This document shows, one piece after another, positions 1-64,000 of a stretch of 64,000 nucleotides of DNA. This DNA comes from a virus. Its lineage: Duplodnaviria > Heunggongvirae > Uroviricota > Caudoviricetes. Each line of letters opens with the position of its first letter. Positions within the stretch are counted from its first letter, which is position 1. Below the pieces are notes generated by a model. The model did no database searches. It saw nothing but the letters and a program-made list of their open reading frames with translations, and was not told where the DNA came from. Both the position numbers and the translations under genes were made by a program. The stretch covers positions 202,836 through 266,835 of the IMG/VR virus record IMGVR_UViG_3300001336_000001, one strand, 5' to 3'.

Positions 1-2
1 TT

Positions 3-1349
3 TGTTGCGTTATAGTTTTTAAGTATTTCTTCATCAGTCAACGCTGTGTTATAAACTTGGCAGGAAAAAATATCTCCTATAAAAGGATTAGTATATCCGT
101 CTCCTATTATAATATCTGAAGAGCCATTTGCTGTAGAAACATACCCTCCAGCATTTTGAGTGCTAATTAGCTGTCCATTTTTATACCATTTACATGCATT
201 TGTAGACTGGTCTCTTGTCACTGATATAAACGCCAACTCATCTATGCCAACTGTAAATGTAGAACCTCTACCCACATATGGTGTACTATTACCTCCATTT
301 GTCCCAAAATAATAATTTATAGTTCCATTAGTTTCGTGTGTTAAAGTACCACTTCCTCCATAGGCTTGATTATAAGGGTTTCTTCTCAAACTATTTGCTC
401 CAGTTCCTGGTTTTAACCACATACAGATTGTCTGAGCGCTAGAAAAGTCCATGGAACTTGCATCAAATGGTATTCGAATAGAATCATTTGCACCATCAAA
501 TTTTAAACTACCTTTATTTTCTAATTCAAAAGTGGGGCCATTTATAAAATTTCCGTTATTTCCATTATTAGACAAATCGAAGGAAATGTCAGTTCTATTA
601 TTTAATAAATCATCAAGACTAGGTTCACTACCATCTACTATATCTAATCTGGGATATACAGAATGATGTATTACCATATCTGTCACAGTAGCATTAGGTT
701 GGTAAACAGCTAGAGTTCTACTTCTAGCTGTAGTTGTTTCAGCTCTCCATACATAATCAGCCCTTGAAATATTTGATATTTTACCGCTGTTTATCGTATA
801 TAATCCACTATCAACATGATTACTTCCAGTGCCACTACCTTCTGGCCATACATGACCTACTACTAAAACCCACTCATTAAGCGGTAGCTGTGAACTAGTT
901 GGTACAGCACTAGAAAACGTAAAATATGGATTTGTTTCATTATTTCCAGTATCTCTGTTCAAAACTCCATTAGTAGAACCATATCCATTTAACCCAGCAT
1001 AATATCTAGCAAAAGTTGCATCACCATTACTTACTCTACGTTCCCACCAGCTCATTCTGTACATTTTTGTATTATCAATAGATATTGGTGTCATATATAT
1101 ACCTCCACCTTTCGTAGAGCCTGCCACATTATAAGACTCCCATACAACGACCTGATTACCCCAAGGGTCATCTGAAATTAAACGCCTATTTCGGGTGCTA
1201 AAAGCCCCAAATGAGCCTATACCACCAGTTTGACCATTCTCCCATATAGTATAATTATATATTCGGTCTCTAAATTTAATAGATTTTGTATTAGCGGCAT
1301 CAAAATAAAATACTAGCCCATTTTTTATGTTATCTGGTCCTGTTATCAT
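3..1349 (-). CDS. LamG/concanavalin A-like virion protein with a large inserted domain (runs off the window edge; missing from the ORF track)
   Basis: Manual translation from ATG at 1349, which overlaps the upstream gene's TGA (ATGA): MITGPDNIKNGLVFYFDAANTKS...DLSNNGNNGNFINGPTF...LKFDGAND...VYNTALTDEEILKNYNATK. Both ends parallel the 1346..2041 protein. Confidence 0.85.
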   Translation of the reverse strand, partial: MITGPDNIKNGLVFYFDAANTKSIKFRDRIYNYTIWENGQTGGIGSFGAFSTRNRRLISDDPWGNQVVVWESYNVAGSTKGGGIYMTPISIDNTKMYRMSWWERRVSNGDATFARYYAGLNGYGSTNGVLNRDTGNNETNPYFTFSSAVPTSSQLPLNEWVLVVGHVWPEGSGTGSNHVDSGLYTINSGKISNISRADYVWRAETTTARSRTLAVYQPNATVTDMVIHHSVYPRLDIVDGSEPSLDDLLNNRTDISFDLSNNGNNGNFINGPTFELENKGSLKFDGANDSIRIPFDASSMDFSSAQTICMWLKPGTGANSLRRNPYNQAYGGSGTLTHETNGTINYYFGTNGGNSTPYVGRGSTFTVGIDELAFISVTRDQSTNACKWYKNGQLISTQNAGGYVSTANGSSDIIIGDGYTNPFIGDIFSCQVYNTALTDEEILKNYNAT

Positions 1350-2041
1350 AATCCAAATCTTGATTTTGTTGTGTTATAATTTTGTAGAACTTCTTCAGCA
1401 GTCAATGCTCTTTCATATATCATTGCATTAGACACTTTGCCATCTAAATACCTAGTACCACCTATTGTAACATTCCCTGTTCTAACACGTATTGGAGATG
1501 AAGCAAAAAGAGTTGTGCTAAATAATACACCATTAATATATAGTGTTAACCTACCACCATCGTATGTTCCTGTAAAATTTGTCCATAAACCATCATATGT
1601 AGCAGCAACAGCAGCGGACACTACTATTTGTCGTCTAACATTAGAATCATTTACGATTTCCAAAAAAATTCTACCTTCATATGTTATACTAATAAAATAA
1701 GAAGCATTTGACCCACCAAAACTAACACCCTTTGTTATTATATCTGAAAATACACCACGATTATAAAGTGGAATATTTACCCATGTCGATAATGTAATAC
1801 CAGCTGTTATATTTAAAGAGTCTGGATTTCCTAAAGTAACATAGTCATCTACACCATCAAACGAAATAACACCTTTTGATTCCGAATCTAAAGTAGGTCC
1901 ATTTGTAAGAACTCCATTATTATTATAGTCTGTTAAATCGAACCACACAGTTCCACTTCCTGGGTAGGATTTTGGATTTGCTGCATCTAAATATAGTGCT
2001 AAATCATCTGTAATTATTTTTGGCCCTCTATAAAATCCCAT
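1346..2041 (-). CDS. LamG/concanavalin A-like jelly-roll virion protein
   Basis: Motifs LYLDAANPKSYPGSGTVWFDL, FDGVDDYV, ITLSTWV, GTYDG..LYING, IYERALTAEEVLQNYN. Confidence 0.85.
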   Translation of the reverse strand: MGFYRGPKIITDDLALYLDAANPKSYPGSGTVWFDLTDYNNNGVLTNGPTLDSESKGVISFDGVDDYVTLGNPDSLNITAGITLSTWVNIPLYNRGVFSDIITKGVSFGGSNASYFISITYEGRIFLEIVNDSNVRRQIVVSAAVAATYDGLWTNFTGTYDGGRLTLYINGVLFSTTLFASSPIRVRTGNVTIGGTRYLDGKVSNAMIYERALTAEEVLQNYNTTKSRFGL

Positions 2042-2043
2042 AA

Positions 2044-5000
2044 TTAAATAATTCTAACGCCTGTTTTAATTGTCCAAGTACCTCCACCTGCGACAATATC
2101 TCCTAGTAACCTAACATCACCTGAAGAAATATCAACACTAAATGAAACATTAGATGTAGAACTGCCTAAATCCGCAGTAGAAGTATCTGTGAACTCAACA
2201 TTTGTACCATCCCAAACAGCTATAACAGTACCTGCTCGAAGTGTAGTTCCGCTCATTACATAATAATCAAAATAAGCAGCTTGACCTAACGTAGAATCAA
2301 AAGTGGTACACACATTTGTTCCAGCCACTAACCCAATATTAATTGACGTATTCATCAATAGTGAACCATCAATTTGAACTCTATCATCAGAATTAACTGT
2401 TAAAATAGGGATACCAGATATGTCATTAACTGAGAATATATCTCCTATTAAATTGTCATCAACTGAGAATAATTGACCTGATGAACCAACAACATTAAAC
2501 AAAGTAGCCCCTGATGTTGTACCACTAATTTCTACATCTCCGTGAACATCTAGCTTTGCATCTGGACTTGTTGTCCCAATACCAACATTAGTACCGTTAT
2601 TAAATATATTTGATGAGTTCAAGACCCAAGAAGAACCATTCCAAAATGGTGTATTACCTGCTACTAAACCTGGTGATAAAAAGCCTGAAGTTCCCGATGA
2701 ACCGCTCGTCCCATCAACACCCGATGTTCCAGAAGAACCGCTTGCTCCTGAAGAGCCAGAGGTTCCATCAACACCACTCGTTCCTGAAGAGCCACTTGTT
2801 CCTGAAGAGCCACTTGTTCCATCAACACCCGATGTTCCAGAAGAACCGCTTGCTCCTGAAGAGCCAGAGGTCCCAGAAGAACCACTCGTTCCAGACGTAC
2901 CATTAACACCAGATGTTCCACCTGAACCACCTGTTCCATTTGTACCATCAATACCTGAAGTGCCACCTGTTCCATTTGTACCATTTATACCCGAAGTTCC
3001 ATCAACTCCTGAAGTTCCACCACTACCTGATGTTCCTGATGTTCCACCACTACCAGAAGTTCCTGAAGAGCCTGATGTACCATTAATTCCCGATATTCCT
3101 GATGTACCATTAACACCTGAAGTTCCGTTTATACCACTCGTACCATTAACACCAGAGGTACCACCACTACCAGAAGTACCCGATGTACCATTTATGCCTG
3201 ATGTACCTGAAGTTCCGTTTATACCACTAGTTCCAGAACTACCACTAGTCCCAGAACTACCTGAGGTACCACCACTTCCTGATGTTCCACTAGTTCCACT
3301 TGTACCTCCACTTCCCGAAGTCCCTGAAGAACCTGAAGAGCCTCCTGAACCACTTGTACCTGATGTACCACCACTACCTGATGTACCTGAAGTTCCATTT
3401 ACGCCAGATGTACCTCCACTACCAGATGTACCCCCGCTTCCTGATGAACCACTAGTCCCACTTATACCATCAATACCTGATGTACCTGAAGAACCACCAC
3501 TACCCGAAGAACCTGAAGTTCCCGAAGTACCACCAATTCCATTTGTGCCATCTATTCCTGATGTCCCACCACTACCTGAAGTTCCTGAAGTACCTCCTGA
3601 ACCACTTGTTCCAGATGTTCCACCTGAACCACTAGTACCTGATGTACCAGATGTACCATCTATTCCAGACGTACCTCCGCTACCTGATGTGCCTGAAGTA
3701 CCATTTATACCTGATGTACCGCCAGAACCCCCTGTTCCAGAAGTTCCCCCACTTCCTGAAGTGCCTGATGTCCCATCTATACCTGAAGAACCACCACTGC
3801 CTGAAGTACCCGAAGTACCTGATGTACCACTACTACCCGAACTACCCCCTACACCACTAGTACCACCGCTACCTGAAGTCCCAGACGTACCACCTGTTCC
3901 GTTTGTTCCATCTATACCTGACGTACCACCGCTACCTGAAGTACCATTAACACCCGATGTCCCTCCACTACCTGAAGTACCACTATTTCCTGAAGTTCCT
4001 GAAGTACCGCCAGAACCAGAAGTTCCGTTAACACCAGATGTACCGTTGATTCCAGATGTTCCGCCAGAGCCGCTTGTTCCTCTAGTCCCAGAAGTACCAC
4101 CACTACCCGATGTTCCTGACGTACCATTAACACCAGATGTACCATTAACCCCCGAAGTACCATTAACTCCGCTTGTACCACCAGAGCCACTTGTTCCAGA
4201 TGTTCCAGAAGTTCCGTTAACTCCAGAAGTTCCATTTACACCACTACTACCAGATGTGCCTGATGTACCACCAGAGCCAGATGTTCCTGAAGTACCCCCA
4301 CTTCCTGACGTTCCATTAACACCAGATGTACCTCCAGAGCCAGAAGTACCTGAAGTCCCCCCACTTCCAGAAGTGCCTGATGTACCTCCTGAACCACTTG
4401 TTCCAGACGAACCTCCACTGCCAGAAGTCCCACTTGTACCATTTACCCCTGAAGTTCCACCACTTCCTGATGTACCACTTGAACCACTTGTTCCACTTGT
4501 ACCACCACTACCCGAAGTGCCAGATGAACCTGATGTTCCACTAGAACCTGATGTTCCACTAGAACCTGATGTTCCACCACTACCAGAAGTTCCATCTATT
4601 CCCGAAGTACCATCAACACCTGAAGTGCCCGAAGTTCCATTTACACCAGATGTGCCTCCACTTCCTGATGTTCCTGATGTACCATTAATTCCTGATGTAC
4701 CATTAATTCCTGATGTACCACCACTTCCCGAAGTTCCATCAATACCCGAAGTTCCACTAGTACCCCCGCTACCAGATGTTCCATTTATACCTGATGTACC
4801 ACCAGTTCCGTTTGCGCCATCTATTCCTGATGTACCTGAAGAACCACCACTACCCGAAGAACCTGATGTACCGCCTGTTCCGTTTGTTCCATCAACTCCA
4901 GAAGTTCCAGAAGAACCATCAACACCACTCGTTCCTGAAGAACCGCTTGTTCCTGAAGAACCAGAAGTTCCATCTATACCTGATGTTCCCGAAGAACCTG

Positions 5001-8000
5001 AAGAGCCGTCTGAACCACTTGTACCTGATGTACCACCAGTTCCATTTGTACCATCTATGCCTGATGTACCGCCTGTTCCGTTTGTTCCGTCAATACCTGA
5101 TGTACCGCCTGTTCCATTTGTTCCATCTATTCCTGAAGTACCATTTAACCCATTTGTTCCATCAATTCCTGAACTACCACTTGTACCTGAAGTTCCGTTA
5201 ACACCACTAGTCCCATCTATTCCTGATGTACCGCTACTTCCTGAAGTTCCATCAATACCCGAAGTCCCATCAATACCCGAAGAACCACTACTTCCTGATG
5301 TTCCTGATGTACCACTAGTTCCATTCGTACCGTCTATTGCTGATGTTCCTGATGTACCACTTGCACCACTACTACCAGACGAACCACCTGTTCCATTAGT
5401 TCCATTAACACCTGATGTACCACCACTTCCCGAAGTCCCCGATGTCCCATCAGTCCCGTTTGTTCCATCAATACCCGAACTACCACCAGTTCCGTTGGTA
5501 CCATCTATACCTGAAGTTCCTGAAGAACCCCCCGTTCCATTTGTTCCATCAATACCCGATGAACCACTAGTACCGTCTATACCACTTGTACCATCTATTC
5601 CTGAAGTTCCACTACTACCACCAGTACCATTTGTCCCATTAACACCTGATGTTCCTGAAGAACCACCCGTACCACTAGTTCCATTATTTCCTGAACTACC
5701 ACTTGTACCTGAAGTTCCTGATGTACCACTTGAACCACTTGTACCCGAAGTCCCGTTAACACCACTAGTTCCTGATGAACCTGATGTGCCACCAGTCCCG
5801 TTTGTCCCGTCTATTCCCGATGTACCTCCACTACCTGAAGTACCTGATGTTCCACCAGTACCACTTGTACCATCTATTCCTGATGTACCTGAAGAACCAC
5901 CACTACCCGAAGAACCTGATGTACCGCCTGTTCCGTTTGTTCCATTTATACCTGATGTTCCAGAAGTTCCTGAAGAACCATCAACTCCAGAAGTTCCTGA
6001 AGAACCATCTATACCTGATGTTCCCGAAGACCCACTTGTCCCCGAACTACCTGAAGTTCCATCAACACCACTCGTTCCTGAAGAGCCGCTTGTTCCAGAA
6101 GAACCGCTTGTTCCATCTATACCTGATGTTCCAGAAGAACCACTTGTGCCTGAAGTTCCTCCACTACCTGAAGTACCTGATGTCCCATCTATACCTGATG
6201 TACCACCACTGCCTGAAGTACCCGAACTACCCCCTAAACCACTAGTACCACCGCTACCTGAAGTCCCAGACGTACCACCTGTTCCGTTTGTTCCATTTAT
6301 ACCTGACGTACCACCGCTACCTGATGTGCCTGAAGTACCATTTATACCTGATGCACCATTTATACCTGAAGTACCACTTGTGCCTCCACTTCCAGATGTA
6401 CCATTAACTCCAGAGGTACCGCCTGAACCACTTGTACCTGAAGAACCACCACTACCTGAAGTTCCTGATGTACCATTAACACCACTTGTACCATTAACAC
6501 CACTTGTACCATTAACACCTGACGTACCTGAACTACCACCACTACCCGAAGTGCCAGATGAACCTGATGTTCCACTAGAACCTGAAGAGCCGCCTGAACC
6601 ACTTGTACCTGATGTTCCACCACTACCAGAAGTTCCATTTACACCTGATGTACCACCACTACCAGAAGTTCCATTTACACCTGATGTACCACCACTACCT
6701 GATGTTCCTGATGTACCACTACTACCTGATGTTCCCGAAGTTCCAGAAGAACCACTACTACCTCCAGTGCCACTTGTCCCATCTACACCACTAGTACCAC
6801 CGCTACCCGAAGTCCCAGAAGTCCCCCCAGAACCACTTGTTCCTCCACTACCTGATGTACCACTAGAACCTGAAGAACCTCCTGTACCACTTGTGCCATC
6901 AATACCTGATGTACCTGAAGAGCCAGAAGTTCCACCACTTCCAGATGTGCCAGAAGTACCACTACTACCACTTGTACCATTAACACCTGATGTTCCTGAA
7001 GAACCTCCAGTTCCATCTACACCTGATGTACCCCCTGAACCACTTGTTCCTGAAGTCCCTGAAGAACCACTTGTCCCTGATGAACCGCTAGAGCCAGATG
7101 TCCCACTAGAACCACCACTACCAGAAGCGCCTGATGTGCCTCCACTACCTGATGTACCACCTGAACCACTTGTACCTGATGAACCACTACTCCCTGAAGT
7201 TCCTGATGTACCACCACTACCCGAAGTTCCGCTAGTACCATTAACACCCGATGTACCACCCGAACCACTAGTCCCACTTGAGCCACCACTTCCTGAAGTC
7301 CCTCCAGAGCCAGATGTCCCACTAGAACCTCCTGAACCACTTGTGCCTGAAGTTCCTGATGAACCTGAAGAACCACCGCTACCTGAAGTACCATTAACAC
7401 CAGATGTTCCACCTGAACCGCTTGTTCCAGACGTACCATTAACACCAGATGTACCATTAATACCTGAAGTACCATTAACACCAGATGTTCCACCACTTCC
7501 TGATGTTCCATTAATTCCTGATGTACCACTTGTGCCTCCACTTCCAGATGTACCATTAACACCAGATGTACCATTAATACCTGAAGTACCATTAACACCA
7601 GATGTTCCTGATGTACCATTAACACCACTTGTACCATTAACACCTGACGTACCTGAACTACCACCACTACCCGAAGTGCCAGAAGAACCACTACTACCAC
7701 CAGTTCCATTTGTACCATCTATGCCTGATGTTCCACCACTACCACTTGTTCCATCAATACCAGATGTACCACCTGTTCCGTTTGTTCCTGAAGAACCCGA
7801 TGTTCCAGACGAACCAGATGTACCTCCTGTTCCGTTTGTTCCATCAACACCTGATGTACCTCCACTACCAGAAGTGCCTGATGAACCAGAAGAACCTGAT
7901 GTACCCGAAGTACCACCAGAGCCAGAAGTGCCTGATGTACCTCCACTTCCAGATGTACCTCCAGAACCACTTGTGCCTGAAGTTCCTCCACTACCTGAAG

Positions 8001-9156
8001 TACCACTAGAGCCACCGCTTCCTGAGGTGCCTGATGTTCCTGATGAACCTCCAGAACCAGATGTACCACTAGAACCTCCTGAACCAGAAGTTCCTGAAGT
8101 GCCAGCATCAGTTCTACTCTCAACTTGACCCGTAGTAGTGTTTACAACTAAAACTTGGTTAGATGTACTACCACTCGGTACATCCAATATATGTATAGTA
8201 TTTGTATTAGTATCACCAGTAACAATTAAGTCACCACTTACTGTATAATCACCATTTAAAATCTTTGTGTATTCCCATACACTATTAGTTGAATTAAATG
8301 ATATTAAGTCGCCATTTGTTTCGCCACTGGTTTGTAAATTATGTAAATCATTTAATTTTTTACCTAAATCAGGTCTTACGAATATTGAACCGTTAGCATC
8401 AGCTTTAATAACTAAAGCCATCTCTATTTTAAGATTTGGTTCGATAGGTTCAAATTTAGTTAAACCACCTGCTATTGTTGGTGAAACATATAAAATATCA
8501 CCATCAACCCAAGTTTCACCATATAATGAACCAGTAGTATCTATATTTCTAACTAAACCAAAATTAGTAACATAACCATCATCACCATTATCAATATCTT
8601 GTGTCACAATACCCATTGTAAAATAATAAGGTATTGTATCGTCAGCAATCATGTAGTCAGCTAATATCCTACCAGAATTACCCAAAGTACCAGCCGCTCT
8701 TATTACTTTACCGTTATCTAATTGAGAACCAGTTTGGTTTTTAACTAAAAAATATTGTTCTAATCCTATTTGTTGGGTAACTTCACCATTGTTACCCATA
8801 CCTATTTCTAAAGTACCATCATCAACAGACCAATTAAGTCTACCAATTACATGTTGTGAGTTACCAGAATAATTTGTGTTAAAATCTATATAATCAACAT
8901 CAGAAATTGTATTAACAGTCAACCCACTATTAATAGTCACAGCCCCGTCAACAGTACCACCAGATATTATAGATAATCTATCCCAACCTATTTGTCTAAC
9001 TTCTTGAGGAGCTGTATCACCCGATGTGTATATAGTGTACATCTTAGCGTCAGCTGTATTTAACGCAACCTCGCCTGTTGTTAACCCACTTAATGGTGGT
9101 ATTTTATTAGGTACATTCGACCTCTTTAAAAGGAACGTATTCTTTCTATTTGCCAT
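2044..9156 (-). CDS. Giant fibre-like virion protein: Mtd_N-like N-terminus, ~1800-aa Gly-X-Y (Ser/Thr-rich) repeat, C-terminal NVGIGT beta-repeat and globular domain
   Basis: 2370-aa ORF with non-repetitive termini (LKRSNVPNKIP..L..GEVALNTAD; NVGIGTTSPDAKLDVHG), an upstream late-promoter motif and fibre-gene context. Confidence 0.85.
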   Translation of the reverse strand: MANRKNTFLLKRSNVPNKIPPLSGLTTGEVALNTADAKMYTIYTSGDTAPQEVRQIGWDRLSIISGGTVDGAVTINSGLTVNTISDVDYIDFNTNYSGNSQHVIGRLNWSVDDGTLEIGMGNNGEVTQQIGLEQYFLVKNQTGSQLDNGKVIRAAGTLGNSGRILADYMIADDTIPYYFTMGIVTQDIDNGDDGYVTNFGLVRNIDTTGSLYGETWVDGDILYVSPTIAGGLTKFEPIEPNLKIEMALVIKADANGSIFVRPDLGKKLNDLHNLQTSGETNGDLISFNSTNSVWEYTKILNGDYTVSGDLIVTGDTNTNTIHILDVPSGSTSNQVLVVNTTTGQVESRTDAGTSGTSGSGGSSGTSGSGGSSGTSGTSGSGGSSGTSGSGGTSGTSGSGGTSGSGGTSGTSGSGGTSGTSGSSGSSGTSGSGGTSGVDGTNGTGGTSGSSGTSGSSGTNGTGGTSGIDGTSGSGGTSGIDGTNGTGGSSGSSGTSGSGGSSGTSGVNGTSGVNGTSGTSGVNGTSGINGTSGVNGTSGSGGTSGTSGINGTSGSGGTSGVNGTSGINGTSGVNGTSGTSGSGGTSGVNGTSGSGGSSGSSGTSGTSGSGGSSGTSGSGGTSGSGGSSGTSGSGGTSGVNGTSGTSGSGGTSGTSGSSGSSGTSGSGGTSGSGGTSGASGSGGSSGTSGSSGSSGTSGSSGTSGTSGSGGTSGVDGTGGSSGTSGVNGTSGSSGTSGTSGSGGTSGSSGTSGIDGTSGTGGSSGSSGTSGSGGTSGSGGTSGTSGSGGTSGVDGTSGTGGSSGSSGTSGTSGSSGTSGTSGSGGTSGVNGTSGSGGTSGVNGTSGSGGTSGTSGSGGSSGSSGTSGSSGTSGSGGSSGTSGVNGTSGVNGTSGVNGTSGTSGSGGSSGTSGSGGTSGVNGTSGSGGTSGTSGINGASGINGTSGTSGSGGTSGINGTNGTGGTSGTSGSGGTSGLGGSSGTSGSGGTSGIDGTSGTSGSGGTSGTSGSSGTSGIDGTSGSSGTSGSSGTSGVDGTSGSSGTSGSSGTSGIDGSSGTSGVDGSSGTSGTSGINGTNGTGGTSGSSGSGGSSGTSGIDGTSGTGGTSGTSGSGGTSGIDGTNGTGGTSGSSGTSGVNGTSGTSGSSGTSGTSGTSGSSGNNGTSGTGGSSGTSGVNGTNGTGGSSGTSGIDGTSGIDGTSGSSGIDGTNGTGGSSGTSGIDGTNGTGGSSGIDGTNGTDGTSGTSGSGGTSGVNGTNGTGGSSGSSGASGTSGTSAIDGTNGTSGTSGTSGSSGSSGIDGTSGIDGTSGSSGTSGIDGTSGVNGTSGTSGSSGIDGTNGLNGTSGIDGTNGTGGTSGIDGTNGTGGTSGIDGTNGTGGTSGTSGSDGSSGSSGTSGIDGTSGSSGTSGSSGTSGVDGSSGTSGVDGTNGTGGTSGSSGSGGSSGTSGIDGANGTGGTSGINGTSGSGGTSGTSGIDGTSGSGGTSGINGTSGINGTSGTSGSGGTSGVNGTSGTSGVDGTSGIDGTSGSGGTSGSSGTSGSSGTSGSSGTSGSGGTSGTSGSSGTSGSGGTSGVNGTSGTSGSGGSSGTSGSGGTSGTSGSGGTSGTSGSGGTSGVNGTSGSGGTSGTSGSGGTSGTSGSSGVNGTSGVNGTSGTSGTSGSGGTSGVNGTSGVNGTSGVNGTSGTSGSGGTSGTRGTSGSGGTSGINGTSGVNGTSGSGGTSGTSGNSGTSGSGGTSGVNGTSGSGGTSGIDGTNGTGGTSGTSGSGGTSGVGGSSGSSGTSGTSGTSGSGGSSGIDGTSGTSGSGGTSGTGGSGGTSGINGTSGTSGSGGTSGIDGTSGTSGTSGSGGTSGTSGSGGTSGTSGSGGTSGIDGTNGIGGTSGTSGSSGSGGSSGTSGIDGISGTSGSSGSGGTSGSGGTSGVNGTSGTSGSGGTSGTSGSGGSSGSSGTSGSGGTSGTSGTSGSGGTSGSSGTSGSSGTSGINGTSGTSGINGTSGTSGSGGTSGVNGTSGINGTSGVNGTSGISGINGTSGSSGTSGSGGTSGTSGSGGTSGVDGTSGINGTNGTGGTSGIDGTNGTGGSGGTSGVNGTSGTSGSSGTSGSSGASGSSGTSGVDGTSGSSGTSGSSGTSGVDGTSGSSGASGSSGTSGVDGTSGSSGTSGFLSPGLVAGNTPFWNGSSWVLNSSNIFNNGTNVGIGTTSPDAKLDVHGDVEISGTTSGATLFNVVGSSGQLFSVDDNLIGDIFSVNDISGIPILTVNSDDRVQIDGSLLMNTSINIGLVAGTNVCTTFDSTLGQAAYFDYYVMSGTTLRAGTVIAVWDGTNVEFTDTSTADLGSSTSNVSFSVDISSGDVRLLGDIVAGGGTWTIKTGVRII
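2683..8103 (-). repeat. Gly-X-Y coding repeat (GTS/GSS/GSG/GVN/GID/GTN), residues 352-2158
   Basis: First and last Gly are 1806 residues apart (602 triplets), consistent with an unbroken register. One Gly-to-Ala exception seen (GTSAIDGTN). No Pro. Confidence 0.95.
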
Positions 9157-9230
9157 ATTTATGACTATTAATATTTTAACCTTATTTAAGGTATTTTATG
9201 TGAATTGTAAAGATTATATAACCTACCTAA

Positions 9231-9238
9231 ATAAATAT
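9231..9238 (-). promoter_or_regulatory. Putative late promoter ATATTTAT upstream of the giant fibre gene
   Basis: The same octamer lies upstream of about 15 structural or late genes. Confidence 0.6.
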
Positions 9239-9311
9239 GTTAAGCAAACAAAAAAAGAGGAGTAAATTCCTTTTTTTTATAAGTTATTATTTTAAATTTT
9301 ATTATAATAAA

Positions 9312-9335
9312 AAAGGATGGGGAAACCCATCCTTT
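9312..9335 (-). terminator. Intrinsic terminator after the 657-aa fibre gene
   Basis: AAAGGATGGG-gaaa-CCCATCCTTT perfect stem with a T-run on the minus strand. Confidence 0.8.
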
Positions 9336-9382
9336 AATAAATATATAGTTTTTTGAAAAAGTAGTAAGTACCACGGACAACA

Positions 9383-11356
9383 TCAATAAATACCTCCATC
9401 TAAAATATCTCCCTCAGCCAAAACCCTTACACCATCAGGGTCACCGAAGTTAACTGGACTACTATTTCTAATAACAATGTCATTTAACTGAGTAACCCAA
9501 CCTCTATTTTCAAATCCAGTAGTTGATGTGTATTCAGATGTGTCACCACTAATACTTGAACCTTGTAACTGACCAATACCAATTTTAACATCTTGACCAG
9601 AAACACCACCACCATCTTGAATTAAAATACCAGAACCAATAGATGTACTACTTGTATCACCAGTTGGGTTATAGTTTAATTCTATTTGAGGGTCTTCAAT
9701 GTATAATTCAGAGGTTGATATTGTTGTAGTATCACCAAATACTGTTAAATCACCATGCACGACCAAATCACCAATACCTGATGCGGATGTTGAACCACCT
9801 GAACCAATAACTAAACCACCCTGACCAATATTAGCAGTTGTTCCAGAAGGGTTATTAACAAATATGTTACCAACAGTTAATAAGTCAGTTACATCATTAT
9901 ATTCAAATCCAGCTTCATCTGTTAATTCACCATTTGTACCTACATAAACAACTCTACCTGGTGTTAAGTTATCAAAGGTTAATCCAGAAACTGAAGTTAT
10001 TGAAGTATTAAACGATGAACCATCATTGTTAAATATTGTAAAGGTATTTGTTGTGTCATCATATGTAAAACCAGTTACAGAAACATCAGTCAACCCAGTT
10101 ATCACTACTGGGGTTTCATTAGCTCTATCTAATGTTAAGGTACCATTATTATCCACATATGATACCGTACCACCACTAACGAATATATCATTATTAGCCG
10201 TATAACCAGTAACGAACGCAACATTAGCAATCTCATCACCATCAGTACCACTAACTGTTTCAGTGTATAATGACAAACAATTTAAGTTTGTATCACCAGT
10301 TACAGTTAAAGGTCCGTTAATTGTTAAACCACTAACTTCGTTAATTGATACCGTTAAATCTGGTTGACCTTCATTCCTAGAGATTATTAAGGTATTATTT
10401 GATGGGTTATATGTAAACCCTGTTGTGAATGTATCATTAACATCTAAAGCACTTAAATCTAACGTGTAAGCTGAAAGTGATTCATTAGTATCAAAATATG
10501 CTGTACTACCCACTAAAGTTGCTCCAGTTGTTTTAACATCAGTAAAACCTGTTATAACAACATCGTTACCATCGTTATCAGTTAGTGTTAATGTACCATT
10601 AAGATTATTAGAATCATAACCTAAAGTACCACCAGTAATAAAAGTATCATTTACATCAATACTAGATAAATTAACAGTAAATTGTGGAAAATTATTAGCC
10701 CCACTAAATGATATTAATGCTGTGTTGTTATCATAAGTACCACCAGTAACGTATTTATCAGTAGTTGACGTATGGGCAGTTAATGATGACCAGTTTACCA
10801 ACTCATCATTATTTGAACCATTAGCAACACCATTATACGTAGCAGTACCAGTTATTATTAAATCATTAACAATCTGCTCCCCCTCAACAAATAAATCACC
10901 ACTAACTGTTAAAGCACTAAATGCGTCAATTGTAACATTTACTGATGGTTTACCTAAATTTAAATCTAAAGTTAGTTGATTTGGTGTCCAAGTAACACCT
11001 GTAACATATGAGTCAGTTGATTGTGCAATATCTGCTATATCAGCAAGAACAAAACCATTAGTTGTACCAGATAAAAATTTACCAACTAAATCTGCACCAG
11101 ATTCTCCCTCATATTGTGTTATTCTATTTCTTAATCTTAAATCGAATAGATTAGAACCAACTTCAAAATATGTTGATTCAGTAGCACCAGTACCTGCTGG
11201 TGTCCATCCAGATGTTGATGTTGTATTACCTGAGTAATAAAGTATACCATCAGCGGTATTAACGATTGCCTCACCCGATAGCAAACCATTACTCGGTAAT
11301 GGTCTATTTACAATATTACTATTTTTAGTAATTAATGTTGTACTTCTAATTGCCAT
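9383..11356 (-). CDS. Fibre/appendage protein with Mtd_N-like N-terminus, D-x-(F/Y)-x-TG-x-T repeats and C-terminal LDGGIY
   Basis: N-terminus similar to the 2370-aa protein (L..GEA.VNTADG); GDLTVFGDTTTI...IEDPQIELN shaft motif. Confidence 0.75.
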   Translation of the reverse strand: MAIRSTTLITKNSNIVNRPLPSNGLLSGEAIVNTADGILYYSGNTTSTSGWTPAGTGATESTYFEVGSNLFDLRLRNRITQYEGESGADLVGKFLSGTTNGFVLADIADIAQSTDSYVTGVTWTPNQLTLDLNLGKPSVNVTIDAFSALTVSGDLFVEGEQIVNDLIITGTATYNGVANGSNNDELVNWSSLTAHTSTTDKYVTGGTYDNNTALISFSGANNFPQFTVNLSSIDVNDTFITGGTLGYDSNNLNGTLTLTDNDGNDVVITGFTDVKTTGATLVGSTAYFDTNESLSAYTLDLSALDVNDTFTTGFTYNPSNNTLIISRNEGQPDLTVSINEVSGLTINGPLTVTGDTNLNCLSLYTETVSGTDGDEIANVAFVTGYTANNDIFVSGGTVSYVDNNGTLTLDRANETPVVITGLTDVSVTGFTYDDTTNTFTIFNNDGSSFNTSITSVSGLTFDNLTPGRVVYVGTNGELTDEAGFEYNDVTDLLTVGNIFVNNPSGTTANIGQGGLVIGSGGSTSASGIGDLVVHGDLTVFGDTTTISTSELYIEDPQIELNYNPTGDTSSTSIGSGILIQDGGGVSGQDVKIGIGQLQGSSISGDTSEYTSTTGFENRGWVTQLNDIVIRNSSPVNFGDPDGVRVLAEGDILDGGIY

Positions 11357-11371
11357 TTTTTTGTTTTATTT

Positions 11372-11379
11372 ATAAATAT
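11372..11379 (-). promoter_or_regulatory. Putative late promoter ATATTTAT
   Basis: Octamer about 15 nt upstream of ATG 11356. Confidence 0.6.
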
Positions 11380-11399
11380 TATCATTATTGTAATTGTTT

Positions 11400-11789
11400 T
11401 TAAAAAATACCACCGTTAAGAATATCATTTTGTATAACAGAACTATCAGCGGTTATATTTCGTTGATTACCATCACTATCTACCCCTAAATTTAAATTTG
11501 GTGTGTTAACAACTTCAGTTGAAGTCCACACACTTGAGGTACCACTAATCGTGTTGACATCCCTAAATCTCCTAATATTAGTACCAAGAGTTAAAACACC
11601 ATCTTCATTAGGTATAATATCCATATATGGAGTTATAGTGTCACCACTAAACGTGAACACTTTATTACCATTACAACTAAATATTAGGTCAGTAGTATAG
11701 GCACTACAAGGTAACACAGGTATTACTGGTTTAGCACCTATTATAAATGTTTTGTTTAAACTGATATTTCCACTTCCACAATCAACCAT
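11400..11789 (-). CDS. Small virion protein, possible fibre adaptor (ends ILNGGIF)
   Basis: IIPNEDGVLTLGT..RRF fibre-type motif; C-terminus resembles LDGGIY of the next gene. Confidence 0.6.
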   Translation of the reverse strand: MVDCGSGNISLNKTFIIGAKPVIPVLPCSAYTTDLIFSCNGNKVFTFSGDTITPYMDIIPNEDGVLTLGTNIRRFRDVNTISGTSSVWTSTEVVNTPNLNLGVDSDGNQRNITADSSVIQNDILNGGIF

Positions 11790-12856
11790 TAAATACTATT
11801 TCCATTTAATGTAAAATAGGAATTACCCGTATTATTTATTCTATAAATTTTTATCTTTATAGTATCATTTTGTTTAAACTCTATATTGTTAGTAAGTTCA
11901 ATACCACTAAATATTAAATTACCATTAACAAACATTTCAATATTTGATATGTTATCTAGGTTATCTATTTTATAGAATTCACTATTATAATATGAATTAA
12001 AAATAAATTCATCGATATTATCAGATGGGGATGGTGCGTGTTTAAATAAAAAATTAAACACTATAGTCTTATCAACTTTACATGTTTTAACTTTAAATTT
12101 AACAGAATCAGCCGAATCAAATAATTCAGTCATAACCATAGCCCTATTAACGGTGGGGATAACCTCATAATCCTCCTCATCCTGTATATATCCATAAACA
12201 ACCATTTCATAAGGTTGCACGTAAAACCTTCTATTTTCGAAATCATCAATATTACTTTCATCACCAATACCCTCTAAATGTACGGGCATAGGGTGACCAT
12301 TAACACCAATATAATATTGTCTAGATTGAAATATTCTTTGAACCAATTGATTTAACTTGTTCAAATCCCTCATTCTGTTACAGAACAATCTAACCTCATA
12401 GTTTAAATCCACTGATGTTGGTTGTGGTATTTTATAAACATCAACTCCCCTTCTACCACCCTCAAACGTTGGTACTTTCATATACGTGTATGTTCGTCTA
12501 CCTGGGATATTAAATAACCCAGCCTGATTTTGACCGACTTGTGGGTTAGGTTGTCTAACAATAGTGATGAAGGGCATTTTTATATCCTTATATTTATCAG
12601 CAAATTGCCAAGATTTACTAAATTCAGACCACCTTTGTAGTGTTAAAAATAATACAGGTACCTTATCACCATCAATAGTTATGGATAAATCTTTCTCAAC
12701 GAAGTTTATAAAAGATGAATCAATATCTTCATAACCAACACCTCTAGGTAAAAAGGTTCCCTTACGACTAATATCGTCTAACAGTCCCTGTCTTCTTTCA
12801 TATCCAACATCAACCCTATTTAATTTAATATCTTTTCTAAATCCTTTCGGTACCAT
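11789..12856 (-). CDS. Tail completion/terminator protein (T4 gp15-like)
   Basis: KVPV..L...RW, MPFITIVR, PTSVDLNYEV.LF......LN.LV..I pattern; adjacent to the gp14-like gene. Confidence 0.6.
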   Translation of the reverse strand: MVPKGFRKDIKLNRVDVGYERRQGLLDDISRKGTFLPRGVGYEDIDSSFINFVEKDLSITIDGDKVPVLFLTLQRWSEFSKSWQFADKYKDIKMPFITIVRQPNPQVGQNQAGLFNIPGRRTYTYMKVPTFEGGRRGVDVYKIPQPTSVDLNYEVRLFCNRMRDLNKLNQLVQRIFQSRQYYIGVNGHPMPVHLEGIGDESNIDDFENRRFYVQPYEMVVYGYIQDEEDYEVIPTVNRAMVMTELFDSADSVKFKVKTCKVDKTIVFNFLFKHAPSPSDNIDEFIFNSYYNSEFYKIDNLDNISNIEMFVNGNLIFSGIELTNNIEFKQNDTIKIKIYRINNTGNSYFTLNGNSI

Positions 12857-12859
12857 TTA

Positions 12860-13384
12860 TTAAGTAGCTTTAAATTCATTATAATCTATTGGCGCACAAA
12901 CAACAGTTCTAAACGCACCCTTATACCCCATAATAGTGTGTTGATTATCATAATTTTTTTTACCATCATTAACAACACTAAAATATCTAATTTCAGCTTC
13001 ATTAACAACATAACCAATATAATCCCCATAACCCAATTCAACATCCAATTCAGCTAATTGGGCATCATAAATACCAAAAGTTAATTGACCGTCTTGTAAG
13101 TACCTTAAAGACCCAGAACCACTATTATATGTTTTGTTTTCAGCTTGAGCCAATGTTGGTATGACTTTTAACTCAACTGGTGGTAAAAAACGAATACCAT
13201 CAACACCAGCTTCATTATACACATCATCCGATGAGGTCAAAGTTCTATCAACACGATATAATATAACAGTAAAATTACCATCAACCTCAATAGCTTCCCT
13301 ACCAAATTTTATCTCTAAATCGAAATCTTCACGGGTAAAAAATTTATTATTCCTTGTTATTGGTATAATCCTCTGTCTACTCAT
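12860..13384 (-). CDS. Head completion/neck protein (T4 gp14-like)
   Basis: EAIE..G..VILYRV......DDVYNE.....F.PPVEL and GDYI motifs. Confidence 0.6.
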   Translation of the reverse strand: MSRQRIIPITRNNKFFTREDFDLEIKFGREAIEVDGNFTVILYRVDRTLTSSDDVYNEAGVDGIRFLPPVELKVIPTLAQAENKTYNSGSGSLRYLQDGQLTFGIYDAQLAELDVELGYGDYIGYVVNEAEIRYFSVVNDGKKNYDNQHTIMGYKGAFRTVVCAPIDYNEFKAT

Positions 13385-13398
13385 TTATGCTTTTATTG

Positions 13399-13406
13399 AT
13401 AAATAT
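13399..13406 (-). promoter_or_regulatory. Putative late promoter ATATTTAT
   Basis: Upstream of the gp14-like ATG 13384. Confidence 0.6.
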
Positions 13407-13420
13407 TAAGAATAAAGTAA

Positions 13421-13449
13421 TTTACCCATTTAATATTTATTTTTATAAA
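13421..13449 (+). promoter_or_regulatory. Putative middle-class promoter TTTACC-N17-TATAAA
   Basis: Same architecture at 28096, 37662 and 39633. Confidence 0.45.
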
Positions 13450-13516
13450 AAAATAATTATATATATAGGTATTTATGATTTAGTGATAATTTTTAAAGTA
13501 AAAAAACAATGTAAAA

Positions 13517-15361
13517 TTGATAAATTTAGAAGAAATAGGTGGGTATTCATCAACATCAAAATTAAAAGAGTATAATGGTAAAAACCCATACATTTTGAAG
13601 TTGAAGAAAAAATTGTTAAGTGATGGTAAAATTTCACTTACTGATAACCAAATTAAGTATATTAGAGATAATTTTGATAATGAACCAGTTTTAGTTAATA
13701 AAATTGTTAGGATAGCCGAATACTTAGGTGAATCATTAGAAAAACAGTACGAACTACCATTTAGACCAGAAAAAATACTAATAGAATACGTGTTAGCTGA
13801 AGACGATAAGACTTATCACGTTTATGGTAAATTAACTAGAAAGCAAGCAAAATCTAAAATGTATTTTATACCCAAAAATCAAGTTCTAGATGACCCATAT
13901 TTTGAAGAAATAGATATCGATGTTGACTTTGAAAAATATGAAAAGATAGACCAATTTGTAAATACCGATGGGACCATTGGTCGAAAAGTATTAGAAAAAC
14001 AAAAAGAGGGTATTAAGTTCTTATTAACTAGAAAAGGTGCTATTTTAGCAGACCAGATGGGGTCGGGAAAAACCATGCAATCAACAATTGCTGCAATTGA
14101 AAGTGGTGCTAAAAAAATATTAATAGTCTGCCCAACATCTGCTAAAATAAATTGGCAAAGAGAATTGAATTATTTACAAGAATTTGATGTTAGTATTATT
14201 AGTGGTAGTAAATATAAAACAGCTAAATTTGTTATAATTAATTATGATATACTTAAAAATTTTCATACTTTAAAGGGTGAAGAAAAAGACGGAATACCAC
14301 CAAATAGACAATTAGTTAATGATAAGTTTGATTTATGTATAATTGATGAAGCACATAACCTTAAAAATCATAAAAGTATTAGAGGTGCTATAATGCGTGA
14401 ATTATGTGTTGATTATCACATAGAAAGGGTTTGGTTACTAAGTGGTACACCTGTAGCAAATAGACCTATGGATTTTTATAATTTATTAACATTAATAAAA
14501 TCACCAATAGTTAAAAATTGGAAACATTATGTTACAAGGTATTGTGATGGTAAACAAATTAGCACCAAAACTAAAAACGGTAAATTTAGAAAAATATGGT
14601 TAACTGATGGTGCCTCAAATCTCGAAGAACTATCTATTAAAACTAGAAATGTTTTATTAAGAAGATTAACACATGAGTTTTCCGATATGCCAGAAAAAAC
14701 AGTCACACCATTATATTATAATATGGACAAGTCTCAAGAAGCTGAATATAATTCGCTTTGGGATGAATATTTGGTAGAAAGAAAAAAACAAAAGAAAAAA
14801 GGTAAAATAGAAAGGGAATTAGTTGAATTATCATTACTTAGAAAGTACATAGCAATGGAAACTATACCAAAAACAATAGAATTAGTTGATGATATGATTT
14901 CACAAGGTAATAAAGTTGTTATTTTTACTTGTTTTACTGAAGAATTATTAACACTATCAGAATATTACGGTAAAAATTGTGTTGTTCATTATGGTGAAAT
15001 GAATAATAAAGATAAACAAGCATCAGTTGACCGATTTCAAAAAGAGGGTGGCCCAATGGTATTTATTGGTAATATAATATCAGCTGGTGTTGCCATAACC
15101 TTAACAAGGTCAAATTATATGGTCTTTAATTCATTTGACTGGGTTCCTGGTAATATTGAACAAGCTGAATTTAGGATTTACAGAATCGGACAAAAAAACA
15201 ATGTTAAAATATATTACAATTTGTTTAATGACACAATTATAACTAGAATGTGGGGAACAATAAAATATAAACAAGAAATAATAAATACAATACTCAATGA
15301 TTATACTAATAACGAATATTCATTAATTGAGGATATAATAGATTATACTTTAGAAAATTAA
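13517..15361 (+). CDS. SNF2-family (SF2) helicase/translocase
   Basis: ILADQMGSGKT (Walker A), IIDEAH, LLSGTP..NRP, QAEFRIYRIGQ; TTG start. Confidence 0.93.
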   Translation: MINLEEIGGYSSTSKLKEYNGKNPYILKLKKKLLSDGKISLTDNQIKYIRDNFDNEPVLVNKIVRIAEYLGESLEKQYELPFRPEKILIEYVLAEDDKTYHVYGKLTRKQAKSKMYFIPKNQVLDDPYFEEIDIDVDFEKYEKIDQFVNTDGTIGRKVLEKQKEGIKFLLTRKGAILADQMGSGKTMQSTIAAIESGAKKILIVCPTSAKINWQRELNYLQEFDVSIISGSKYKTAKFVIINYDILKNFHTLKGEEKDGIPPNRQLVNDKFDLCIIDEAHNLKNHKSIRGAIMRELCVDYHIERVWLLSGTPVANRPMDFYNLLTLIKSPIVKNWKHYVTRYCDGKQISTKTKNGKFRKIWLTDGASNLEELSIKTRNVLLRRLTHEFSDMPEKTVTPLYYNMDKSQEAEYNSLWDEYLVERKKQKKKGKIERELVELSLLRKYIAMETIPKTIELVDDMISQGNKVVIFTCFTEELLTLSEYYGKNCVVHYGEMNNKDKQASVDRFQKEGGPMVFIGNIISAGVAITLTRSNYMVFNSFDWVPGNIEQAEFRIYRIGQKNNVKIYYNLFNDTIITRMWGTIKYKQEIINTILNDYTNNEYSLIEDIIDYTLEN

Positions 15362-15365
15362 AAAA

Positions 15366-15623
15366 ATGGTTAGATTATATGGGTTTGAAAAATGCCCTTA
15401 CTGTAAAGAGTTAAGAGGATTACTAGAAAGTAATAATGTTAAATACGACTATGTAGATGTAACATTATCAGACAATGAAAAAGAATCAAATAGAATATTT
15501 GAGATAGCTGGTGAAGAAACAGTTCCGATTGTATTAGTTGATAAAACAGTTTTAGTACCAGATAAATCATTTAAAACAATACAAGAGGCATACGAACTAA
15601 CTAAAAAATTTTTAAACGATTAG
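15366..15623 (+). CDS. Glutaredoxin/NrdH-like redoxin
   Basis: CPYC active site and TVP cis-Pro motif. Confidence 0.9.
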   Translation: MVRLYGFEKCPYCKELRGLLESNNVKYDYVDVTLSDNEKESNRIFEIAGEETVPIVLVDKTVLVPDKSFKTIQEAYELTKKFLND

Positions 15624-15663
15624 TTAAAGATGTAAAACGGGTTAGAAAATGTAAATTTAACTA

Positions 15664-17112
15664 TTAGTTTGGTAGTTCATAATAGTAAGTTTTATGACCA
15701 CAATCATATATTCTATATAACTTATCATCTAAACATATCTGATGAGCTGTTTTATTTACATCATAACCACGCTCAACTAATTTATGTTTTTGATATTTAA
15801 GTCTATGGTATCTACGGTTTTTTTCCAATATAAACCAATTTGGTTTTGAATTATGTTTAAATTTAAAACCCAAGTTGTGGTATACCCCACCATTCGACCA
15901 TCTTCTATCAGCATAACTTATTATCTCCTTTGGTTTATAATTTTTAATAAAATATTTTAATAATTTAGAAGCGCCACCAACCACAGATGTATCTAACTTA
16001 TTACAAAACCTAATCAATTCGTATTCATAATTATTTAAAAAAGGCCTACCACCAAAACACATCAAACTAACTAACTCATCATTGTAATATAACCCAATAT
16101 TAGTTTTTGTTTTTGTTACCCCTTGGATATGGTTATTTTCTAAAAATAATTTAGATGTTTTAAAATCAATTTCTTTAATTTCACATTTTCTTGCGTAAAT
16201 CTTATTCTCTGTTAAACCTAAAATGTTTTTAATCCTTGATTTAACAATATCTTGTTTATATAACCATTCATCCTCAAAAATATGTATCAATTGAACCCCC
16301 TTTTCTTCACACATTTCAGTTTTATTTAAATGGTAATTATCATCAACAAACAACTCAGAATACCAATATAAACCATTGTATTCAATAGCTAAATTATGTG
16401 ATGGTATGTATATATCTAACTCCTTACCATCTAACAAACTTCTATCATTCTCAATAAAAGTAATACCTAATGAAGATATAAAATCACGTAGGTCTAGTTG
16501 ACCTTTAGATATTTTAGTATTACATTTAACACAATTACCACCATGCAAATGACTTTCAACTAATTGTTCAAATTCACCATGCTCTGGACATATAATAGTT
16601 ACATAAGATTTATATGAATTATATTTAACTTTTGAATAATCATATTTATCACCATGTATCTCTTTAAACTTACATATTACCTCTTCAGTAGTCAACCTGT
16701 TATCCTTACCTCGTTTTTCTAAATAACATTTTTTACACCCCTCACCCTTTAGATGTACATCAGCTCTTTGGTTAAATTCCCCATGTATTGGGCATATTAT
16801 AGTTATATAATCTTTTAATGTTTTATATTCAACTTTTGAATAATCATATTTATCACCATGTGTTTTTTTAACTCTATCAAGGTAAACGTCACTTTCTAAT
16901 CTTATACTATTATATTTATTCACCTTAGAACACTCTGGACAACCCTGACCGTTTATGTGGTCTCTAGCTATCTTATCGAACTCACCATGTTTTGGGCATA
17001 TGATTTTAACCTTTTTACCCACACCATCATAATTGACTAACGAATAATCATATTTAAAATTGTGGATTTCGTTACATTCTTCAATAAACTCCTTATTAGT
17101 TTTTTTCTTCAT
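15664..17112 (-). CDS. Hef-like homing endonuclease: CPxHGEF zinc repeats, PD-(D/E)xK/Vsr-like domain, C-terminal GNAT-like region
   Basis: Three ICPxHGEF...H..G..C..C repeats; ELDIYIP..NLAIEYNGLYW; YARKC...NHIQG...ELIRFC...GGASKLL...SYADRRWS...IYDCG. Likely start is ATG 17112. Confidence 0.8.
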   Translation of the reverse strand: MKKKTNKEFIEECNEIHNFKYDYSLVNYDGVGKKVKIICPKHGEFDKIARDHINGQGCPECSKVNKYNSIRLESDVYLDRVKKTHGDKYDYSKVEYKTLKDYITIICPIHGEFNQRADVHLKGEGCKKCYLEKRGKDNRLTTEEVICKFKEIHGDKYDYSKVKYNSYKSYVTIICPEHGEFEQLVESHLHGGNCVKCNTKISKGQLDLRDFISSLGITFIENDRSLLDGKELDIYIPSHNLAIEYNGLYWYSELFVDDNYHLNKTEMCEEKGVQLIHIFEDEWLYKQDIVKSRIKNILGLTENKIYARKCEIKEIDFKTSKLFLENNHIQGVTKTKTNIGLYYNDELVSLMCFGGRPFLNNYEYELIRFCNKLDTSVVGGASKLLKYFIKNYKPKEIISYADRRWSNGGVYHNLGFKFKHNSKPNWFILEKNRRYHRLKYQKHKLVERGYDVNKTAHQICLDDKLYRIYDCGHKTYYYELPN

Positions 17113-17251
17113 TTTTAATATATTCTTCAATAAACCTCCTTATCAATTTAGATGGTGTCACACAACTAATATCACATTTATCTAAAAATTTAGTTTTAAT
17201 CTCCTCATCAACCCTAATGTGTAAATATTTATCTTTTTTTTGTGTTCTCAT
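17096..17251 (-). CDS. Ribbon-helix-helix DNA-binding protein, 51 aa (missing from the ORF track)
   Basis: MRTQKKDKYLHIRVDEEIKTKFLDKCDISCVTPSKLIRRFIEEYIKNEEKN: beta-strand LHIRV plus two helices; overlaps the endonuclease start. Confidence 0.75.
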   Translation of the reverse strand: MRTQKKDKYLHIRVDEEIKTKFLDKCDISCVTPSKLIRRFIEEYIKNEEKN

Positions 17252-17276
17252 GCGTTTACTTTCTTAGTAAATATTA

Positions 17277-17308
17277 CAAATATAATAAAAGTTTAATAAA
17301 CCAACAAA
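17277..17308 (-). promoter_or_regulatory. Bacteroidota sigma70-type promoter TTTG-N20-TATATTTG for the RHH/endonuclease cassette
   Basis: Matches the -33 TTTG / -7 TAnnTTTG consensus. Confidence 0.65.
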
Positions 17309-17315
17309 TATTTAT
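17308..17315 (+). promoter_or_regulatory. Putative late promoter ATATTTAT
   Basis: 12 nt upstream of the neck-gene ATG 17328. Confidence 0.6.
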
Positions 17316-17327
17316 ATTAAAAAGATT

Positions 17328-18494
17328 ATGGCAGTCACTGAAGAAGAAAAAATAAAATTGTTTGAACAATTCAGAGTTTCAATGGGTTGGCCTCATAGAA
17401 GTGTTGAATTAGACGATGACCAATTGTGTGTACTTTTAGAGATAGCAATTGAGGATTATGCACAATATACCCAGGAATGGTTAATAGAACACCAATGGCA
17501 ATCGTTATTGGGTAAAAATATAGACAGTGTTGATATGTCATTCGCTTTAAGTGTTAGGTCTTTGGATTTTACAACACAATATACTTATGCTTATTCAAAA
17601 CAAGTTGGATTACAAGCTAGAGGTCCGTGGGAACTAAAGAAAGATTATATAACTGTTGAACCAGGTAGACAAGTGTATGAAATACCAGCTGGTAGAGAAG
17701 TTAATGAAGTTTTATGGATTACACCACCAACAACAGACCGTGCACTATTTGCAAACTACGGTGGTTTAAATTACGGATTAGGTGGTGGTTTTGCCCAACT
17801 AGGTACAGGTGGTGGTGCAATTGGTGCTGGTATGGGTGGTGCTGGTATGGGTGGCTACTTCATAGCACCAGCCTATGATATCTTATTAACTGCATCAGAC
17901 TTTAACCTTAAAAACAGGTTATTAAGAAGTGAAATGGTTTATAAATTAACAGCTGGACCAAATGGTACCAGATTGTTACACTTACTTAGTACACCTGGTT
18001 CTAAATTCTCATTCGGTGGTGGCGTTGGGAATCCTGGTAACACTGGTATAGGTGGTGGTATAAACCTAACAGGTTGTCAAGTTTGGTACTATTATTACGA
18101 TGTTGACCCACAAGATGTTGATGAATGTAGAAAATTAAACCCAGATATTATTACAGCAGTTAATGATGTACCATTAGCAAAAATGGATTTTACTAGATTT
18201 AACGAACCAACCAAAACGCTGGTACGTCAATTATTTGTCTCTGAGGCTAAAAGAGCATTAGGTAGAACTAGAGGTAAATTTGGGGGTATAGTTGGTCCAC
18301 CAGAAGCTGAAAGAACCATGGATTACGATTCTTTATTAGCTGAGGGTAATGAAGAACGAACTAAAGTACTAGAAAGATTAGATGCTAGATTATTGAGGTT
18401 ATCTAGCACCGCTCAACTAGAACGAGCAGCAAATGAAGCTGAATACCTAAATAGAGCATTAAAGTTAAGACCACTAGGGTTCTACATGAGATAA
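17328..18494 (+). CDS. Neck/head-tail adaptor protein (T4 gp13-like)
   Basis: MGWP...VELDDDQL...LEIA; A KR LG..RGKFGG...P.....D...L..EG..E...L; Gly-rich internal loops. Confidence 0.8.
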   Translation: MAVTEEEKIKLFEQFRVSMGWPHRSVELDDDQLCVLLEIAIEDYAQYTQEWLIEHQWQSLLGKNIDSVDMSFALSVRSLDFTTQYTYAYSKQVGLQARGPWELKKDYITVEPGRQVYEIPAGREVNEVLWITPPTTDRALFANYGGLNYGLGGGFAQLGTGGGAIGAGMGGAGMGGYFIAPAYDILLTASDFNLKNRLLRSEMVYKLTAGPNGTRLLHLLSTPGSKFSFGGGVGNPGNTGIGGGINLTGCQVWYYYYDVDPQDVDECRKLNPDIITAVNDVPLAKMDFTRFNEPTKTLVRQLFVSEAKRALGRTRGKFGGIVGPPEAERTMDYDSLLAEGNEERTKVLERLDARLLRLSSTAQLERAANEAEYLNRALKLRPLGFYMR

Positions 18495-18499
18495 CAAAA

Positions 18500-18526
18500 A
18501 AAAAGGGAAGCATTACCTCCCTTTTT
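18500..18526. terminator. Bidirectional terminator between the convergent neck and polymerase genes
   Basis: AAAAAGGGA...TCCCTTTTT stem with A/T runs on both sides. Confidence 0.65.
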
Positions 18527-18529
18527 GTT

Positions 18530-21500
18530 TTAAAAACCCCAATCATCATCATCTTCATCGTTATGTAAATCAACTTCTTTATCCACATTATTTATGATAG
18601 CTAACCCATTTAAACTTGTATGAGTATTTTCATCATTTTCTACTTCCTCATAGTTTGTAGAATCCCCACTCAACACTTTTCTTTCAGCTATGTAATTTAA
18701 CCACATATCATACATATCATCAATATTATCATTGTTTTCTATTGTTGAATACCAAGCAGCTCGATTAATAGCTTCCTGTTCATAGTCAAATATTATATTA
18801 AATGGATAAAGGTTCACTCCCCACTTAATTGATGTAAGATAAAACACACCATCAACATCATTAATATCAATAACCCCTTTTAATGTGTCTGGCAATTTAT
18901 TATATAGTTTTAATTTTTTAAAATCAACAACCTCCATCCTTTTTATTGCATCTAAAACACGTTCTAGTTCGTCAGCAATACCTTTCTCACGCTGAACACG
19001 CATTCGTTCAATATAATCATTCTGTAAATCAATCCACTCCTCATTAGTCATGAAGTTAGGTGTTTTATTTACCGACATCCAGAATTTAATCTCCCTATCT
19101 TCCATTTTCATTAAATCCTCATAATAATCATCTTGGTCTTCGGGTGATAGTGGTTTACCGAAAACTAATTGACATTCTGATTCAGCAAAAACGCTCCTAT
19201 CTTTTAATTTAAATTCTTTAGTCTTTCTATCTTTTATAACATCGATAATTATTTTATCTCTAACATTTTCATCAAAACAAACCAATAATGGTTTTATTCG
19301 ACTATTTAGTGCTGAAATATATTTCGCAACATTATAATTATCGGTCATAAAATCAGGGTTATTTTCTATAAAATCCTGTGGTATTAACTCACAGTAAAAT
19401 TGTATTTCGGTTGTCCCTTTTTCTTTATCTTTAATAGCCTTTATATCACTATGTGATTTTGCTGTACCAGTATTTATATAAAATATTTCATCCCCAACAT
19501 CAACTTTAAGGTTGTGTTTTAAAACCAATTCCATATGAGCTTGTCTTGATTTAAAATTACCCACTTTATTCTTTTGTTTACAGTAAACATTTTTATAGGT
19601 ATCTAAAGTGGTCTTAACCTTAGACTTTGATGCTATTTTTAATACTGGTATTTTGTAATTGTAAATCTTATTAACTGTATCATAATATAATTCAATAAAA
19701 TCATATCCGTTACCATCCAATAATAAACCAACCCCTTCATTTATAAATTCTTCAATATAAACAGGCATAGCTTTTGACTTAATACTATTACCAACCAGTT
19801 TAACCTTACCATCTAATTTGTTTGCATAATTTTTTCTCTTAAAGTTAATTGCTGATTCATAAACATCATCAACATCTAACCCCATTCTACCCTCCATATA
19901 AAGTTCATTAAACTCAGAAACCGCAGCCTCCAACCCAGTCAAAATGGTACCCGATTCATACTTTTTAGTTTTCCAATGAGAAGCTTTAACCGTATACTTA
20001 ATGTCATCTATAGTATCTGGAATGATAAAGTTACAACCATCAGTATCTAATACTAAAGGTTCAAATTTATACTTATCCTTAAAGAATCTAATCATAAAGC
20101 GTAATGACTGTCTACCACGACAAGTTGTTTCTTCAGCACAATTTGTGTCACCCCAAGGGAATAAATACGGTGCACCATAAGAACCAAACCAAGAGTTAGC
20201 TAATATTTTAAGTGGTAACTGTTTTTTATCATAATCTGATGATTTTTTAAACTCAACCTCAATCATCGTATTAGCATTTTCAATTCTACTCTCGTTAAGT
20301 TTATCAATATTAGCTTTTAATAAATCTTGTAACTCTTTACCCTTATCTTTATGTTCTGATGTTAAAAACTTAAACTCATCACGCTTATCAACAACATATG
20401 TCAACAAACCATCCATAACTCCAGATATATCTAAATCTGGGAATATTGACCAAGTTAATTGTGTTTTAGGGTATAGTGCAGCAAAGTCAAATTTAACAAT
20501 ACCTTTACCCTTAGCGTACCCAACCTTAAGTAACCTAGATAGACCACCAGTAAAATCCCTTTTAGGTTGTAATTCTGGTATACCAAGATTATTTTCGTAA
20601 GACCAAGCACACATAATCAACTTCCACTGACCAGCTGTACCCATAGTCGAACTTCGCATGTATGAAGTTGGTAGAATTTTAGCTAATAAAAACGATGCTT
20701 GATTATAAATCGTGTCAACCTGCTCTGTCTCCCAAAGGTCATCTAATAAATATCGCTGAACTATATAATCACCTTTAACAATAGTTAATGACGGTGGTAA
20801 ATCATTAGAATATTCAGAACCATCAAGCAACCCCCACTCACCATTCTCATCATTAAACCAATAATCACGCTTATCAGACCAAATGGTTTTTAGTTTATTA
20901 CCTGGTACATAAACCCTATTTTTCTTAGCTACTTTTGAAAATTTAGTGATATATTTTAATGACCATTTTTTAATATCTGAATTGATAGCCTGAGCTCGTC
21001 TAACAGCATGTGATATATCAAGTACATTGTAACCCCACATATAAGTTTGGTCATATTTAATTGATTCTTGACCCAACTTAAGTGTTGAGTCTTTTCTATA
21101 AACCTTAGAATTTGGATTTAAGGTTTTAACTATTGATTTAAAATCCACACTTAAACGTTCACACCTACGTTCAAAGAAGGGCCAGTCAAAATTTTCTGAG
21201 TTATAAGCAGTTATAACATCTGGTTTAAGCTCGTCTACCCTCTTAAAAAATTCAATAATATTATTCTTTTCAGATTCACGTCTTTCCTTAGGTGTATCAC
21301 CGATGGTTTCTAAAATAACTTCATAACCAAGATTATCACGTATACCTATTTGAAAAATAGCATCTTTACTAGGGTCCAAACCATCAGTTTCTAAGTCAAA
21401 TTGTAATCTATAAACATCGTTATAATCCTCAAAACCTTTAAATAGGCGTTTACTACTTTGTATTAGAAATTGCTCAACTGGTGATAAAGCTAAAAATAAG

Positions 21501-21907
21501 TGTCTATATTTCTCATCCCATATATCAACCCCACCTTCCCTAAAATAAGCTATTAAACTGGAGTACCCATTAGTAGTGTGAGCTATTTTTTTATAACCAT
21601 TAAACATTCTTTCAGGCATAAAACCTTCAGAATCTGAAATTATTAAGTCCTTTACCTTGATACCGAATCTATTCTTAGCAGCGATTTGTCTACTAACACT
21701 ACCACCATACAATATTTTTAAGACATCCTCTTTAAACCAAATAAATGGTTTATATTTATGCCTCTCGATATATTTACCAGTTTCTGGATTGTTAATAACT
21801 AAATCAACGAAATTATCACCATATGTAGTCTCAATGGCTACAATATATTTTTGTGGGTCACGCCCCTCTAAGAATTTTTCGATTACATCAAAACTAACCT
21901 TACTCAT
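18530..21907 (-). CDS. polB: Family B DNA polymerase with 3'-5' exonuclease and a long C-terminal extension
   Basis: ExoI FDLETDG, ExoII YNSENFDWPF, ExoIII YLLDD, motif A DFAALYP, motif B KILANSWFG, motif C LDTDG, RKNYA. Confidence 0.95.
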   Translation of the reverse strand: MSKVSFDVIEKFLEGRDPQKYIVAIETTYGDNFVDLVINNPETGKYIERHKYKPFIWFKEDVLKILYGGSVSRQIAAKNRFGIKVKDLIISDSEGFMPERMFNGYKKIAHTTNGYSSLIAYFREGGVDIWDEKYRHLFLALSPVEQFLIQSSKRLFKGFEDYNDVYRLQFDLETDGLDPSKDAIFQIGIRDNLGYEVILETIGDTPKERRESEKNNIIEFFKRVDELKPDVITAYNSENFDWPFFERRCERLSVDFKSIVKTLNPNSKVYRKDSTLKLGQESIKYDQTYMWGYNVLDISHAVRRAQAINSDIKKWSLKYITKFSKVAKKNRVYVPGNKLKTIWSDKRDYWFNDENGEWGLLDGSEYSNDLPPSLTIVKGDYIVQRYLLDDLWETEQVDTIYNQASFLLAKILPTSYMRSSTMGTAGQWKLIMCAWSYENNLGIPELQPKRDFTGGLSRLLKVGYAKGKGIVKFDFAALYPKTQLTWSIFPDLDISGVMDGLLTYVVDKRDEFKFLTSEHKDKGKELQDLLKANIDKLNESRIENANTMIEVEFKKSSDYDKKQLPLKILANSWFGSYGAPYLFPWGDTNCAEETTCRGRQSLRFMIRFFKDKYKFEPLVLDTDGCNFIIPDTIDDIKYTVKASHWKTKKYESGTILTGLEAAVSEFNELYMEGRMGLDVDDVYESAINFKRKNYANKLDGKVKLVGNSIKSKAMPVYIEEFINEGVGLLLDGNGYDFIELYYDTVNKIYNYKIPVLKIASKSKVKTTLDTYKNVYCKQKNKVGNFKSRQAHMELVLKHNLKVDVGDEIFYINTGTAKSHSDIKAIKDKEKGTTEIQFYCELIPQDFIENNPDFMTDNYNVAKYISALNSRIKPLLVCFDENVRDKIIIDVIKDRKTKEFKLKDRSVFAESECQLVFGKPLSPEDQDDYYEDLMKMEDREIKFWMSVNKTPNFMTNEEWIDLQNDYIERMRVQREKGIADELERVLDAIKRMEVVDFKKLKLYNKLPDTLKGVIDINDVDGVFYLTSIKWGVNLYPFNIIFDYEQEAINRAAWYSTIENNDNIDDMYDMWLNYIAERKVLSGDSTNYEEVENDENTHTSLNGLAIINNVDKEVDLHNDEDDDDWGF

Positions 21908-21923
21908 AATCTAATGTTTTAGA

Positions 21924-21954
21924 CAAAGATATTAAATAAGTGATAAGGTTTCAA
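21924..21954 (-). promoter_or_regulatory. Bacteroidota-type promoter TTG-N20-TATCTTTG (proximal, polymerase gene)
   Basis: -33/-7 consensus match. Confidence 0.7.
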
Positions 21955-21976
21955 GAAATAAGATTAATTTATTTTT

Positions 21977-21999
21977 TTAACCGTTTAACAAACGGTTAA
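21977..21999. repeat. Perfect 10-bp inverted repeat TTAACCGTTT-aac-AAACGGTTAA
   Basis: Directly abuts the -7 box of the distal polymerase promoter. Confidence 0.8.
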
Positions 22000-22030
22000 C
22001 AAAGTTACTAAAATTATTTTAATTAATCAA
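22000..22030 (-). promoter_or_regulatory. Bacteroidota-type promoter TTG-N20-TAACTTTG (distal, polymerase gene)
   Basis: -33/-7 consensus match. Confidence 0.6.
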
Positions 22031-22039
22031 CCAAACTGG

Positions 22040-22408
22040 TTATTTTTTTATACTACCATCTAATACGTGAATATACAACTCTTCTTTAATAGGGGCTATT
22101 AGCGTACCATAACCATCTAAAAACTCAATGGTAAATTGACCAACATACACACCTGGTTTAGAAGTTTCTTTATTTGTGAATTTATAACCTATATAATATT
22201 CATCATAACCACATTCGGAATACTTAGGTATAATTAACCCTGGTTTACGACCAATTATTTTAGCACCACTCTTCAAATCATTCATACTAAAATATATGTT
22301 TGAATTTTGTATTTTTTCATAAAAATTTTTAACATCATTTCTTCCATCTTGAATTAAGTCCAATTTCATTATTGGTAGTGTTGAATTATTATTTATAAAG
22401 AAGTCCAT
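22040..22408 (-). CDS. BppU_N-like (Ig-fold) virion adaptor protein
   Basis: FFIN..STLP...L.L; IYFSM; IGYKF...ET..PGVY.GQF.IEF pattern. Confidence 0.55.
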   Translation of the reverse strand: MDFFINNNSTLPIMKLDLIQDGRNDVKNFYEKIQNSNIYFSMNDLKSGAKIIGRKPGLIIPKYSECGYDEYYIGYKFTNKETSKPGVYVGQFTIEFLDGYGTLIAPIKEELYIHVLDGSIKK

Positions 22409-22437
22409 TTTTTATTTTTTATTTTTTTTGTTATTTA

Positions 22438-24135
22438 TTAGCAAATTACTGGGCATTTTTGTGATATATCAAAATAATTTAAATCACATATGTAGAATTT
22501 AAATTCACTTATTTCCCCAACAAATGAACCCGCATAATTTTTTTCAATGTTCAAACCTAAATCACTGATATCTTGACCGTCAAAAGTCATGTGCTCTAAT
22601 AACCCTTGACTACCACCACCAATACTAATATTATATGGCACTCCAACCTGTTTCATATAGTGGTCATCTAATCTTCTAGCAACAAACTCATCAACACCAT
22701 TAAACACAGCTTTTAATTTACAATCAACATAAATCATAAATTTACCCTTCCTTGCTGGCAAACATTTCAATTCATCTTCATTATATGTTCTATCTGATAC
22801 ATATCTTATTGTAACTCTAGTCCACTCATCTTCATTAATTAAACCTGGTTCAGAATATTGTTCTTCAACAGTAACACCAGTAATGTAAACATCATCAACA
22901 CAATAACCAGTAAATTTTAATGCTCTATATCCTATACCACCATCATCTTTAATCCTAAACCCTAAAGCGTTATCGATAATATCTAAATCTTTATCTAGTT
23001 CTAATATTAACTCACTATCACCACTATAACTACAAACAGTTTCTTTACCGTAAGATGGGTCATCTTTTAAATCACCACATCTCGAATTACCACTTTTACT
23101 GGCCCTACCATATATCAAAAATTGATTTCGTGTATCCGTCTTTTTACGCCTATATTCAGAAACAAAAATACTTGAACCAGTAAAACTACAAACACGTTCT
23201 TTACCATACGCAGCATTATCCCTTAAATCACCACATCTTGAATTCCCATCCTTACTAGCCCTACCATATATTAAAAATTGGTTTGTGATTTCTCTAATAT
23301 CTAATAGTGGTGGGTTTAAAAAGAAACTAAAACCAGTCTCTGGGTCAACTAATTCAATATCACTTTCCTTCAATTCAGTACAGAAATTAGTGATAATATC
23401 ACCACAACCTTCTGGTTGTTCACAACTAATGGTACAACCAGTGTTATTACCCTCAAAAATGTTCCAAAATTTATTTTCAGCCCTAGTACCCAAATAAAAG
23501 AAAAACCCTTTATTATCTGGGTATACATCATTCAGTGTTGTACCTGTTTCACCAGAACAAACTAAACCTTTTTTAAGATAAAAATCAGAAACCCAACCCC
23601 TAGGTGTTCTATTTGGTAAAACCTCGTAAGTATAACCATCTAGTTTATAATAACCTTGATAAAACCCACCACATAATTTAGCAACATTAACATCAAGGGT
23701 ATTACTTTGAGAGATTTCTAAAGGGTATATATATTGACCAGTTGACCCACTAACTTTATGCAAAAACAATGATGTTTCATTAGGTGGTATTGTCAAAGTC
23801 ACCCCTGTTAAAATATTAACAAGATTTTCATTTTTAACATCTAACGGGTCTTTATTGTATAATAACTGCCCATTATCCAATCCAACCAACCCAAAGGTTT
23901 CAAAGTTGTAACCAGTATTTACAGCTTTGTTCCAACTAACTAATGATTTTATTGTCTTATCACTACCCTCTTCGAAGAATATATTATCATCATTGAAATC
24001 ATACCAAACAACAAAACAATCCCCACTTAATCTATTATTAAGACCAAACCCTAAATCATCATAATTTAAGTATAAATCATAATACTCACTATTTGATAAT
24101 TTTAAATCGAATTGTCTATTATTTTTATTGAACAT
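22438..24135 (-). CDS. Virion structural protein with LamG-like C-terminus and an internal tandem duplication
   Basis: WTRVTIRY...FMIYVD...ISIGGG...FVGEISEFKFY...L; co-transcribed with the fibre-like gene. Confidence 0.6.
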   Translation of the reverse strand: MFNKNNRQFDLKLSNSEYYDLYLNYDDLGFGLNNRLSGDCFVVWYDFNDDNIFFEEGSDKTIKSLVSWNKAVNTGYNFETFGLVGLDNGQLLYNKDPLDVKNENLVNILTGVTLTIPPNETSLFLHKVSGSTGQYIYPLEISQSNTLDVNVAKLCGGFYQGYYKLDGYTYEVLPNRTPRGWVSDFYLKKGLVCSGETGTTLNDVYPDNKGFFFYLGTRAENKFWNIFEGNNTGCTISCEQPEGCGDIITNFCTELKESDIELVDPETGFSFFLNPPLLDIREITNQFLIYGRASKDGNSRCGDLRDNAAYGKERVCSFTGSSIFVSEYRRKKTDTRNQFLIYGRASKSGNSRCGDLKDDPSYGKETVCSYSGDSELILELDKDLDIIDNALGFRIKDDGGIGYRALKFTGYCVDDVYITGVTVEEQYSEPGLINEDEWTRVTIRYVSDRTYNEDELKCLPARKGKFMIYVDCKLKAVFNGVDEFVARRLDDHYMKQVGVPYNISIGGGSQGLLEHMTFDGQDISDLGLNIEKNYAGSFVGEISEFKFYICDLNYFDISQKCPVIC

Positions 24136-24141
24136 ATTTTA

Positions 24142-25710
24142 TTATTTTAAATTTCCTATTATATATACCTTTAACCCAGCAGCACCTGTACCAGCCGAAT
24201 TGATATCCACAGTTATCTTATCATCCTCATCAATACCAAAACTCAACCCTGTCTGTGTTGCAACAGTGTTTGCTGAGGTTATATTTATTGGTGATGTTAA
24301 TATGCTTGTACCATTTGCATTAACATCGATTATAGTTGTTGTTGAACCACTTTGTGTCAATGATACTTTAACACTTGACACAACAATATCTCTTGGTGAT
24401 ACTAAGGTAACTTTAGATACGCCAGTTGTGATTTGTGTGGTCTCATCAGATACGACAATTAATAAATCGTATGGTATATTATTGGTGATACCAGTTATTT
24501 CAATTGTACCACTTCCAGATTCCAATGTGATTGTTCCACCACTTGCATTTGATAATGAGGCACCAGTTATTACATTGTTATCAACATATGCTTTATCTAC
24601 CAAACTTCTATCAACAAAGTTTGCTGAATAATCAGCATTGTATTGTACGCCATTGAATCCAACAGCATCAGATTGTGCTATTATAGCACCATTAGTAACT
24701 CTAAACGCAGTCCTATCACCACTCACCACACCATCGTAGTAGTTTAATGATATATCATTACTATTTGCTAATAAAACATTGCTAAATTCATTTGAAACGG
24801 TTCTAATATAACCAAGTAATGTTTGAGGTTGTGTGTATTGTGTGAATGTTATTGAACTATCACTTATAACACCATTTGTTATATTTGAAGTTGAATCTCC
24901 AGTTATATTTAAAGTGGAGTTAACCAATGACACATCTCTAATTGTCCCAGTTATTGAACCATTTGAATTATATATATTATCACCAGATAAAACTCCACTT
25001 AAATCAACACTATATGCATTTGTAATATCATTCCTATCAAACTCTATTGTATTACCATTTAATGTAGCTCCAGTTGTGAATGTATCACCACTAGTTGAAC
25101 CAGAATTTGGCACCCAACCACACATACCCTCAGAATTTATCGCACCTAAAACATAACCAACTTGAGCACCTCTACTAACAATTAACCTATCAGTTCTTAA
25201 TATTTCAGTATTATCAACCCAAATAGTTCTACCAGTAAAATCTAATGTATCTGCACTAAAAATGTAAAAATCTGATGACACTTGACCAGTATAATTACCT
25301 GGTGTTGTTTCAATCATAGAAACAACATATAAATTATCAACTTCAACACCACTATAGGACAAATTAACTAAATTACCATCTATTAGTGTTGAACTACTAG
25401 AATCAAAAACAATATTAGTTGATTGTGTTAAACCACTATTCGATGGTATTATTGGTGTTATACTTGAATCAATAATAGAAACATCAACTGGTGTTGTCCA
25501 GTTAAACTCAGTAGACACACTATTCCCACTAAAATCCGATATAACCCCGATATATTGTGATATCTGCTGTGCAGACGATAAATCAGGCCCATAAGTTAGT
25601 ACACTAAATGGTAAACCAAAAGTCGTACCACCAGACAAAGTGGTGTTAGTTTTTTCATTTTGTTTAATCTGTCTGTTATCAGAATAGTCTAATTTAGTTC
25701 TAAAAGCCAT
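24142..25710 (-). CDS. Fibre-like virion protein (522 aa; probable start MAFRTK at 25710, not 25905)
   Basis: Shares the DTFTTGATL.G.T..FD.N...AY..DLS module with the 657-aa protein; late-promoter motif at 25729-25736. Confidence 0.7.
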   Translation of the reverse strand: MAFRTKLDYSDNRQIKQNEKTNTTLSGGTTFGLPFSVLTYGPDLSSAQQISQYIGVISDFSGNSVSTEFNWTTPVDVSIIDSSITPIIPSNSGLTQSTNIVFDSSSSTLIDGNLVNLSYSGVEVDNLYVVSMIETTPGNYTGQVSSDFYIFSADTLDFTGRTIWVDNTEILRTDRLIVSRGAQVGYVLGAINSEGMCGWVPNSGSTSGDTFTTGATLNGNTIEFDRNDITNAYSVDLSGVLSGDNIYNSNGSITGTIRDVSLVNSTLNITGDSTSNITNGVISDSSITFTQYTQPQTLLGYIRTVSNEFSNVLLANSNDISLNYYDGVVSGDRTAFRVTNGAIIAQSDAVGFNGVQYNADYSANFVDRSLVDKAYVDNNVITGASLSNASGGTITLESGSGTIEITGITNNIPYDLLIVVSDETTQITTGVSKVTLVSPRDIVVSSVKVSLTQSGSTTTIIDVNANGTSILTSPINITSANTVATQTGLSFGIDEDDKITVDINSAGTGAAGLKVYIIGNLK

Positions 25711-25728
25711 ATTAAATATATTTTTATT

Positions 25729-25758
25729 ATAAATATTAATACATTTCAATATATTTAT
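25729..25758. promoter_or_regulatory. Back-to-back putative late promoters (ATATTTAT on minus 25729-25736 and plus 25751-25758)
   Basis: One octamer faces each divergent operon. Confidence 0.6.
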
Positions 25759-25773
25759 AATAAAAATATATTT

Positions 25774-26265
25774 ATGAAGTTTAAAAAGGAATTTTTCGAA
25801 AAACATAAACCAATATCCAACCAAGAAACAAACTTGGATGAATTGGTTGATGTTAATGGTGGTGAAATTTCTGGGGACTATAAGCCAGGTTATAAACAAA
25901 TACAAACTGGTCCAGTACCCAAATCTTTTGATGATACATCTGATTATGAAAAGGGTATATCAACAACCACTGATGATTGGGCACAATACGCAAACCCAAG
26001 GAGTTGGTGGTCGCTTTATTATGGTTATGGTGGAACACCATATAGTCACGGTAAAAGACCAATATCTGAAACTAAAGATAAAATAAAGGATATGCTTGAA
26101 AACATTGTTGATAAACAAAATTTAGAAGATATAGTTGAAAAAACTGATGATACCGATATGGCAATACTAAAAAGGATTGAGGATTTGGTTAAAAAAACTA
26201 AAGAATTATCAAAAAGTGAAAAAAGTAAAATAATAAACATAATAAACGACTCAAACGAAAACTAA
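25774..26265 (+). CDS. Hypothetical late protein (possible internal head protein)
   Basis: First gene of a late-motif operon. Confidence 0.6.
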   Translation: MKFKKEFFEKHKPISNQETNLDELVDVNGGEISGDYKPGYKQIQTGPVPKSFDDTSDYEKGISTTTDDWAQYANPRSWWSLYYGYGGTPYSHGKRPISETKDKIKDMLENIVDKQNLEDIVEKTDDTDMAILKRIEDLVKKTKELSKSEKSKIINIINDSNEN

Positions 26266-26678
26266 TGCCTAATTTAGATTTGAATAATAAAGGTAAGGAG
26301 TTTATTGTTGATGATAAATACAAAAACTTTTTTAAAACAGAAAGAGTTTCATACTCAACATTAACCAGTAGAAAGAGTAGTTTAGAAAATAAAAATAATT
26401 TAACCAATGAAGAATGGGGGTTATTAGATTGGATTAATAAAAAATTAAAAACTGAGATACAAAAAAATGAAGGCCCTAAACGAGCTAGGTTGAATATAGG
26501 CGCCGAAGGTACTAAACGAGGTGTAAATGGTGGAAATAATTTTAAAAACAGAACACCTAACGATACTGATAACAACAATGTTGGGTCAGTTGGTGAAATT
26601 GTTAAAATTAACGAGGAAATAAATTCTATTAAATATTTAATAGAGTATATGGATAATAATAAAACAAAAAATTTATAA
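26265..26678 (+). CDS. Hypothetical protein
   Basis: Translationally coupled ORF; C-terminal INEEINSIKYLI motif similar to scaffold-type termini. Confidence 0.6.
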   Translation: MPNLDLNNKGKEFIVDDKYKNFFKTERVSYSTLTSRKSSLENKNNLTNEEWGLLDWINKKLKTEIQKNEGPKRARLNIGAEGTKRGVNGGNNFKNRTPNDTDNNNVGSVGEIVKINEEINSIKYLIEYMDNNKTKNL

Positions 26679-26680
26679 TT

Positions 26681-27016
26681 ATGTCAAATAAATTAGAAGA
26701 AGCAGCTGTCAATACGAGGTCAACTTTGATAGCGATTAATAACTACAATAGTGCTGATGATGCAAATAATTATGGTGCAACACACACTAGGGCTCTTAGT
26801 GATGAAACAACACCTGTTTATGGTAAAGGTACTGGGGTATTCTTAGATACATACAATGGTGGTGGTAGCTTAGATGTATTCGGTGTACCATCACAAGGTG
26901 GTTCTGGTAGATTAGCGGCTATAGCCAACAACGGCTCAACATGGGGTTACACACCAAATTCATATTACACAACACCAGACACATCAGGTAATGTTGGTCA
27001 AGTAACATTTGGATAA
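26681..27016 (+). CDS. Small Gly/Thr-rich probable virion protein
   Basis: Structural-gene-like composition and codon usage; in operon. Confidence 0.6.
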   Translation: MSNKLEEAAVNTRSTLIAINNYNSADDANNYGATHTRALSDETTPVYGKGTGVFLDTYNGGGSLDVFGVPSQGGSGRLAAIANNGSTWGYTPNSYYTTPDTSGNVGQVTFG

Positions 27017-27027
27017 AAAATTTTTAT

Positions 27028-27453
27028 ATGAAACTTTACAATATTTTTCAAGAGATTATATTAGAAGAACAAAAACACCTCCTAGTCGAGGGTGTCTTGG
27101 AAGATATTAAAAAAGCTATGGAGGGTAGTTATGATATTTGGTTAAAATACAAAACACCAAATGGTACCGTGACAGACCGATACATAGAACTAGATAAGAT
27201 GGGAACATCATTAGCTGGTAATTCAGTAGTTAGACTCTACCAAAAAGGTGGTCAAACAACTGGTAAAAATAATTATGGTTGGAAAATGTTTAGGTTGGAT
27301 AGGATAGTTCCAGGCTCAATAAGACCAACAAATAAAACAAATTATAGGTCGGTTGGTGAAATACCTTCATACACTGGACCTAAATATAATAAAACGGGTG
27401 ATAAACTAATGAAGGGTGTTATCACTAAAGCAAATTATAAATATAAAGAATAA
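27028..27453 (+). CDS. Stand-alone WYL-domain protein
   Basis: IWLKY...NG..TDRYIE...G.......RLYQ.........GWKMFRLDRI matches the WYL (SH3-like) signature. Confidence 0.7.
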   Translation: MKLYNIFQEIILEEQKHLLVEGVLEDIKKAMEGSYDIWLKYKTPNGTVTDRYIELDKMGTSLAGNSVVRLYQKGGQTTGKNNYGWKMFRLDRIVPGSIRPTNKTNYRSVGEIPSYTGPKYNKTGDKLMKGVITKANYKYKE

Positions 27454-27456
27454 ATT

Positions 27457-28005
27457 ATGGATACACCAAAACCGATAGATGTTAATATGCTTAAGGGTAT
27501 ATTGGGTAACGCAAAAAAAATAATGAACAAAGTTGACACTGGTGACTACACTACTGGTAATGTAGACGGTAGAGCACTAAGTGAAGACGGGGTTAAACAA
27601 TTACAAGCCGAAGGTGTTAAAAGACCAACGAAACAAACGGGTTATAATGAAAATAGAGTTAAACAATCAAGGTTACCTGAATCAGTTAAAAAAATGATGA
27701 TTGAAAATCCAATACCACAACCATCAGGACTTAATCACACATTCAATTTAGAAGATGTTTATGATGAGCATGATGAAAAACCATTACCAATACCACAACC
27801 TAGAACAAGAGCGGTTAATGAACAATACCAACAACAACAACAATTTGGTGGGTATAGTGAAAATGTTCTAAGAGCTATGATGAAAGATGTTTTAATTGAA
27901 TATCTAACTAATGATTACTCTAAAAATTTAACTGAAAATGTTATAAAACAAACTATAAATACTTTAATTAAAGAAGGTAAAATAACAACAAAGAAAAGAG
28001 TTTAA
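27457..28005 (+). CDS. Hypothetical protein
   Basis: ORF in operon, followed by a palindromic terminator. Confidence 0.65.
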   Translation: MDTPKPIDVNMLKGILGNAKKIMNKVDTGDYTTGNVDGRALSEDGVKQLQAEGVKRPTKQTGYNENRVKQSRLPESVKKMMIENPIPQPSGLNHTFNLEDVYDEHDEKPLPIPQPRTRAVNEQYQQQQQFGGYSENVLRAMMKDVLIEYLTNDYSKNLTENVIKQTINTLIKEGKITTKKRV

Positions 28006-28054
28006 AAAAAAATGATTTTATGAACTATTAGTACATAAAACCCAATTAAAATAA

Positions 28055-28094
28055 AAAAAAAGGAATATTATATTAATATAATATTCCTTTTTTT
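28055..28094. terminator. Perfect 40-bp palindrome, probable terminator
   Basis: AAAAAAAGGAATATTATATT|AATATAATATTCCTTTTTTT with no spacer. Confidence 0.7.
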
Positions 28095-28095
28095 A

Positions 28096-28124
28096 TTTAC
28101 TATCAATTGTGTTATGATTATTAT
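28096..28124 (+). promoter_or_regulatory. Putative middle-class promoter TTTACT-N17-TATTAT
   Basis: Upstream of the first gene of the glycosylation/metabolic operon. Confidence 0.5.
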
Positions 28125-28148
28125 TATACCTAATAAATAATTTATAAC

Positions 28149-29399
28149 ATGAGTTCAAATAGAAAAATCAAAGTTTTAGTAGTACCTTCAGACGGTACTG
28201 GTGTAGGGGCTTACAGGTCAATAAATCCACATATAGGTCTTGAAAAATATTATCAAGATGAATTTCATATAGACATCAATAATGACCCAAATTTAAATGA
28301 TGATGAATATATTAAAAAATACGATATAATTCACTATCACCGAACACTAGGTCCATACGAATCACATGACAAAATAGTTGACAAAATAGAAAAACTTGGT
28401 GTAGTACCAATTATGGATATTGATGATTATTGGTCACCAGGTAAACACCATCCAGCTTATTTGATGATTAAAAACGCCAAGATGGATGAAAAAATTTTGA
28501 ATAATGTTAAAGGTGCCAAATACATAACAACCACAACCGAATTATTTGCTGACGAAATTAGAAAATTTAATAAAAATGTTTTTGTGTTACCAAATGCGAT
28601 AAATACAGAAGACCAACAATTTATACCAAAACCAGAAAAATCAGACAGAGTTAGAATTGGTTGGCTTGGAGGGAGCTCACATCTTGAAGATTTAAAACTA
28701 TTAAGTGGTTTGGTTAGTAAATTAAAATCTGATAAACTTTTAGATAGAGTACAATTTGTATTATGTGGTTTCGACTTAAGAGGTACTATGACAATGATTG
28801 ACCCAAAAACTGGACAAAAAACTCAAAGACCAATAAAACCAAAAGAAAGTGTTTGGTACAAATATGAACAAATATTTACTGATGACTACAAATCAGTTAG
28901 TGAAGACTATAAAAAATTCTTGTTAGATTTTAAAAAGGAAGAGTACCCAAATGTTATGGATGAACCATATCGCAGAGTGTGGACCAAACCAGTTAGTACA
29001 TACGCAACTAATTATAATTTATTTGACATTTCATTGGCACCATTGGTTAATAATAAGTTTAATTTGATGAAATCACAATTAAAGGTAATTGAATCTGGTT
29101 TCCATAAAAAAGCTTTAATTACCCAAGACTTTGGACCATACCGAATTGATTTAGTTAACGCAAATATTAGACCAAGTAAAGGTGAATCAACCATACCCTT
29201 TAATACTGAAGCCAATGCTTATATGGTATCTAATGACAATAAACAATGGTACCAATTTATTAAACGATTGATTAATAACCCAGAACAAATAAACATATTG
29301 GGTGAAAATCTTTATAATACAGTTAAAGATACCTATAGTATTGAAGCGGTTTCAAAACATAGGAGAGGTTTGTATCTATCATTATTAAATAAACAATAA
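28149..29399 (+). CDS. Glycosyltransferase, GT-B fold (GT4-like)
   Basis: GVGAYRS..P, MDIDDYW, VLPNAI, RIGWLGGSSH..DL, DISLAPL..NKFN.MKS.LKVIE. Confidence 0.88.
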   Translation: MSSNRKIKVLVVPSDGTGVGAYRSINPHIGLEKYYQDEFHIDINNDPNLNDDEYIKKYDIIHYHRTLGPYESHDKIVDKIEKLGVVPIMDIDDYWSPGKHHPAYLMIKNAKMDEKILNNVKGAKYITTTTELFADEIRKFNKNVFVLPNAINTEDQQFIPKPEKSDRVRIGWLGGSSHLEDLKLLSGLVSKLKSDKLLDRVQFVLCGFDLRGTMTMIDPKTGQKTQRPIKPKESVWYKYEQIFTDDYKSVSEDYKKFLLDFKKEEYPNVMDEPYRRVWTKPVSTYATNYNLFDISLAPLVNNKFNLMKSQLKVIESGFHKKALITQDFGPYRIDLVNANIRPSKGESTIPFNTEANAYMVSNDNKQWYQFIKRLINNPEQINILGENLYNTVKDTYSIEAVSKHRRGLYLSLLNKQ

Positions 29400-29406
29400 A
29401 AAAATT

Positions 29407-29997
29407 ATGGCTAAAAAAACTAACATTAAAAACGATGCTTTGGACGCTTTAATAGGTAAAAGTGTTGCTAATAATAAAAATTACGAAAAAGAGGTTGGTA
29501 AAAAAGTTAAAAAATTAAGTAAACAAATGAAAAAAGATAAGGATAAAATGTTGCTCTTAATGGGTGTTAAACCAAAGTGTGAAGAAAAATTAAGTTTCTT
29601 TACAAGAATAAAAATATGGTTTTCAACACTCTTGTTTAAAGTTAAAAATAGAAAAAAACTTAAACGTGCGTCAACTTTGATTAACTATGACCCAAACCAA
29701 GGTAGGAATAACATACCAGTAGAGTTATTAATTAAAATGAGGGAGTCTTTTAATGTAAACGTGGGTGAGTTTAACCATAGTACAGATATTGAAATGGTTG
29801 ACGTTATAGGTGTAAAACCCGCAACGTTAAATAATGACTTTTTTGAAGAATTATTAGACACCGATAATTCAGATTTAACTTGTGTGGATGAATATGAAAA
29901 TAAAGAACGAATTAAAATTTTGAAGATAAAAGAAACAGCAAAGGCTTCAAAATCATTAAAAAATATTGAAAATAAAATTAATAATGGTAGTATTTAG
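29407..29997 (+). CDS. Hypothetical Lys-rich protein
   Basis: ORF fills the operon. Confidence 0.55.
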   Translation: MAKKTNIKNDALDALIGKSVANNKNYEKEVGKKVKKLSKQMKKDKDKMLLLMGVKPKCEEKLSFFTRIKIWFSTLLFKVKNRKKLKRASTLINYDPNQGRNNIPVELLIKMRESFNVNVGEFNHSTDIEMVDVIGVKPATLNNDFFEELLDTDNSDLTCVDEYENKERIKILKIKETAKASKSLKNIENKINNGSI

Positions 29998-30103
29998 TGG
30001 GTTATTCGGAGCATTCCAATATACAATAAATGAAAAAGGGTTATTCGGTGTTTGTTTTTTTGACAAAATAATGATAACAAAAGATGGGTTTGGAGTATTA
30101 TGA
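29984..30103 (+). CDS. Small 39-aa ORF MVVFSGLFGAFQYTINEKGLFGVCFFDKIMITKDGFGVL (missing from the ORF track)
   Basis: Bridges the gap; overlaps the upstream stop; its TGA overlaps the next ATG (ATGA). Confidence 0.45.
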   Translation: MVVFSGLFGAFQYTINEKGLFGVCFFDKIMITKDGFGVL

Positions 30104-30903
30104 ACGAAATTGGTATAATTGGTTATGGTTTTGTGGGTAAAGCAACTGCCGAATTAAAATCGGTGGTTAATATTAATGTGTATGACCCAATCTACTCAGA
30201 TTTTAACAAGAAAGAATCACTAAAAAAAGCATACACCTCAGACATCGTAATCTGTTGTGTACCCACACCACAAGATGATGATGGGTTAATAGACTTATCA
30301 ATTCTTGATGAATCTATAAAAACATGGGTTGATTTTGGTATGGTTGGTGTTTTCACTATTAAGTCAACAATCCCATGTGGTACAGTTGATTATTATAATG
30401 GAAAATACAATACAAACAAAATTATACACAACCCAGAGTTTTTAACTGAAAGAACACACATAGAAGATTTCTTAAACCCAACTGACGTTGTTATAGGTGG
30501 TGACCCGATACATTGTAATGGTCTGTACAAGGTATATAAATTATTCTATTCTGATTTGGATATTGATATTAATATTTGTACAGCAAAAGAAGCTGAGTTA
30601 TTAAAAACTGTTAGAAATAGTTTTTATGCAACAAAAGTTATATTCATGAATGAAATTTATACATTATGTTCCGAACTAGGTGTTAATTATGAAGAATATC
30701 AAAAAATATTAACAAATAATGGTAAACACCCATGGTGGGGTCCACAACATACAGAGGTTCCTGGTCACGATGGTAAGTTTGGTTATGGTGGTAAATGCTT
30801 TCCAAAGGATGTTTCTGGATTATATAACTTAGCACTACAACATGGTGTTGAATTGAGTGTCTTAAAAGCAGCTAAAGATAAAAATAGCATTATTAGGGAA
30901 TAA
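30100..30903 (+). CDS. UDP-glucose/GDP-mannose 6-dehydrogenase family (short form without the C-terminal domain)
   Basis: GYGFVG, CVPTP, IKSTIPCGT, NPEFL.E, AELLK...N, GYGGKCFPKD with catalytic Cys. Confidence 0.9.
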   Translation: MNEIGIIGYGFVGKATAELKSVVNINVYDPIYSDFNKKESLKKAYTSDIVICCVPTPQDDDGLIDLSILDESIKTWVDFGMVGVFTIKSTIPCGTVDYYNGKYNTNKIIHNPEFLTERTHIEDFLNPTDVVIGGDPIHCNGLYKVYKLFYSDLDIDINICTAKEAELLKTVRNSFYATKVIFMNEIYTLCSELGVNYEEYQKILTNNGKHPWWGPQHTEVPGHDGKFGYGGKCFPKDVSGLYNLALQHGVELSVLKAAKDKNSIIRE

Positions 30904-30916
30904 TAAAAATAATATC

Positions 30917-30947
30917 TTGAAATGTTTTAAATTTATTAGTATATTTG
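30917..30947 (+). promoter_or_regulatory. Bacteroidota-type promoter TTG-N20-TATATTTG
   Basis: -33/-7 consensus upstream of the HD-like, dUTPase and GMP reductase genes. Confidence 0.7.
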
Positions 30948-30980
30948 CCACATAACATAATAAATTTAAAATCAAAAAAA

Positions 30981-31532
30981 ATGTCACTAACTAAAGAAAA
31001 AATCTTAAAAAACGCTAAAAAATTTCACGAAACAGGTGTTAAACTTGGGTTTGTTAATGATGAACTAATGGGATTATTAGGTGAAGAGTTTATTAGTGCA
31101 CCAGCAACAACAAACTCATTTAATGCGTTTGATGGTGGGCTAATCCTGCACATTTTAAACACAACCAAATACGCCATATCATTTAATGATATGTTACCCG
31201 AAGATAAAAAGGTAAATCAAGATTCCTTAATTAAGGTTTGCTTTTTACACCAATTAGGTAAAGCAAAAATGTTTACACCACAGACTGATGAGTGGAGAAG
31301 AACTAAATTGGGTGAATTATACACATTTACTGAAAATACCTTAAGTATGAAAGTCGCTGAACGCTCAATCTATTTTGCAATGAAAGGTAAAATAGATTTA
31401 ACCGAAGATGAAGTGTTTGCAATTTTTAATTACAACGAAGATTTCTCGACAAGACCAATAGTAAATGAAGGTGAAAAATTGGCTGGTATATTAAGAATCG
31501 CCAATCAGATGGCAATGTTTATTGAAAAATAA
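30981..31532 (+). CDS. HD-superfamily-like protein (HD replaced by HQ)
   Basis: APA.....AFDGGLILH...VCFLHQLGK...LTEDEVFAI; probable start ATG 30981. Confidence 0.65.
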   Translation: MSLTKEKILKNAKKFHETGVKLGFVNDELMGLLGEEFISAPATTNSFNAFDGGLILHILNTTKYAISFNDMLPEDKKVNQDSLIKVCFLHQLGKAKMFTPQTDEWRRTKLGELYTFTENTLSMKVAERSIYFAMKGKIDLTEDEVFAIFNYNEDFSTRPIVNEGEKLAGILRIANQMAMFIEK

Positions 31533-31538
31533 TTAAAT

Positions 31539-32117
31539 ATGAGTGAAGAAATTGACAAACTAAAAGAAAAGTTGTTTGAGGCAATTGACTCAAACACATC
31601 ATATTCTTATGATGATTTTATTACGGATTATAGTAATAACCAAACATCAACATTATCATTCGATTTAGATGCATTTAAACAAAAAATTAACTTTGTTAAC
31701 ACAAGTGATAATCCAGACCCAGAGTACGCAACAGAAGGTTCCGCTGGGTTTGATATTCGTTCATCTGTTGACGAAATATTGGAACCTAGTGAATTTAAGA
31801 CAATACCAACTGGTTTATACTTTGAAACACCTAATAATTTTGAATTACAAGTTAGGCCCAGAAGCGGTTTAGCGTCTAGGAATGGTGTAACAGTATTAAA
31901 TGCACCTGGGACTATAGATTCTGACTATCGTGGTGAAATTAAAGTAATTTTAATAAATCATGGTAAGAAGCCTTTTGTAATCGAAAAAGGTGATAGAATA
32001 GCACAAATAGTTGTTGCACAAACAATCAGCCCATTTGTAAACTTAGTAAAAGTAGAGCAAATATCCGATAATACACAACGTAGTACTGGTGGTTTTGGTA
32101 GTACTGGTGTTAAATAA
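31539..32117 (+). CDS. dut: dUTPase (trimeric)
   Basis: AGFDI, PRSGLA, GTIDSDYRGEI, GDRIAQ, RSTGGFGSTG. Confidence 0.97.
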   Translation: MSEEIDKLKEKLFEAIDSNTSYSYDDFITDYSNNQTSTLSFDLDAFKQKINFVNTSDNPDPEYATEGSAGFDIRSSVDEILEPSEFKTIPTGLYFETPNNFELQVRPRSGLASRNGVTVLNAPGTIDSDYRGEIKVILINHGKKPFVIEKGDRIAQIVVAQTISPFVNLVKVEQISDNTQRSTGGFGSTGVK

Positions 32118-32127
32118 ATAACAAAAT

Positions 32128-33195
32128 ATGGGAATTTCAACAGATACTAAATTAGATTTTAATGACATTTTAATAAAACCTGCTGTACTTACAAATATTT
32201 CCAGTAGGTCACAGATTAATCCGTTTGATAAAAACGGTATGCTACCAATATTCACAGCACCAATGGATACTGTTGTTGATTCAACAAATTGTGATTTATT
32301 TAACGAATTAAAGATAAATATAACATTACCTAGGGGTGAGAAAAGAACACAAAATAATATGTTCGAATCATACTCACTTAAACAGTTTGTGGATACATTC
32401 TTAACCGTTAACGATGAGTCACAAACCAAATGGGATAATAGTGAGTTACCATTGTATGTTTTAATTGACACAGCAAATGGTCACACTCAAGATTTAATTA
32501 ACGCTGTTAAATCAGCTAAAGAATTATACAAAAATGATATGGTGTTAATGGTTGGTAATATCGCTAACCCAGAAACCTATAGTTTATTGTCTAATGCTGG
32601 GGCTGATTATATCAGATGTGGTATTGGTAACGGAAATGCCTGCCTAACTACACAACAACTAGGTATTGGATTTCCAATGGGTTCTTTAATTTCAGAATGT
32701 TATACAGAATCATTAAAACTGGACAATCCAGCAAAAATAGTTGCTGATGGTGGTATGAAAGATTATTCAGATATTATTAAAGCATTGGCACTTGGTGCTG
32801 ATTATGCTATGATTGGTAGTCTTTTTAATAAATGTGTTGAATCTTGTGGTGATAGTTACATCACAACTTCAGGTAAACCACTCAAAATAACCAATAAAGA
32901 AGCTATTAATCACTTTTACAATAGTGATTTAGGTGAGGGTAAAATAGTTAAACTTTTTAGAGGGATGTCAACTAAAGATGTTCAGAAAAAGTGGGGTAAG
33001 GAAAAGTTAACAACATCAGAAGGCGTGGTTAGGTATCGTGAAGTTGAATATGGTTTAGGTGGTTGGGTTGATAATTTCGAATCGTATTTACGTTCAGCTA
33101 TGAGTTACACCAATTCTATAGATTTAAATCAATTTATTAATAGTTCTGAATTTATAAGAATTAGTGATAATGCATATCATAGATTTAAAAAGTGA
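32128..33195 (+). CDS. GMP reductase / IMP dehydrogenase family (no CBS domains)
   Basis: LDFNDILIKP, APMDTV, IDTANGH, GIGNGNACLT (catalytic Cys), ADGG, KALALGAD, FRGMS, SEG. Confidence 0.9.
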   Translation: MGISTDTKLDFNDILIKPAVLTNISSRSQINPFDKNGMLPIFTAPMDTVVDSTNCDLFNELKINITLPRGEKRTQNNMFESYSLKQFVDTFLTVNDESQTKWDNSELPLYVLIDTANGHTQDLINAVKSAKELYKNDMVLMVGNIANPETYSLLSNAGADYIRCGIGNGNACLTTQQLGIGFPMGSLISECYTESLKLDNPAKIVADGGMKDYSDIIKALALGADYAMIGSLFNKCVESCGDSYITTSGKPLKITNKEAINHFYNSDLGEGKIVKLFRGMSTKDVQKKWGKEKLTTSEGVVRYREVEYGLGGWVDNFESYLRSAMSYTNSIDLNQFINSSEFIRISDNAYHRFKK

Positions 33196-33755
33196 GTAGG
33201 AAAATGAAATATAATCGATTAAGTTTATTAAATAATTTCGAAAATTTAAACGAAATATTTGATACCGACATATCCACTAATTTTAAGGTGATTGATTATG
33301 GTGATTATATTTCATACAATTTTAAAACCAATAGTAATACAGAATATGATTTAGAATTACATTATACATCCGAACGATGTCAAACTAAATTATCAAACGG
33401 TGAAGTCTTATCATCAATGTTAACTAATAAATGTATTGATGATGAAATTGAGGGTTTTGATATAGCATTTACATTAACACATGTTTCAGATAAAAACAAC
33501 CCTGATGAGTTTGAAAAAGAAACGAATAAACATGAATATATTGAGTTATTTGGAAGGATAACTAATATTTTGAAAAATGTAATAACCAAACATAGGACAT
33601 ACGATTTGTTCATTGTTGGTTATTCAAGAAGAAATAAATTAAAAATATATAAACAAATATTTGAAAACCACTTTAAAAATGAATTCGAGTTGCTGTATGG
33701 TAACTCACAACATCATCCAGGTGGTGAATCATTATTTGTTATTAGAAAAAAATAA
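33192..33755 (+). CDS. Hypothetical protein
   Basis: GTGA-coupled ORF. Confidence 0.6.
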   Translation: MSRKMKYNRLSLLNNFENLNEIFDTDISTNFKVIDYGDYISYNFKTNSNTEYDLELHYTSERCQTKLSNGEVLSSMLTNKCIDDEIEGFDIAFTLTHVSDKNNPDEFEKETNKHEYIELFGRITNILKNVITKHRTYDLFIVGYSRRNKLKIYKQIFENHFKNEFELLYGNSQHHPGGESLFVIRKK

Positions 33756-33761
33756 AACAAC

Positions 33762-34889
33762 ATGATTAGTATAGTTTATTGTACAAGAGAAGAAAATAAC
33801 AAGCACAAAGAACATTTATTTAAAGCTTGTGGTAACCCCAAAGTTGAGATTATTGAATACGTGAATAAAGGTGAAAGTTTAACTAAATTCTATAATAGAG
33901 GATTAAAAGAAAGTAGGTACGACATAGTTTTGTTTGTACATGATGATATCATCATAGAAACTCGACAGTTAGCTGTTAAAACGGTTAAAATGTTTGAAGC
34001 TAATAAGGAGTATGGTATTATCGGTATTGCTGGTACCAAATATTTGGCTAAATCTGGTAGATGGTGGGAAAACCCAAGAAAAATGTATGGGAGAGTAAAA
34101 CACACACATGAAGGTAAAACTTGGGATTCAAACTATAGTGCCGACCAAGGTAGATTAATCAATGAAGTAATCACAGTTGATGGATTGTTCTTTGCTGTTC
34201 ACAAAGGTAGAATTAAAAAACACTTTGATGAAACAGTAGATGGATTCCACTTCTATGATGTTGACTTTTGTTTTAGAAACTACTTAGAGGGTGTTAAAAT
34301 AGGTTTAACTACACAATTCAAGGTTAATCATATGTCAATTGGTGAAACCAATGATGAATGGGAAAAAAATAGGGTTTTATTCTCAGAAAAATACGCAGAA
34401 CACTTACCAACAATTATCGAGGAAAAATTTGATTTTCGTAAATTAAATGTTATGATTGCTAGTGTAAATGAGTATGGGAATGTTACTAGTAATTTAGAGT
34501 TATCCAAGGGGTTAATTGATTTAAATTGTGATGTTACATTGGTTAGTAATTTTAACACTAAAGAGTTGATGTTAGCAAAACAGAGTGGTGCTAAATTGGC
34601 TCCGTTATCAGAACCACCAGGCTTTAAAGTTGGGGATGGTAGATTTGCAATACAAGGACCTAATGGTCCACAACTATCTGAGGTTGGTAAAACTTATAAA
34701 TTAGGGTTGACACCATATGATATCATATACAGTGACAACGAAGAAATATTTAAGTCTTATAAAAAAATGTATCCAGAATGTAAGATTGTTGATATAGAAT
34801 CAAAAGAATATTACACATGTGATAAAACACCGAAAGGGTATAAAGAATTATTCGTTAAAACATTTAATGATGAGTCAACCACTGATTAA
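33762..34889 (+). CDS. Glycosyltransferase, GT-A fold (GT2-like), with a C-terminal extra domain
   Basis: YNRGL, LFVHDD, GIIGIAG, VDGLF, FDE...GFHFYDVDFC. Confidence 0.88.
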   Translation: MISIVYCTREENNKHKEHLFKACGNPKVEIIEYVNKGESLTKFYNRGLKESRYDIVLFVHDDIIIETRQLAVKTVKMFEANKEYGIIGIAGTKYLAKSGRWWENPRKMYGRVKHTHEGKTWDSNYSADQGRLINEVITVDGLFFAVHKGRIKKHFDETVDGFHFYDVDFCFRNYLEGVKIGLTTQFKVNHMSIGETNDEWEKNRVLFSEKYAEHLPTIIEEKFDFRKLNVMIASVNEYGNVTSNLELSKGLIDLNCDVTLVSNFNTKELMLAKQSGAKLAPLSEPPGFKVGDGRFAIQGPNGPQLSEVGKTYKLGLTPYDIIYSDNEEIFKSYKKMYPECKIVDIESKEYYTCDKTPKGYKELFVKTFNDESTTD

Positions 34890-35517
34890 CATATTAACTA
34901 GAACATCAAATAGGCCTAATTTTTTTAAACGAAATGTTGAAAGTATAAAATCACAAACGTATAAAAATATTAGGCATATTGTTTCTTGTGATGATGAATC
35001 AGACCTAAATTATATTAATCAGTATGATAATATAACGGTGGTTAAAATTGATAAAGAAAAATTAATAGCTGAAGATAATTCACCAAACCCAAGAACTGGA
35101 AAATATTCACCACATAATCTATATTTTAACGAAATGTTAAAAATTGTTGATAGTGGTTGGGTTATCATATTAGATGATGATGATGTATTTTCATCTGAAA
35201 AATCAGTTGAAAAAATTGTAAATAATTTAGATGGTGAAGACTCAATGGTTATATGGCAAATGAATTTTATCGGTGGTATTAATTTACCACCATTAGATTT
35301 AATTTACCAACAACCCGTATTAGGTAAAATTGGGTCACCTTGTTTTACATTTAATATTAACCAGTTGGGTGATATTAAATGGGATGGTTGGAAATGTGGT
35401 GATTTTAGATTTATCACACATATTTATAATAAAGTAGGTAAAAAAATAATAATACCAGAAGTTTTGGTTGATATTAATAATATCGGTTCTGGTAATAAAA
35501 ATGATGTTTTAAATTGA
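34867..35517 (+). CDS. Glycosyltransferase family 2
   Basis: PLINILTRTSNRP, SIKSQTYKN, IVSCDD, ILDDDD, GDFRFI. Confidence 0.88.
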   Translation: MMSQPLINILTRTSNRPNFFKRNVESIKSQTYKNIRHIVSCDDESDLNYINQYDNITVVKIDKEKLIAEDNSPNPRTGKYSPHNLYFNEMLKIVDSGWVIILDDDDVFSSEKSVEKIVNNLDGEDSMVIWQMNFIGGINLPPLDLIYQQPVLGKIGSPCFTFNINQLGDIKWDGWKCGDFRFITHIYNKVGKKIIIPEVLVDINNIGSGNKNDVLN

Positions 35518-35523
35518 AAATTA

Positions 35524-35994
35524 ATGGATGAAAATTTAAACGGTTGGGCAATATCAGATGAGTTATTTAAATGGTTAACTGAAAACCTACCTAAAGGTAA
35601 AACTATTTTAGAGTTTGGTAGTGGTAGAGGCACCATTGAATTAACAAAATTATGGACAGTTTATTCAGTTGAGCAAGATAAAAAATGGTTAGGTATTGCG
35701 TCAGACGCAAAATACATATACGCCCCAATAAAAGATGGTTGGTATGATTCAGATATTGTATTTAGTGAAATACCTAAAGAATATGATTTAATAATTATTG
35801 ATGGACCAATGGGTTCAGATTTAAGGTTCGGTATAGATAAACACCTTGATAAATTAAACACAAACATACCAATAATTATTGATGATACACATAGAGAAAA
35901 AGATAAAACACACGCAATAACATTAGCTAAAACTTTAAATAAAGATTGGTTAGAAATTGAAGGGTGGGAAAAGAATTTTATCGCATTAGTTTAA
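35524..35994 (+). CDS. Class I SAM-dependent methyltransferase (glycan-modifying type)
   Basis: ILEFGSGRGT, SVEQD..W, YDLIIIDGP, IIIDDT.R. Confidence 0.85.
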   Translation: MDENLNGWAISDELFKWLTENLPKGKTILEFGSGRGTIELTKLWTVYSVEQDKKWLGIASDAKYIYAPIKDGWYDSDIVFSEIPKEYDLIIIDGPMGSDLRFGIDKHLDKLNTNIPIIIDDTHREKDKTHAITLAKTLNKDWLEIEGWEKNFIALV

Positions 35995-36004
35995 TGAATA
36001 GGAT

Positions 36005-37654
36005 ATGAAGATACCAAAAATAATACACCAAATATGGATTGGGCCAAAAGATAAACCAGTTTTTACAGAAAATTGGGCGAAAATGAATCCAGATTATGAA
36101 TATATATTATGGGATGATGAAAAAGTTAAATCTTTAAAATTAATCAATAAAAAACAATACGATTTGTTTGGTAAACAATATCATGGTAAAAGTGATGTAT
36201 TACGTTATGAAATATTAATGAAATACGGTGGTATATATATTGATGCTGATTGCGAACCGCTTAGACCGTTAGATGATTTTTTATTAGAATCTGACTTTTT
36301 TTCTTGTTATGCTAATGAAAAACTCAGGGGTGATAGACTAGCAAATGGTATTATTGGGTGTGTAAAGAATCATTTTATAATGCGTGAAATGGTAAACACG
36401 ATAAATAATATACATATTATAGATAAACAACCATTTGAATTAGTTGGACCCGTATTATTTACTAAAATATATAATGATAATGGTAAACCAGGTATTATAT
36501 ACCCTAGTCATTATTTTTTACCAGAGTTTTATAATGGTGATAAATACAATGGTAATTTCAAACCTTTTTCTTATCACTATTGGGGGACAACAAAATCTTT
36601 ATATTCCAATGGTGGTAAAGGTAAATCCACACTTTATAAGAAAAAAAAGAATGGGTATAGTATAATAGTTACTGCATATCAAACAAGTCAATATATTGAG
36701 GAATGTTTAGATTCTATAATGTTACAGGATTATTTTCTTAATAATTATGATTATGAAATCTTATTGGGTATTGATGGTTGTGATGAAACTTTAAATATGA
36801 TTAAGAAAATACAAGGCAAATATCACAACCTAAGGGTTTTTTATATGGAAAAAAATATGGGGACATACGTCACATCTAATACATTAATAAAACATACTAA
36901 ATATGGTAGGATAATTAGATTCGATTCTGATGATATAATGTTACCAGATATGGTTAGTAGGGTGGATAATAGACTTACTAGTAATGATGTTGTTAGATTA
37001 GGTTTTTATGATTTCACAAATAATAACACAAAAGCCAAACCTGGAACATTTGTCGCTCACGGGGCAATATGTTATAAAAAAAAGGTCATATTTGAATTGG
37101 GCGGATATAGGAATTGGCCATGCAGTGCTGATACTGATTTAATATATAGGTTTAAACCAGAATATAAAGTTTTTGATAATAATGAATATTATTTTTATAG
37201 AAGGGTGCATAATAATTCATTAACTAAAAACAACACAACAGGTATTCAAACAAATGTTAGGAAGGAAATCAATGCAAAACTAAAAAAAGGTTTTGAATAC
37301 GTTGAACCAGTTACAAATGATTTTATTGAAATTTACCCAGAAGAATATATCGGTGAAATAAAATATAATTTTATAACTAGACATGTTGTACAAACTAAAA
37401 ACCAAAAAACAAACTCAAGACCACCCACAAGAGCAAAATTAAAACAACAACAAACTGAAAAACAAAAAGAAATTAACATAAAACCAGAGGTTAAAAACAC
37501 ACCAACAATATCCAAAAAAGCCATACCAGTTAACCCATCAAAACTATATATACCAACGGAAAACCCATCATCAACACAAAAAATACACGATGAATTAGCC
37601 GCTGGTAGATTAAGGAAGGGTAGAGGTTATAACCCAAGACATAAAAAATGGTGA
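36005..37654 (+). CDS. Fused glycosyltransferase: GT32 (OCH1-like DXD) plus GT2, with a basic low-complexity tail
   Basis: IPKIIHQIWIG, SDVLRYEIL.KYGGIYIDAD, GP..FT; then YSIIVTAY, GIDG, RFDSDD, ADTD. Confidence 0.9.
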   Translation: MKIPKIIHQIWIGPKDKPVFTENWAKMNPDYEYILWDDEKVKSLKLINKKQYDLFGKQYHGKSDVLRYEILMKYGGIYIDADCEPLRPLDDFLLESDFFSCYANEKLRGDRLANGIIGCVKNHFIMREMVNTINNIHIIDKQPFELVGPVLFTKIYNDNGKPGIIYPSHYFLPEFYNGDKYNGNFKPFSYHYWGTTKSLYSNGGKGKSTLYKKKKNGYSIIVTAYQTSQYIEECLDSIMLQDYFLNNYDYEILLGIDGCDETLNMIKKIQGKYHNLRVFYMEKNMGTYVTSNTLIKHTKYGRIIRFDSDDIMLPDMVSRVDNRLTSNDVVRLGFYDFTNNNTKAKPGTFVAHGAICYKKKVIFELGGYRNWPCSADTDLIYRFKPEYKVFDNNEYYFYRRVHNNSLTKNNTTGIQTNVRKEINAKLKKGFEYVEPVTNDFIEIYPEEYIGEIKYNFITRHVVQTKNQKTNSRPPTRAKLKQQQTEKQKEINIKPEVKNTPTISKKAIPVNPSKLYIPTENPSSTQKIHDELAAGRLRKGRGYNPRHKKW

Positions 37655-37680
37655 TATGATGTTTACATATCACCATTTTT
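37644..37680. terminator. 15-bp inverted repeat (terminator and/or operator) overlapping the stop codon and the next -35 box
   Basis: AAAAATGGTGATATG-7nt-CATATCACCATTTTT. Confidence 0.7.
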
Positions 37681-37690
37681 GTTTTATATT
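37662..37690 (+). promoter_or_regulatory. Putative middle-class promoter TTTACA-N17-TATATT
   Basis: Upstream of the 37708 operon. Confidence 0.5.
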
Positions 37691-37707
37691 AAATCAAAAA
37701 TTTATTT

Positions 37708-38769
37708 ATGAAGAATTGGTTTAAAAAACAATTTATCGCCATCAGTATGGCTATGGGTAATGTTGAGAAGCAAGTCTTAACCCAGGATGGTTTTGATTTA
37801 TCTAACAATAGTGGTACACATCAAAGTAAAAATCAAAACTCACTAATGGGAGCCCTATTGCGTGGTGAGTTAACTCAAGAAGTTAAAGAGCTTAGATGGG
37901 CTATGTATAAAGCTTTTAGAGAAAGTAAAAGTAGAAGATTAATACCATTATTAGATGAGGAAGGGAAACCAAAAACCGATGCTGACGGGAATGTTATTTT
38001 TACAGTTGAATATTCTGGTGATGAAGCTAAATTGAGACAAATTAAAACTGATGAGACTGATGAATATAAATTAATAATGGTTGTTGATAATGCAATAATA
38101 ACTAAAAGTAATTTAGAGGTATTCGACAGTGTAGATGGTACCTTAGATACTGATGAAGAATTATTAGTTAACGCTAAAGAAACTAAGGGTAATTTAGGTA
38201 GTAATATCACAATTGATACTGAGGATAAGGTTGATAGCGGATATGAGTTAAACGAATCTTTATTTATTAAAAAAACTGATGAAGTTAATGTTTATGGTTT
38301 TGTTAAGGATAATAGGAATGGTGGTTATGAAAAACCAATAAATATAACTAGAGAAGTGCCACCAAAATTTAAAATTGAAAATTACGCCGAAAAATTACAC
38401 GTTAAAAGTGTTGATGAGGTAAATGGTGAGTTCCTATTAGAGTTTTATTTATCAAAATACCCAGACCCGCACGATAGAAAAACTAATTTATTAATTTCTG
38501 ACATTAAAAAGATAATTGAAAAATACAGATATAATTCGATGTTGGATTTTAAATCGGTTGAATATGTTACAAATAACACTGTGGGGGTTCAAGATTATCT
38601 ATACTTTAAATTTGATATAATTAAGTTTGAAAAAATAACAGAGTTCAATCGTTTTTATGTTATCAAGTTTTTAGCAAAGGTTATTGAGAACGGTATAGAT
38701 TTAGTTGAGCAATATGTTTCACCAGAAATGGAGGAAAAGTATAATAATAAAGCAGAAAAAAAGAAATAA
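37708..38769 (+). CDS. Hypothetical protein
   Basis: 353-aa ORF abutting phoH. Confidence 0.7.
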   Translation: MKNWFKKQFIAISMAMGNVEKQVLTQDGFDLSNNSGTHQSKNQNSLMGALLRGELTQEVKELRWAMYKAFRESKSRRLIPLLDEEGKPKTDADGNVIFTVEYSGDEAKLRQIKTDETDEYKLIMVVDNAIITKSNLEVFDSVDGTLDTDEELLVNAKETKGNLGSNITIDTEDKVDSGYELNESLFIKKTDEVNVYGFVKDNRNGGYEKPINITREVPPKFKIENYAEKLHVKSVDEVNGEFLLEFYLSKYPDPHDRKTNLLISDIKKIIEKYRYNSMLDFKSVEYVTNNTVGVQDYLYFKFDIIKFEKITEFNRFYVIKFLAKVIENGIDLVEQYVSPEMEEKYNNKAEKKK

Positions 38770-48481: not shown

Positions 48482-48539
48482 GTATTAGTTTCGAGTCGCA
48501 AGGGCTTTAGAGTTGTTTAGGTAACAAAGAAATTAGTAC
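48482..48539 (+). ncRNA. Putative structured 5' leader (three-way junction)
   Basis: 11-bp closing stem GTATTAGTTTC/GAAATTAGTAC (2 G-U pairs) enclosing two small hairpins. Confidence 0.4.
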
Positions 48540-48568
48540 ATTAATAACAAAAATTAAAAAGTTAAAAA

Positions 48569-49414
48569 ATGAAAATTAGTTTAAACAATGGGGTTACTAC
48601 ACCCCAAGCACATGTTGCTATTAACAAAAGTAGGTTAAAAGTTTATAATAAAAACTCAAGTTCCCCAACCTTTTACCTACAAAAGGGTCAAGAATTCCAA
48701 CTAGAGTTATTTAATCCAACGACTGGAACCATATTAGCAAAAATTTTCTTAAATGGTAACCTTATCTCTCAAGGAGGTCTTGTCTTAAGACCAGGGGAAC
48801 GCCTTTTTCTCGATAGATATATCGATGTACCAAAGAAGTTCTTATTCGACACGTATGAGGTCTCAAATACTGACGAGGTTAAAAAGGCTATTGAAGATAA
48901 TGGTGACTTTAAAGTTGAATTCTACAAAGAATTTACTATTCCAACTTACCCTATTGTAGGTGGGGTGCACACTATGGTTTTCGAGGATTATATATACCCA
49001 AATATTGGTACTACAACAATTAGTGATAATACCCAATGTACCAATTTAAATTATGATAATTCAACAAATTATAGCACCACCCTGGGTTTAACGACTAACT
49101 CACTGACGACTAACCAAACAAACTTTTCTACTAGTAGTATAGGTCAAAATAAAAGGAGGTTAGTTAAGCAAAGTAAATCAGATAGTATTGAAACTGGTAG
49201 AGTTGAAAAAGGGTCAACATCAAATCAAAAACTAACCACTGTTAATATGTCTTGGGAAATATTTCCATTTCACACAGTGGAGTATAAATTATTACCAGTA
49301 TCACAAAAAATAAACACTACAGGAGATATCATGATTAAAAGATATTGCACAAATTGTGGTAGTAAATTAGGTAAAACACATAAATTCTGTGCTAACTGTG
49401 GTGCTAAAGCATAA
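48569..49414 (+). CDS. Protein with an N-terminal beta-sandwich, Thr/Asn-rich linker and C-terminal zinc ribbon
   Basis: EFQLELFNP...LVLRPGER.FLDR; C-terminal CTNCG......KFCANCG. Confidence 0.8.
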   Translation: MKISLNNGVTTPQAHVAINKSRLKVYNKNSSSPTFYLQKGQEFQLELFNPTTGTILAKIFLNGNLISQGGLVLRPGERLFLDRYIDVPKKFLFDTYEVSNTDEVKKAIEDNGDFKVEFYKEFTIPTYPIVGGVHTMVFEDYIYPNIGTTTISDNTQCTNLNYDNSTNYSTTLGLTTNSLTTNQTNFSTSSIGQNKRRLVKQSKSDSIETGRVEKGSTSNQKLTTVNMSWEIFPFHTVEYKLLPVSQKINTTGDIMIKRYCTNCGSKLGKTHKFCANCGAKA

Positions 49415-49442
49415 ACAAAGATAATAGTTAACTATATAAAAC

Positions 49443-49474
49443 AAAAAAGGCTAGAAGAAATTCTAGCCTTTTTT
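49443..49474. terminator. Bidirectional terminator
   Basis: AAAAAAGGCTAGAA-gaaa-TTCTAGCCTTTTTT between convergent genes. Confidence 0.85.
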
Positions 49475-49480
49475 TATTAA

Positions 49481-50062
49481 TTATCGCTCCAAACTATAAA
49501 CCATACCCATAAGGTTTAAATTAGGATTTTTACTAAGATATAAATCACCCCTTTTTATAAGCTCACCTAATTTATTTTTACCTAGATTATAAATGAATTG
49601 TGTATTATGTAATTCTCTAACTCTATCTATCCATTTTTTAGCTCTAATATCACCTTCATAATCACTAGTCATATCATCGAACCACTCTTCTTTATCTGTT
49701 TTTTGTGTTCTTATAATTGGTTTTTTAATCACATCATTTCTTGACGCAAATTTTTCCCATACATTAATTGCGTCTTGACTAGTAGAAGAATCATCAGACA
49801 TTGTTACTCCTTTTGGGTATACATAAGTCATAACCAATTCATACAATAATGGACCATAACCCTTATCAGCATAAGCACCATAAATACTATATACATCTCC
49901 TTGTGTTGGCGAAAATGATATGTAACCTTTTGGTTGGCCCGTATTGGTGTTTATGAGTAAAAATATATTACCCTCCTCAATAAAAATAATAGCTAAATCA
50001 CTACTATTATTTATTTCAATTCTACCCTCAAGCAATTCATTAAAAACCTCACTTAACTTCAT
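49481..50062 (-). CDS. GNAT-like protein with a putative N-terminal head-targeting peptide (probable start 50062)
   Basis: KGYGPLLYEL acetyl-CoA-loop-like motif and S..A..VW; MKLSEVFNELLEG N-terminus; late motif at 50067-50074. Confidence 0.5.
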   Translation of the reverse strand: MKLSEVFNELLEGRIEINNSSDLAIIFIEEGNIFLLINTNTGQPKGYISFSPTQGDVYSIYGAYADKGYGPLLYELVMTYVYPKGVTMSDDSSTSQDAINVWEKFASRNDVIKKPIIRTQKTDKEEWFDDMTSDYEGDIRAKKWIDRVRELHNTQFIYNLGKNKLGELIKRGDLYLSKNPNLNLMGMVYSLER

Positions 50063-50085
50063 ATCTATAAATATCAATATAAAAC

Positions 50086-50117
50086 AAAAAAGGCTATAAT
50101 TTCTTCTAGCCTTTTTT
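50086..50117 (-). terminator. Terminator after the HNH gene; near-copy of the 49443 terminator
   Basis: AAAAAAGGCTATAA-tttc-TTCTAGCCTTTTTT. Confidence 0.8.
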
Positions 50118-50119
50118 TA

Positions 50120-50803
50120 TTACAAAATTTTTGTACCCTTACTTAAATTATCTGACCCCCATAATGGTTGAAGATTTTCTAAAGACCAACATAATTTAAA
50201 TTCTCTATCTTCAGTTGTTTCAAAATTAAAACTAGCCATTGGTATCTTATGGTCAACATGCCACTCACCATAATTATCCCATGTCATACCCTCAGTAAAT
50301 TGTTGCTCTAAATGAATCATTAGTTCTTCTAATGTGTAACCTAATAATTCGAATGTAGAACGATATTTAGCAACATTACGTTCTTTTAGACAAGTCCATA
50401 TTGCTGTTCGTGTATTACATTTAAGCCTAAAACCTGGGTCATTTCTACGTTTATTCAAATACCATAACCTAGTTTTTTCATTAATATTAACCCTATTCTT
50501 ATCTCGCCATTCACTATGATACTCTCTTAATTTAACCCTATTTTTATCAGACCATTCTTTATGGTATTCCGATAACTTTTCTTTATTTTTTTTAGCATAG
50601 CGTTTATCAGCGGCAGATTTACCACCAATGTTTCTTCGTCCAGGTTGGTCCATTACAACACCATTTTCCCTTAGCGTCCTATTAATAACCGCTTTATGTA
50701 CTTTATACAATTTACCAATTGATGGTGTACCCATCTTTTCCTCATTATAAAGCCTAATAATTTCTTTGACTTCTTCTTCACTAAATTTAATCCTTTTTGC
50801 CAT
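50120..50803 (-). CDS. HNH homing endonuclease with N-terminal HTH
   Basis: WDNYGEWHVDHKIP...F...CWSLENLQPLW..DNLSKG; free-standing next to the capsid gene. Confidence 0.88.
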   Translation of the reverse strand: MAKRIKFSEEEVKEIIRLYNEEKMGTPSIGKLYKVHKAVINRTLRENGVVMDQPGRRNIGGKSAADKRYAKKNKEKLSEYHKEWSDKNRVKLREYHSEWRDKNRVNINEKTRLWYLNKRRNDPGFRLKCNTRTAIWTCLKERNVAKYRSTFELLGYTLEELMIHLEQQFTEGMTWDNYGEWHVDHKIPMASFNFETTEDREFKLCWSLENLQPLWGSDNLSKGTKIL

Positions 50804-50807
50804 AGTA

Positions 50808-50838
50808 CAAATATACTAATAAATATACTGAAAGCAAA
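50808..50838 (-). promoter_or_regulatory. Bacteroidota-type promoter TTTG-N19-TATATTTG with an embedded ATATTTAT (50819-50826)
   Basis: Consensus match immediately upstream of the HNH gene. Confidence 0.6.
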
Positions 50839-50888
50839 GTAAAACACCCATAAAATCGATTATTAATTTAAAAAAGTTTTTAACAAAA

Positions 50889-50916
50889 AAAAGGTCTGAC
50901 AAAAATCAGACCTTTT
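50889..50916 (-). terminator. Terminator of the capsid operon
   Basis: AAAAGGTCTGA-caaaaa-TCAGACCTTTT with a minus-strand U-run. Confidence 0.85.
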
Positions 50917-50937
50917 AATTTATTAATAATGAATATA

Positions 50938-52692
50938 TTATCTAAGTTCATTAATGTTAAATGTAGGTACACCATCAACTCTAATATGTCCGTAGAACCT
51001 ATTGTTTACCACCTTTTTAGCATAACGTGTCATTATACCTTTTACAGGTGCAAAGTTGAACGGGTTATACATTGTAGGGGTAAGTTGCATTGGCACGTAT
51101 GGTGCGTAGATGTAACCTGTATCCAACAATGATTTACCTTTATGACCGATAATCATTGAGTAGAATGGTGCATAAGGGTCACGGTACACTTGGTAACGTC
51201 CGCTTAACGAACCGACTCTTTCAATACCCATGTTGTATTGGTCTTGCTCTGGGTTAGCGTCACTTACGTGGAAGTACTCAAGGTCATCCATGATAGCAGA
51301 AATCTCAGAAGATACAACTATAAAGTTAGCACCACCTCTAAGAGTTGTTTTATGGATTTGCGCAGAGATTTGGTTAATTCTTGTGATAAGAGTTTGATTC
51401 CACTCTTTTTGAGTATATGGTGAAGCAGCAGAAGATGCTTTTCTCCATCCATTATAATCCCAACGTAATGGCCATGCAGCAGCCTTTCTTAAGTCTCTTA
51501 AGATTTCACGGTCAATCTCAGCCGCAACTTGCTCAGATAACATTGCTGTTAACTCAGCTTCAGCATCGATATTGTGGAATGCACTAACGTCTTGCGCTAA
51601 CTCTGGAGACCAAGTAGCTCTAAGTTTTCTCTCTTCAACAGAAACAACAACTTCATCCAATCTGAATGAAACCTCACCCATTTCTGTCTCAAGCTCTAGA
51701 GACTCATATCTACCCCAAGTAATGATAAAGTCACCAGCAGTAACACCTGAAGTTACAGTACCAGCATAACCATCATAAGTTGATGTAGTACCAGCTGGGT
51801 GAGTTAAATCTAACTCGATGTATAATTTACCTTCAGCATCACAAATATCACCGTAATCAACGATACCTTTACCGTATTTTTGAGTTACTAATCTGAATGG
51901 AACTTCAGAGTTTGGTGCAACAATAATATCACCATCAGTGTCTAACAACGTTAAACCTGAATCAGCAACAACTTTTAATGAAGCTAAAAATGCTTCTGTA
52001 TCCATTTCGTTTCCGTCTGGACCAGTTAATCTACCAGCGCTACTATCAGAGAAACCAGTAATTGCCATAATAGCAGTTCTTTTAGTACCGTCAGTTGCAG
52101 ATGGTAAAGCATCTAAATCAGCAGCAGGTGCAAAAACACCATTTTGGTCTAATGTTTGGAAAGCACCAACACCACTTATGATAGTTAACGCACCTTTTGA
52201 ATTATCAAATAACCCATCATTGTAGAAAATATCGTAAAGGTTCTTAGCCTCAAATGTAGTAAGTTCACACCCGTCAAGTGGTTGAACACATGATGGAGCT
52301 TGGTCACCCATTGAGTTATGTCTGTAAGTAGTTGTATTACCAGTAACCTCAACTCTTGCAGATGTAACAGGTACAAAGAAGAACAATTTACCGATTGGCA
52401 TGTTCATAGCTTGTACTGATACGATATCGTTAGCTAATAATTTAGAGAATACTCTTCTAACGATTGGGAAAACAACAGTTTCGAATGAACCTGAAGATGT
52501 AGCATCTGTAGCTTCAGTTAAAATAGAAGACGCTTGGTTTTCATATAACTGAGCAATGTTTTCCTTAACATGGCCCTTAAGACCTTCTAAGAATCCTAAT
52601 GATTCCCATTTAGCTTGGGTTTGCTTACGGACTTCCTTCATGTGGTTCAATCCAACGTTCCCAACCATACCTGAATTTAAAAATTGTGACAT
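50938..52692 (-). CDS. Major capsid protein (T4 gp23-like)
   Basis: LYENQ, PIVRRV, VSVQAM..P.G, RKLRATWSPELAQD..AFH.IDAEAEL..MLS.....EIDREI, YAPYVP, F.P..G.MTRY. Confidence 0.97.
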   Translation of the reverse strand: MSQFLNSGMVGNVGLNHMKEVRKQTQAKWESLGFLEGLKGHVKENIAQLYENQASSILTEATDATSSGSFETVVFPIVRRVFSKLLANDIVSVQAMNMPIGKLFFFVPVTSARVEVTGNTTTYRHNSMGDQAPSCVQPLDGCELTTFEAKNLYDIFYNDGLFDNSKGALTIISGVGAFQTLDQNGVFAPAADLDALPSATDGTKRTAIMAITGFSDSSAGRLTGPDGNEMDTEAFLASLKVVADSGLTLLDTDGDIIVAPNSEVPFRLVTQKYGKGIVDYGDICDAEGKLYIELDLTHPAGTTSTYDGYAGTVTSGVTAGDFIITWGRYESLELETEMGEVSFRLDEVVVSVEERKLRATWSPELAQDVSAFHNIDAEAELTAMLSEQVAAEIDREILRDLRKAAAWPLRWDYNGWRKASSAASPYTQKEWNQTLITRINQISAQIHKTTLRGGANFIVVSSEISAIMDDLEYFHVSDANPEQDQYNMGIERVGSLSGRYQVYRDPYAPFYSMIIGHKGKSLLDTGYIYAPYVPMQLTPTMYNPFNFAPVKGIMTRYAKKVVNNRFYGHIRVDGVPTFNINELR

Positions 52693-52717
52693 AGTTTTTA
52701 TTTTTTAATTTTTTTTA

Positions 52718-54136
52718 TTATCTGTTTTCGACTCTACCCATTAATTCTTTAATTCTTTGGGTTTCTCTATCAACATAAGCGGTTGATTCATTTAATTGTT
52801 TTGACACCCCGCTAGTAATGTCTTTATTTATTTTATTATCAACTGATTCACTAATTGGGTTTCTAGAAGTCAACTCATTAGCAATCGTTTTATATAACTT
52901 TTTAGACTCCTTAAGTGTAGAAACTCCCTCATCAAATCTCTTCAATATAGTTTGCTTCTCATCTTTAGTTATCGAATGTTCCATAAATAACTTAGTTACA
53001 TAAGTTAAATTAGAATTAAATACAACTGTTTCCGCTAACATATTTCTAAATTGTTTAAGAGCTGTTTTGTATTCTTCATTTTTACCCTTAAGTTCTTTAG
53101 CTTCAGTCAACAGAGCTTTATACTTTTCATTTGCCTCAGTAATAGTAGCTCTTATCTTTTCGGATTCGTTTTTAGGTTTTGGGTGATGCGCAGCACCAAC
53201 CTTTCTAGCACCCTGCTTACCAGCATAACCTCTAGTGTGCCCTAAATTTTCATCCACTGAATCCTCATCTTCATCTACAACCTCTTCCAAAACCTCATCT
53301 TCCTCATGCATAACTATAGGACCTTCAGCTTTAGCGTGTGTTTTATCCTCATCAAAACCACCCTCAAGGTTATCACCAGCCCAATTGTCCTTTTCAGAGC
53401 CAACTGGTGCTTTAGTAGATTCGATGTCTACCATTTCATCTAGCTCAATTTCGTAAATAACTTCATCATTGATTTCGTTTTCATCCAACTGGTAATCCTC
53501 TTCCATTTCTGAGTCTAATTCACCACCCATTTCAATGTCTAACTCTTCACCACCCATTTCAATGTCTAACTCTTCATCACCCATTTCTGAGTCTAATTCA
53601 CCACCCATTGAAACTTCAGATGCACCACCTGGTTTAATAACAAACTCACCTGGTTCGTTAACTGAAACGTTAATATCACCAGTTGCGTCATCAACAACAA
53701 CTTCGATTTCATCATCACCTGTCAATTTTTTATAAACAGCGATAACATCATCATCAGACGCCGTAGTCATATCGATTTCATCCTCGTAATCTGATACATC
53801 AGTATCCATACTTGCTTCGTAATCACCTTCTAGGTCATCACCACCAACCGAGTCAATGTCATCACCACCCATTTCATCATCAACATTAACTTCTGAATCT
53901 AGGTCTAGTTCTTCACCACCCATTTCATCATCAACATCAACTTCTGAATCTAAGTCAACTGATTCAGCATCCTCTTCTTCATAATCCTCTTCTTCTAAAG
54001 ATTCTTTCACTATCCCATTAATTTCTTCAATAGCTACACTACGAAGTATTTCTTTTGTGTTGGCATTTAGTGCTTCCTGGATTCTTTTAGCATCCAAAAG
54101 AGCGCTCTCAATAATTGATTTATTTTCTTTAGCCAT
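52718..54136 (-). CDS. Prohead scaffold/core protein (acidic; probable start MAKENK at 54136)
   Basis: Between protease and capsid; very acidic centre with EMGGEELD repeats; coiled-coil C-terminus. Confidence 0.8.
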   Translation of the reverse strand: MAKENKSIIESALLDAKRIQEALNANTKEILRSVAIEEINGIVKESLEEEDYEEEDAESVDLDSEVDVDDEMGGEELDLDSEVNVDDEMGGDDIDSVGGDDLEGDYEASMDTDVSDYEDEIDMTTASDDDVIAVYKKLTGDDEIEVVVDDATGDINVSVNEPGEFVIKPGGASEVSMGGELDSEMGDEELDIEMGGEELDIEMGGELDSEMEEDYQLDENEINDEVIYEIELDEMVDIESTKAPVGSEKDNWAGDNLEGGFDEDKTHAKAEGPIVMHEEDEVLEEVVDEDEDSVDENLGHTRGYAGKQGARKVGAAHHPKPKNESEKIRATITEANEKYKALLTEAKELKGKNEEYKTALKQFRNMLAETVVFNSNLTYVTKLFMEHSITKDEKQTILKRFDEGVSTLKESKKLYKTIANELTSRNPISESVDNKINKDITSGVSKQLNESTAYVDRETQRIKELMGRVENR

Positions 54137-54191
54137 TTGTTTTTTGTTTTTTTTATTAAAATTATACACCCGAATGGGGTGTCTTTGTTTT

Positions 54192-54199
54192 ATAAATAT
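54192..54199 (-). promoter_or_regulatory. Putative late promoter ATATTTAT for scaffold and capsid, followed by a 5' hairpin (54166-54182)
   Basis: Octamer, then an ACACCC/GGGTGT stem. Confidence 0.6.
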
Positions 54200-54248
54200 G
54201 TTTATTTTATATAAAAACCATTTTTGTTAAAAAAAATGATATTTTTTT

Positions 54249-54947
54249 TTATAATAATAAAAAGTTATCCAACCCTTCAGTTAATGTATTATTACCTTTA
54301 ATGGTTGATTCGACAAATGGTTTAGCCTCATCTTTACCCCTAAACATCCAAGAACCAGGTGTACTTGGTGCCGTAACAACATCCCAACAAATTATTTCAA
54401 AATCATCTTGAACGATATGGTCACCATTAACTTCTCTTAATGAACCAACACCCCTAGATGATACACCTATCATAATATTATTCCTTAATAAGTTTGCAAC
54501 CTCATCACCTTTAGTGGATACAATACCATAATTGATATAACCAGGAGTCATCAATATTTCCATCTTACCCATTAAAGTTTTACCTTCCCACCAAGTCTCA
54601 ATAATATTATGTGAAATCCTATCACCTGCAATTATTGATGATTCTGGATGGTCTAATTCACCGATAGCTCTTCTTTCCCTAATTAATTGTTGATACCTAT
54701 CAACCTCACGTCTTAAAATGGGTTCAGTGTAAATCCTACCATTTCTATTTTTAACACCATATTTTTGTAATACAACATAAACAATTAGGGGTTCATTCAT
54801 CGATAACTTATTACCAACTTCGAGCTTTTTCATTTCATTGATAAATGGTTTATTTCTGATATCATCTGGGGATATATATCCCGCATCAGATTCAATTAAG
54901 AACCCAAATCCAGATTCTCCAGCTTTCAATATTTTAATGTCTGACAT
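54249..54947 (-). CDS. Prohead protease (T4 gp21-like)
   Basis: KNRNGRIY, GELDHP, SHNI, GVSSRGVGS, WDVVTAPSTPG. Confidence 0.96.
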   Translation of the reverse strand: MSDIKILKAGESGFGFLIESDAGYISPDDIRNKPFINEMKKLEVGNKLSMNEPLIVYVVLQKYGVKNRNGRIYTEPILRREVDRYQQLIRERRAIGELDHPESSIIAGDRISHNIIETWWEGKTLMGKMEILMTPGYINYGIVSTKGDEVANLLRNNIMIGVSSRGVGSLREVNGDHIVQDDFEIICWDVVTAPSTPGSWMFRGKDEAKPFVESTIKGNNTLTEGLDNFLLL

Positions 54948-54982
54948 ACTTATATTTTTAATATAAATATGTTACATAAAAT

Positions 54983-55009
54983 AAAAAACCCTAACTTTCG
55001 CTAGGGGTT
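54983..55009 (-). terminator. Terminator upstream of the protease late promoter (54963-54970)
   Basis: Minus strand AACCCCTAGC-GAAA-GTTAGGGTTTTTT. Confidence 0.7.
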
Positions 55010-55013
55010 AAAT

Positions 55014-55451
55014 TTATTTTTTTGTTTTAGTAAATTCGAAATATTCAGATTCTTCAAACACCTCATTAATTAGTTTATCCAATAAAGAAATTATATTATC
55101 TTTAATTATTTTATTCTGGATTTTAAAATCATTCAATTTAAATAGAGTGATTTCACACGACATAAAACTTTTCTTATTATAACTAATACCTGATTGTCTC
55201 ATGTCTAAATCAATAATTGTTTTATTCTTATTAAATAGAGTTGGATTTATATTGTTAAATACTTTTGATTTTATTTTTTTATTTAAGGCTTTAATTACTA
55301 ATCCGTAATCAATATCACTAGCATCAATCGGTTTACCCCAAGCTGATATAATTAAATACATTGATTTTGGGTTATTATTATTAATAGTACCAATTGTAAT
55401 ATTATAATTATTTTTTAAATTTATTTTTAATTTTTTACCATTTTTAATCAT
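55014..55451 (-). CDS. Hypothetical protein
   Basis: 145-aa ORF with its own terminator. Confidence 0.65.
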   Translation of the reverse strand: MIKNGKKLKINLKNNYNITIGTINNNNPKSMYLIISAWGKPIDASDIDYGLVIKALNKKIKSKVFNNINPTLFNKNKTIIDLDMRQSGISYNKKSFMSCEITLFKLNDFKIQNKIIKDNIISLLDKLINEVFEESEYFEFTKTKK

Positions 55452-55509
55452 ATTATCATTTTTATTATAAAATAACTAAAAAATAAAAAAAGTCAATAGG
55501 TGATACTGG

Positions 55510-55899
55510 TTATTTTTTAACTTTACCTATAAAAATAATACCATTTATTTCTGGAAAGTACTTACCCTTCCACAACACATCGATAGTTTTATTATTATAA
55601 GATTTTAACTTACAAGATAATTCTTTTTGTGCGTGTCCAGATTTTATCTCATCAACAAAATTATGTATTTTTGGTAACTCATATTCTGGCACAATGTTTT
55701 CCCAACCACCATCAATACAACATTGCTCACCACGCCCAGTAACCAAATCCCAATCACCATTTACTGTAACAAATTTATCTGTCATTGTTGATGCGATTAA
55801 ACGAATAATATACTCATCATTATTCTTTGTTATTTTATCAAGCATTTCAAGCTGCTTAAGCTCTAGTTTTGCAACGGTTAAGTGTAACGGTGTAGTCAT
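55510..55899 (-). CDS. Stand-alone PAS-domain protein
   Basis: FVTVNGDWDLVTG..EQCCIDGGWENIVPEYE...CKLKSYNNKTIDVLWKG...IIFIG aligns by eye with the PAS consensus yvN.awe.ltG...eel.G.gw...vhpeD...e.r....dG...wv......i.i. Confidence 0.6.
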   Translation of the reverse strand: MTTPLHLTVAKLELKQLEMLDKITKNNDEYIIRLIASTMTDKFVTVNGDWDLVTGRGEQCCIDGGWENIVPEYELPKIHNFVDEIKSGHAQKELSCKLKSYNNKTIDVLWKGKYFPEINGIIFIGKVKK

Positions 55900-55904
55900 A
55901 ATTA

Positions 55905-56201
55905 TTATTTATTACAATTTTTAGTTATTTCAGCGATTTTGTTATCAATGTGAGTGATAATTTCATTAATAACCTCATCACTATTTTCTTGATTGGATTT
56001 AATTACTTCTTGTAATCCTTTAGAAGCATCGTTTAAAAGTGGTATTATCTCTTTAAGTTCATTAACACGATTTTCCCTTTCAACCTCTAATCGCCTAATA
56101 ACACCATTTTTTTCTTCTTGAACTGATTTTAACCATAACCACATTATGTAGAATGTAACACCAGCACTACCAAATATTTGTATTAATGAATCTAATTCCA
56201 T
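55905..56201 (-). CDS. Single-TM plus coiled-coil protein (BhlA/UviB holin-like)
   Basis: LIQIFGSAGVTFYIMWLWL hydrophobic helix followed by a charged coiled coil. Confidence 0.5.
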   Translation of the reverse strand: MELDSLIQIFGSAGVTFYIMWLWLKSVQEEKNGVIRRLEVERENRVNELKEIIPLLNDASKGLQEVIKSNQENSDEVINEIITHIDNKIAEITKNCNK

Positions 56202-56202
56202 T

Positions 56203-56994
56203 TTACTTATTATCGTTTAATACTTTTTTTAATTCTAAAACTTTAGAAACATCATTTATAAACGTTTCCGAAACGTATGCTCTATCAAGTAGATTTTCCT
56301 TTACCGATAACAATTTCTCTTTAACATCACCACTTGATTCTTTTAATTTAGTATTAACTAAAGTAGTACATTCCTTAATGGTATCTTCATAATATTCAGA
56401 CTTAGCCTTATCATCACCACCAATTACTAATTTAATAAAAGCCTTTTCAGATTCATTTAAATCTGAATAATTATTATTAAATTTTTCAACAGCAATCTCA
56501 GAAAGGACACTATTAGGTAACCCATACCCTTCATCAACAGTAGGTACTATTATGTTATTATTAATGTGGTTAATAACATTATGTTTAGCCTCAACAATCT
56601 TATCAATAGTCTTAGATGTCTTTTTAGTGGTTATTAATGTTGAAATACTTTCGTATAATCTTTCCTGAGTATCACTAATATTAGGTTTAATTTCTTTATT
56701 ACCCAACAATGATAATAATTTACTATTTGATTCAGCGATTTGTTTTGGGTTATATTTAGACAATAATGATACAGTTTCATTAACATAATCCAAAGCCCTA
56801 AATTTATCAGAATCAAAAGCAACTTCTAATTTGTGATACACATTAAATTGGTCCCTTAAACACTTATCTTCCTTTAAAAGTTTAAGATATTGTTTAAACA
56901 ACACTTTATTGGTGCCATCATTGTTAACAATACCTTCACTCAACACCTCATTATAGATTGATTTTATTTTACCAAAATTGTCCATAGTTTTCAT
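56203..56994 (-). CDS. Head-module helical protein (prohead core-like)
   Basis: Between portal and protease; late motif at 57004-57011. Confidence 0.55.
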   Translation of the reverse strand: MKTMDNFGKIKSIYNEVLSEGIVNNDGTNKVLFKQYLKLLKEDKCLRDQFNVYHKLEVAFDSDKFRALDYVNETVSLLSKYNPKQIAESNSKLLSLLGNKEIKPNISDTQERLYESISTLITTKKTSKTIDKIVEAKHNVINHINNNIIVPTVDEGYGLPNSVLSEIAVEKFNNNYSDLNESEKAFIKLVIGGDDKAKSEYYEDTIKECTTLVNTKLKESSGDVKEKLLSVKENLLDRAYVSETFINDVSKVLELKKVLNDNK

Positions 56995-57034
56995 TATTTA
57001 ATAATAAATATATTACTATAGTAATAAAAACCAG

Positions 57035-60000
57035 TTAATCCTTTAACATATTATCAATATCATTAATTATACCATTGATATCTTCATTAATTTTTAAACT
57101 TTTATCATAAACCTTAACTCTTTCATTTATGATTATATCTTTTTCTTTTTTGTTAACACTACGCATTAAATTATCGAATCTTTGTGTTTTATTTTTGTTT
57201 ATTTTACGACCTTCAGTAATTAAATTTTTACTATTACGTAATGATTCCCCCGCAATCTCTGGCTCACCACCTTCCTCTGGAACCTCACCACCTTCCTCTG
57301 GAACCTCACCACCTTCATCACCAAATTCACCTTCATCACCAAATTCATCAGAAAAATCATCAGCCCCAGCATCAAAATCTAAACCTCCACCACCGAAGCC
57401 ACCTCCACCTACTGGACCACCTTCATCATCACCACCTTCATCATCAGAACCATCACCACCTTGTTTAGCGATTTCTAAATCACCATAAATGGCATCAACT
57501 TTATCGAATGTCCCAGTGTGTTTGATTACTTTACTAGTATTCTCAAGTTCAGCAGCAGCTGCTTTTTCCATTCTTTGCTCTAACAAATCCTGTTTTATTT
57601 CATCATCACTCCAGTTAAGTATTTCCCTATGCGCCCTAGTCATAGACATAGGTGCAAATCCATTACCTGAATCAGAAACAGCATCTTTAAATAACGTTAC
57701 TTTAGCTTGAAGTTGCTCAATCATCAACATTTCAGCTTGGGTCGATGGGTTATTTAACGTGAGTGTAAAATTATCTAAATCATCCTCAAACCCCAACATA
57801 TATAAATGTATTATAGCTATCTTATTTAGTTCAGATAACATTGCTTGCTGTATTCTATTTATTGTTCTAGAAAACCTAACATCCTGTAAGGCTAAGTTTT
57901 TACCATCACCTATTGCCTCATCAAAATTTAAAAAAGATTTAGGTACCCTAAGTGCGGTAAACAATTTTCTTTGTAAATATTGTATATCGGCTATCTGGTC
58001 CAAATTACTATTTTTAATAAAAACACCACTTTCTGTTGCAAAAGTGTGGTGATTATGGTATATTTCATCCCCATCAACGGTAATTGTACCAGTATCCATT
58101 TTATTATCTAACCATTCAATCGACACAATTTTATGGTTGTAGTTAGACTCAATATCTGACAATTGGTTTTTATTAATATAATACCTCCAAGCTCTAACAT
58201 TTTTATAACCTAATTCTTCTGCTGTAATTTTACACCATTCTCTATAATTTTTAAACCCACGTTCTTTTAACATTTTATCTAAATGGTTTCTGGTGAATTC
58301 GTTTAGATTTGTCATTGAACTTCTAATACCTTCATTTGAGGTGTTAAATTCAACCATAAAATCAGTTGATTTATTAAGTTCTACTAAAGTTAAATCAGCC
58401 TTACCATATAGTTTAAACATTTCTAAGAACATGTTATATAGTTCACCAGTAAATGTCAGTGTTTGTTTCTTACTAAAAACTTTTTCTCTATATTCAGTAG
58501 ACTCCCAGTTCTTTTTCGAAATTTCAGAAAATCTCTCTTTAAATTCTTCACTTGATTTAGTTTTACTAATTGCTTCACCTCTACCTTTAATAATGTTTTT
58601 TTTGTTTGGGTTTTTATTAAACGTTTCATTAGCTTTACATCTAGAGTTAATTGAATTTAATCTAGATTGCTCACCTCTAACAATCCTTTCCTCATTAGTT
58701 AGGTTTGAAATATGGTTATTAATACCCTTCGTTATTTTTCTAACATTTTCTTCATGTTTTTTTGGTGTAGACCACAACTCGTGTCTATGGTATTTATAAT
58801 GGTCTCTAGAGTCCATTAAATATAGGTTATTTGGGTTGTTATTAAATCTATCGTTATCCATATGATGTATAGTACCCATTTTGGTTCTATCATAACCCCC
58901 TTCAAACGTAAAATACTGTTCTTCATCGATACTTTTCATAAAATCATTAACCATTCTATGTGTGAAAACCCATTCTTGTTTCGATGAATCCCATACCCTA
59001 TCATATTTTTTAGCGTATTTCTTATTTAATATAACTTCTTCACCCCTATAAAAAGGCATAAGACTATCACCTACTTTTAAATCCTTAGCCTCAACAAAAC
59101 CTTTTGTTCTATGGACCCATTTATGGTCTGGTGTTGTGGTTATTGATTTACCATTATCTAAAGTTATTTTTAATACTTGCGCATCTTTTCTAGTTTCACC
59201 AGCCCACGTTATAATACCTGGAGCTAACTCTCCAGTATTTGGGTCACAAGAATATACCCATAGATTTCTATTACCTTTATTCCATTCATATATAATCTCA
59301 TTAAGTTCCAAAGTTCTACCATCAAGTAATGGTATTCTAGTGTCTAAACTAATACAAGCACCAGGTAGTGTATCGATAGGGTTAGGCGCATCCTCACTCC
59401 TAACAGGTATGAAATAATCTTGGTCATTAGCTAAAGTATTATACCTCAAATCAACCTGACCTGTTTGGGGGTCAACTATCGGTGTTCTTTTAAACCTATT
59501 AGCAATTTCCTCAACATATGCTGGTACATCCTCATCATCAATATTACCAACAAATATTTTATACACACGCCTTTCTGGCGCTCTAGTTATACGGTAAACC
59601 AACATAGCATCTTCAGACATCAATAATTGTTTCCAAATACGTCTAGCTTTTTCCAAAACTGAGGTACCGTAGGGTAAACGTCTATCATCACCCAATAACC
59701 TAAAATGTGCTATTTGCCAAGAATTAAATATAGCATCTCTACCCCTCCATAAAAATTTAACTTTAGTTGGACCCTCATCATCAACATCCTCACTATTAAA
59801 ACGATTTCTACCACTAATCATATTTTCAAGGATATCACCCTCCCTACGCTCTATCTCGAAATTAGGTAACTGCCTAGCACCCAAAACCCCTTGTTTATCA
59901 TCAATGTTTAATAAAACAAAATTATCACCATATTTACACGTATTTCTAGTCCACATTGGTAGTGAAACGTGAATATCCAATCGGTTAAAGAATAAATCCT

Positions 60001-60385
60001 CTAAAACACCCTTAATCCTAGAAGAATCTGAATAAATATTAAGTATTTTACCCTTTTCATTTATAGTTGTTGATTCTTCCATCATAACATCTAAAGCCGC
60101 TGCAATTTCTGGGTAAAATTCCATACTCTCAAAATCAGTATAGGAACCAATTCTAGTTGTTTCATAATGTAATGTTTGTTGAAACAACTCACCGTCAACC
60201 TTTTTCCAAACATTTCTCAAATACTTTGTTTGTTGAGCTTGTAATTTGGCTGAATCGAATTCTTCTTTTGATTGTGTTTTTAACAAAACATTGTTATCAA
60301 TAGAATATTTATTAGATTGTGGTTTAGAAACACCAGTTGGTCCTAAAATAGTGTTTAACCTTTGAAATATAGTTTGTTTTGGCAT
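57035..60385 (-). CDS. Portal protein (T4 gp20-like) with intein; 667 aa after splicing
   Basis: PEIAAALD, R..CKYGD.F, SVLEKARRIWKQL..EDAMLVYRITRAPERRV, DYFIPVR, IDTLPGA|SNL..I.DI.YL..KLF.AL.VP. Confidence 0.95.
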   Translation of the reverse strand: MPKQTIFQRLNTILGPTGVSKPQSNKYSIDNNVLLKTQSKEEFDSAKLQAQQTKYLRNVWKKVDGELFQQTLHYETTRIGSYTDFESMEFYPEIAAALDVMMEESTTINEKGKILNIYSDSSRIKGVLEDLFFNRLDIHVSLPMWTRNTCKYGDNFVLLNIDDKQGVLGARQLPNFEIERREGDILENMISGRNRFNSEDVDDEGPTKVKFLWRGRDAIFNSWQIAHFRLLGDDRRLPYGTSVLEKARRIWKQLLMSEDAMLVYRITRAPERRVYKIFVGNIDDEDVPAYVEEIANRFKRTPIVDPQTGQVDLRYNTLANDQDYFIPVRSEDAPNPIDTLPGACISLDTRIPLLDGRTLELNEIIYEWNKGNRNLWVYSCDPNTGELAPGIITWAGETRKDAQVLKITLDNGKSITTTPDHKWVHRTKGFVEAKDLKVGDSLMPFYRGEEVILNKKYAKKYDRVWDSSKQEWVFTHRMVNDFMKSIDEEQYFTFEGGYDRTKMGTIHHMDNDRFNNNPNNLYLMDSRDHYKYHRHELWSTPKKHEENVRKITKGINNHISNLTNEERIVRGEQSRLNSINSRCKANETFNKNPNKKNIIKGRGEAISKTKSSEEFKERFSEISKKNWESTEYREKVFSKKQTLTFTGELYNMFLEMFKLYGKADLTLVELNKSTDFMVEFNTSNEGIRSSMTNLNEFTRNHLDKMLKERGFKNYREWCKITAEELGYKNVRAWRYYINKNQLSDIESNYNHKIVSIEWLDNKMDTGTITVDGDEIYHNHHTFATESGVFIKNSNLDQIADIQYLQRKLFTALRVPKSFLNFDEAIGDGKNLALQDVRFSRTINRIQQAMLSELNKIAIIHLYMLGFEDDLDNFTLTLNNPSTQAEMLMIEQLQAKVTLFKDAVSDSGNGFAPMSMTRAHREILNWSDDEIKQDLLEQRMEKAAAAELENTSKVIKHTGTFDKVDAIYGDLEIAKQGGDGSDDEGGDDEGGPVGGGGFGGGGLDFDAGADDFSDEFGDEGEFGDEGGEVPEEGGEVPEEGGEPEIAGESLRNSKNLITEGRKINKNKTQRFDNLMRSVNKKEKDIIINERVKVYDKSLKINEDINGIINDIDNMLKD
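58010..59356 (-). mobile_element. Intein (residues 344-792, 449 aa) with HNH endonuclease
   Basis: Block A CISLDTRIPLLDG, block B NGKSITTTPDHKW, HNH IHHMDNDRFNNNPNNL....H..YH, block F/G HTFATESGVFIKN|S. Confidence 0.93.
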
Positions 60386-60437
60386 ATAAAAATTTTATTT
60401 GTAAATAGTATATTTTTTTTATAAAAAGTAAATACAA

Positions 60438-60683
60438 TCATTCAACATAATCACACTCAACATAAGCTAATTTATTTATAATACCATTAATATTTTCTTT
60501 GTTATACACATACATGTTGATAGAATCAACACCATTAGAACCAGGGGTTGCATTACAGAATGGTTTTAAATTAAACCCAACACCAACGTTAGGTATTTTT
60601 TTTTCAAAAAATATTGGAACACAATACACTGATAAATCACCATTTTTACTATTAGTAAAACACCTTTTAAATTTACTACTCAT
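60438..60683 (-). CDS. Small hypothetical late protein
   Basis: Fills the terminase-portal gap; late motif at 60701-60708. Confidence 0.55.
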   Translation of the reverse strand: MSSKFKRCFTNSKNGDLSVYCVPIFFEKKIPNVGVGFNLKPFCNATPGSNGVDSINMYVYNKENINGIINKLAYVECDYVE

Positions 60684-60725
60684 AATTCTTTGTTTTTAAT
60701 ATAAATATATTAGTTTTTTTCATTA

Positions 60726-62483
60726 TCATTTAGTACCACTAAATAACCACAAATATTCACCCCTTGGGTCTTGTATGTTACTAGGTACACCAGATTTAAA
60801 ATTAGGTCTACCAGTACTAGCCTTATTTCTCTTATTTTTTGGTACGAATCCTGTATTATAAGCCTCGTCAACAACCTTGTTAGTTGAACCACTCGACCAA
60901 CTACTTAAAATCGCCTTAGTTTGTTTTTCTAGTTTTTGTAGTTTCTTAAATGAAGATTCCAAAATCCACAAAGCCATACCTAAAGACATTATGCAGTCAT
61001 CATGATACCCATCCATATGGTCAGGTCTACCATTTTTATATATGAATGTTTTTAATTCATTTATTATCCTTTTAGACCTGATTTTAATGATATTTGTTCT
61101 TATCGCTATTTCAAGGTTAGATATTAATTGTAATCTAACACCATTAACATTAAACCCAGAAACCCTCTTATCCTCACCACCTTTAATGTTGTCATAATGT
61201 AAATTTGGGTACTTTAACTCCTCCAATTTAGAACAAGTGGTATTCCCAACACCTATGTTATCAACAACAACATACGCACCGTACTTAATACCATAATCAT
61301 TTATTATTTCAGCAAAAACATCTGGCGGTATTTTACCTTGATATTCAGCAACTTGCTCCATTGTTGTAAAATTAATTATCTCAAAAGCAGAATAATCCGA
61401 ACCATCCCCACGACTAACATCAGCCGACAAAATATACTGATTACCCTCAACTGGCTCCTCCCAAATCCAAACTAAACCACTATTACCATCAAAGTATTTA
61501 TCATCCACAAACTTAGGTTTGAGCACATTCTCATTATCATGCATGTTTATATACTCATCATCAACAACGTTACCCCCAGAACCTAAGAAAGATACATCCA
61601 ATTCCTGAGCAATCCTTTTTTTATCATTATTCATACCTTTACACATTGAGCGATACCAAGTTGAGGTTGGTTTATAACCATCTTTAATCATTTTATCAAA
61701 TGATGATAAAGTGAACTCAACTTCATTAACAACTTCATCAGATTTAAGCCATTGTAAATCTTTATTATATCTAGGGTCTTGATACCACTTTAACTCAATG
61801 ATGTTATAATCGTTTTCACCCTTTTCTGCTTGCTCATAAGTTTTATAATATAGCGGGTCATACCCATTGGGGGTTGAAATCAATATGGAACCACCACCAG
61901 TACCTAATGAAGTTATTGCAGCTGAATACAATTCAGCACCATTATCGATAAATGCTGCCTCATCAAAAATAAGTAGTGTTGGTGTATAACCACGTAAAGC
62001 ATCGGTTGATGTAGCAACAGCGATTATTTTACTACCATTAGGTAACTCAATCTCAATTTGAGAATCTTTTATAAAAATACTAAGCTTTTCTTTTTCAGGT
62101 GTACCATAATATTCTGGCCCCCAAACCCATCTAGGTAGTTGTTGAATGTAATCCTTTATTCCTCTAGTAAATTTCTTAGCTAAATTAAGTTTGTTAGCAA
62201 TAACAATTATTGTTTCTGGGTTATTTGAATCAGCAAAAGCACACTTTATTGCACTATAAGCTTGTGTTACAGTTGATATACCAGCCTGTCTAGGTTTTGT
62301 TACAATATTAAACCTGTTTACTGAATACGAATCAATTATTTCCCTTTGTCTTGGGAACAATTTAAAAGGTACAAACCCCTCCTGTGTCTTATCGAACGTT
62401 GATAGGTAGTTTTGTATTGCATATTTTGGGTCCATAACACATTTAGCGTATTCGGACAATATTTCACTAGTTGTTAACCTCAT
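60726..62483 (-). CDS. terL: Terminase large subunit (T4 gp17-like)
   Basis: F.LFPRQ, KPRQAGIST, LRG, LIFDEAAF, ISTPNG, QE....F, ADVSRGDGSDYS, HDDCIMSL. Confidence 0.96.
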   Translation of the reverse strand: MRLTTSEILSEYAKCVMDPKYAIQNYLSTFDKTQEGFVPFKLFPRQREIIDSYSVNRFNIVTKPRQAGISTVTQAYSAIKCAFADSNNPETIIVIANKLNLAKKFTRGIKDYIQQLPRWVWGPEYYGTPEKEKLSIFIKDSQIEIELPNGSKIIAVATSTDALRGYTPTLLIFDEAAFIDNGAELYSAAITSLGTGGGSILISTPNGYDPLYYKTYEQAEKGENDYNIIELKWYQDPRYNKDLQWLKSDEVVNEVEFTLSSFDKMIKDGYKPTSTWYRSMCKGMNNDKKRIAQELDVSFLGSGGNVVDDEYINMHDNENVLKPKFVDDKYFDGNSGLVWIWEEPVEGNQYILSADVSRGDGSDYSAFEIINFTTMEQVAEYQGKIPPDVFAEIINDYGIKYGAYVVVDNIGVGNTTCSKLEELKYPNLHYDNIKGGEDKRVSGFNVNGVRLQLISNLEIAIRTNIIKIRSKRIINELKTFIYKNGRPDHMDGYHDDCIMSLGMALWILESSFKKLQKLEKQTKAILSSWSSGSTNKVVDEAYNTGFVPKNKRNKASTGRPNFKSGVPSNIQDPRGEYLWLFSGTK

Positions 62484-62505
62484 AAAATTATCATTATTTC
62501 TAACA

Positions 62506-62513
62506 ATAAATAT
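62506..62513 (-). promoter_or_regulatory. Putative late promoter ATATTTAT
   Basis: Upstream of the terminase ATG. Confidence 0.55.
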
Positions 62514-62555
62514 GTATTAACTAAAGAAAAAGGATAGATGCTACCTCTTATTTCA

Positions 62556-63686
62556 TTAAATCAAGTCTTCAGCACCAAAAAAATCGTCACCTATTGATTC
62601 TCTATAACTATCTTCTTTAAGTTCACGCTTAACCTTATCTAGTGTTTCACCTATAATCTCTTTACCTCGCTTAGTACCACCAAGAACCTCTTTCATTGTG
62701 GTAAAAAACTCCTTAGGCTCCAATTGCACTAAATCACTATAAACATGATGTTTTAATTTAAAATCTTCAGCTGGTATCATAGAACAAAATTTACCCCACA
62801 AAGCGGGACCACCTCTTAAATCCCATAACTCCGCTTGTAAATAATCAGACTTATTAACTACGTATTCAGCAATGTTTTCTTTGGTCGGTAGACCAGCTGC
62901 GGATAACACTTCCATACAACCCATAACTAATTCAAGTATTAAAACTGGGAATACCATAGCCTTAGCTTTGATTACTGGTCTGTTAACAGAGTCATCATTA
63001 CCATAATCAACAACACAAGAACCACCATTAACTGAAGTTTTCAAATCTGGTACCTGAAAATAAATGTAATCCGTACCCGACATTAATTTACTGTAGTTAT
63101 TTGGTAACCTTGGGTTTAGTTTAGTTAATTCATCGTCAACTAAATGAAACATATGGCTGACCTTTTTAGCCGAACCATTAATCATACCATTAATAAATCT
63201 TCGTTTGTAAACAGAATCATTCGCATACTCCATTTCTTCATGGTCCTCAAACTCTGTTAATATATCATCGGATGGGGTCTCTTTTTTATTTACTAATTCA
63301 ACTCTAGGACTTAATTCGACTTCAAATTGAACTTCATCATCAATATCAAACTCTTCCTTAACCATCTTTATTGCCAATTCCTCCAAAGTCTCTTTATGTT
63401 TACTTTCCATAGTCAAAACTTCACGCATAATTGGCATCATCATACTTTTTATTTCTTGGTTGTTTATTTCATCAACATCAAAAGCACGTCTACATCTCTC
63501 AACAACCTCTCTGAATCTCTCAGAAACAATTTTAGTCATAAAATTTCGTTCATCAGACACTGGGAAACAAGGGTTGTCACCAAATGATGTTTTATTTTCA
63601 ATCAAATCCGATTCAACCGATGGATGCATTCTTTCTTTAATATCATCTGAATACAATAAACTTTCTATTAACAATCTATTTCTCAT
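62556..63686 (-). CDS. Hypothetical protein (possible internal head protein)
   Basis: 376-aa ORF upstream of terL; N-terminal LLIE motif. Confidence 0.65.
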   Translation of the reverse strand: MRNRLLIESLLYSDDIKERMHPSVESDLIENKTSFGDNPCFPVSDERNFMTKIVSERFREVVERCRRAFDVDEINNQEIKSMMMPIMREVLTMESKHKETLEELAIKMVKEEFDIDDEVQFEVELSPRVELVNKKETPSDDILTEFEDHEEMEYANDSVYKRRFINGMINGSAKKVSHMFHLVDDELTKLNPRLPNNYSKLMSGTDYIYFQVPDLKTSVNGGSCVVDYGNDDSVNRPVIKAKAMVFPVLILELVMGCMEVLSAAGLPTKENIAEYVVNKSDYLQAELWDLRGGPALWGKFCSMIPAEDFKLKHHVYSDLVQLEPKEFFTTMKEVLGGTKRGKEIIGETLDKVKRELKEDSYRESIGDDFFGAEDLI

Positions 63687-63688
63687 AA

Positions 63689-63991
63689 TTATTTTTTTAT
63701 ATCCTTAATTTTAATATTTTTAATAACTTTTCTATTAAGTATTGACTCATTAAACCTTATTGGTTTAGGGATTATTTCACTCATAAACCAATTATAATCA
63801 TATGTTATATCATGCCCATATCTATAAACTGCTATATCAACTTTACCATCAGGATATTTACCCTTAACATATAACCATTTATCATCATTAATTTTAAATG
63901 GTGTTTCACCAGGCATATCACCAACATATTCAACAACTTTATCTGAATTTACAACCTCATTAACATCGCCTTTGGTTATAAAAGCACTCAT
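63689..63991 (-). CDS. Hypothetical protein, possibly 5'-truncated by the window edge
   Basis: Frame stays open to the end of the window. Confidence 0.5.
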   Translation of the reverse strand: MSAFITKGDVNEVVNSDKVVEYVGDMPGETPFKINDDKWLYVKGKYPDGKVDIAVYRYGHDITYDYNWFMSEIIPKPIRFNESILNRKVIKNIKIKDIKK

Positions 63992-64000
63992 GGGGCTATT

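What the first reader, a model, noticed from the sequence alone, without database searches (positions are those of the whole stretch)
2683..8103. ~600 consecutive proline-free Gly-X-Y triplets in one fibre protein
Seen: Gly recurs every third residue across 1807 aa, with X/Y almost only T, S, G, V/I, N/D and no Pro, between an Mtd_N-like anchor and a globular tip. Many N-G-T tripeptides (N-x-T) occur. Established: collagen rise is about 0.29 nm per residue, which would give a filament of roughly 0.5 micrometre. Pro-free Gly-X-Y can also fold as polyproline-II bundles (snow-flea antifreeze protein, T-even gp38), and glycosylated Thr stabilises vent-worm cuticle collagen. Inference: a very long tether or mucin-like brush whose stability may depend on glycosylation.
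Basis: partly seen in the sequence, partly recalled or inferred. Interest (0 to 1): 0.75.

Follow-up and report, generated by a model that had tools for sequence, protein, structure and literature searches.

The report
Giant proline-free collagen-like phage fibre
A 288-kb uncultured freshwater phage encodes a 2370-residue tail-fibre protein whose shaft is 603 unbroken, proline-free and salt-bridge-free Gly-Thr/Ser-Ser triplets (about 0.5 micrometre if triple-helical), close to a phage copy of the bacterial adhesin-glycosylating enzyme TibC, so it is probably a very long sugar-coated collagen-like fibre for catching host cells.

Summary
Window 2044-9156 (- strand) is one 2370-aa gene. Residues 352-2160 form 603 in-register Gly-X-Y triplets with a single Gly-to-Ala break at the midpoint. 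There is no Pro, Lys or Glu. X is T/S/I/V and Y is S/G/N/D.

The DNA is degenerate: about 64% self-identity and a longest exact repeat of 76 bp. Pieces recur exactly in an independent contig set, and relatives carry in-frame 9-bp and 135-bp indels. Inflation by the assembler is therefore unlikely, although no read spans the tract.

The N-terminal part matches annotated phage tail fibres. The last 106 residues model as the trimeric C-terminal domain of T4 gp9 (Z 12.4). The gene lies in a tail and fibre module.

A TibC/Aah-family protein O-glycosyltransferase lies 7 kb away (TIGR04414, 292 bits against a cut-off of 200). All six phage records of at least 20 kb carrying this enzyme also encode proline-free Ser/Thr collagen-like fibres, against 1 of 16 related records without it.

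Best reading: a homotrimeric collagen-like fibre, probably O-glycosylated. The Mtd_N label and the polyproline-bundle idea are not supported. Proline-free collagen-like fibres are common in metagenomes, so only length and continuity stand out. Other agents of this scan reported the same fibre-plus-TibC pairing in other phages, some with longer fibres.

The parts
2044..9156 (-). Whole fibre gene, 2370 aa, about 205 kDa, calculated pI 4.05
8947..9156 (-). N-terminal module, aa 1-70 (MANRKNTFLLKRSNVP...GEVALNTAD...QIGWDR). It is conserved at the N-terminus of other giant fibre proteins and of the neighbouring 657-aa protein. Presumed virion-attachment end.
   Evidence: The same N-terminus occurs in P0005, P0047, P0051, P0052 and P0007. 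There is 45% identity over 40 aa to the start of ORF 9383-11356. There is no Pfam Mtd_N hit.
8104..8946 (-). N-terminal globular region, aa 71-351. It contains a domain (about aa 72-300) shared with annotated phage tail-fibre and tail proteins and with 81 long mosaic fibre proteins.
   Evidence: tblastn gives 30-40% identity to tail-fibre genes of Nitrincola, Pseudomonas, Acinetobacter and Roseobacter phages. See also PHROG 19966. The AlphaFold model was too poor to use (pLDDT 48).
2677..8103 (-). Collagen-like tract of 603 Gly-X-Y triplets (aa 352-2160). It is free of Pro, Lys and Glu.
5338..5340 (-). The only register break: Ala (GCA) in place of Gly at triplet 308 of 603, close to the midpoint. 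It may act as a hinge.
   Evidence: The stretch 5167-5717 is matched exactly by a contig of run X1. A related strain in run X2 lacks 5316-5450, which is 135 bp or 15 triplets.
2359..2676 (-). Post-collagen region, aa 2161-2266 (FLSPGLVAGNTPFWNGSSW...NVGIGTTSPDAKLDVHG...). This motif is repeated up to 50 times in other giant fibre proteins and is probably a trimeric beta-structured neck.
   Evidence: A paralogous copy lies in the 467-aa fibre. Low pLDDT as a monomer.
2047..2358 (-). C-terminal beta-sandwich domain, aa 2267-2370, of the fold of the C-terminal domain of T4 gp9 and of Acinetobacter/Klebsiella phage tailspikes
   Evidence: AlphaFold pLDDT above 90 for these residues. VIA-align gives Z 12.4, rmsd 2.1 A over 104 residues to 1qex_A residues 171-281, and Z 9.8-10.8 to 9f4a, 6e1r and 7xy1. 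Foldseek E is 1e-4 to 7e-4.
1346..2041 (-). Laminin_G_3 (concanavalin-like lectin fold) protein of 231 aa, directly downstream. Candidate distal adhesin or partner.
   Evidence: Pfam E = 2.8e-21. The order fibre-with-this-tip then two LamG genes recurs in locus L002.
3..1349 (-). Second Laminin_G_3 protein (449+ aa; it runs off the window start). A third one of 237 aa and a 467-aa paralogous fibre with 17 Gly-X-Y triplets follow outside the window.
9383..11356 (-). Upstream 657-aa protein with the same N-terminal 40-aa motif. Probably a second fibre using the same attachment site.
   Evidence: No Pfam family.

Best explanation
The gene encodes a homotrimeric tail-associated fibre of a 288-kb freshwater myovirus-type jumbo phage. 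The conserved N-terminal module fixes it to the tail or baseplate. The C-terminal gp9-like beta-sandwich and the beta-structured neck trimerise the three chains and set their register. From there the 603 Gly-X-Y triplets would zip into one continuous collagen-type triple helix about 0.5 micrometre long, with a single Gly-to-Ala soft spot at mid-length. The tract has no proline and cannot form a Lys-Glu or Lys-Asp salt bridge. It uses residues that rank low for triple-helix stability. The helix is therefore most likely stabilised by dense O-glycosylation of its 870 Ser/Thr per chain in the host cytoplasm. The candidate enzymes are the phage's own TibC/Aah-family glycosyltransferase and the adjacent GT1-methyltransferase and methyltransferase. 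The sugar is unknown. The likely function is a long, hydrated, protease-resistant line that enlarges the capture radius of the virion in dilute lake water, with the C-terminal domain and the three downstream lectin-fold (LamG) proteins making first contact with the host surface. Shown here: the sequence anatomy, the homologies, the fold of the tip, the enzyme's family membership and the co-occurrence. Inferred: trimer, triple helix, glycosylation, virion location and function.
For: Gly register, composition and strict X/Y asymmetry: all 325 Thr are in X, all Asp and extra Gly and 74 of 76 Asn are in Y. This argues for an ordered periodic conformation rather than a disordered linker. Protein-level selection: 278 GTS triplets are written in 44 DNA versions using both Ser codon families, self-identity is about 64%, and all self-alignment offsets are multiples of 9. 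Pfam Collagen scores E = 3.7e-133. Tail-fibre homology of the N-terminal part is shown. The C-terminal domain has the fold of the trimeric T4 gp9 C-terminal domain, Z 12.4. Gene context: tail sheath, tube and T4-type baseplate genes, a paralogous short fibre and three LamG genes. TibC homologue: PDB 4rap E = 3.9e-61 over aa 58-388. Asp110, Thr226, Lys230, Trp305 and all four iron-finger Cys are kept. It scores 292 bits against the 200-bit cut-off of TIGR04414. Co-occurrence: this genome and the five other viral records of at least 20 kb with this enzyme (six in all: G000, G001, G002, G003, G006, G016) all encode Pro-free Ser/Thr-rich Gly-X-Y fibres, against 1 of 16 sheath-related records without it. 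Fisher p = 9e-5, or 1e-3 when lineages are counted once. From the literature: (Gly-Pro-Thr)10 becomes triple-helical only when Thr is galactosylated, and KGE/KGD salt bridges are proposed as the general collagen folding aid (PMC11923368). This tract has neither Pro nor Lys or Glu.
Against: No experiment or structure shows a triple helix for Gly-Thr-Ser-type sequences, and the PDB holds no comparable chain. Gly occupies Y in 107 triplets. One published criterion counts these as interruptions, which leaves 109 segments of mean 4.5 triplets. TibC and Aah are described as acting on beta-helical autotransporter passengers, not collagen, so the real acceptor could be the beta-structured parts or another protein. 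TibC's sugar-binding Arg286 is Val here and Pro300 is Gly. The phage encodes no ADP-heptose pathway enzyme that I could find, so the donor sugar is open. The co-occurrence sample is small, partly related and made of fragments. No read or contig spans the whole tract. Virion presence is not shown.
Confidence: 0.5

Rival explanations
1. It is a glycosylated but non-helical tether. The chains are held together only at the two ends, and the Gly-X-Y part is a flexible, mucin-like, extended polyproline-II-biased brush rather than a packed triple helix.
For: There are no imino acids and no charge pairs. Gly fills 18% of Y positions, and the residues used rank low for helix propensity. Ser/Thr make up 48% of the tract, as in mucins. 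A TibC-like glycosyltransferase lies nearby.
Against: A disordered linker does not need Gly at exactly every third residue for 1809 residues. It also does not need Thr/Val/Ile confined to X and Asn/Asp/Gly confined to Y while the DNA drifts to 64% self-identity. Indels seen in relatives are whole triplets (9 and 135 bp).
Confidence: 0.2
2. It is an unmodified collagen-like triple helix, stable enough because of its length, its trimerising ends and cold water. The TibC-like enzyme then serves another substrate, such as beta-structured fibre parts or other virion proteins.
For: Many metagenomic Pro-free G/S/T/N/D collagen-like fibre proteins were found without any information on a linked enzyme. 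BAHT enzymes are described on beta-helices. Polar residues can build hydration networks in bacterial collagens (PMC8968730).
Against: The orthologous TibC-like gene and Pro-free Ser/Thr collagen-like fibres co-occur in every sufficiently long record tested. Unglycosylated (Gly-Pro-Thr)10 is reported as random coil, and this tract lacks even the Pro.
Confidence: 0.15
3. The gene is real but its length or continuity is an assembly product, that is, a chimeric path through repeats of several strains or paralogues.
For: The record comes from short-read metagenomics. An independent k = 31 contig set of the likely source run breaks the tract into 266-740-bp pieces and none spans it. Related strains coexist in other samples. 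k-mer joins inside the tract would keep the reading frame.
Against: No off-diagonal self-alignment exceeds about 66% identity and the longest exact repeat is 76 bp. There is therefore no double traversal and no tandem inclusion of two strain versions. The contig's 87-bp end overlap fits assembly at k = 87, where the tract has a unique path; this link is my inference. 94% of sampled 31-mers are present in one run and all listed pieces match with 0 differences. Close relatives from other samples carry 1674- and 2889-aa collagen-like fibre ORFs at the same locus.
Confidence: 0.07
4. It is a polyproline-II helix bundle, like snow-flea antifreeze protein or the gp38 adhesin glycine-rich sandwich, folded back on itself instead of forming an extended rod.
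For: Gly-rich triplets without Pro and frequent Gly-Gly pairs (GSGG, GTGG).
Against: Neither the hydrophobic X residues nor the Gly-in-Y triplets show any periodicity that could mark regular turns. Autocorrelations are all below 0.1 beyond lag 1. Gly is 39%, and T/S/V/I side chains fill nearly all X positions. Flanking trimeric fibre modules fit a rod.
Confidence: 0.03

Closest known systems
Bacteriophage collagen-like tail-fibre proteins (Smith et al. 1998 'Bacteriophage collagen'; EPclA-D of E. coli O157 prophages, PMC3368898; Gly-X-Y ORFs of cyanophage P-SSM2, PMC1079782)
   Same: Gly-X-Y shaft between non-collagen end domains in a tail-fibre gene, with presumed trimer formation.
   Different: The known examples are tens to about 100-200 triplets long and contain Pro and charged residues. 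EPclA's stability is attributed to Pro in X and about 22% charged residues. This tract has 603 triplets, no Pro and no possible salt bridge.
Bacillus BclA exosporium glycoprotein and Riftia cuticle collagen (Thr-glycosylated collagens)
   Same: A collagen-like helix lacking hydroxyproline in which glycosylated Thr is held to stabilise the helix. BclA also has a C-terminal trimeric beta-sandwich domain (from my own knowledge).
   Different: In those proteins Thr sits in Y behind Pro (Gly-Pro-Thr). Here Thr sits in X and Ser in Y, with no Pro. Glycosylation is not shown here, and the candidate enzyme belongs to another family.
TibC-TibA and Aah-AIDA-I (bacterial autotransporter heptosyltransferases, TIGR04414, PDB 4RAP/4RB4, PMC4358343)
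   Same: The neighbouring phage enzyme passes the family's curated cut-off. It keeps the catalytic Asp, three of four sugar-binding residues and the four iron-finger cysteines. Both systems act in the cytoplasm, and both would hyper-glycosylate Ser/Thr of a long repetitive surface fibre.
   Different: The presumed acceptor is a collagen-like repeat of a virus, not a beta-helical autotransporter. Arg286 and Pro300 are replaced, and the donor sugar is unknown.
Metagenomic Pro-free G/S/T/N/D collagen-like fibre proteins (74 clusters) and the syntenic fibres of related phage records G006 and G016
   Same: The same triplet vocabulary (GTS, GSS, GSG, GVN, GID, GTN). Many carry the Peptidase_S74 tail-fibre chaperone domain. 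The 474- and 531-aa fibres of G016 and G006 end in the same C-terminal domain (53% identity).
   Different: Those proteins have 44-351 triplets in several runs, the longest uninterrupted run being 108. Here there are 307 + 295 triplets with one Gly-to-Ala break. The same-tip fibre of the relatives has 69-75 triplets.
Mycobacteriophage virion glycosylation (Freeman et al. 2023, cited in PMC12619734)
   Same: Phage-encoded glycosyltransferases that decorate the phage's own structural proteins.
   Different: There the glycans sit on C-terminal tails of capsid and tail-tube subunits and other enzyme families are used. No collagen-like acceptor is involved.

Membership tests
Collagen triple-helix repeat (Pfam PF01391) | Gly at every third residue over many consecutive triplets | tested here: met
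   602 of 603 positions are Gly. PF01391 scores E = 3.7e-133, 433.8 bits against a cut-off of 27.2.
Collagen triple-helix repeat (Pfam PF01391) | Known stabilising features: imino acids in X/Y, or Lys-Glu / Lys-Asp pairs | tested here: not met
   0 Pro, 0 Lys, 0 Glu and 1 Arg in 1809 residues. These features are typical rather than strictly defining.
Collagen triple-helix repeat (Pfam PF01391) | Three chains actually wound into a triple helix | not testable with these tools
   Only single chains can be modelled here. It needs CD, melting, EM or a multimer prediction.
Collagen triple-helix repeat (Pfam PF01391) | Adjacent trimerisation domain able to set the register | tested here: met
   The C-terminal 106 aa have the fold of the trimeric T4 gp9 C-terminal domain, Z 12.4, rmsd 2.1 A. 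Trimer formation itself is inferred.
Phage tail fibre | Homology to annotated tail-fibre proteins and location in a tail gene module | tested here: met
   Sheath, tube and T4 baseplate genes lie within about 15 kb.
Phage tail fibre | Presence in the virion | not testable with these tools
   No isolate and no proteome.
Mtd_N (Pfam PF18454) | Match to the family profile | tested here: inconclusive
   No hit for aa 1-90 or for the whole protein at E up to 10. There is only a motif-level resemblance ([KR]R[SG]...GE.A.N..D) to the Mtd_N-bearing proteins P0069 and P0070.
BAHT / TIGR04414 (neighbouring enzyme, genome 198215-199390) | Score above the curated equivalog cut-off and full-length alignment to TibC | tested here: met
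   292.1 bits against 200. PDB 4rap E = 3.9e-61, aa 58-388 against 51-386.
BAHT / TIGR04414 (neighbouring enzyme, genome 198215-199390) | Catalytic Asp110, sugar-binding Thr226, Lys230, Arg286 and Trp305, and iron-finger Cys339/342/358/370 | tested here: inconclusive
   Asp, Thr, Lys, Trp and all four Cys are conserved. Arg286 is Val, and the stereoselectivity residue Pro300 is Gly.
BAHT / TIGR04414 (neighbouring enzyme, genome 198215-199390) | Heptosylation of a protein acceptor | not testable with these tools
   No ADP-heptose pathway genes were found in the phage. Activity and acceptor are unknown.
Polyproline-II bundle proteins (snow-flea antifreeze, gp38-type glycine-rich sandwich) | Short PPII segments separated by regularly spaced turns | tested here: not met
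   The spacing of V/I or of Gly-in-Y triplets shows no periodicity.

The most novel reading that the evidence does not exclude
A class of collagen triple helix built only from Gly, Ser, Thr, Asn, Asp, Val and Ile, with no proline and no salt bridges. Its folding and stability would depend entirely on cytoplasmic hyper-O-glycosylation by a virus-encoded TibC-family enzyme. This would give phages half-micrometre sugar-coated capture lines and would be a third, glycan-based solution to collagen stability beside hydroxyproline and charge pairs.
Probability: 0.35. Interest if true: 0.85.

Novelty: new variant of a known kind. Interest (0 to 1): 0.66.

Why it matters
Collagen stability is currently explained by imino acids, hydroxyproline and Lys-Glu/Asp clamps. 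A natural 1809-residue tract with none of these is a clean test case, and its probable modifying enzyme is encoded beside it. The question is whether glycosylated Ser/Thr alone can hold a triple helix. It can be tested in E. coli, which makes ADP-heptose.

For phage biology, the fibre would be longer than most virions. Such a fibre bears on how large phages find hosts in dilute water, and on virion glycosylation, which is so far documented mainly in mycobacteriophages. A proline-free, hydroxylation-free recombinant collagen would also interest biomaterials work.

Tried and rejected
1. Megablast of 20 kb of the window against GenBank phages found no match.

2. Pfam and PDB sequence searches of the N-terminal 351 aa and the C-terminal 212 aa found nothing usable.

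3. The AlphaFold model of the N-terminal 351 aa had pLDDT 48 and was not searched.

4. A PDB sequence search with 301 aa of the tract matched animal collagens and a (GAPGSQ/GAPGLQ)-type fibril through Gly only. It gives no structural precedent for Gly-Thr-Ser. A paper search for that fibril entry found nothing relevant.

5. Contigs of runs X2, X3 and X5 laid on the tract at 90% likeness gave hundreds of short cross-matching pieces and joints from other organisms' repeats. I did not use these to infer structure or habitat. I used only the junction contig, the 9-bp insertion and the 135-bp deletion.

6. My search for equally long Pro-free tracts found at most 236 triplets among proteins of 1303-4148 aa, and nothing among longer ones. 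That search scores only the 8000 candidates sharing most words. Other agents of this scan report 3196- and 3343-residue fibres of this kind, so I do not claim this one is the longest.

7. The antisense 1722-aa ORF (2960-8128, +) was rejected as a by-product of the repeat. It has no flanking domains, and the minus-strand frame carries homologous end domains.

8. The N-x-T sequon idea (71 NGT) was left open. I did not search for an N-glycosyltransferase (GT41/HMW1C type).
Full report
**The object.**
The window is part of a 287,855-bp viral record with 30.5% G+C. An 87-bp overlap of its ends marks it as complete or terminally redundant. ORF 2044..9156 on the minus strand encodes 2370 residues. 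A scripted check finds Gly at every third residue from aa 352 to 2158. There are 307 triplets, one Ala-Ile-Asp triplet (aa 1273, codon GCA, window 5338-5340), then 295 more triplets. This is 603 triplet positions at window 2677-8103.

The tract contains only G, S, T, N, I, V and D, plus 7 Ala, 3 Leu, 1 Arg and 1 Phe. It has no Pro, Lys, Glu, Gln or aromatic residue apart from that Phe. Position X is T325/S170/I51/V46. Position Y is S375/G107/N74/D45. Pfam Collagen scores E = 3.7e-133.

**Is the tract real?**
At the DNA level the tract is far from a perfect repeat.
- Tandem Repeats Finder sees only periods that are multiples of 9, with 60-90% matches.
- The longest exact internal repeat is 76 bp.
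- The best off-diagonal self-alignments are about 64% identical, and all offsets are multiples of 9.
- The 278 GTS triplets are spelled in 44 ways, using both Ser codon families.

An assembler that went round a loop twice, or stitched two strain versions in tandem, would leave long near-identical copies. There are none. The end overlap of 87 bp suggests assembly at k = 87, which is my inference. At that k the whole genome holds a single repeated 87-mer, and it lies outside the gene.

One public run (X1, an aquatic metagenome, probably the source) holds 94% of the sampled 31-mers. Its independently built contigs enter the tract from both flanks, and all eight listed pieces match with zero differences. 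They break inside the tract, so none spans it.

Related strains in lake-water runs of other studies share the junction between the N-domain and the tract. They differ by a 9-bp insertion at 7930 and by a 135-bp deletion (5316-5450) that removes the Ala site. Both are whole-triplet changes. Two related records from other samples carry 1674- and 2889-aa collagen-like ORFs at the same locus. I put the chance that the length is an artefact at about 7%.

**The ends and the neighbourhood.**
- Residues about 72-300 are 30-40% identical to annotated tail-fibre or tail proteins of several cultured phages. They also recur in 81 long mosaic fibre proteins, most of which have other kinds of shaft.
- The first 60-70 residues are a conserved N-terminal module in several of these proteins. 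They also match the start of the upstream 657-aa protein at 45% over 40 aa. This fits a shared attachment site.
- The module does not match Pfam Mtd_N at any threshold tried.
- The C-terminal 212 residues have more than 16,000 relatives.
- With a 20-sequence alignment, AlphaFold models the last 106 residues at pLDDT above 90. This model superposes on the C-terminal domain of T4 gp9 (Z 12.4, rmsd 2.1 A, 104 residues). It also superposes on the C-terminal domains of Klebsiella and Acinetobacter phage fibres and tailspikes (Z 9.8-10.8). All of these are trimers.
- The 106 residues between the tract and this domain carry a motif (NVGIGTTSPxxKLxVxG) that is repeated up to 50 times in other giant fibres.
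- Downstream lie three Laminin_G_3 lectin-fold proteins and a 467-aa paralogue with 17 triplets and the same neck.
- Beyond these lie a methyltransferase, a TibC-like glycosyltransferase, a GT1-methyltransferase fusion, and then tail sheath, tube and T4-type baseplate genes.

**How unusual is it?**
Proline-free G/S/T/N/D collagen-like tracts are a common building block of metagenomic fibre proteins. I found 74 clusters of 1303-4148 aa, all with PF01391 and many with the Peptidase_S74 tail-fibre chaperone domain. They have 44-236 triplets, and the longest unbroken run is 108.

In the close relatives G016 and G006, the fibre that ends in the same tip domain (53% identity) has only 69-75 triplets. 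A second giant fibre there has 312 or 105 triplets in many short runs. The kind is therefore known from sequence. What stands out here is 307 + 295 uninterrupted triplets.

My length comparison is limited by the search's candidate cap. Notes of other agents in this scan describe 3196- and 3343-residue fibres of the same type in other phages. I therefore do not claim a record.

**Why the chemistry is odd.**
A recent survey proposes Lys-Glu and Lys-Asp clamps as the shared folding aid of collagens in all domains of life and in viruses. It treats Gly in X or Y as an interruption. It also recalls that (Gly-Pro-Thr)10 is a random coil unless Thr is galactosylated (PMC11923368). A review gives 19% Pro in X and 32% Thr in Y for bacterial collagens (PMC8968730).

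This tract has no Pro and no possible salt bridge. It places Thr in X rather than Y, and has Gly in Y in 107 triplets. By the strict criterion this leaves 109 segments of mean 4.5 triplets. From my memory of host-guest peptide data (Persikov et al. 2000, not checked here), Thr and Ser in X and Ser, Gly, Asn and Asp in Y all rank in the lower part of the stability scale.

The strict X/Y partition, kept while the DNA has drifted, still argues for an ordered three-residue conformation rather than a disordered linker. The spacing of V/I or Gly-in-Y shows no periodicity. That argues against a bundle of short polyproline-II helices joined by turns.

**The glycosylation lead.**
The 392-aa protein at genome 198215-199390 lies about 7 kb from the giant gene and 2 kb from the short paralogue.
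- It aligns with TibC over nearly its full length (PDB 4rap, E = 3.9e-61).
- It passes the curated equivalog cut-off of TIGR04414, 292 against 200 bits.
- Checked against the residues named in the TibC structure paper (PMC4358343), it keeps the catalytic Asp110, Thr226, Lys230, Trp305 and all four iron-finger cysteines.
- It has Val for Arg286 and Gly for Pro300, so the sugar may differ.
- The phage has no SIS-type isomerase or cytidylyltransferase-like gene for ADP-heptose synthesis.
- The phage does carry at least four more glycosyltransferase genes at window 33.7-41.8 kb.

Nine IMG/VR loci encode relatives of the enzyme. Every record of at least 20 kb among them also encodes a Pro-free Ser/Thr-rich Gly-X-Y fibre.
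- G002 has 171 triplets 4 kb away.
- G001 has at least 88 triplets 17 kb away, plus others.
- G003 has a 1934-aa open frame with 351 triplets.

Among 18 records related through the tail sheath, the orthologous enzyme occurs only in G006 and G016. Both have the collagen-like fibres beside it. Only 1 of the other 16 has any collagen hit. Fisher's test gives p = 9e-5, or 1e-3 with the related records counted once. The sample is small and fragmentary.

Other agents of this scan reached the same pairing independently on other phage genomes. I list those notes as agreement, not as evidence.

**Verdict.**
The finding is real. It is best read as a very long homotrimeric collagen-like tail fibre that is probably O-glycosylated by a phage TibC-family enzyme (confidence about 0.5 for the whole chain of inference). 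The main rivals are:
- a glycosylated but non-helical brush (0.2);
- an unmodified helix with the enzyme serving another target (0.15);
- an assembly-inflated length (0.07);
- a polyproline-II bundle (0.03).

It is a new variant of a known kind (phage collagen-like fibres). It is interesting chiefly because it lacks every accepted means of collagen stabilisation and has a candidate modifying enzyme encoded nearby.

Noticed in passing
window 33762-41795 (+): A cluster of further glycosyltransferase genes: Glyco_tranf_2_5 (33762-34889), GT2 (34819-35517), a double enzyme with a DXD sugar-binding region plus GT2 (36005-37654), and a weak GT1 (40668-41795). A truncated-looking UDP-glucose/GDP-mannose dehydrogenase lies at 30100-30903. 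They could extend a protein-linked glycan or modify DNA.
   Followed up: partly
window 2960-8128 (+): A 1722-aa open frame runs antisense to the collagen-like tract. It is a by-product of the repeat composition and not a gene.
   Followed up: yes
window 5316-5450 and 7930: Related strains in other public runs carry a 135-bp in-frame deletion (15 triplets, removing the only Gly-to-Ala site) and a 9-bp insertion. This is natural length polymorphism in whole triplets.
   Followed up: partly
L109 (G016:19000-38000) and L110 (G006:19000-36000): Close relatives shuffle the fibre modules. A 474- or 531-aa fibre joins the N-terminus of this phage's separate 129-aa protein (window 11400-11789) to 69-75 triplets and the same tip. 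A 2889- or 1674-aa fibre starts like this phage's 467-aa fibre.
   Followed up: partly
G006, G016, G013, G018: Relatives carry a second, shorter TibC-like paralogue (353-aa open frame, 35-42% identity) that this genome lacks. The records with only this paralogue (G013, G018) showed no collagen hit.
   Followed up: no
L009:4652-6643 (+): A 664-aa protein with 171 unbroken triplets begins with Gly-Tyr-Thr / Gly-Ala-Thr triplets and ends with Pro-rich ones. It lies 4 kb from a TibC-like gene in an unrelated viral contig.
   Followed up: partly
window 13517-17130: An SNF2-family helicase (13517-15361, +) lies beside a 488-aa HNH/homing-endonuclease-like gene (15664-17130, -).
   Followed up: no
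genome positions 1-87 and 287041-287127 (outside the window): Besides the 87-bp terminal overlap, the first 87 bases recur once more about 0.8 kb from the record's end. The orientation was not checked.
   Followed up: no
window 31539-33195 and 38770-39630: Nucleotide-metabolism and auxiliary genes: dUTPase, an IMP dehydrogenase/GMP reductase-like protein, and PhoH.
   Followed up: no

What the first reader, a model, noticed from the sequence alone, without database searches (positions are those of the whole stretch)
55510..56201. Holin-like membrane protein paired with a stand-alone PAS sensor inside the head module
Seen: two tightly spaced genes co-transcribed from the late motif at 57004. 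One is a single-TM coiled-coil protein; the other is a 129-aa protein with a short N-terminal helix and a PAS-like pattern containing a Cys-Cys pair near the predicted pocket. No kinase or other output domain is present. Established: PAS domains sense light, redox, oxygen or small ligands. Inference: a sensor that tunes lysis timing or assembly to host state by binding the membrane partner, or a decoy for host two-component signalling. I know of no described phage system of this form.
Basis: partly seen in the sequence, partly recalled or inferred. Interest (0 to 1): 0.75.

Follow-up and report, generated by a model that had tools for sequence, protein, structure and literature searches.

The report
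Phage holin-like protein with PAS partner
A 288-kb uncultured phage carries a small membrane protein and a separate sensor-type (PAS) protein that always travel together and sit where related phages keep known or likely cell-bursting (holin) genes, so the pair probably helps time host lysis, though neither lysis nor sensing has been shown.

Summary
Both genes are real. The 129-aa protein is a PAS domain (AlphaFold pLDDT 86.5; Z 15.2 to solved PAS domains; Pfam PAS_3 in 43/57 homologues) with no output domain. The 98-aa partner has one N-terminal membrane helix and a probably cytoplasmic coiled coil. Wherever the contig allows a check, the two genes are adjacent, including in unrelated phages and at other genomic sites. 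About half of the ten outside contexts are beside cell-wall enzymes. The head-module position is not a functional clue. It is a swap slot: 82 of 100 related loci lack the pair and hold a Pfam-confirmed holin, other membrane proteins (some with GAF-like, cupin or a second PAS family), or nothing. The Cys-Cys pair is not conserved (6/57); LOV and FixL cofactor motifs are absent. The late-promoter unit has three genes, not two. Best reading (0.55): a mobile lysis-accessory module, a holin-like protein plus cytoplasmic PAS modulator, working like T4 T/RIII but not a member. Ligand gating is about 0.3. I found no paper on it. This scan noted the same pair in another genome, and PAS-holin cassettes in 41 findings.

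The parts
57004..57011 (-). Late-promoter-like motif ATATTTAT heading the unit 263-aa gene / TM98 / PAS129
   Evidence: Upstream of 49/303 genes vs 4.7 expected; kept at the same place in 7 related loci; also before terminase, protease, scaffold genes. Intergenic AT-richness inflates the ratio somewhat.
56203..56994 (-). 263-aa conserved gene of unknown function (left border of the swap slot; not part of the mobile pair)
   Evidence: Present in all related head modules with or without the pair; no informative Pfam/PHROG hit
55905..56201 (-). TM98: single-pass, holin-like membrane protein with coiled-coil tail
   Evidence: 48 database hits including itself; membrane segment 91% and residues 45-66 86% conserved; mean K+R 0.02 before and 3.8 after the helix, so N-out/C-in by the positive-inside rule (inference); no curated family
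56130..56186 (-). Predicted membrane helix of TM98 (residues 6-24)
   Evidence: Hydropathy 1.55; invariant I9 F10 G11 A13 G14 F17 Y18 M20 W21 W23
55510..55899 (-). PAS129: soluble stand-alone PAS protein
   Evidence: 58 homologues, all 113-138 aa; PAS_3 in 43/57; AF2 model and fold searches
55831..55890 (-). N-terminal amphipathic helix of PAS129 (residues 4-23), candidate docking or dimer helix
   Evidence: Helix in the model; most conserved region among divergent members (0.64 vs 0.37 for E/F helices); docking role is inference
55516..55815 (-). PAS core (residues 29-128)
   Evidence: Five strands and helices in PAS order; Z 15.2 to 8px4, Z 14.4 / rmsd 1.8 to KinA PAS-A
55014..55451 (-). 145-aa conserved gene of unknown function (right border of the swap slot; not part of the pair)
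   Evidence: Present in related head modules regardless of slot content

Best explanation
TM98 and PAS129 form a mobile, phage-specific two-gene lysis-accessory module. Both are made late (inferred from the motif). TM98 inserts in the inner membrane N-out/C-in (inferred from charges) and acts as a holin or co-holin for an endolysin encoded elsewhere (inferred from context). PAS129 stays in the cytoplasm, docks on the TM98 coiled coil through its N-terminal helix or sheet face (inferred, not shown) and delays or tunes hole formation, as a cytoplasmic antiholin does. Whether the PAS pocket reads a host ligand (about half of this probability) or only serves as a binding and dimer scaffold is open. 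Shown: fold, strict pairing, mobility, slot exchange with a holin, adjacency to endolysins in other phages. Not shown: expression, binding, lysis, ligand.
For: Pairing: 24/25 viral contigs found with PAS have TM98 directly upstream (the other is cut) and 24/24 found with TM98 have PAS downstream; 25/27 metagenome loci, the other two cut. The ORFs overlap by 4-32 nt in many members. The pair recurs in other phage lineages and at other sites. Lysis context outside this slot: 2.5 kb before a PG-binding M15 endolysin (L040), directly before its homologue (L047, L238), directly before an NlpC/P60 gene, and among small membrane genes with an M15-like protein (L043, by eye only). Slot: of 100 related loci 14 hold a PF05105-type holin (L066: 38.5 bits vs cut-off 22.2), 51 a coiled-coil/C-terminal-TM protein, 7 a TM plus GAF-like protein, 7 nothing; 90 of 93 filled slots have a hydrophobic segment vs 17% of genes genome-wide; the pair never co-occurs with the holin, coiled-coil/TM or TM-GAF types. 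The genome has a PG-binding amidase and no PF05105 holin. Single-TM N-out/C-in proteins with charged helical tails are proven lysis factors (LysF1b, PMC13056207; BhlA, PMC9527704).
Against: TM98 matches no holin family; the only link is an Atlas cluster with 10% PF10960 members at score 0.90. Half of the outside contexts are not lysis clusters: replication/metabolism genes (L045/L050), poly(A) polymerase (L049, L237), virion genes (L044, L048). Three of the five lysis contexts share one endolysin family, so they may not be independent. Only one of the slot's alternative families is a recognised holin. The genome has another two-TM holin candidate (genome 74046-74321), and L040 has further holin-like genes, so TM98 need not be the hole former. 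No conserved ligand-binding signature was found.
Confidence: 0.55

Rival explanations
1. The pair is a non-lytic membrane module, for example for superinfection exclusion, membrane-integrity maintenance or energy-state sensing, in which PAS129 regulates TM98 without any role in endolysin release.
For: Half of the outside contexts lack lysis genes; the slot also collects glutamine-synthetase-like and other passengers; weak hydropathy and no holin family match.
Against: Direct adjacency to endolysins in several phages; exchange with a PF05105 holin at the same slot; late-motif control.
Confidence: 0.2
2. PAS129 is a decoy or adaptor that pairs with PAS domains of host sensor kinases, and TM98 is only its membrane anchor.
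For: Nearest non-family relatives are PAS repeats of long multi-domain signalling proteins; the genome has no kinase or receiver of its own.
Against: Similarity to host PAS domains is remote and excludes the conserved N-terminal helix; it does not explain the slot exchange with holins or the endolysin neighbours; late expression is an odd time to rewire host transcription (inference).
Confidence: 0.12
3. The pair assists head assembly, for instance by tethering proheads to the inner membrane.
For: Position between portal and protease and late-motif control in this phage group.
Against: 82 of 100 related head modules lack the pair, 7 have an empty slot, including the sister group of this phage's clade; four complete relatives lack both genes anywhere; in other phages the pair lies far from head genes.
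Confidence: 0.07

Closest known systems
T4 holin T with cytoplasmic antiholin RIII and periplasmic antiholin RI (PMC8385771, PMC11413866)
   Same: Single-pass lysis protein whose timing is set by separate soluble partners; RIII binds the cytoplasmic part of T; lysis genes dispersed in a T4-like genome.
   Different: T is N-in/C-out with a large periplasmic domain; TM98 is predicted N-out/C-in with only a coiled coil. No sequence match. RIII is not described as a PAS protein (own knowledge). The pair is mobile and genetically coupled, unlike t and rIII.
BhlA/UviB/TpeE single-TM holins (PF10960, TCDB 1.E.27; PMC9527704)
   Same: Small size, one N-terminal aromatic-rich membrane helix, helical charged tail; an Atlas neighbour cluster has 10% PF10960 members.
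   Different: No PF10960 match; mainly Firmicutes there, a Bacteroidota-type host here; no PAS partner is described for that family.
LysF1b of mycobacteriophages Girr and NormanBulbieJr (PMC13056207)
   Same: One N-terminal TM helix, predicted N-out/C-in, basic residues after the helix, long charged cytoplasmic helix; works with a second (two-TM) protein.
   Different: No homology tested or found; its partner is a membrane protein, not a soluble PAS domain; actinobacterial host.
VqmA-Phage of vibriophage VP882 (PMC8284805)
   Same: A phage-encoded PAS domain that links a host small molecule (DPO) to the lytic programme.
   Different: VqmA is PAS plus a DNA-binding domain and acts on transcription in a temperate phage; PAS129 has no output domain and is tied to a membrane protein in a late unit.
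Uncharacterised fused TM-PAS phage proteins, e.g. Cellulophaga phage phi19:1 gp108
   Same: PAS-like fold (BFVD hit) with a membrane helix, next to a holin-like gene and near the lysozyme gene.
   Different: Fused instead of split; different sequence family (no tblastn match); also untested.

Membership tests
PAS domain superfamily | Five-stranded antiparallel sheet with intervening helices (PAS fold) | tested here: met
   AF2 pLDDT 86.5; 165 PDB matches at E<=0.001, listed ones all PAS; Z 15.2, rmsd 3.5, 109 aligned
PAS domain superfamily | Sequence profile match to PAS Pfam models | tested here: met
   The window protein itself has no hit, but 43/57 homologues match PAS_3, best E 9.8e-8
PAS domain superfamily | Binds a ligand or cofactor and signals (true of only some PAS domains) | not testable with these tools
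   Needs purified protein; no conserved polar pocket motif recognised
LOV (flavin) PAS | GxNCRFLQ motif with photoactive Cys | tested here: not met
   Motif absent from all aligned members; the corresponding stretch reads G-K-x-W with Trp66 in 54/57 (positional equivalence is my inference)
FixL-type haem PAS | Conserved proximal His on the F helix | tested here: not met
   No His among invariant or near-invariant columns; His79 in 2/57
BhlA/UviB holins (PF10960) | Profile match above the family cut-off | tested here: not met
   Not listed at E<=1 for TM98 nor among the 25 families shown for 46 members
BhlA/UviB holins (PF10960) | Small protein, single N-terminal TM helix, cytoplasmic helical tail | tested here: met
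   Hydropathy and charge asymmetry; topology is a prediction
Holins in general | Permeabilises the inner membrane and releases an endolysin at a set time | not testable with these tools
   Only context supports it
T4 T (class IIIa holin) / RI / RIII system | N-in/C-out holin with a large periplasmic domain | tested here: not met
   TM98 is 98 aa with basic residues after the helix and no globular domain
T4 T (class IIIa holin) / RI / RIII system | Soluble partner binds the holin and delays lysis | not testable with these tools
   Needs binding and lysis assays
Rz/Rz1 spanins | N-in/C-out coiled-coil protein with an adjacent or nested lipoprotein | tested here: not met
   Only a weak PHROG hit (E 0.061); predicted topology is the opposite; the neighbour is a soluble PAS protein with no signal or lipobox
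Two-component system | Histidine kinase and receiver domains | tested here: not met
   No HisKA or Response_reg match in the complete genome, controls positive in 12 of 14 genomes

The most novel reading that the evidence does not exclude
PAS129 is a ligand-gated cytoplasmic antiholin: it binds a host metabolite or redox cue and, through TM98, moves the moment of lysis. The slot's repeated, independent pairing of membrane proteins with PAS, GAF-like or cupin domains would then show that these jumbo phages have evolved host-state-controlled lysis timers several times.
Probability: 0.28. Interest if true: 0.85.

Novelty: new variant of a known kind. Interest (0 to 1): 0.58.

Why it matters
Known control of lysis timing responds to superinfection (T4 RI/RIII) or works through transcription (VP882 VqmA). 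A soluble PAS protein acting directly on a holin-like protein would let a lytic phage set burst time by the state of the host cytoplasm. The split two-gene form is small and easy to test, and the swap slot gives natural comparisons (known holin, TM-GAF-like, a second PAS family, empty). It also points to the likely holin locus of a large uncultured phage group whose lysis genes are dispersed and unannotated.

Tried and rejected
Complex prediction of TM98 (20-98) with PAS129 gave no answer (score 0.01); it counts neither way. Fused forms: a search of longer proteins with the TM98 alignment found none (weak test); the profile search found no TM98-PAS fusion among listed stand-alone hits, only one PAS129 with a second C-terminal PAS. 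No match in 50,697 phage records, in PDB sequences or, by pattern scan, in 185,579 prokaryote genomes. Searches returned nothing for technical reasons. One search used a wrong query by my mistake and is ignored. Cys-Cys redox switch rejected (6/57). Spanin rejected on topology. The GAF call for the alternative 200-aa slot protein rests on a low-confidence model (pLDDT 59, best Z 7.2, mostly GAF hits) and is only probable. TM98/PAS129 distance correlation (Spearman 0.71) shows co-inheritance, not co-evolution. The AU test rejects one clade for pair carriers (p 1e-34, quick tree, 56 rows after thinning) but does not tell gains from losses. Literature searches for PAS with holin, jumbo phage or lysis found no description of such a system; the library lacks most subscription papers.

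Full report
Setting. The window lies in a complete 287,855-bp phage genome with direct terminal repeats. The region is a T4-like head module on the minus strand: terminase, an 81-aa gene, portal, a 263-aa gene, the two genes in question, a 145-aa gene, prohead protease, scaffold-like gene and major capsid protein. The nearest cultured capsid relatives are distant (38-42%: Flavobacterium phage immuto, Microcystis phage Mel-JY01). The Bacteroidota-type promoter TTG-N20-TAnnTTTG occurs 98 times against 9-18 in resampled sequence, which points to a Bacteroidota host.

Observation. The motif ATATTTAT at 57004-57011 is enriched upstream of genes (49 of 303 against about 5 expected) and is kept at this place in relatives. 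It heads a three-gene unit, because the 263-aa gene lies between it and TM98. Co-transcription is inferred from spacing; no reads could be examined.

PAS129. The protein itself has no Pfam hit, but 43 of 57 aligned homologues match PAS_3. AlphaFold gives a confident model (pLDDT 86.5) with an N-terminal helix and a full five-stranded PAS core. The listed Foldseek and VIA matches are PAS domains (best Z 15.2; KinA PAS-A Z 14.4, rmsd 1.8). Close homologues are 113-138 aa and divergent ones 126-156 aa, so the stand-alone form is the rule; one has a second PAS added. No kinase or receiver was found in the genome. The Cys-Cys pair is a local feature (6/57); Cys61 is common but replaced by Phe, Ser, Val, Thr or Pro in some members. 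There is no LOV motif and no conserved His. Conservation is highest in the N-terminal helix and the A/B and I strands and lowest in the E/F helices. That pattern fits a conserved interaction surface at least as well as a conserved ligand pocket (inference).

TM98. It has one modestly hydrophobic helix near the N-terminus that is 91% conserved, and a second conserved block at residues 45-66. Basic residues lie after the helix (mean 3.8) and not before it (0.02), so the tail is probably cytoplasmic, in the same compartment as PAS129 (inference). It matches no curated family. The Atlas places it among small viral proteins, one cluster with 10% BhlA holin members, which is a lead only.

Pairing. 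Every locus long enough to check has both genes in the same order: 24 of 25 viral contigs found with PAS129, 24 of 24 found with TM98, and 25 of 27 metagenome loci; the exceptions are contig ends. These sets overlap and include close kin. More telling, divergent PAS129 relatives in other phage lineages and at other genomic sites have a TM98 homologue directly upstream in all seven places where the upstream gene could be read, and the ORFs often overlap. The pair was not found in cultured phages or prokaryote genomes.

Where the pair sits elsewhere. Of ten contexts outside the head slot, five are lysis-like: a cluster ending in a PG-binding M15 endolysin (L040), directly before a homologous endolysin (L047, L238), directly before an NlpC/P60 gene, and among small membrane genes with an M15-like protein recognised only by eye (L043). 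The others are beside replication or metabolism genes, poly(A) polymerase, virion genes or unknown genes. Three of the five share one endolysin family and may not be independent.

The head-module slot. Searching with the flanking 263-aa and 145-aa genes gave 100 distinct loci that span the slot. Eighteen hold the pair (over-sampled, as they were also fetched by it). The others hold a PF05105-type holin (14; L066 passes the cut-off), a coiled-coil protein with a C-terminal membrane helix (51, of which 39 with a 75-aa helical protein and 5 with a different stand-alone PAS family), a membrane-anchored probable GAF protein (7), a TM protein with a cupin (1), or nothing (7). Ninety of 93 filled slots contain a hydrophobic segment, against 17% of genes genome-wide. 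The pair never shares the slot with the holin, coiled-coil/TM or TM-GAF types. Its carriers fall in at least three separate parts of the tree of flanking genes, and four complete relatives lack both genes altogether. So the position is an exchange site for membrane cassettes and gives no support for a head-assembly role. The second PAS family is only remotely related to PAS129 (hhalign 11%) and shares its N-terminal helix with the 75-aa proteins that replace it next to the same membrane partner. This suggests that such helices are the docking element and that PAS was recruited twice (inference).

Mechanism. The best reading is a lysis-accessory module: TM98 as holin or co-holin, PAS129 as cytoplasmic modulator. 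The genome encodes a PG-binding amidase far away and no PF05105 holin, but it also has a two-TM holin candidate elsewhere, so TM98 may be a partner of the hole former, as with LysF1a/LysF1b (PMC13056207). I put 0.55 on a lysis role, about half of that with true ligand gating, 0.2 on a non-lytic membrane role, 0.12 on a host-signalling decoy and 0.07 on head assembly.

Comparison with known systems. It would work like T4 T with the cytoplasmic antiholin RIII (PMC8385771, PMC11413866), but fails membership on topology and sequence. TM98 has the build of BhlA/TpeE holins (PMC9527704) and LysF1b without matching their profiles. VP882 VqmA is a phage PAS sensor tied to lysis but acts through transcription (PMC8284805). 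Fused TM-PAS proteins occur in lysis regions of cultured phages such as phi19:1 gp108 and are uncharacterised. I found no paper describing a PAS protein acting on a holin. This scan has noted the same pair in another genome and many PAS-holin cassettes; these notes were used as leads only.

Verdict. A real, strictly coupled, mobile and undescribed phage module with good contextual but no direct evidence for a lysis role. New variant of a known kind (holin plus soluble regulator); interest 0.58.

Noticed in passing
window 58010-59356 (-), inside the portal ORF 57035-60385: The portal gene is 1116 aa against about 680 in relatives; residues 344-792 look like a 449-aa intein (starts Cys, ends Asn before Ser) with an HNH endonuclease hit. 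L213 also has an enlarged portal ORF.
   Followed up: partly
L061:3674-4924, L142, L143, L179, L185: A second stand-alone PAS family (145-152 aa, PAS_3 68 bits; two copies in L061) pairs with a coiled-coil/C-terminal-TM protein in the same slot; in 39 other loci a 75-aa helical protein with a similar N-terminal helix takes its place.
   Followed up: partly
L109:3971-4579, L108, L111, L112, L119, L180, L093: Membrane-anchored 196-216-aa proteins with a probable GAF domain in the same slot; basic residues after the helix suggest a cytoplasmic domain, the opposite of T4 holin T.
   Followed up: partly
L181:5820-6589: An 83-aa TM/coiled-coil protein paired with a 165-aa stand-alone cupin in the same slot, a possible third sensor-plus-membrane pairing.
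   Followed up: partly
L066:3893-4993 and 23 other loci: A 358-384-aa protein with glutamine-synthetase-like motifs (by eye) often follows the membrane genes in the slot.
   Followed up: no
L039:260-1024: A PAS129 homologue extended by a second PAS domain (254 aa), still preceded by TM98.
   Followed up: partly
window 55014-55451 and 56203-56994: The 145-aa and 263-aa genes flanking the slot are conserved head-module genes of this phage group (89 and 234 matching stretches in viral contigs) with no known family.
   Followed up: no
L231:247-522 (genome 74046-74321, outside the window): A two-TM protein homologous to a slot occupant of L066/L076, lying alone among tRNA-region genes; a second holin candidate. 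A PG-binding amidase (genome 62767-63546) and a spanin-like gene (122241-123110, by eye) are also dispersed.
   Followed up: partly
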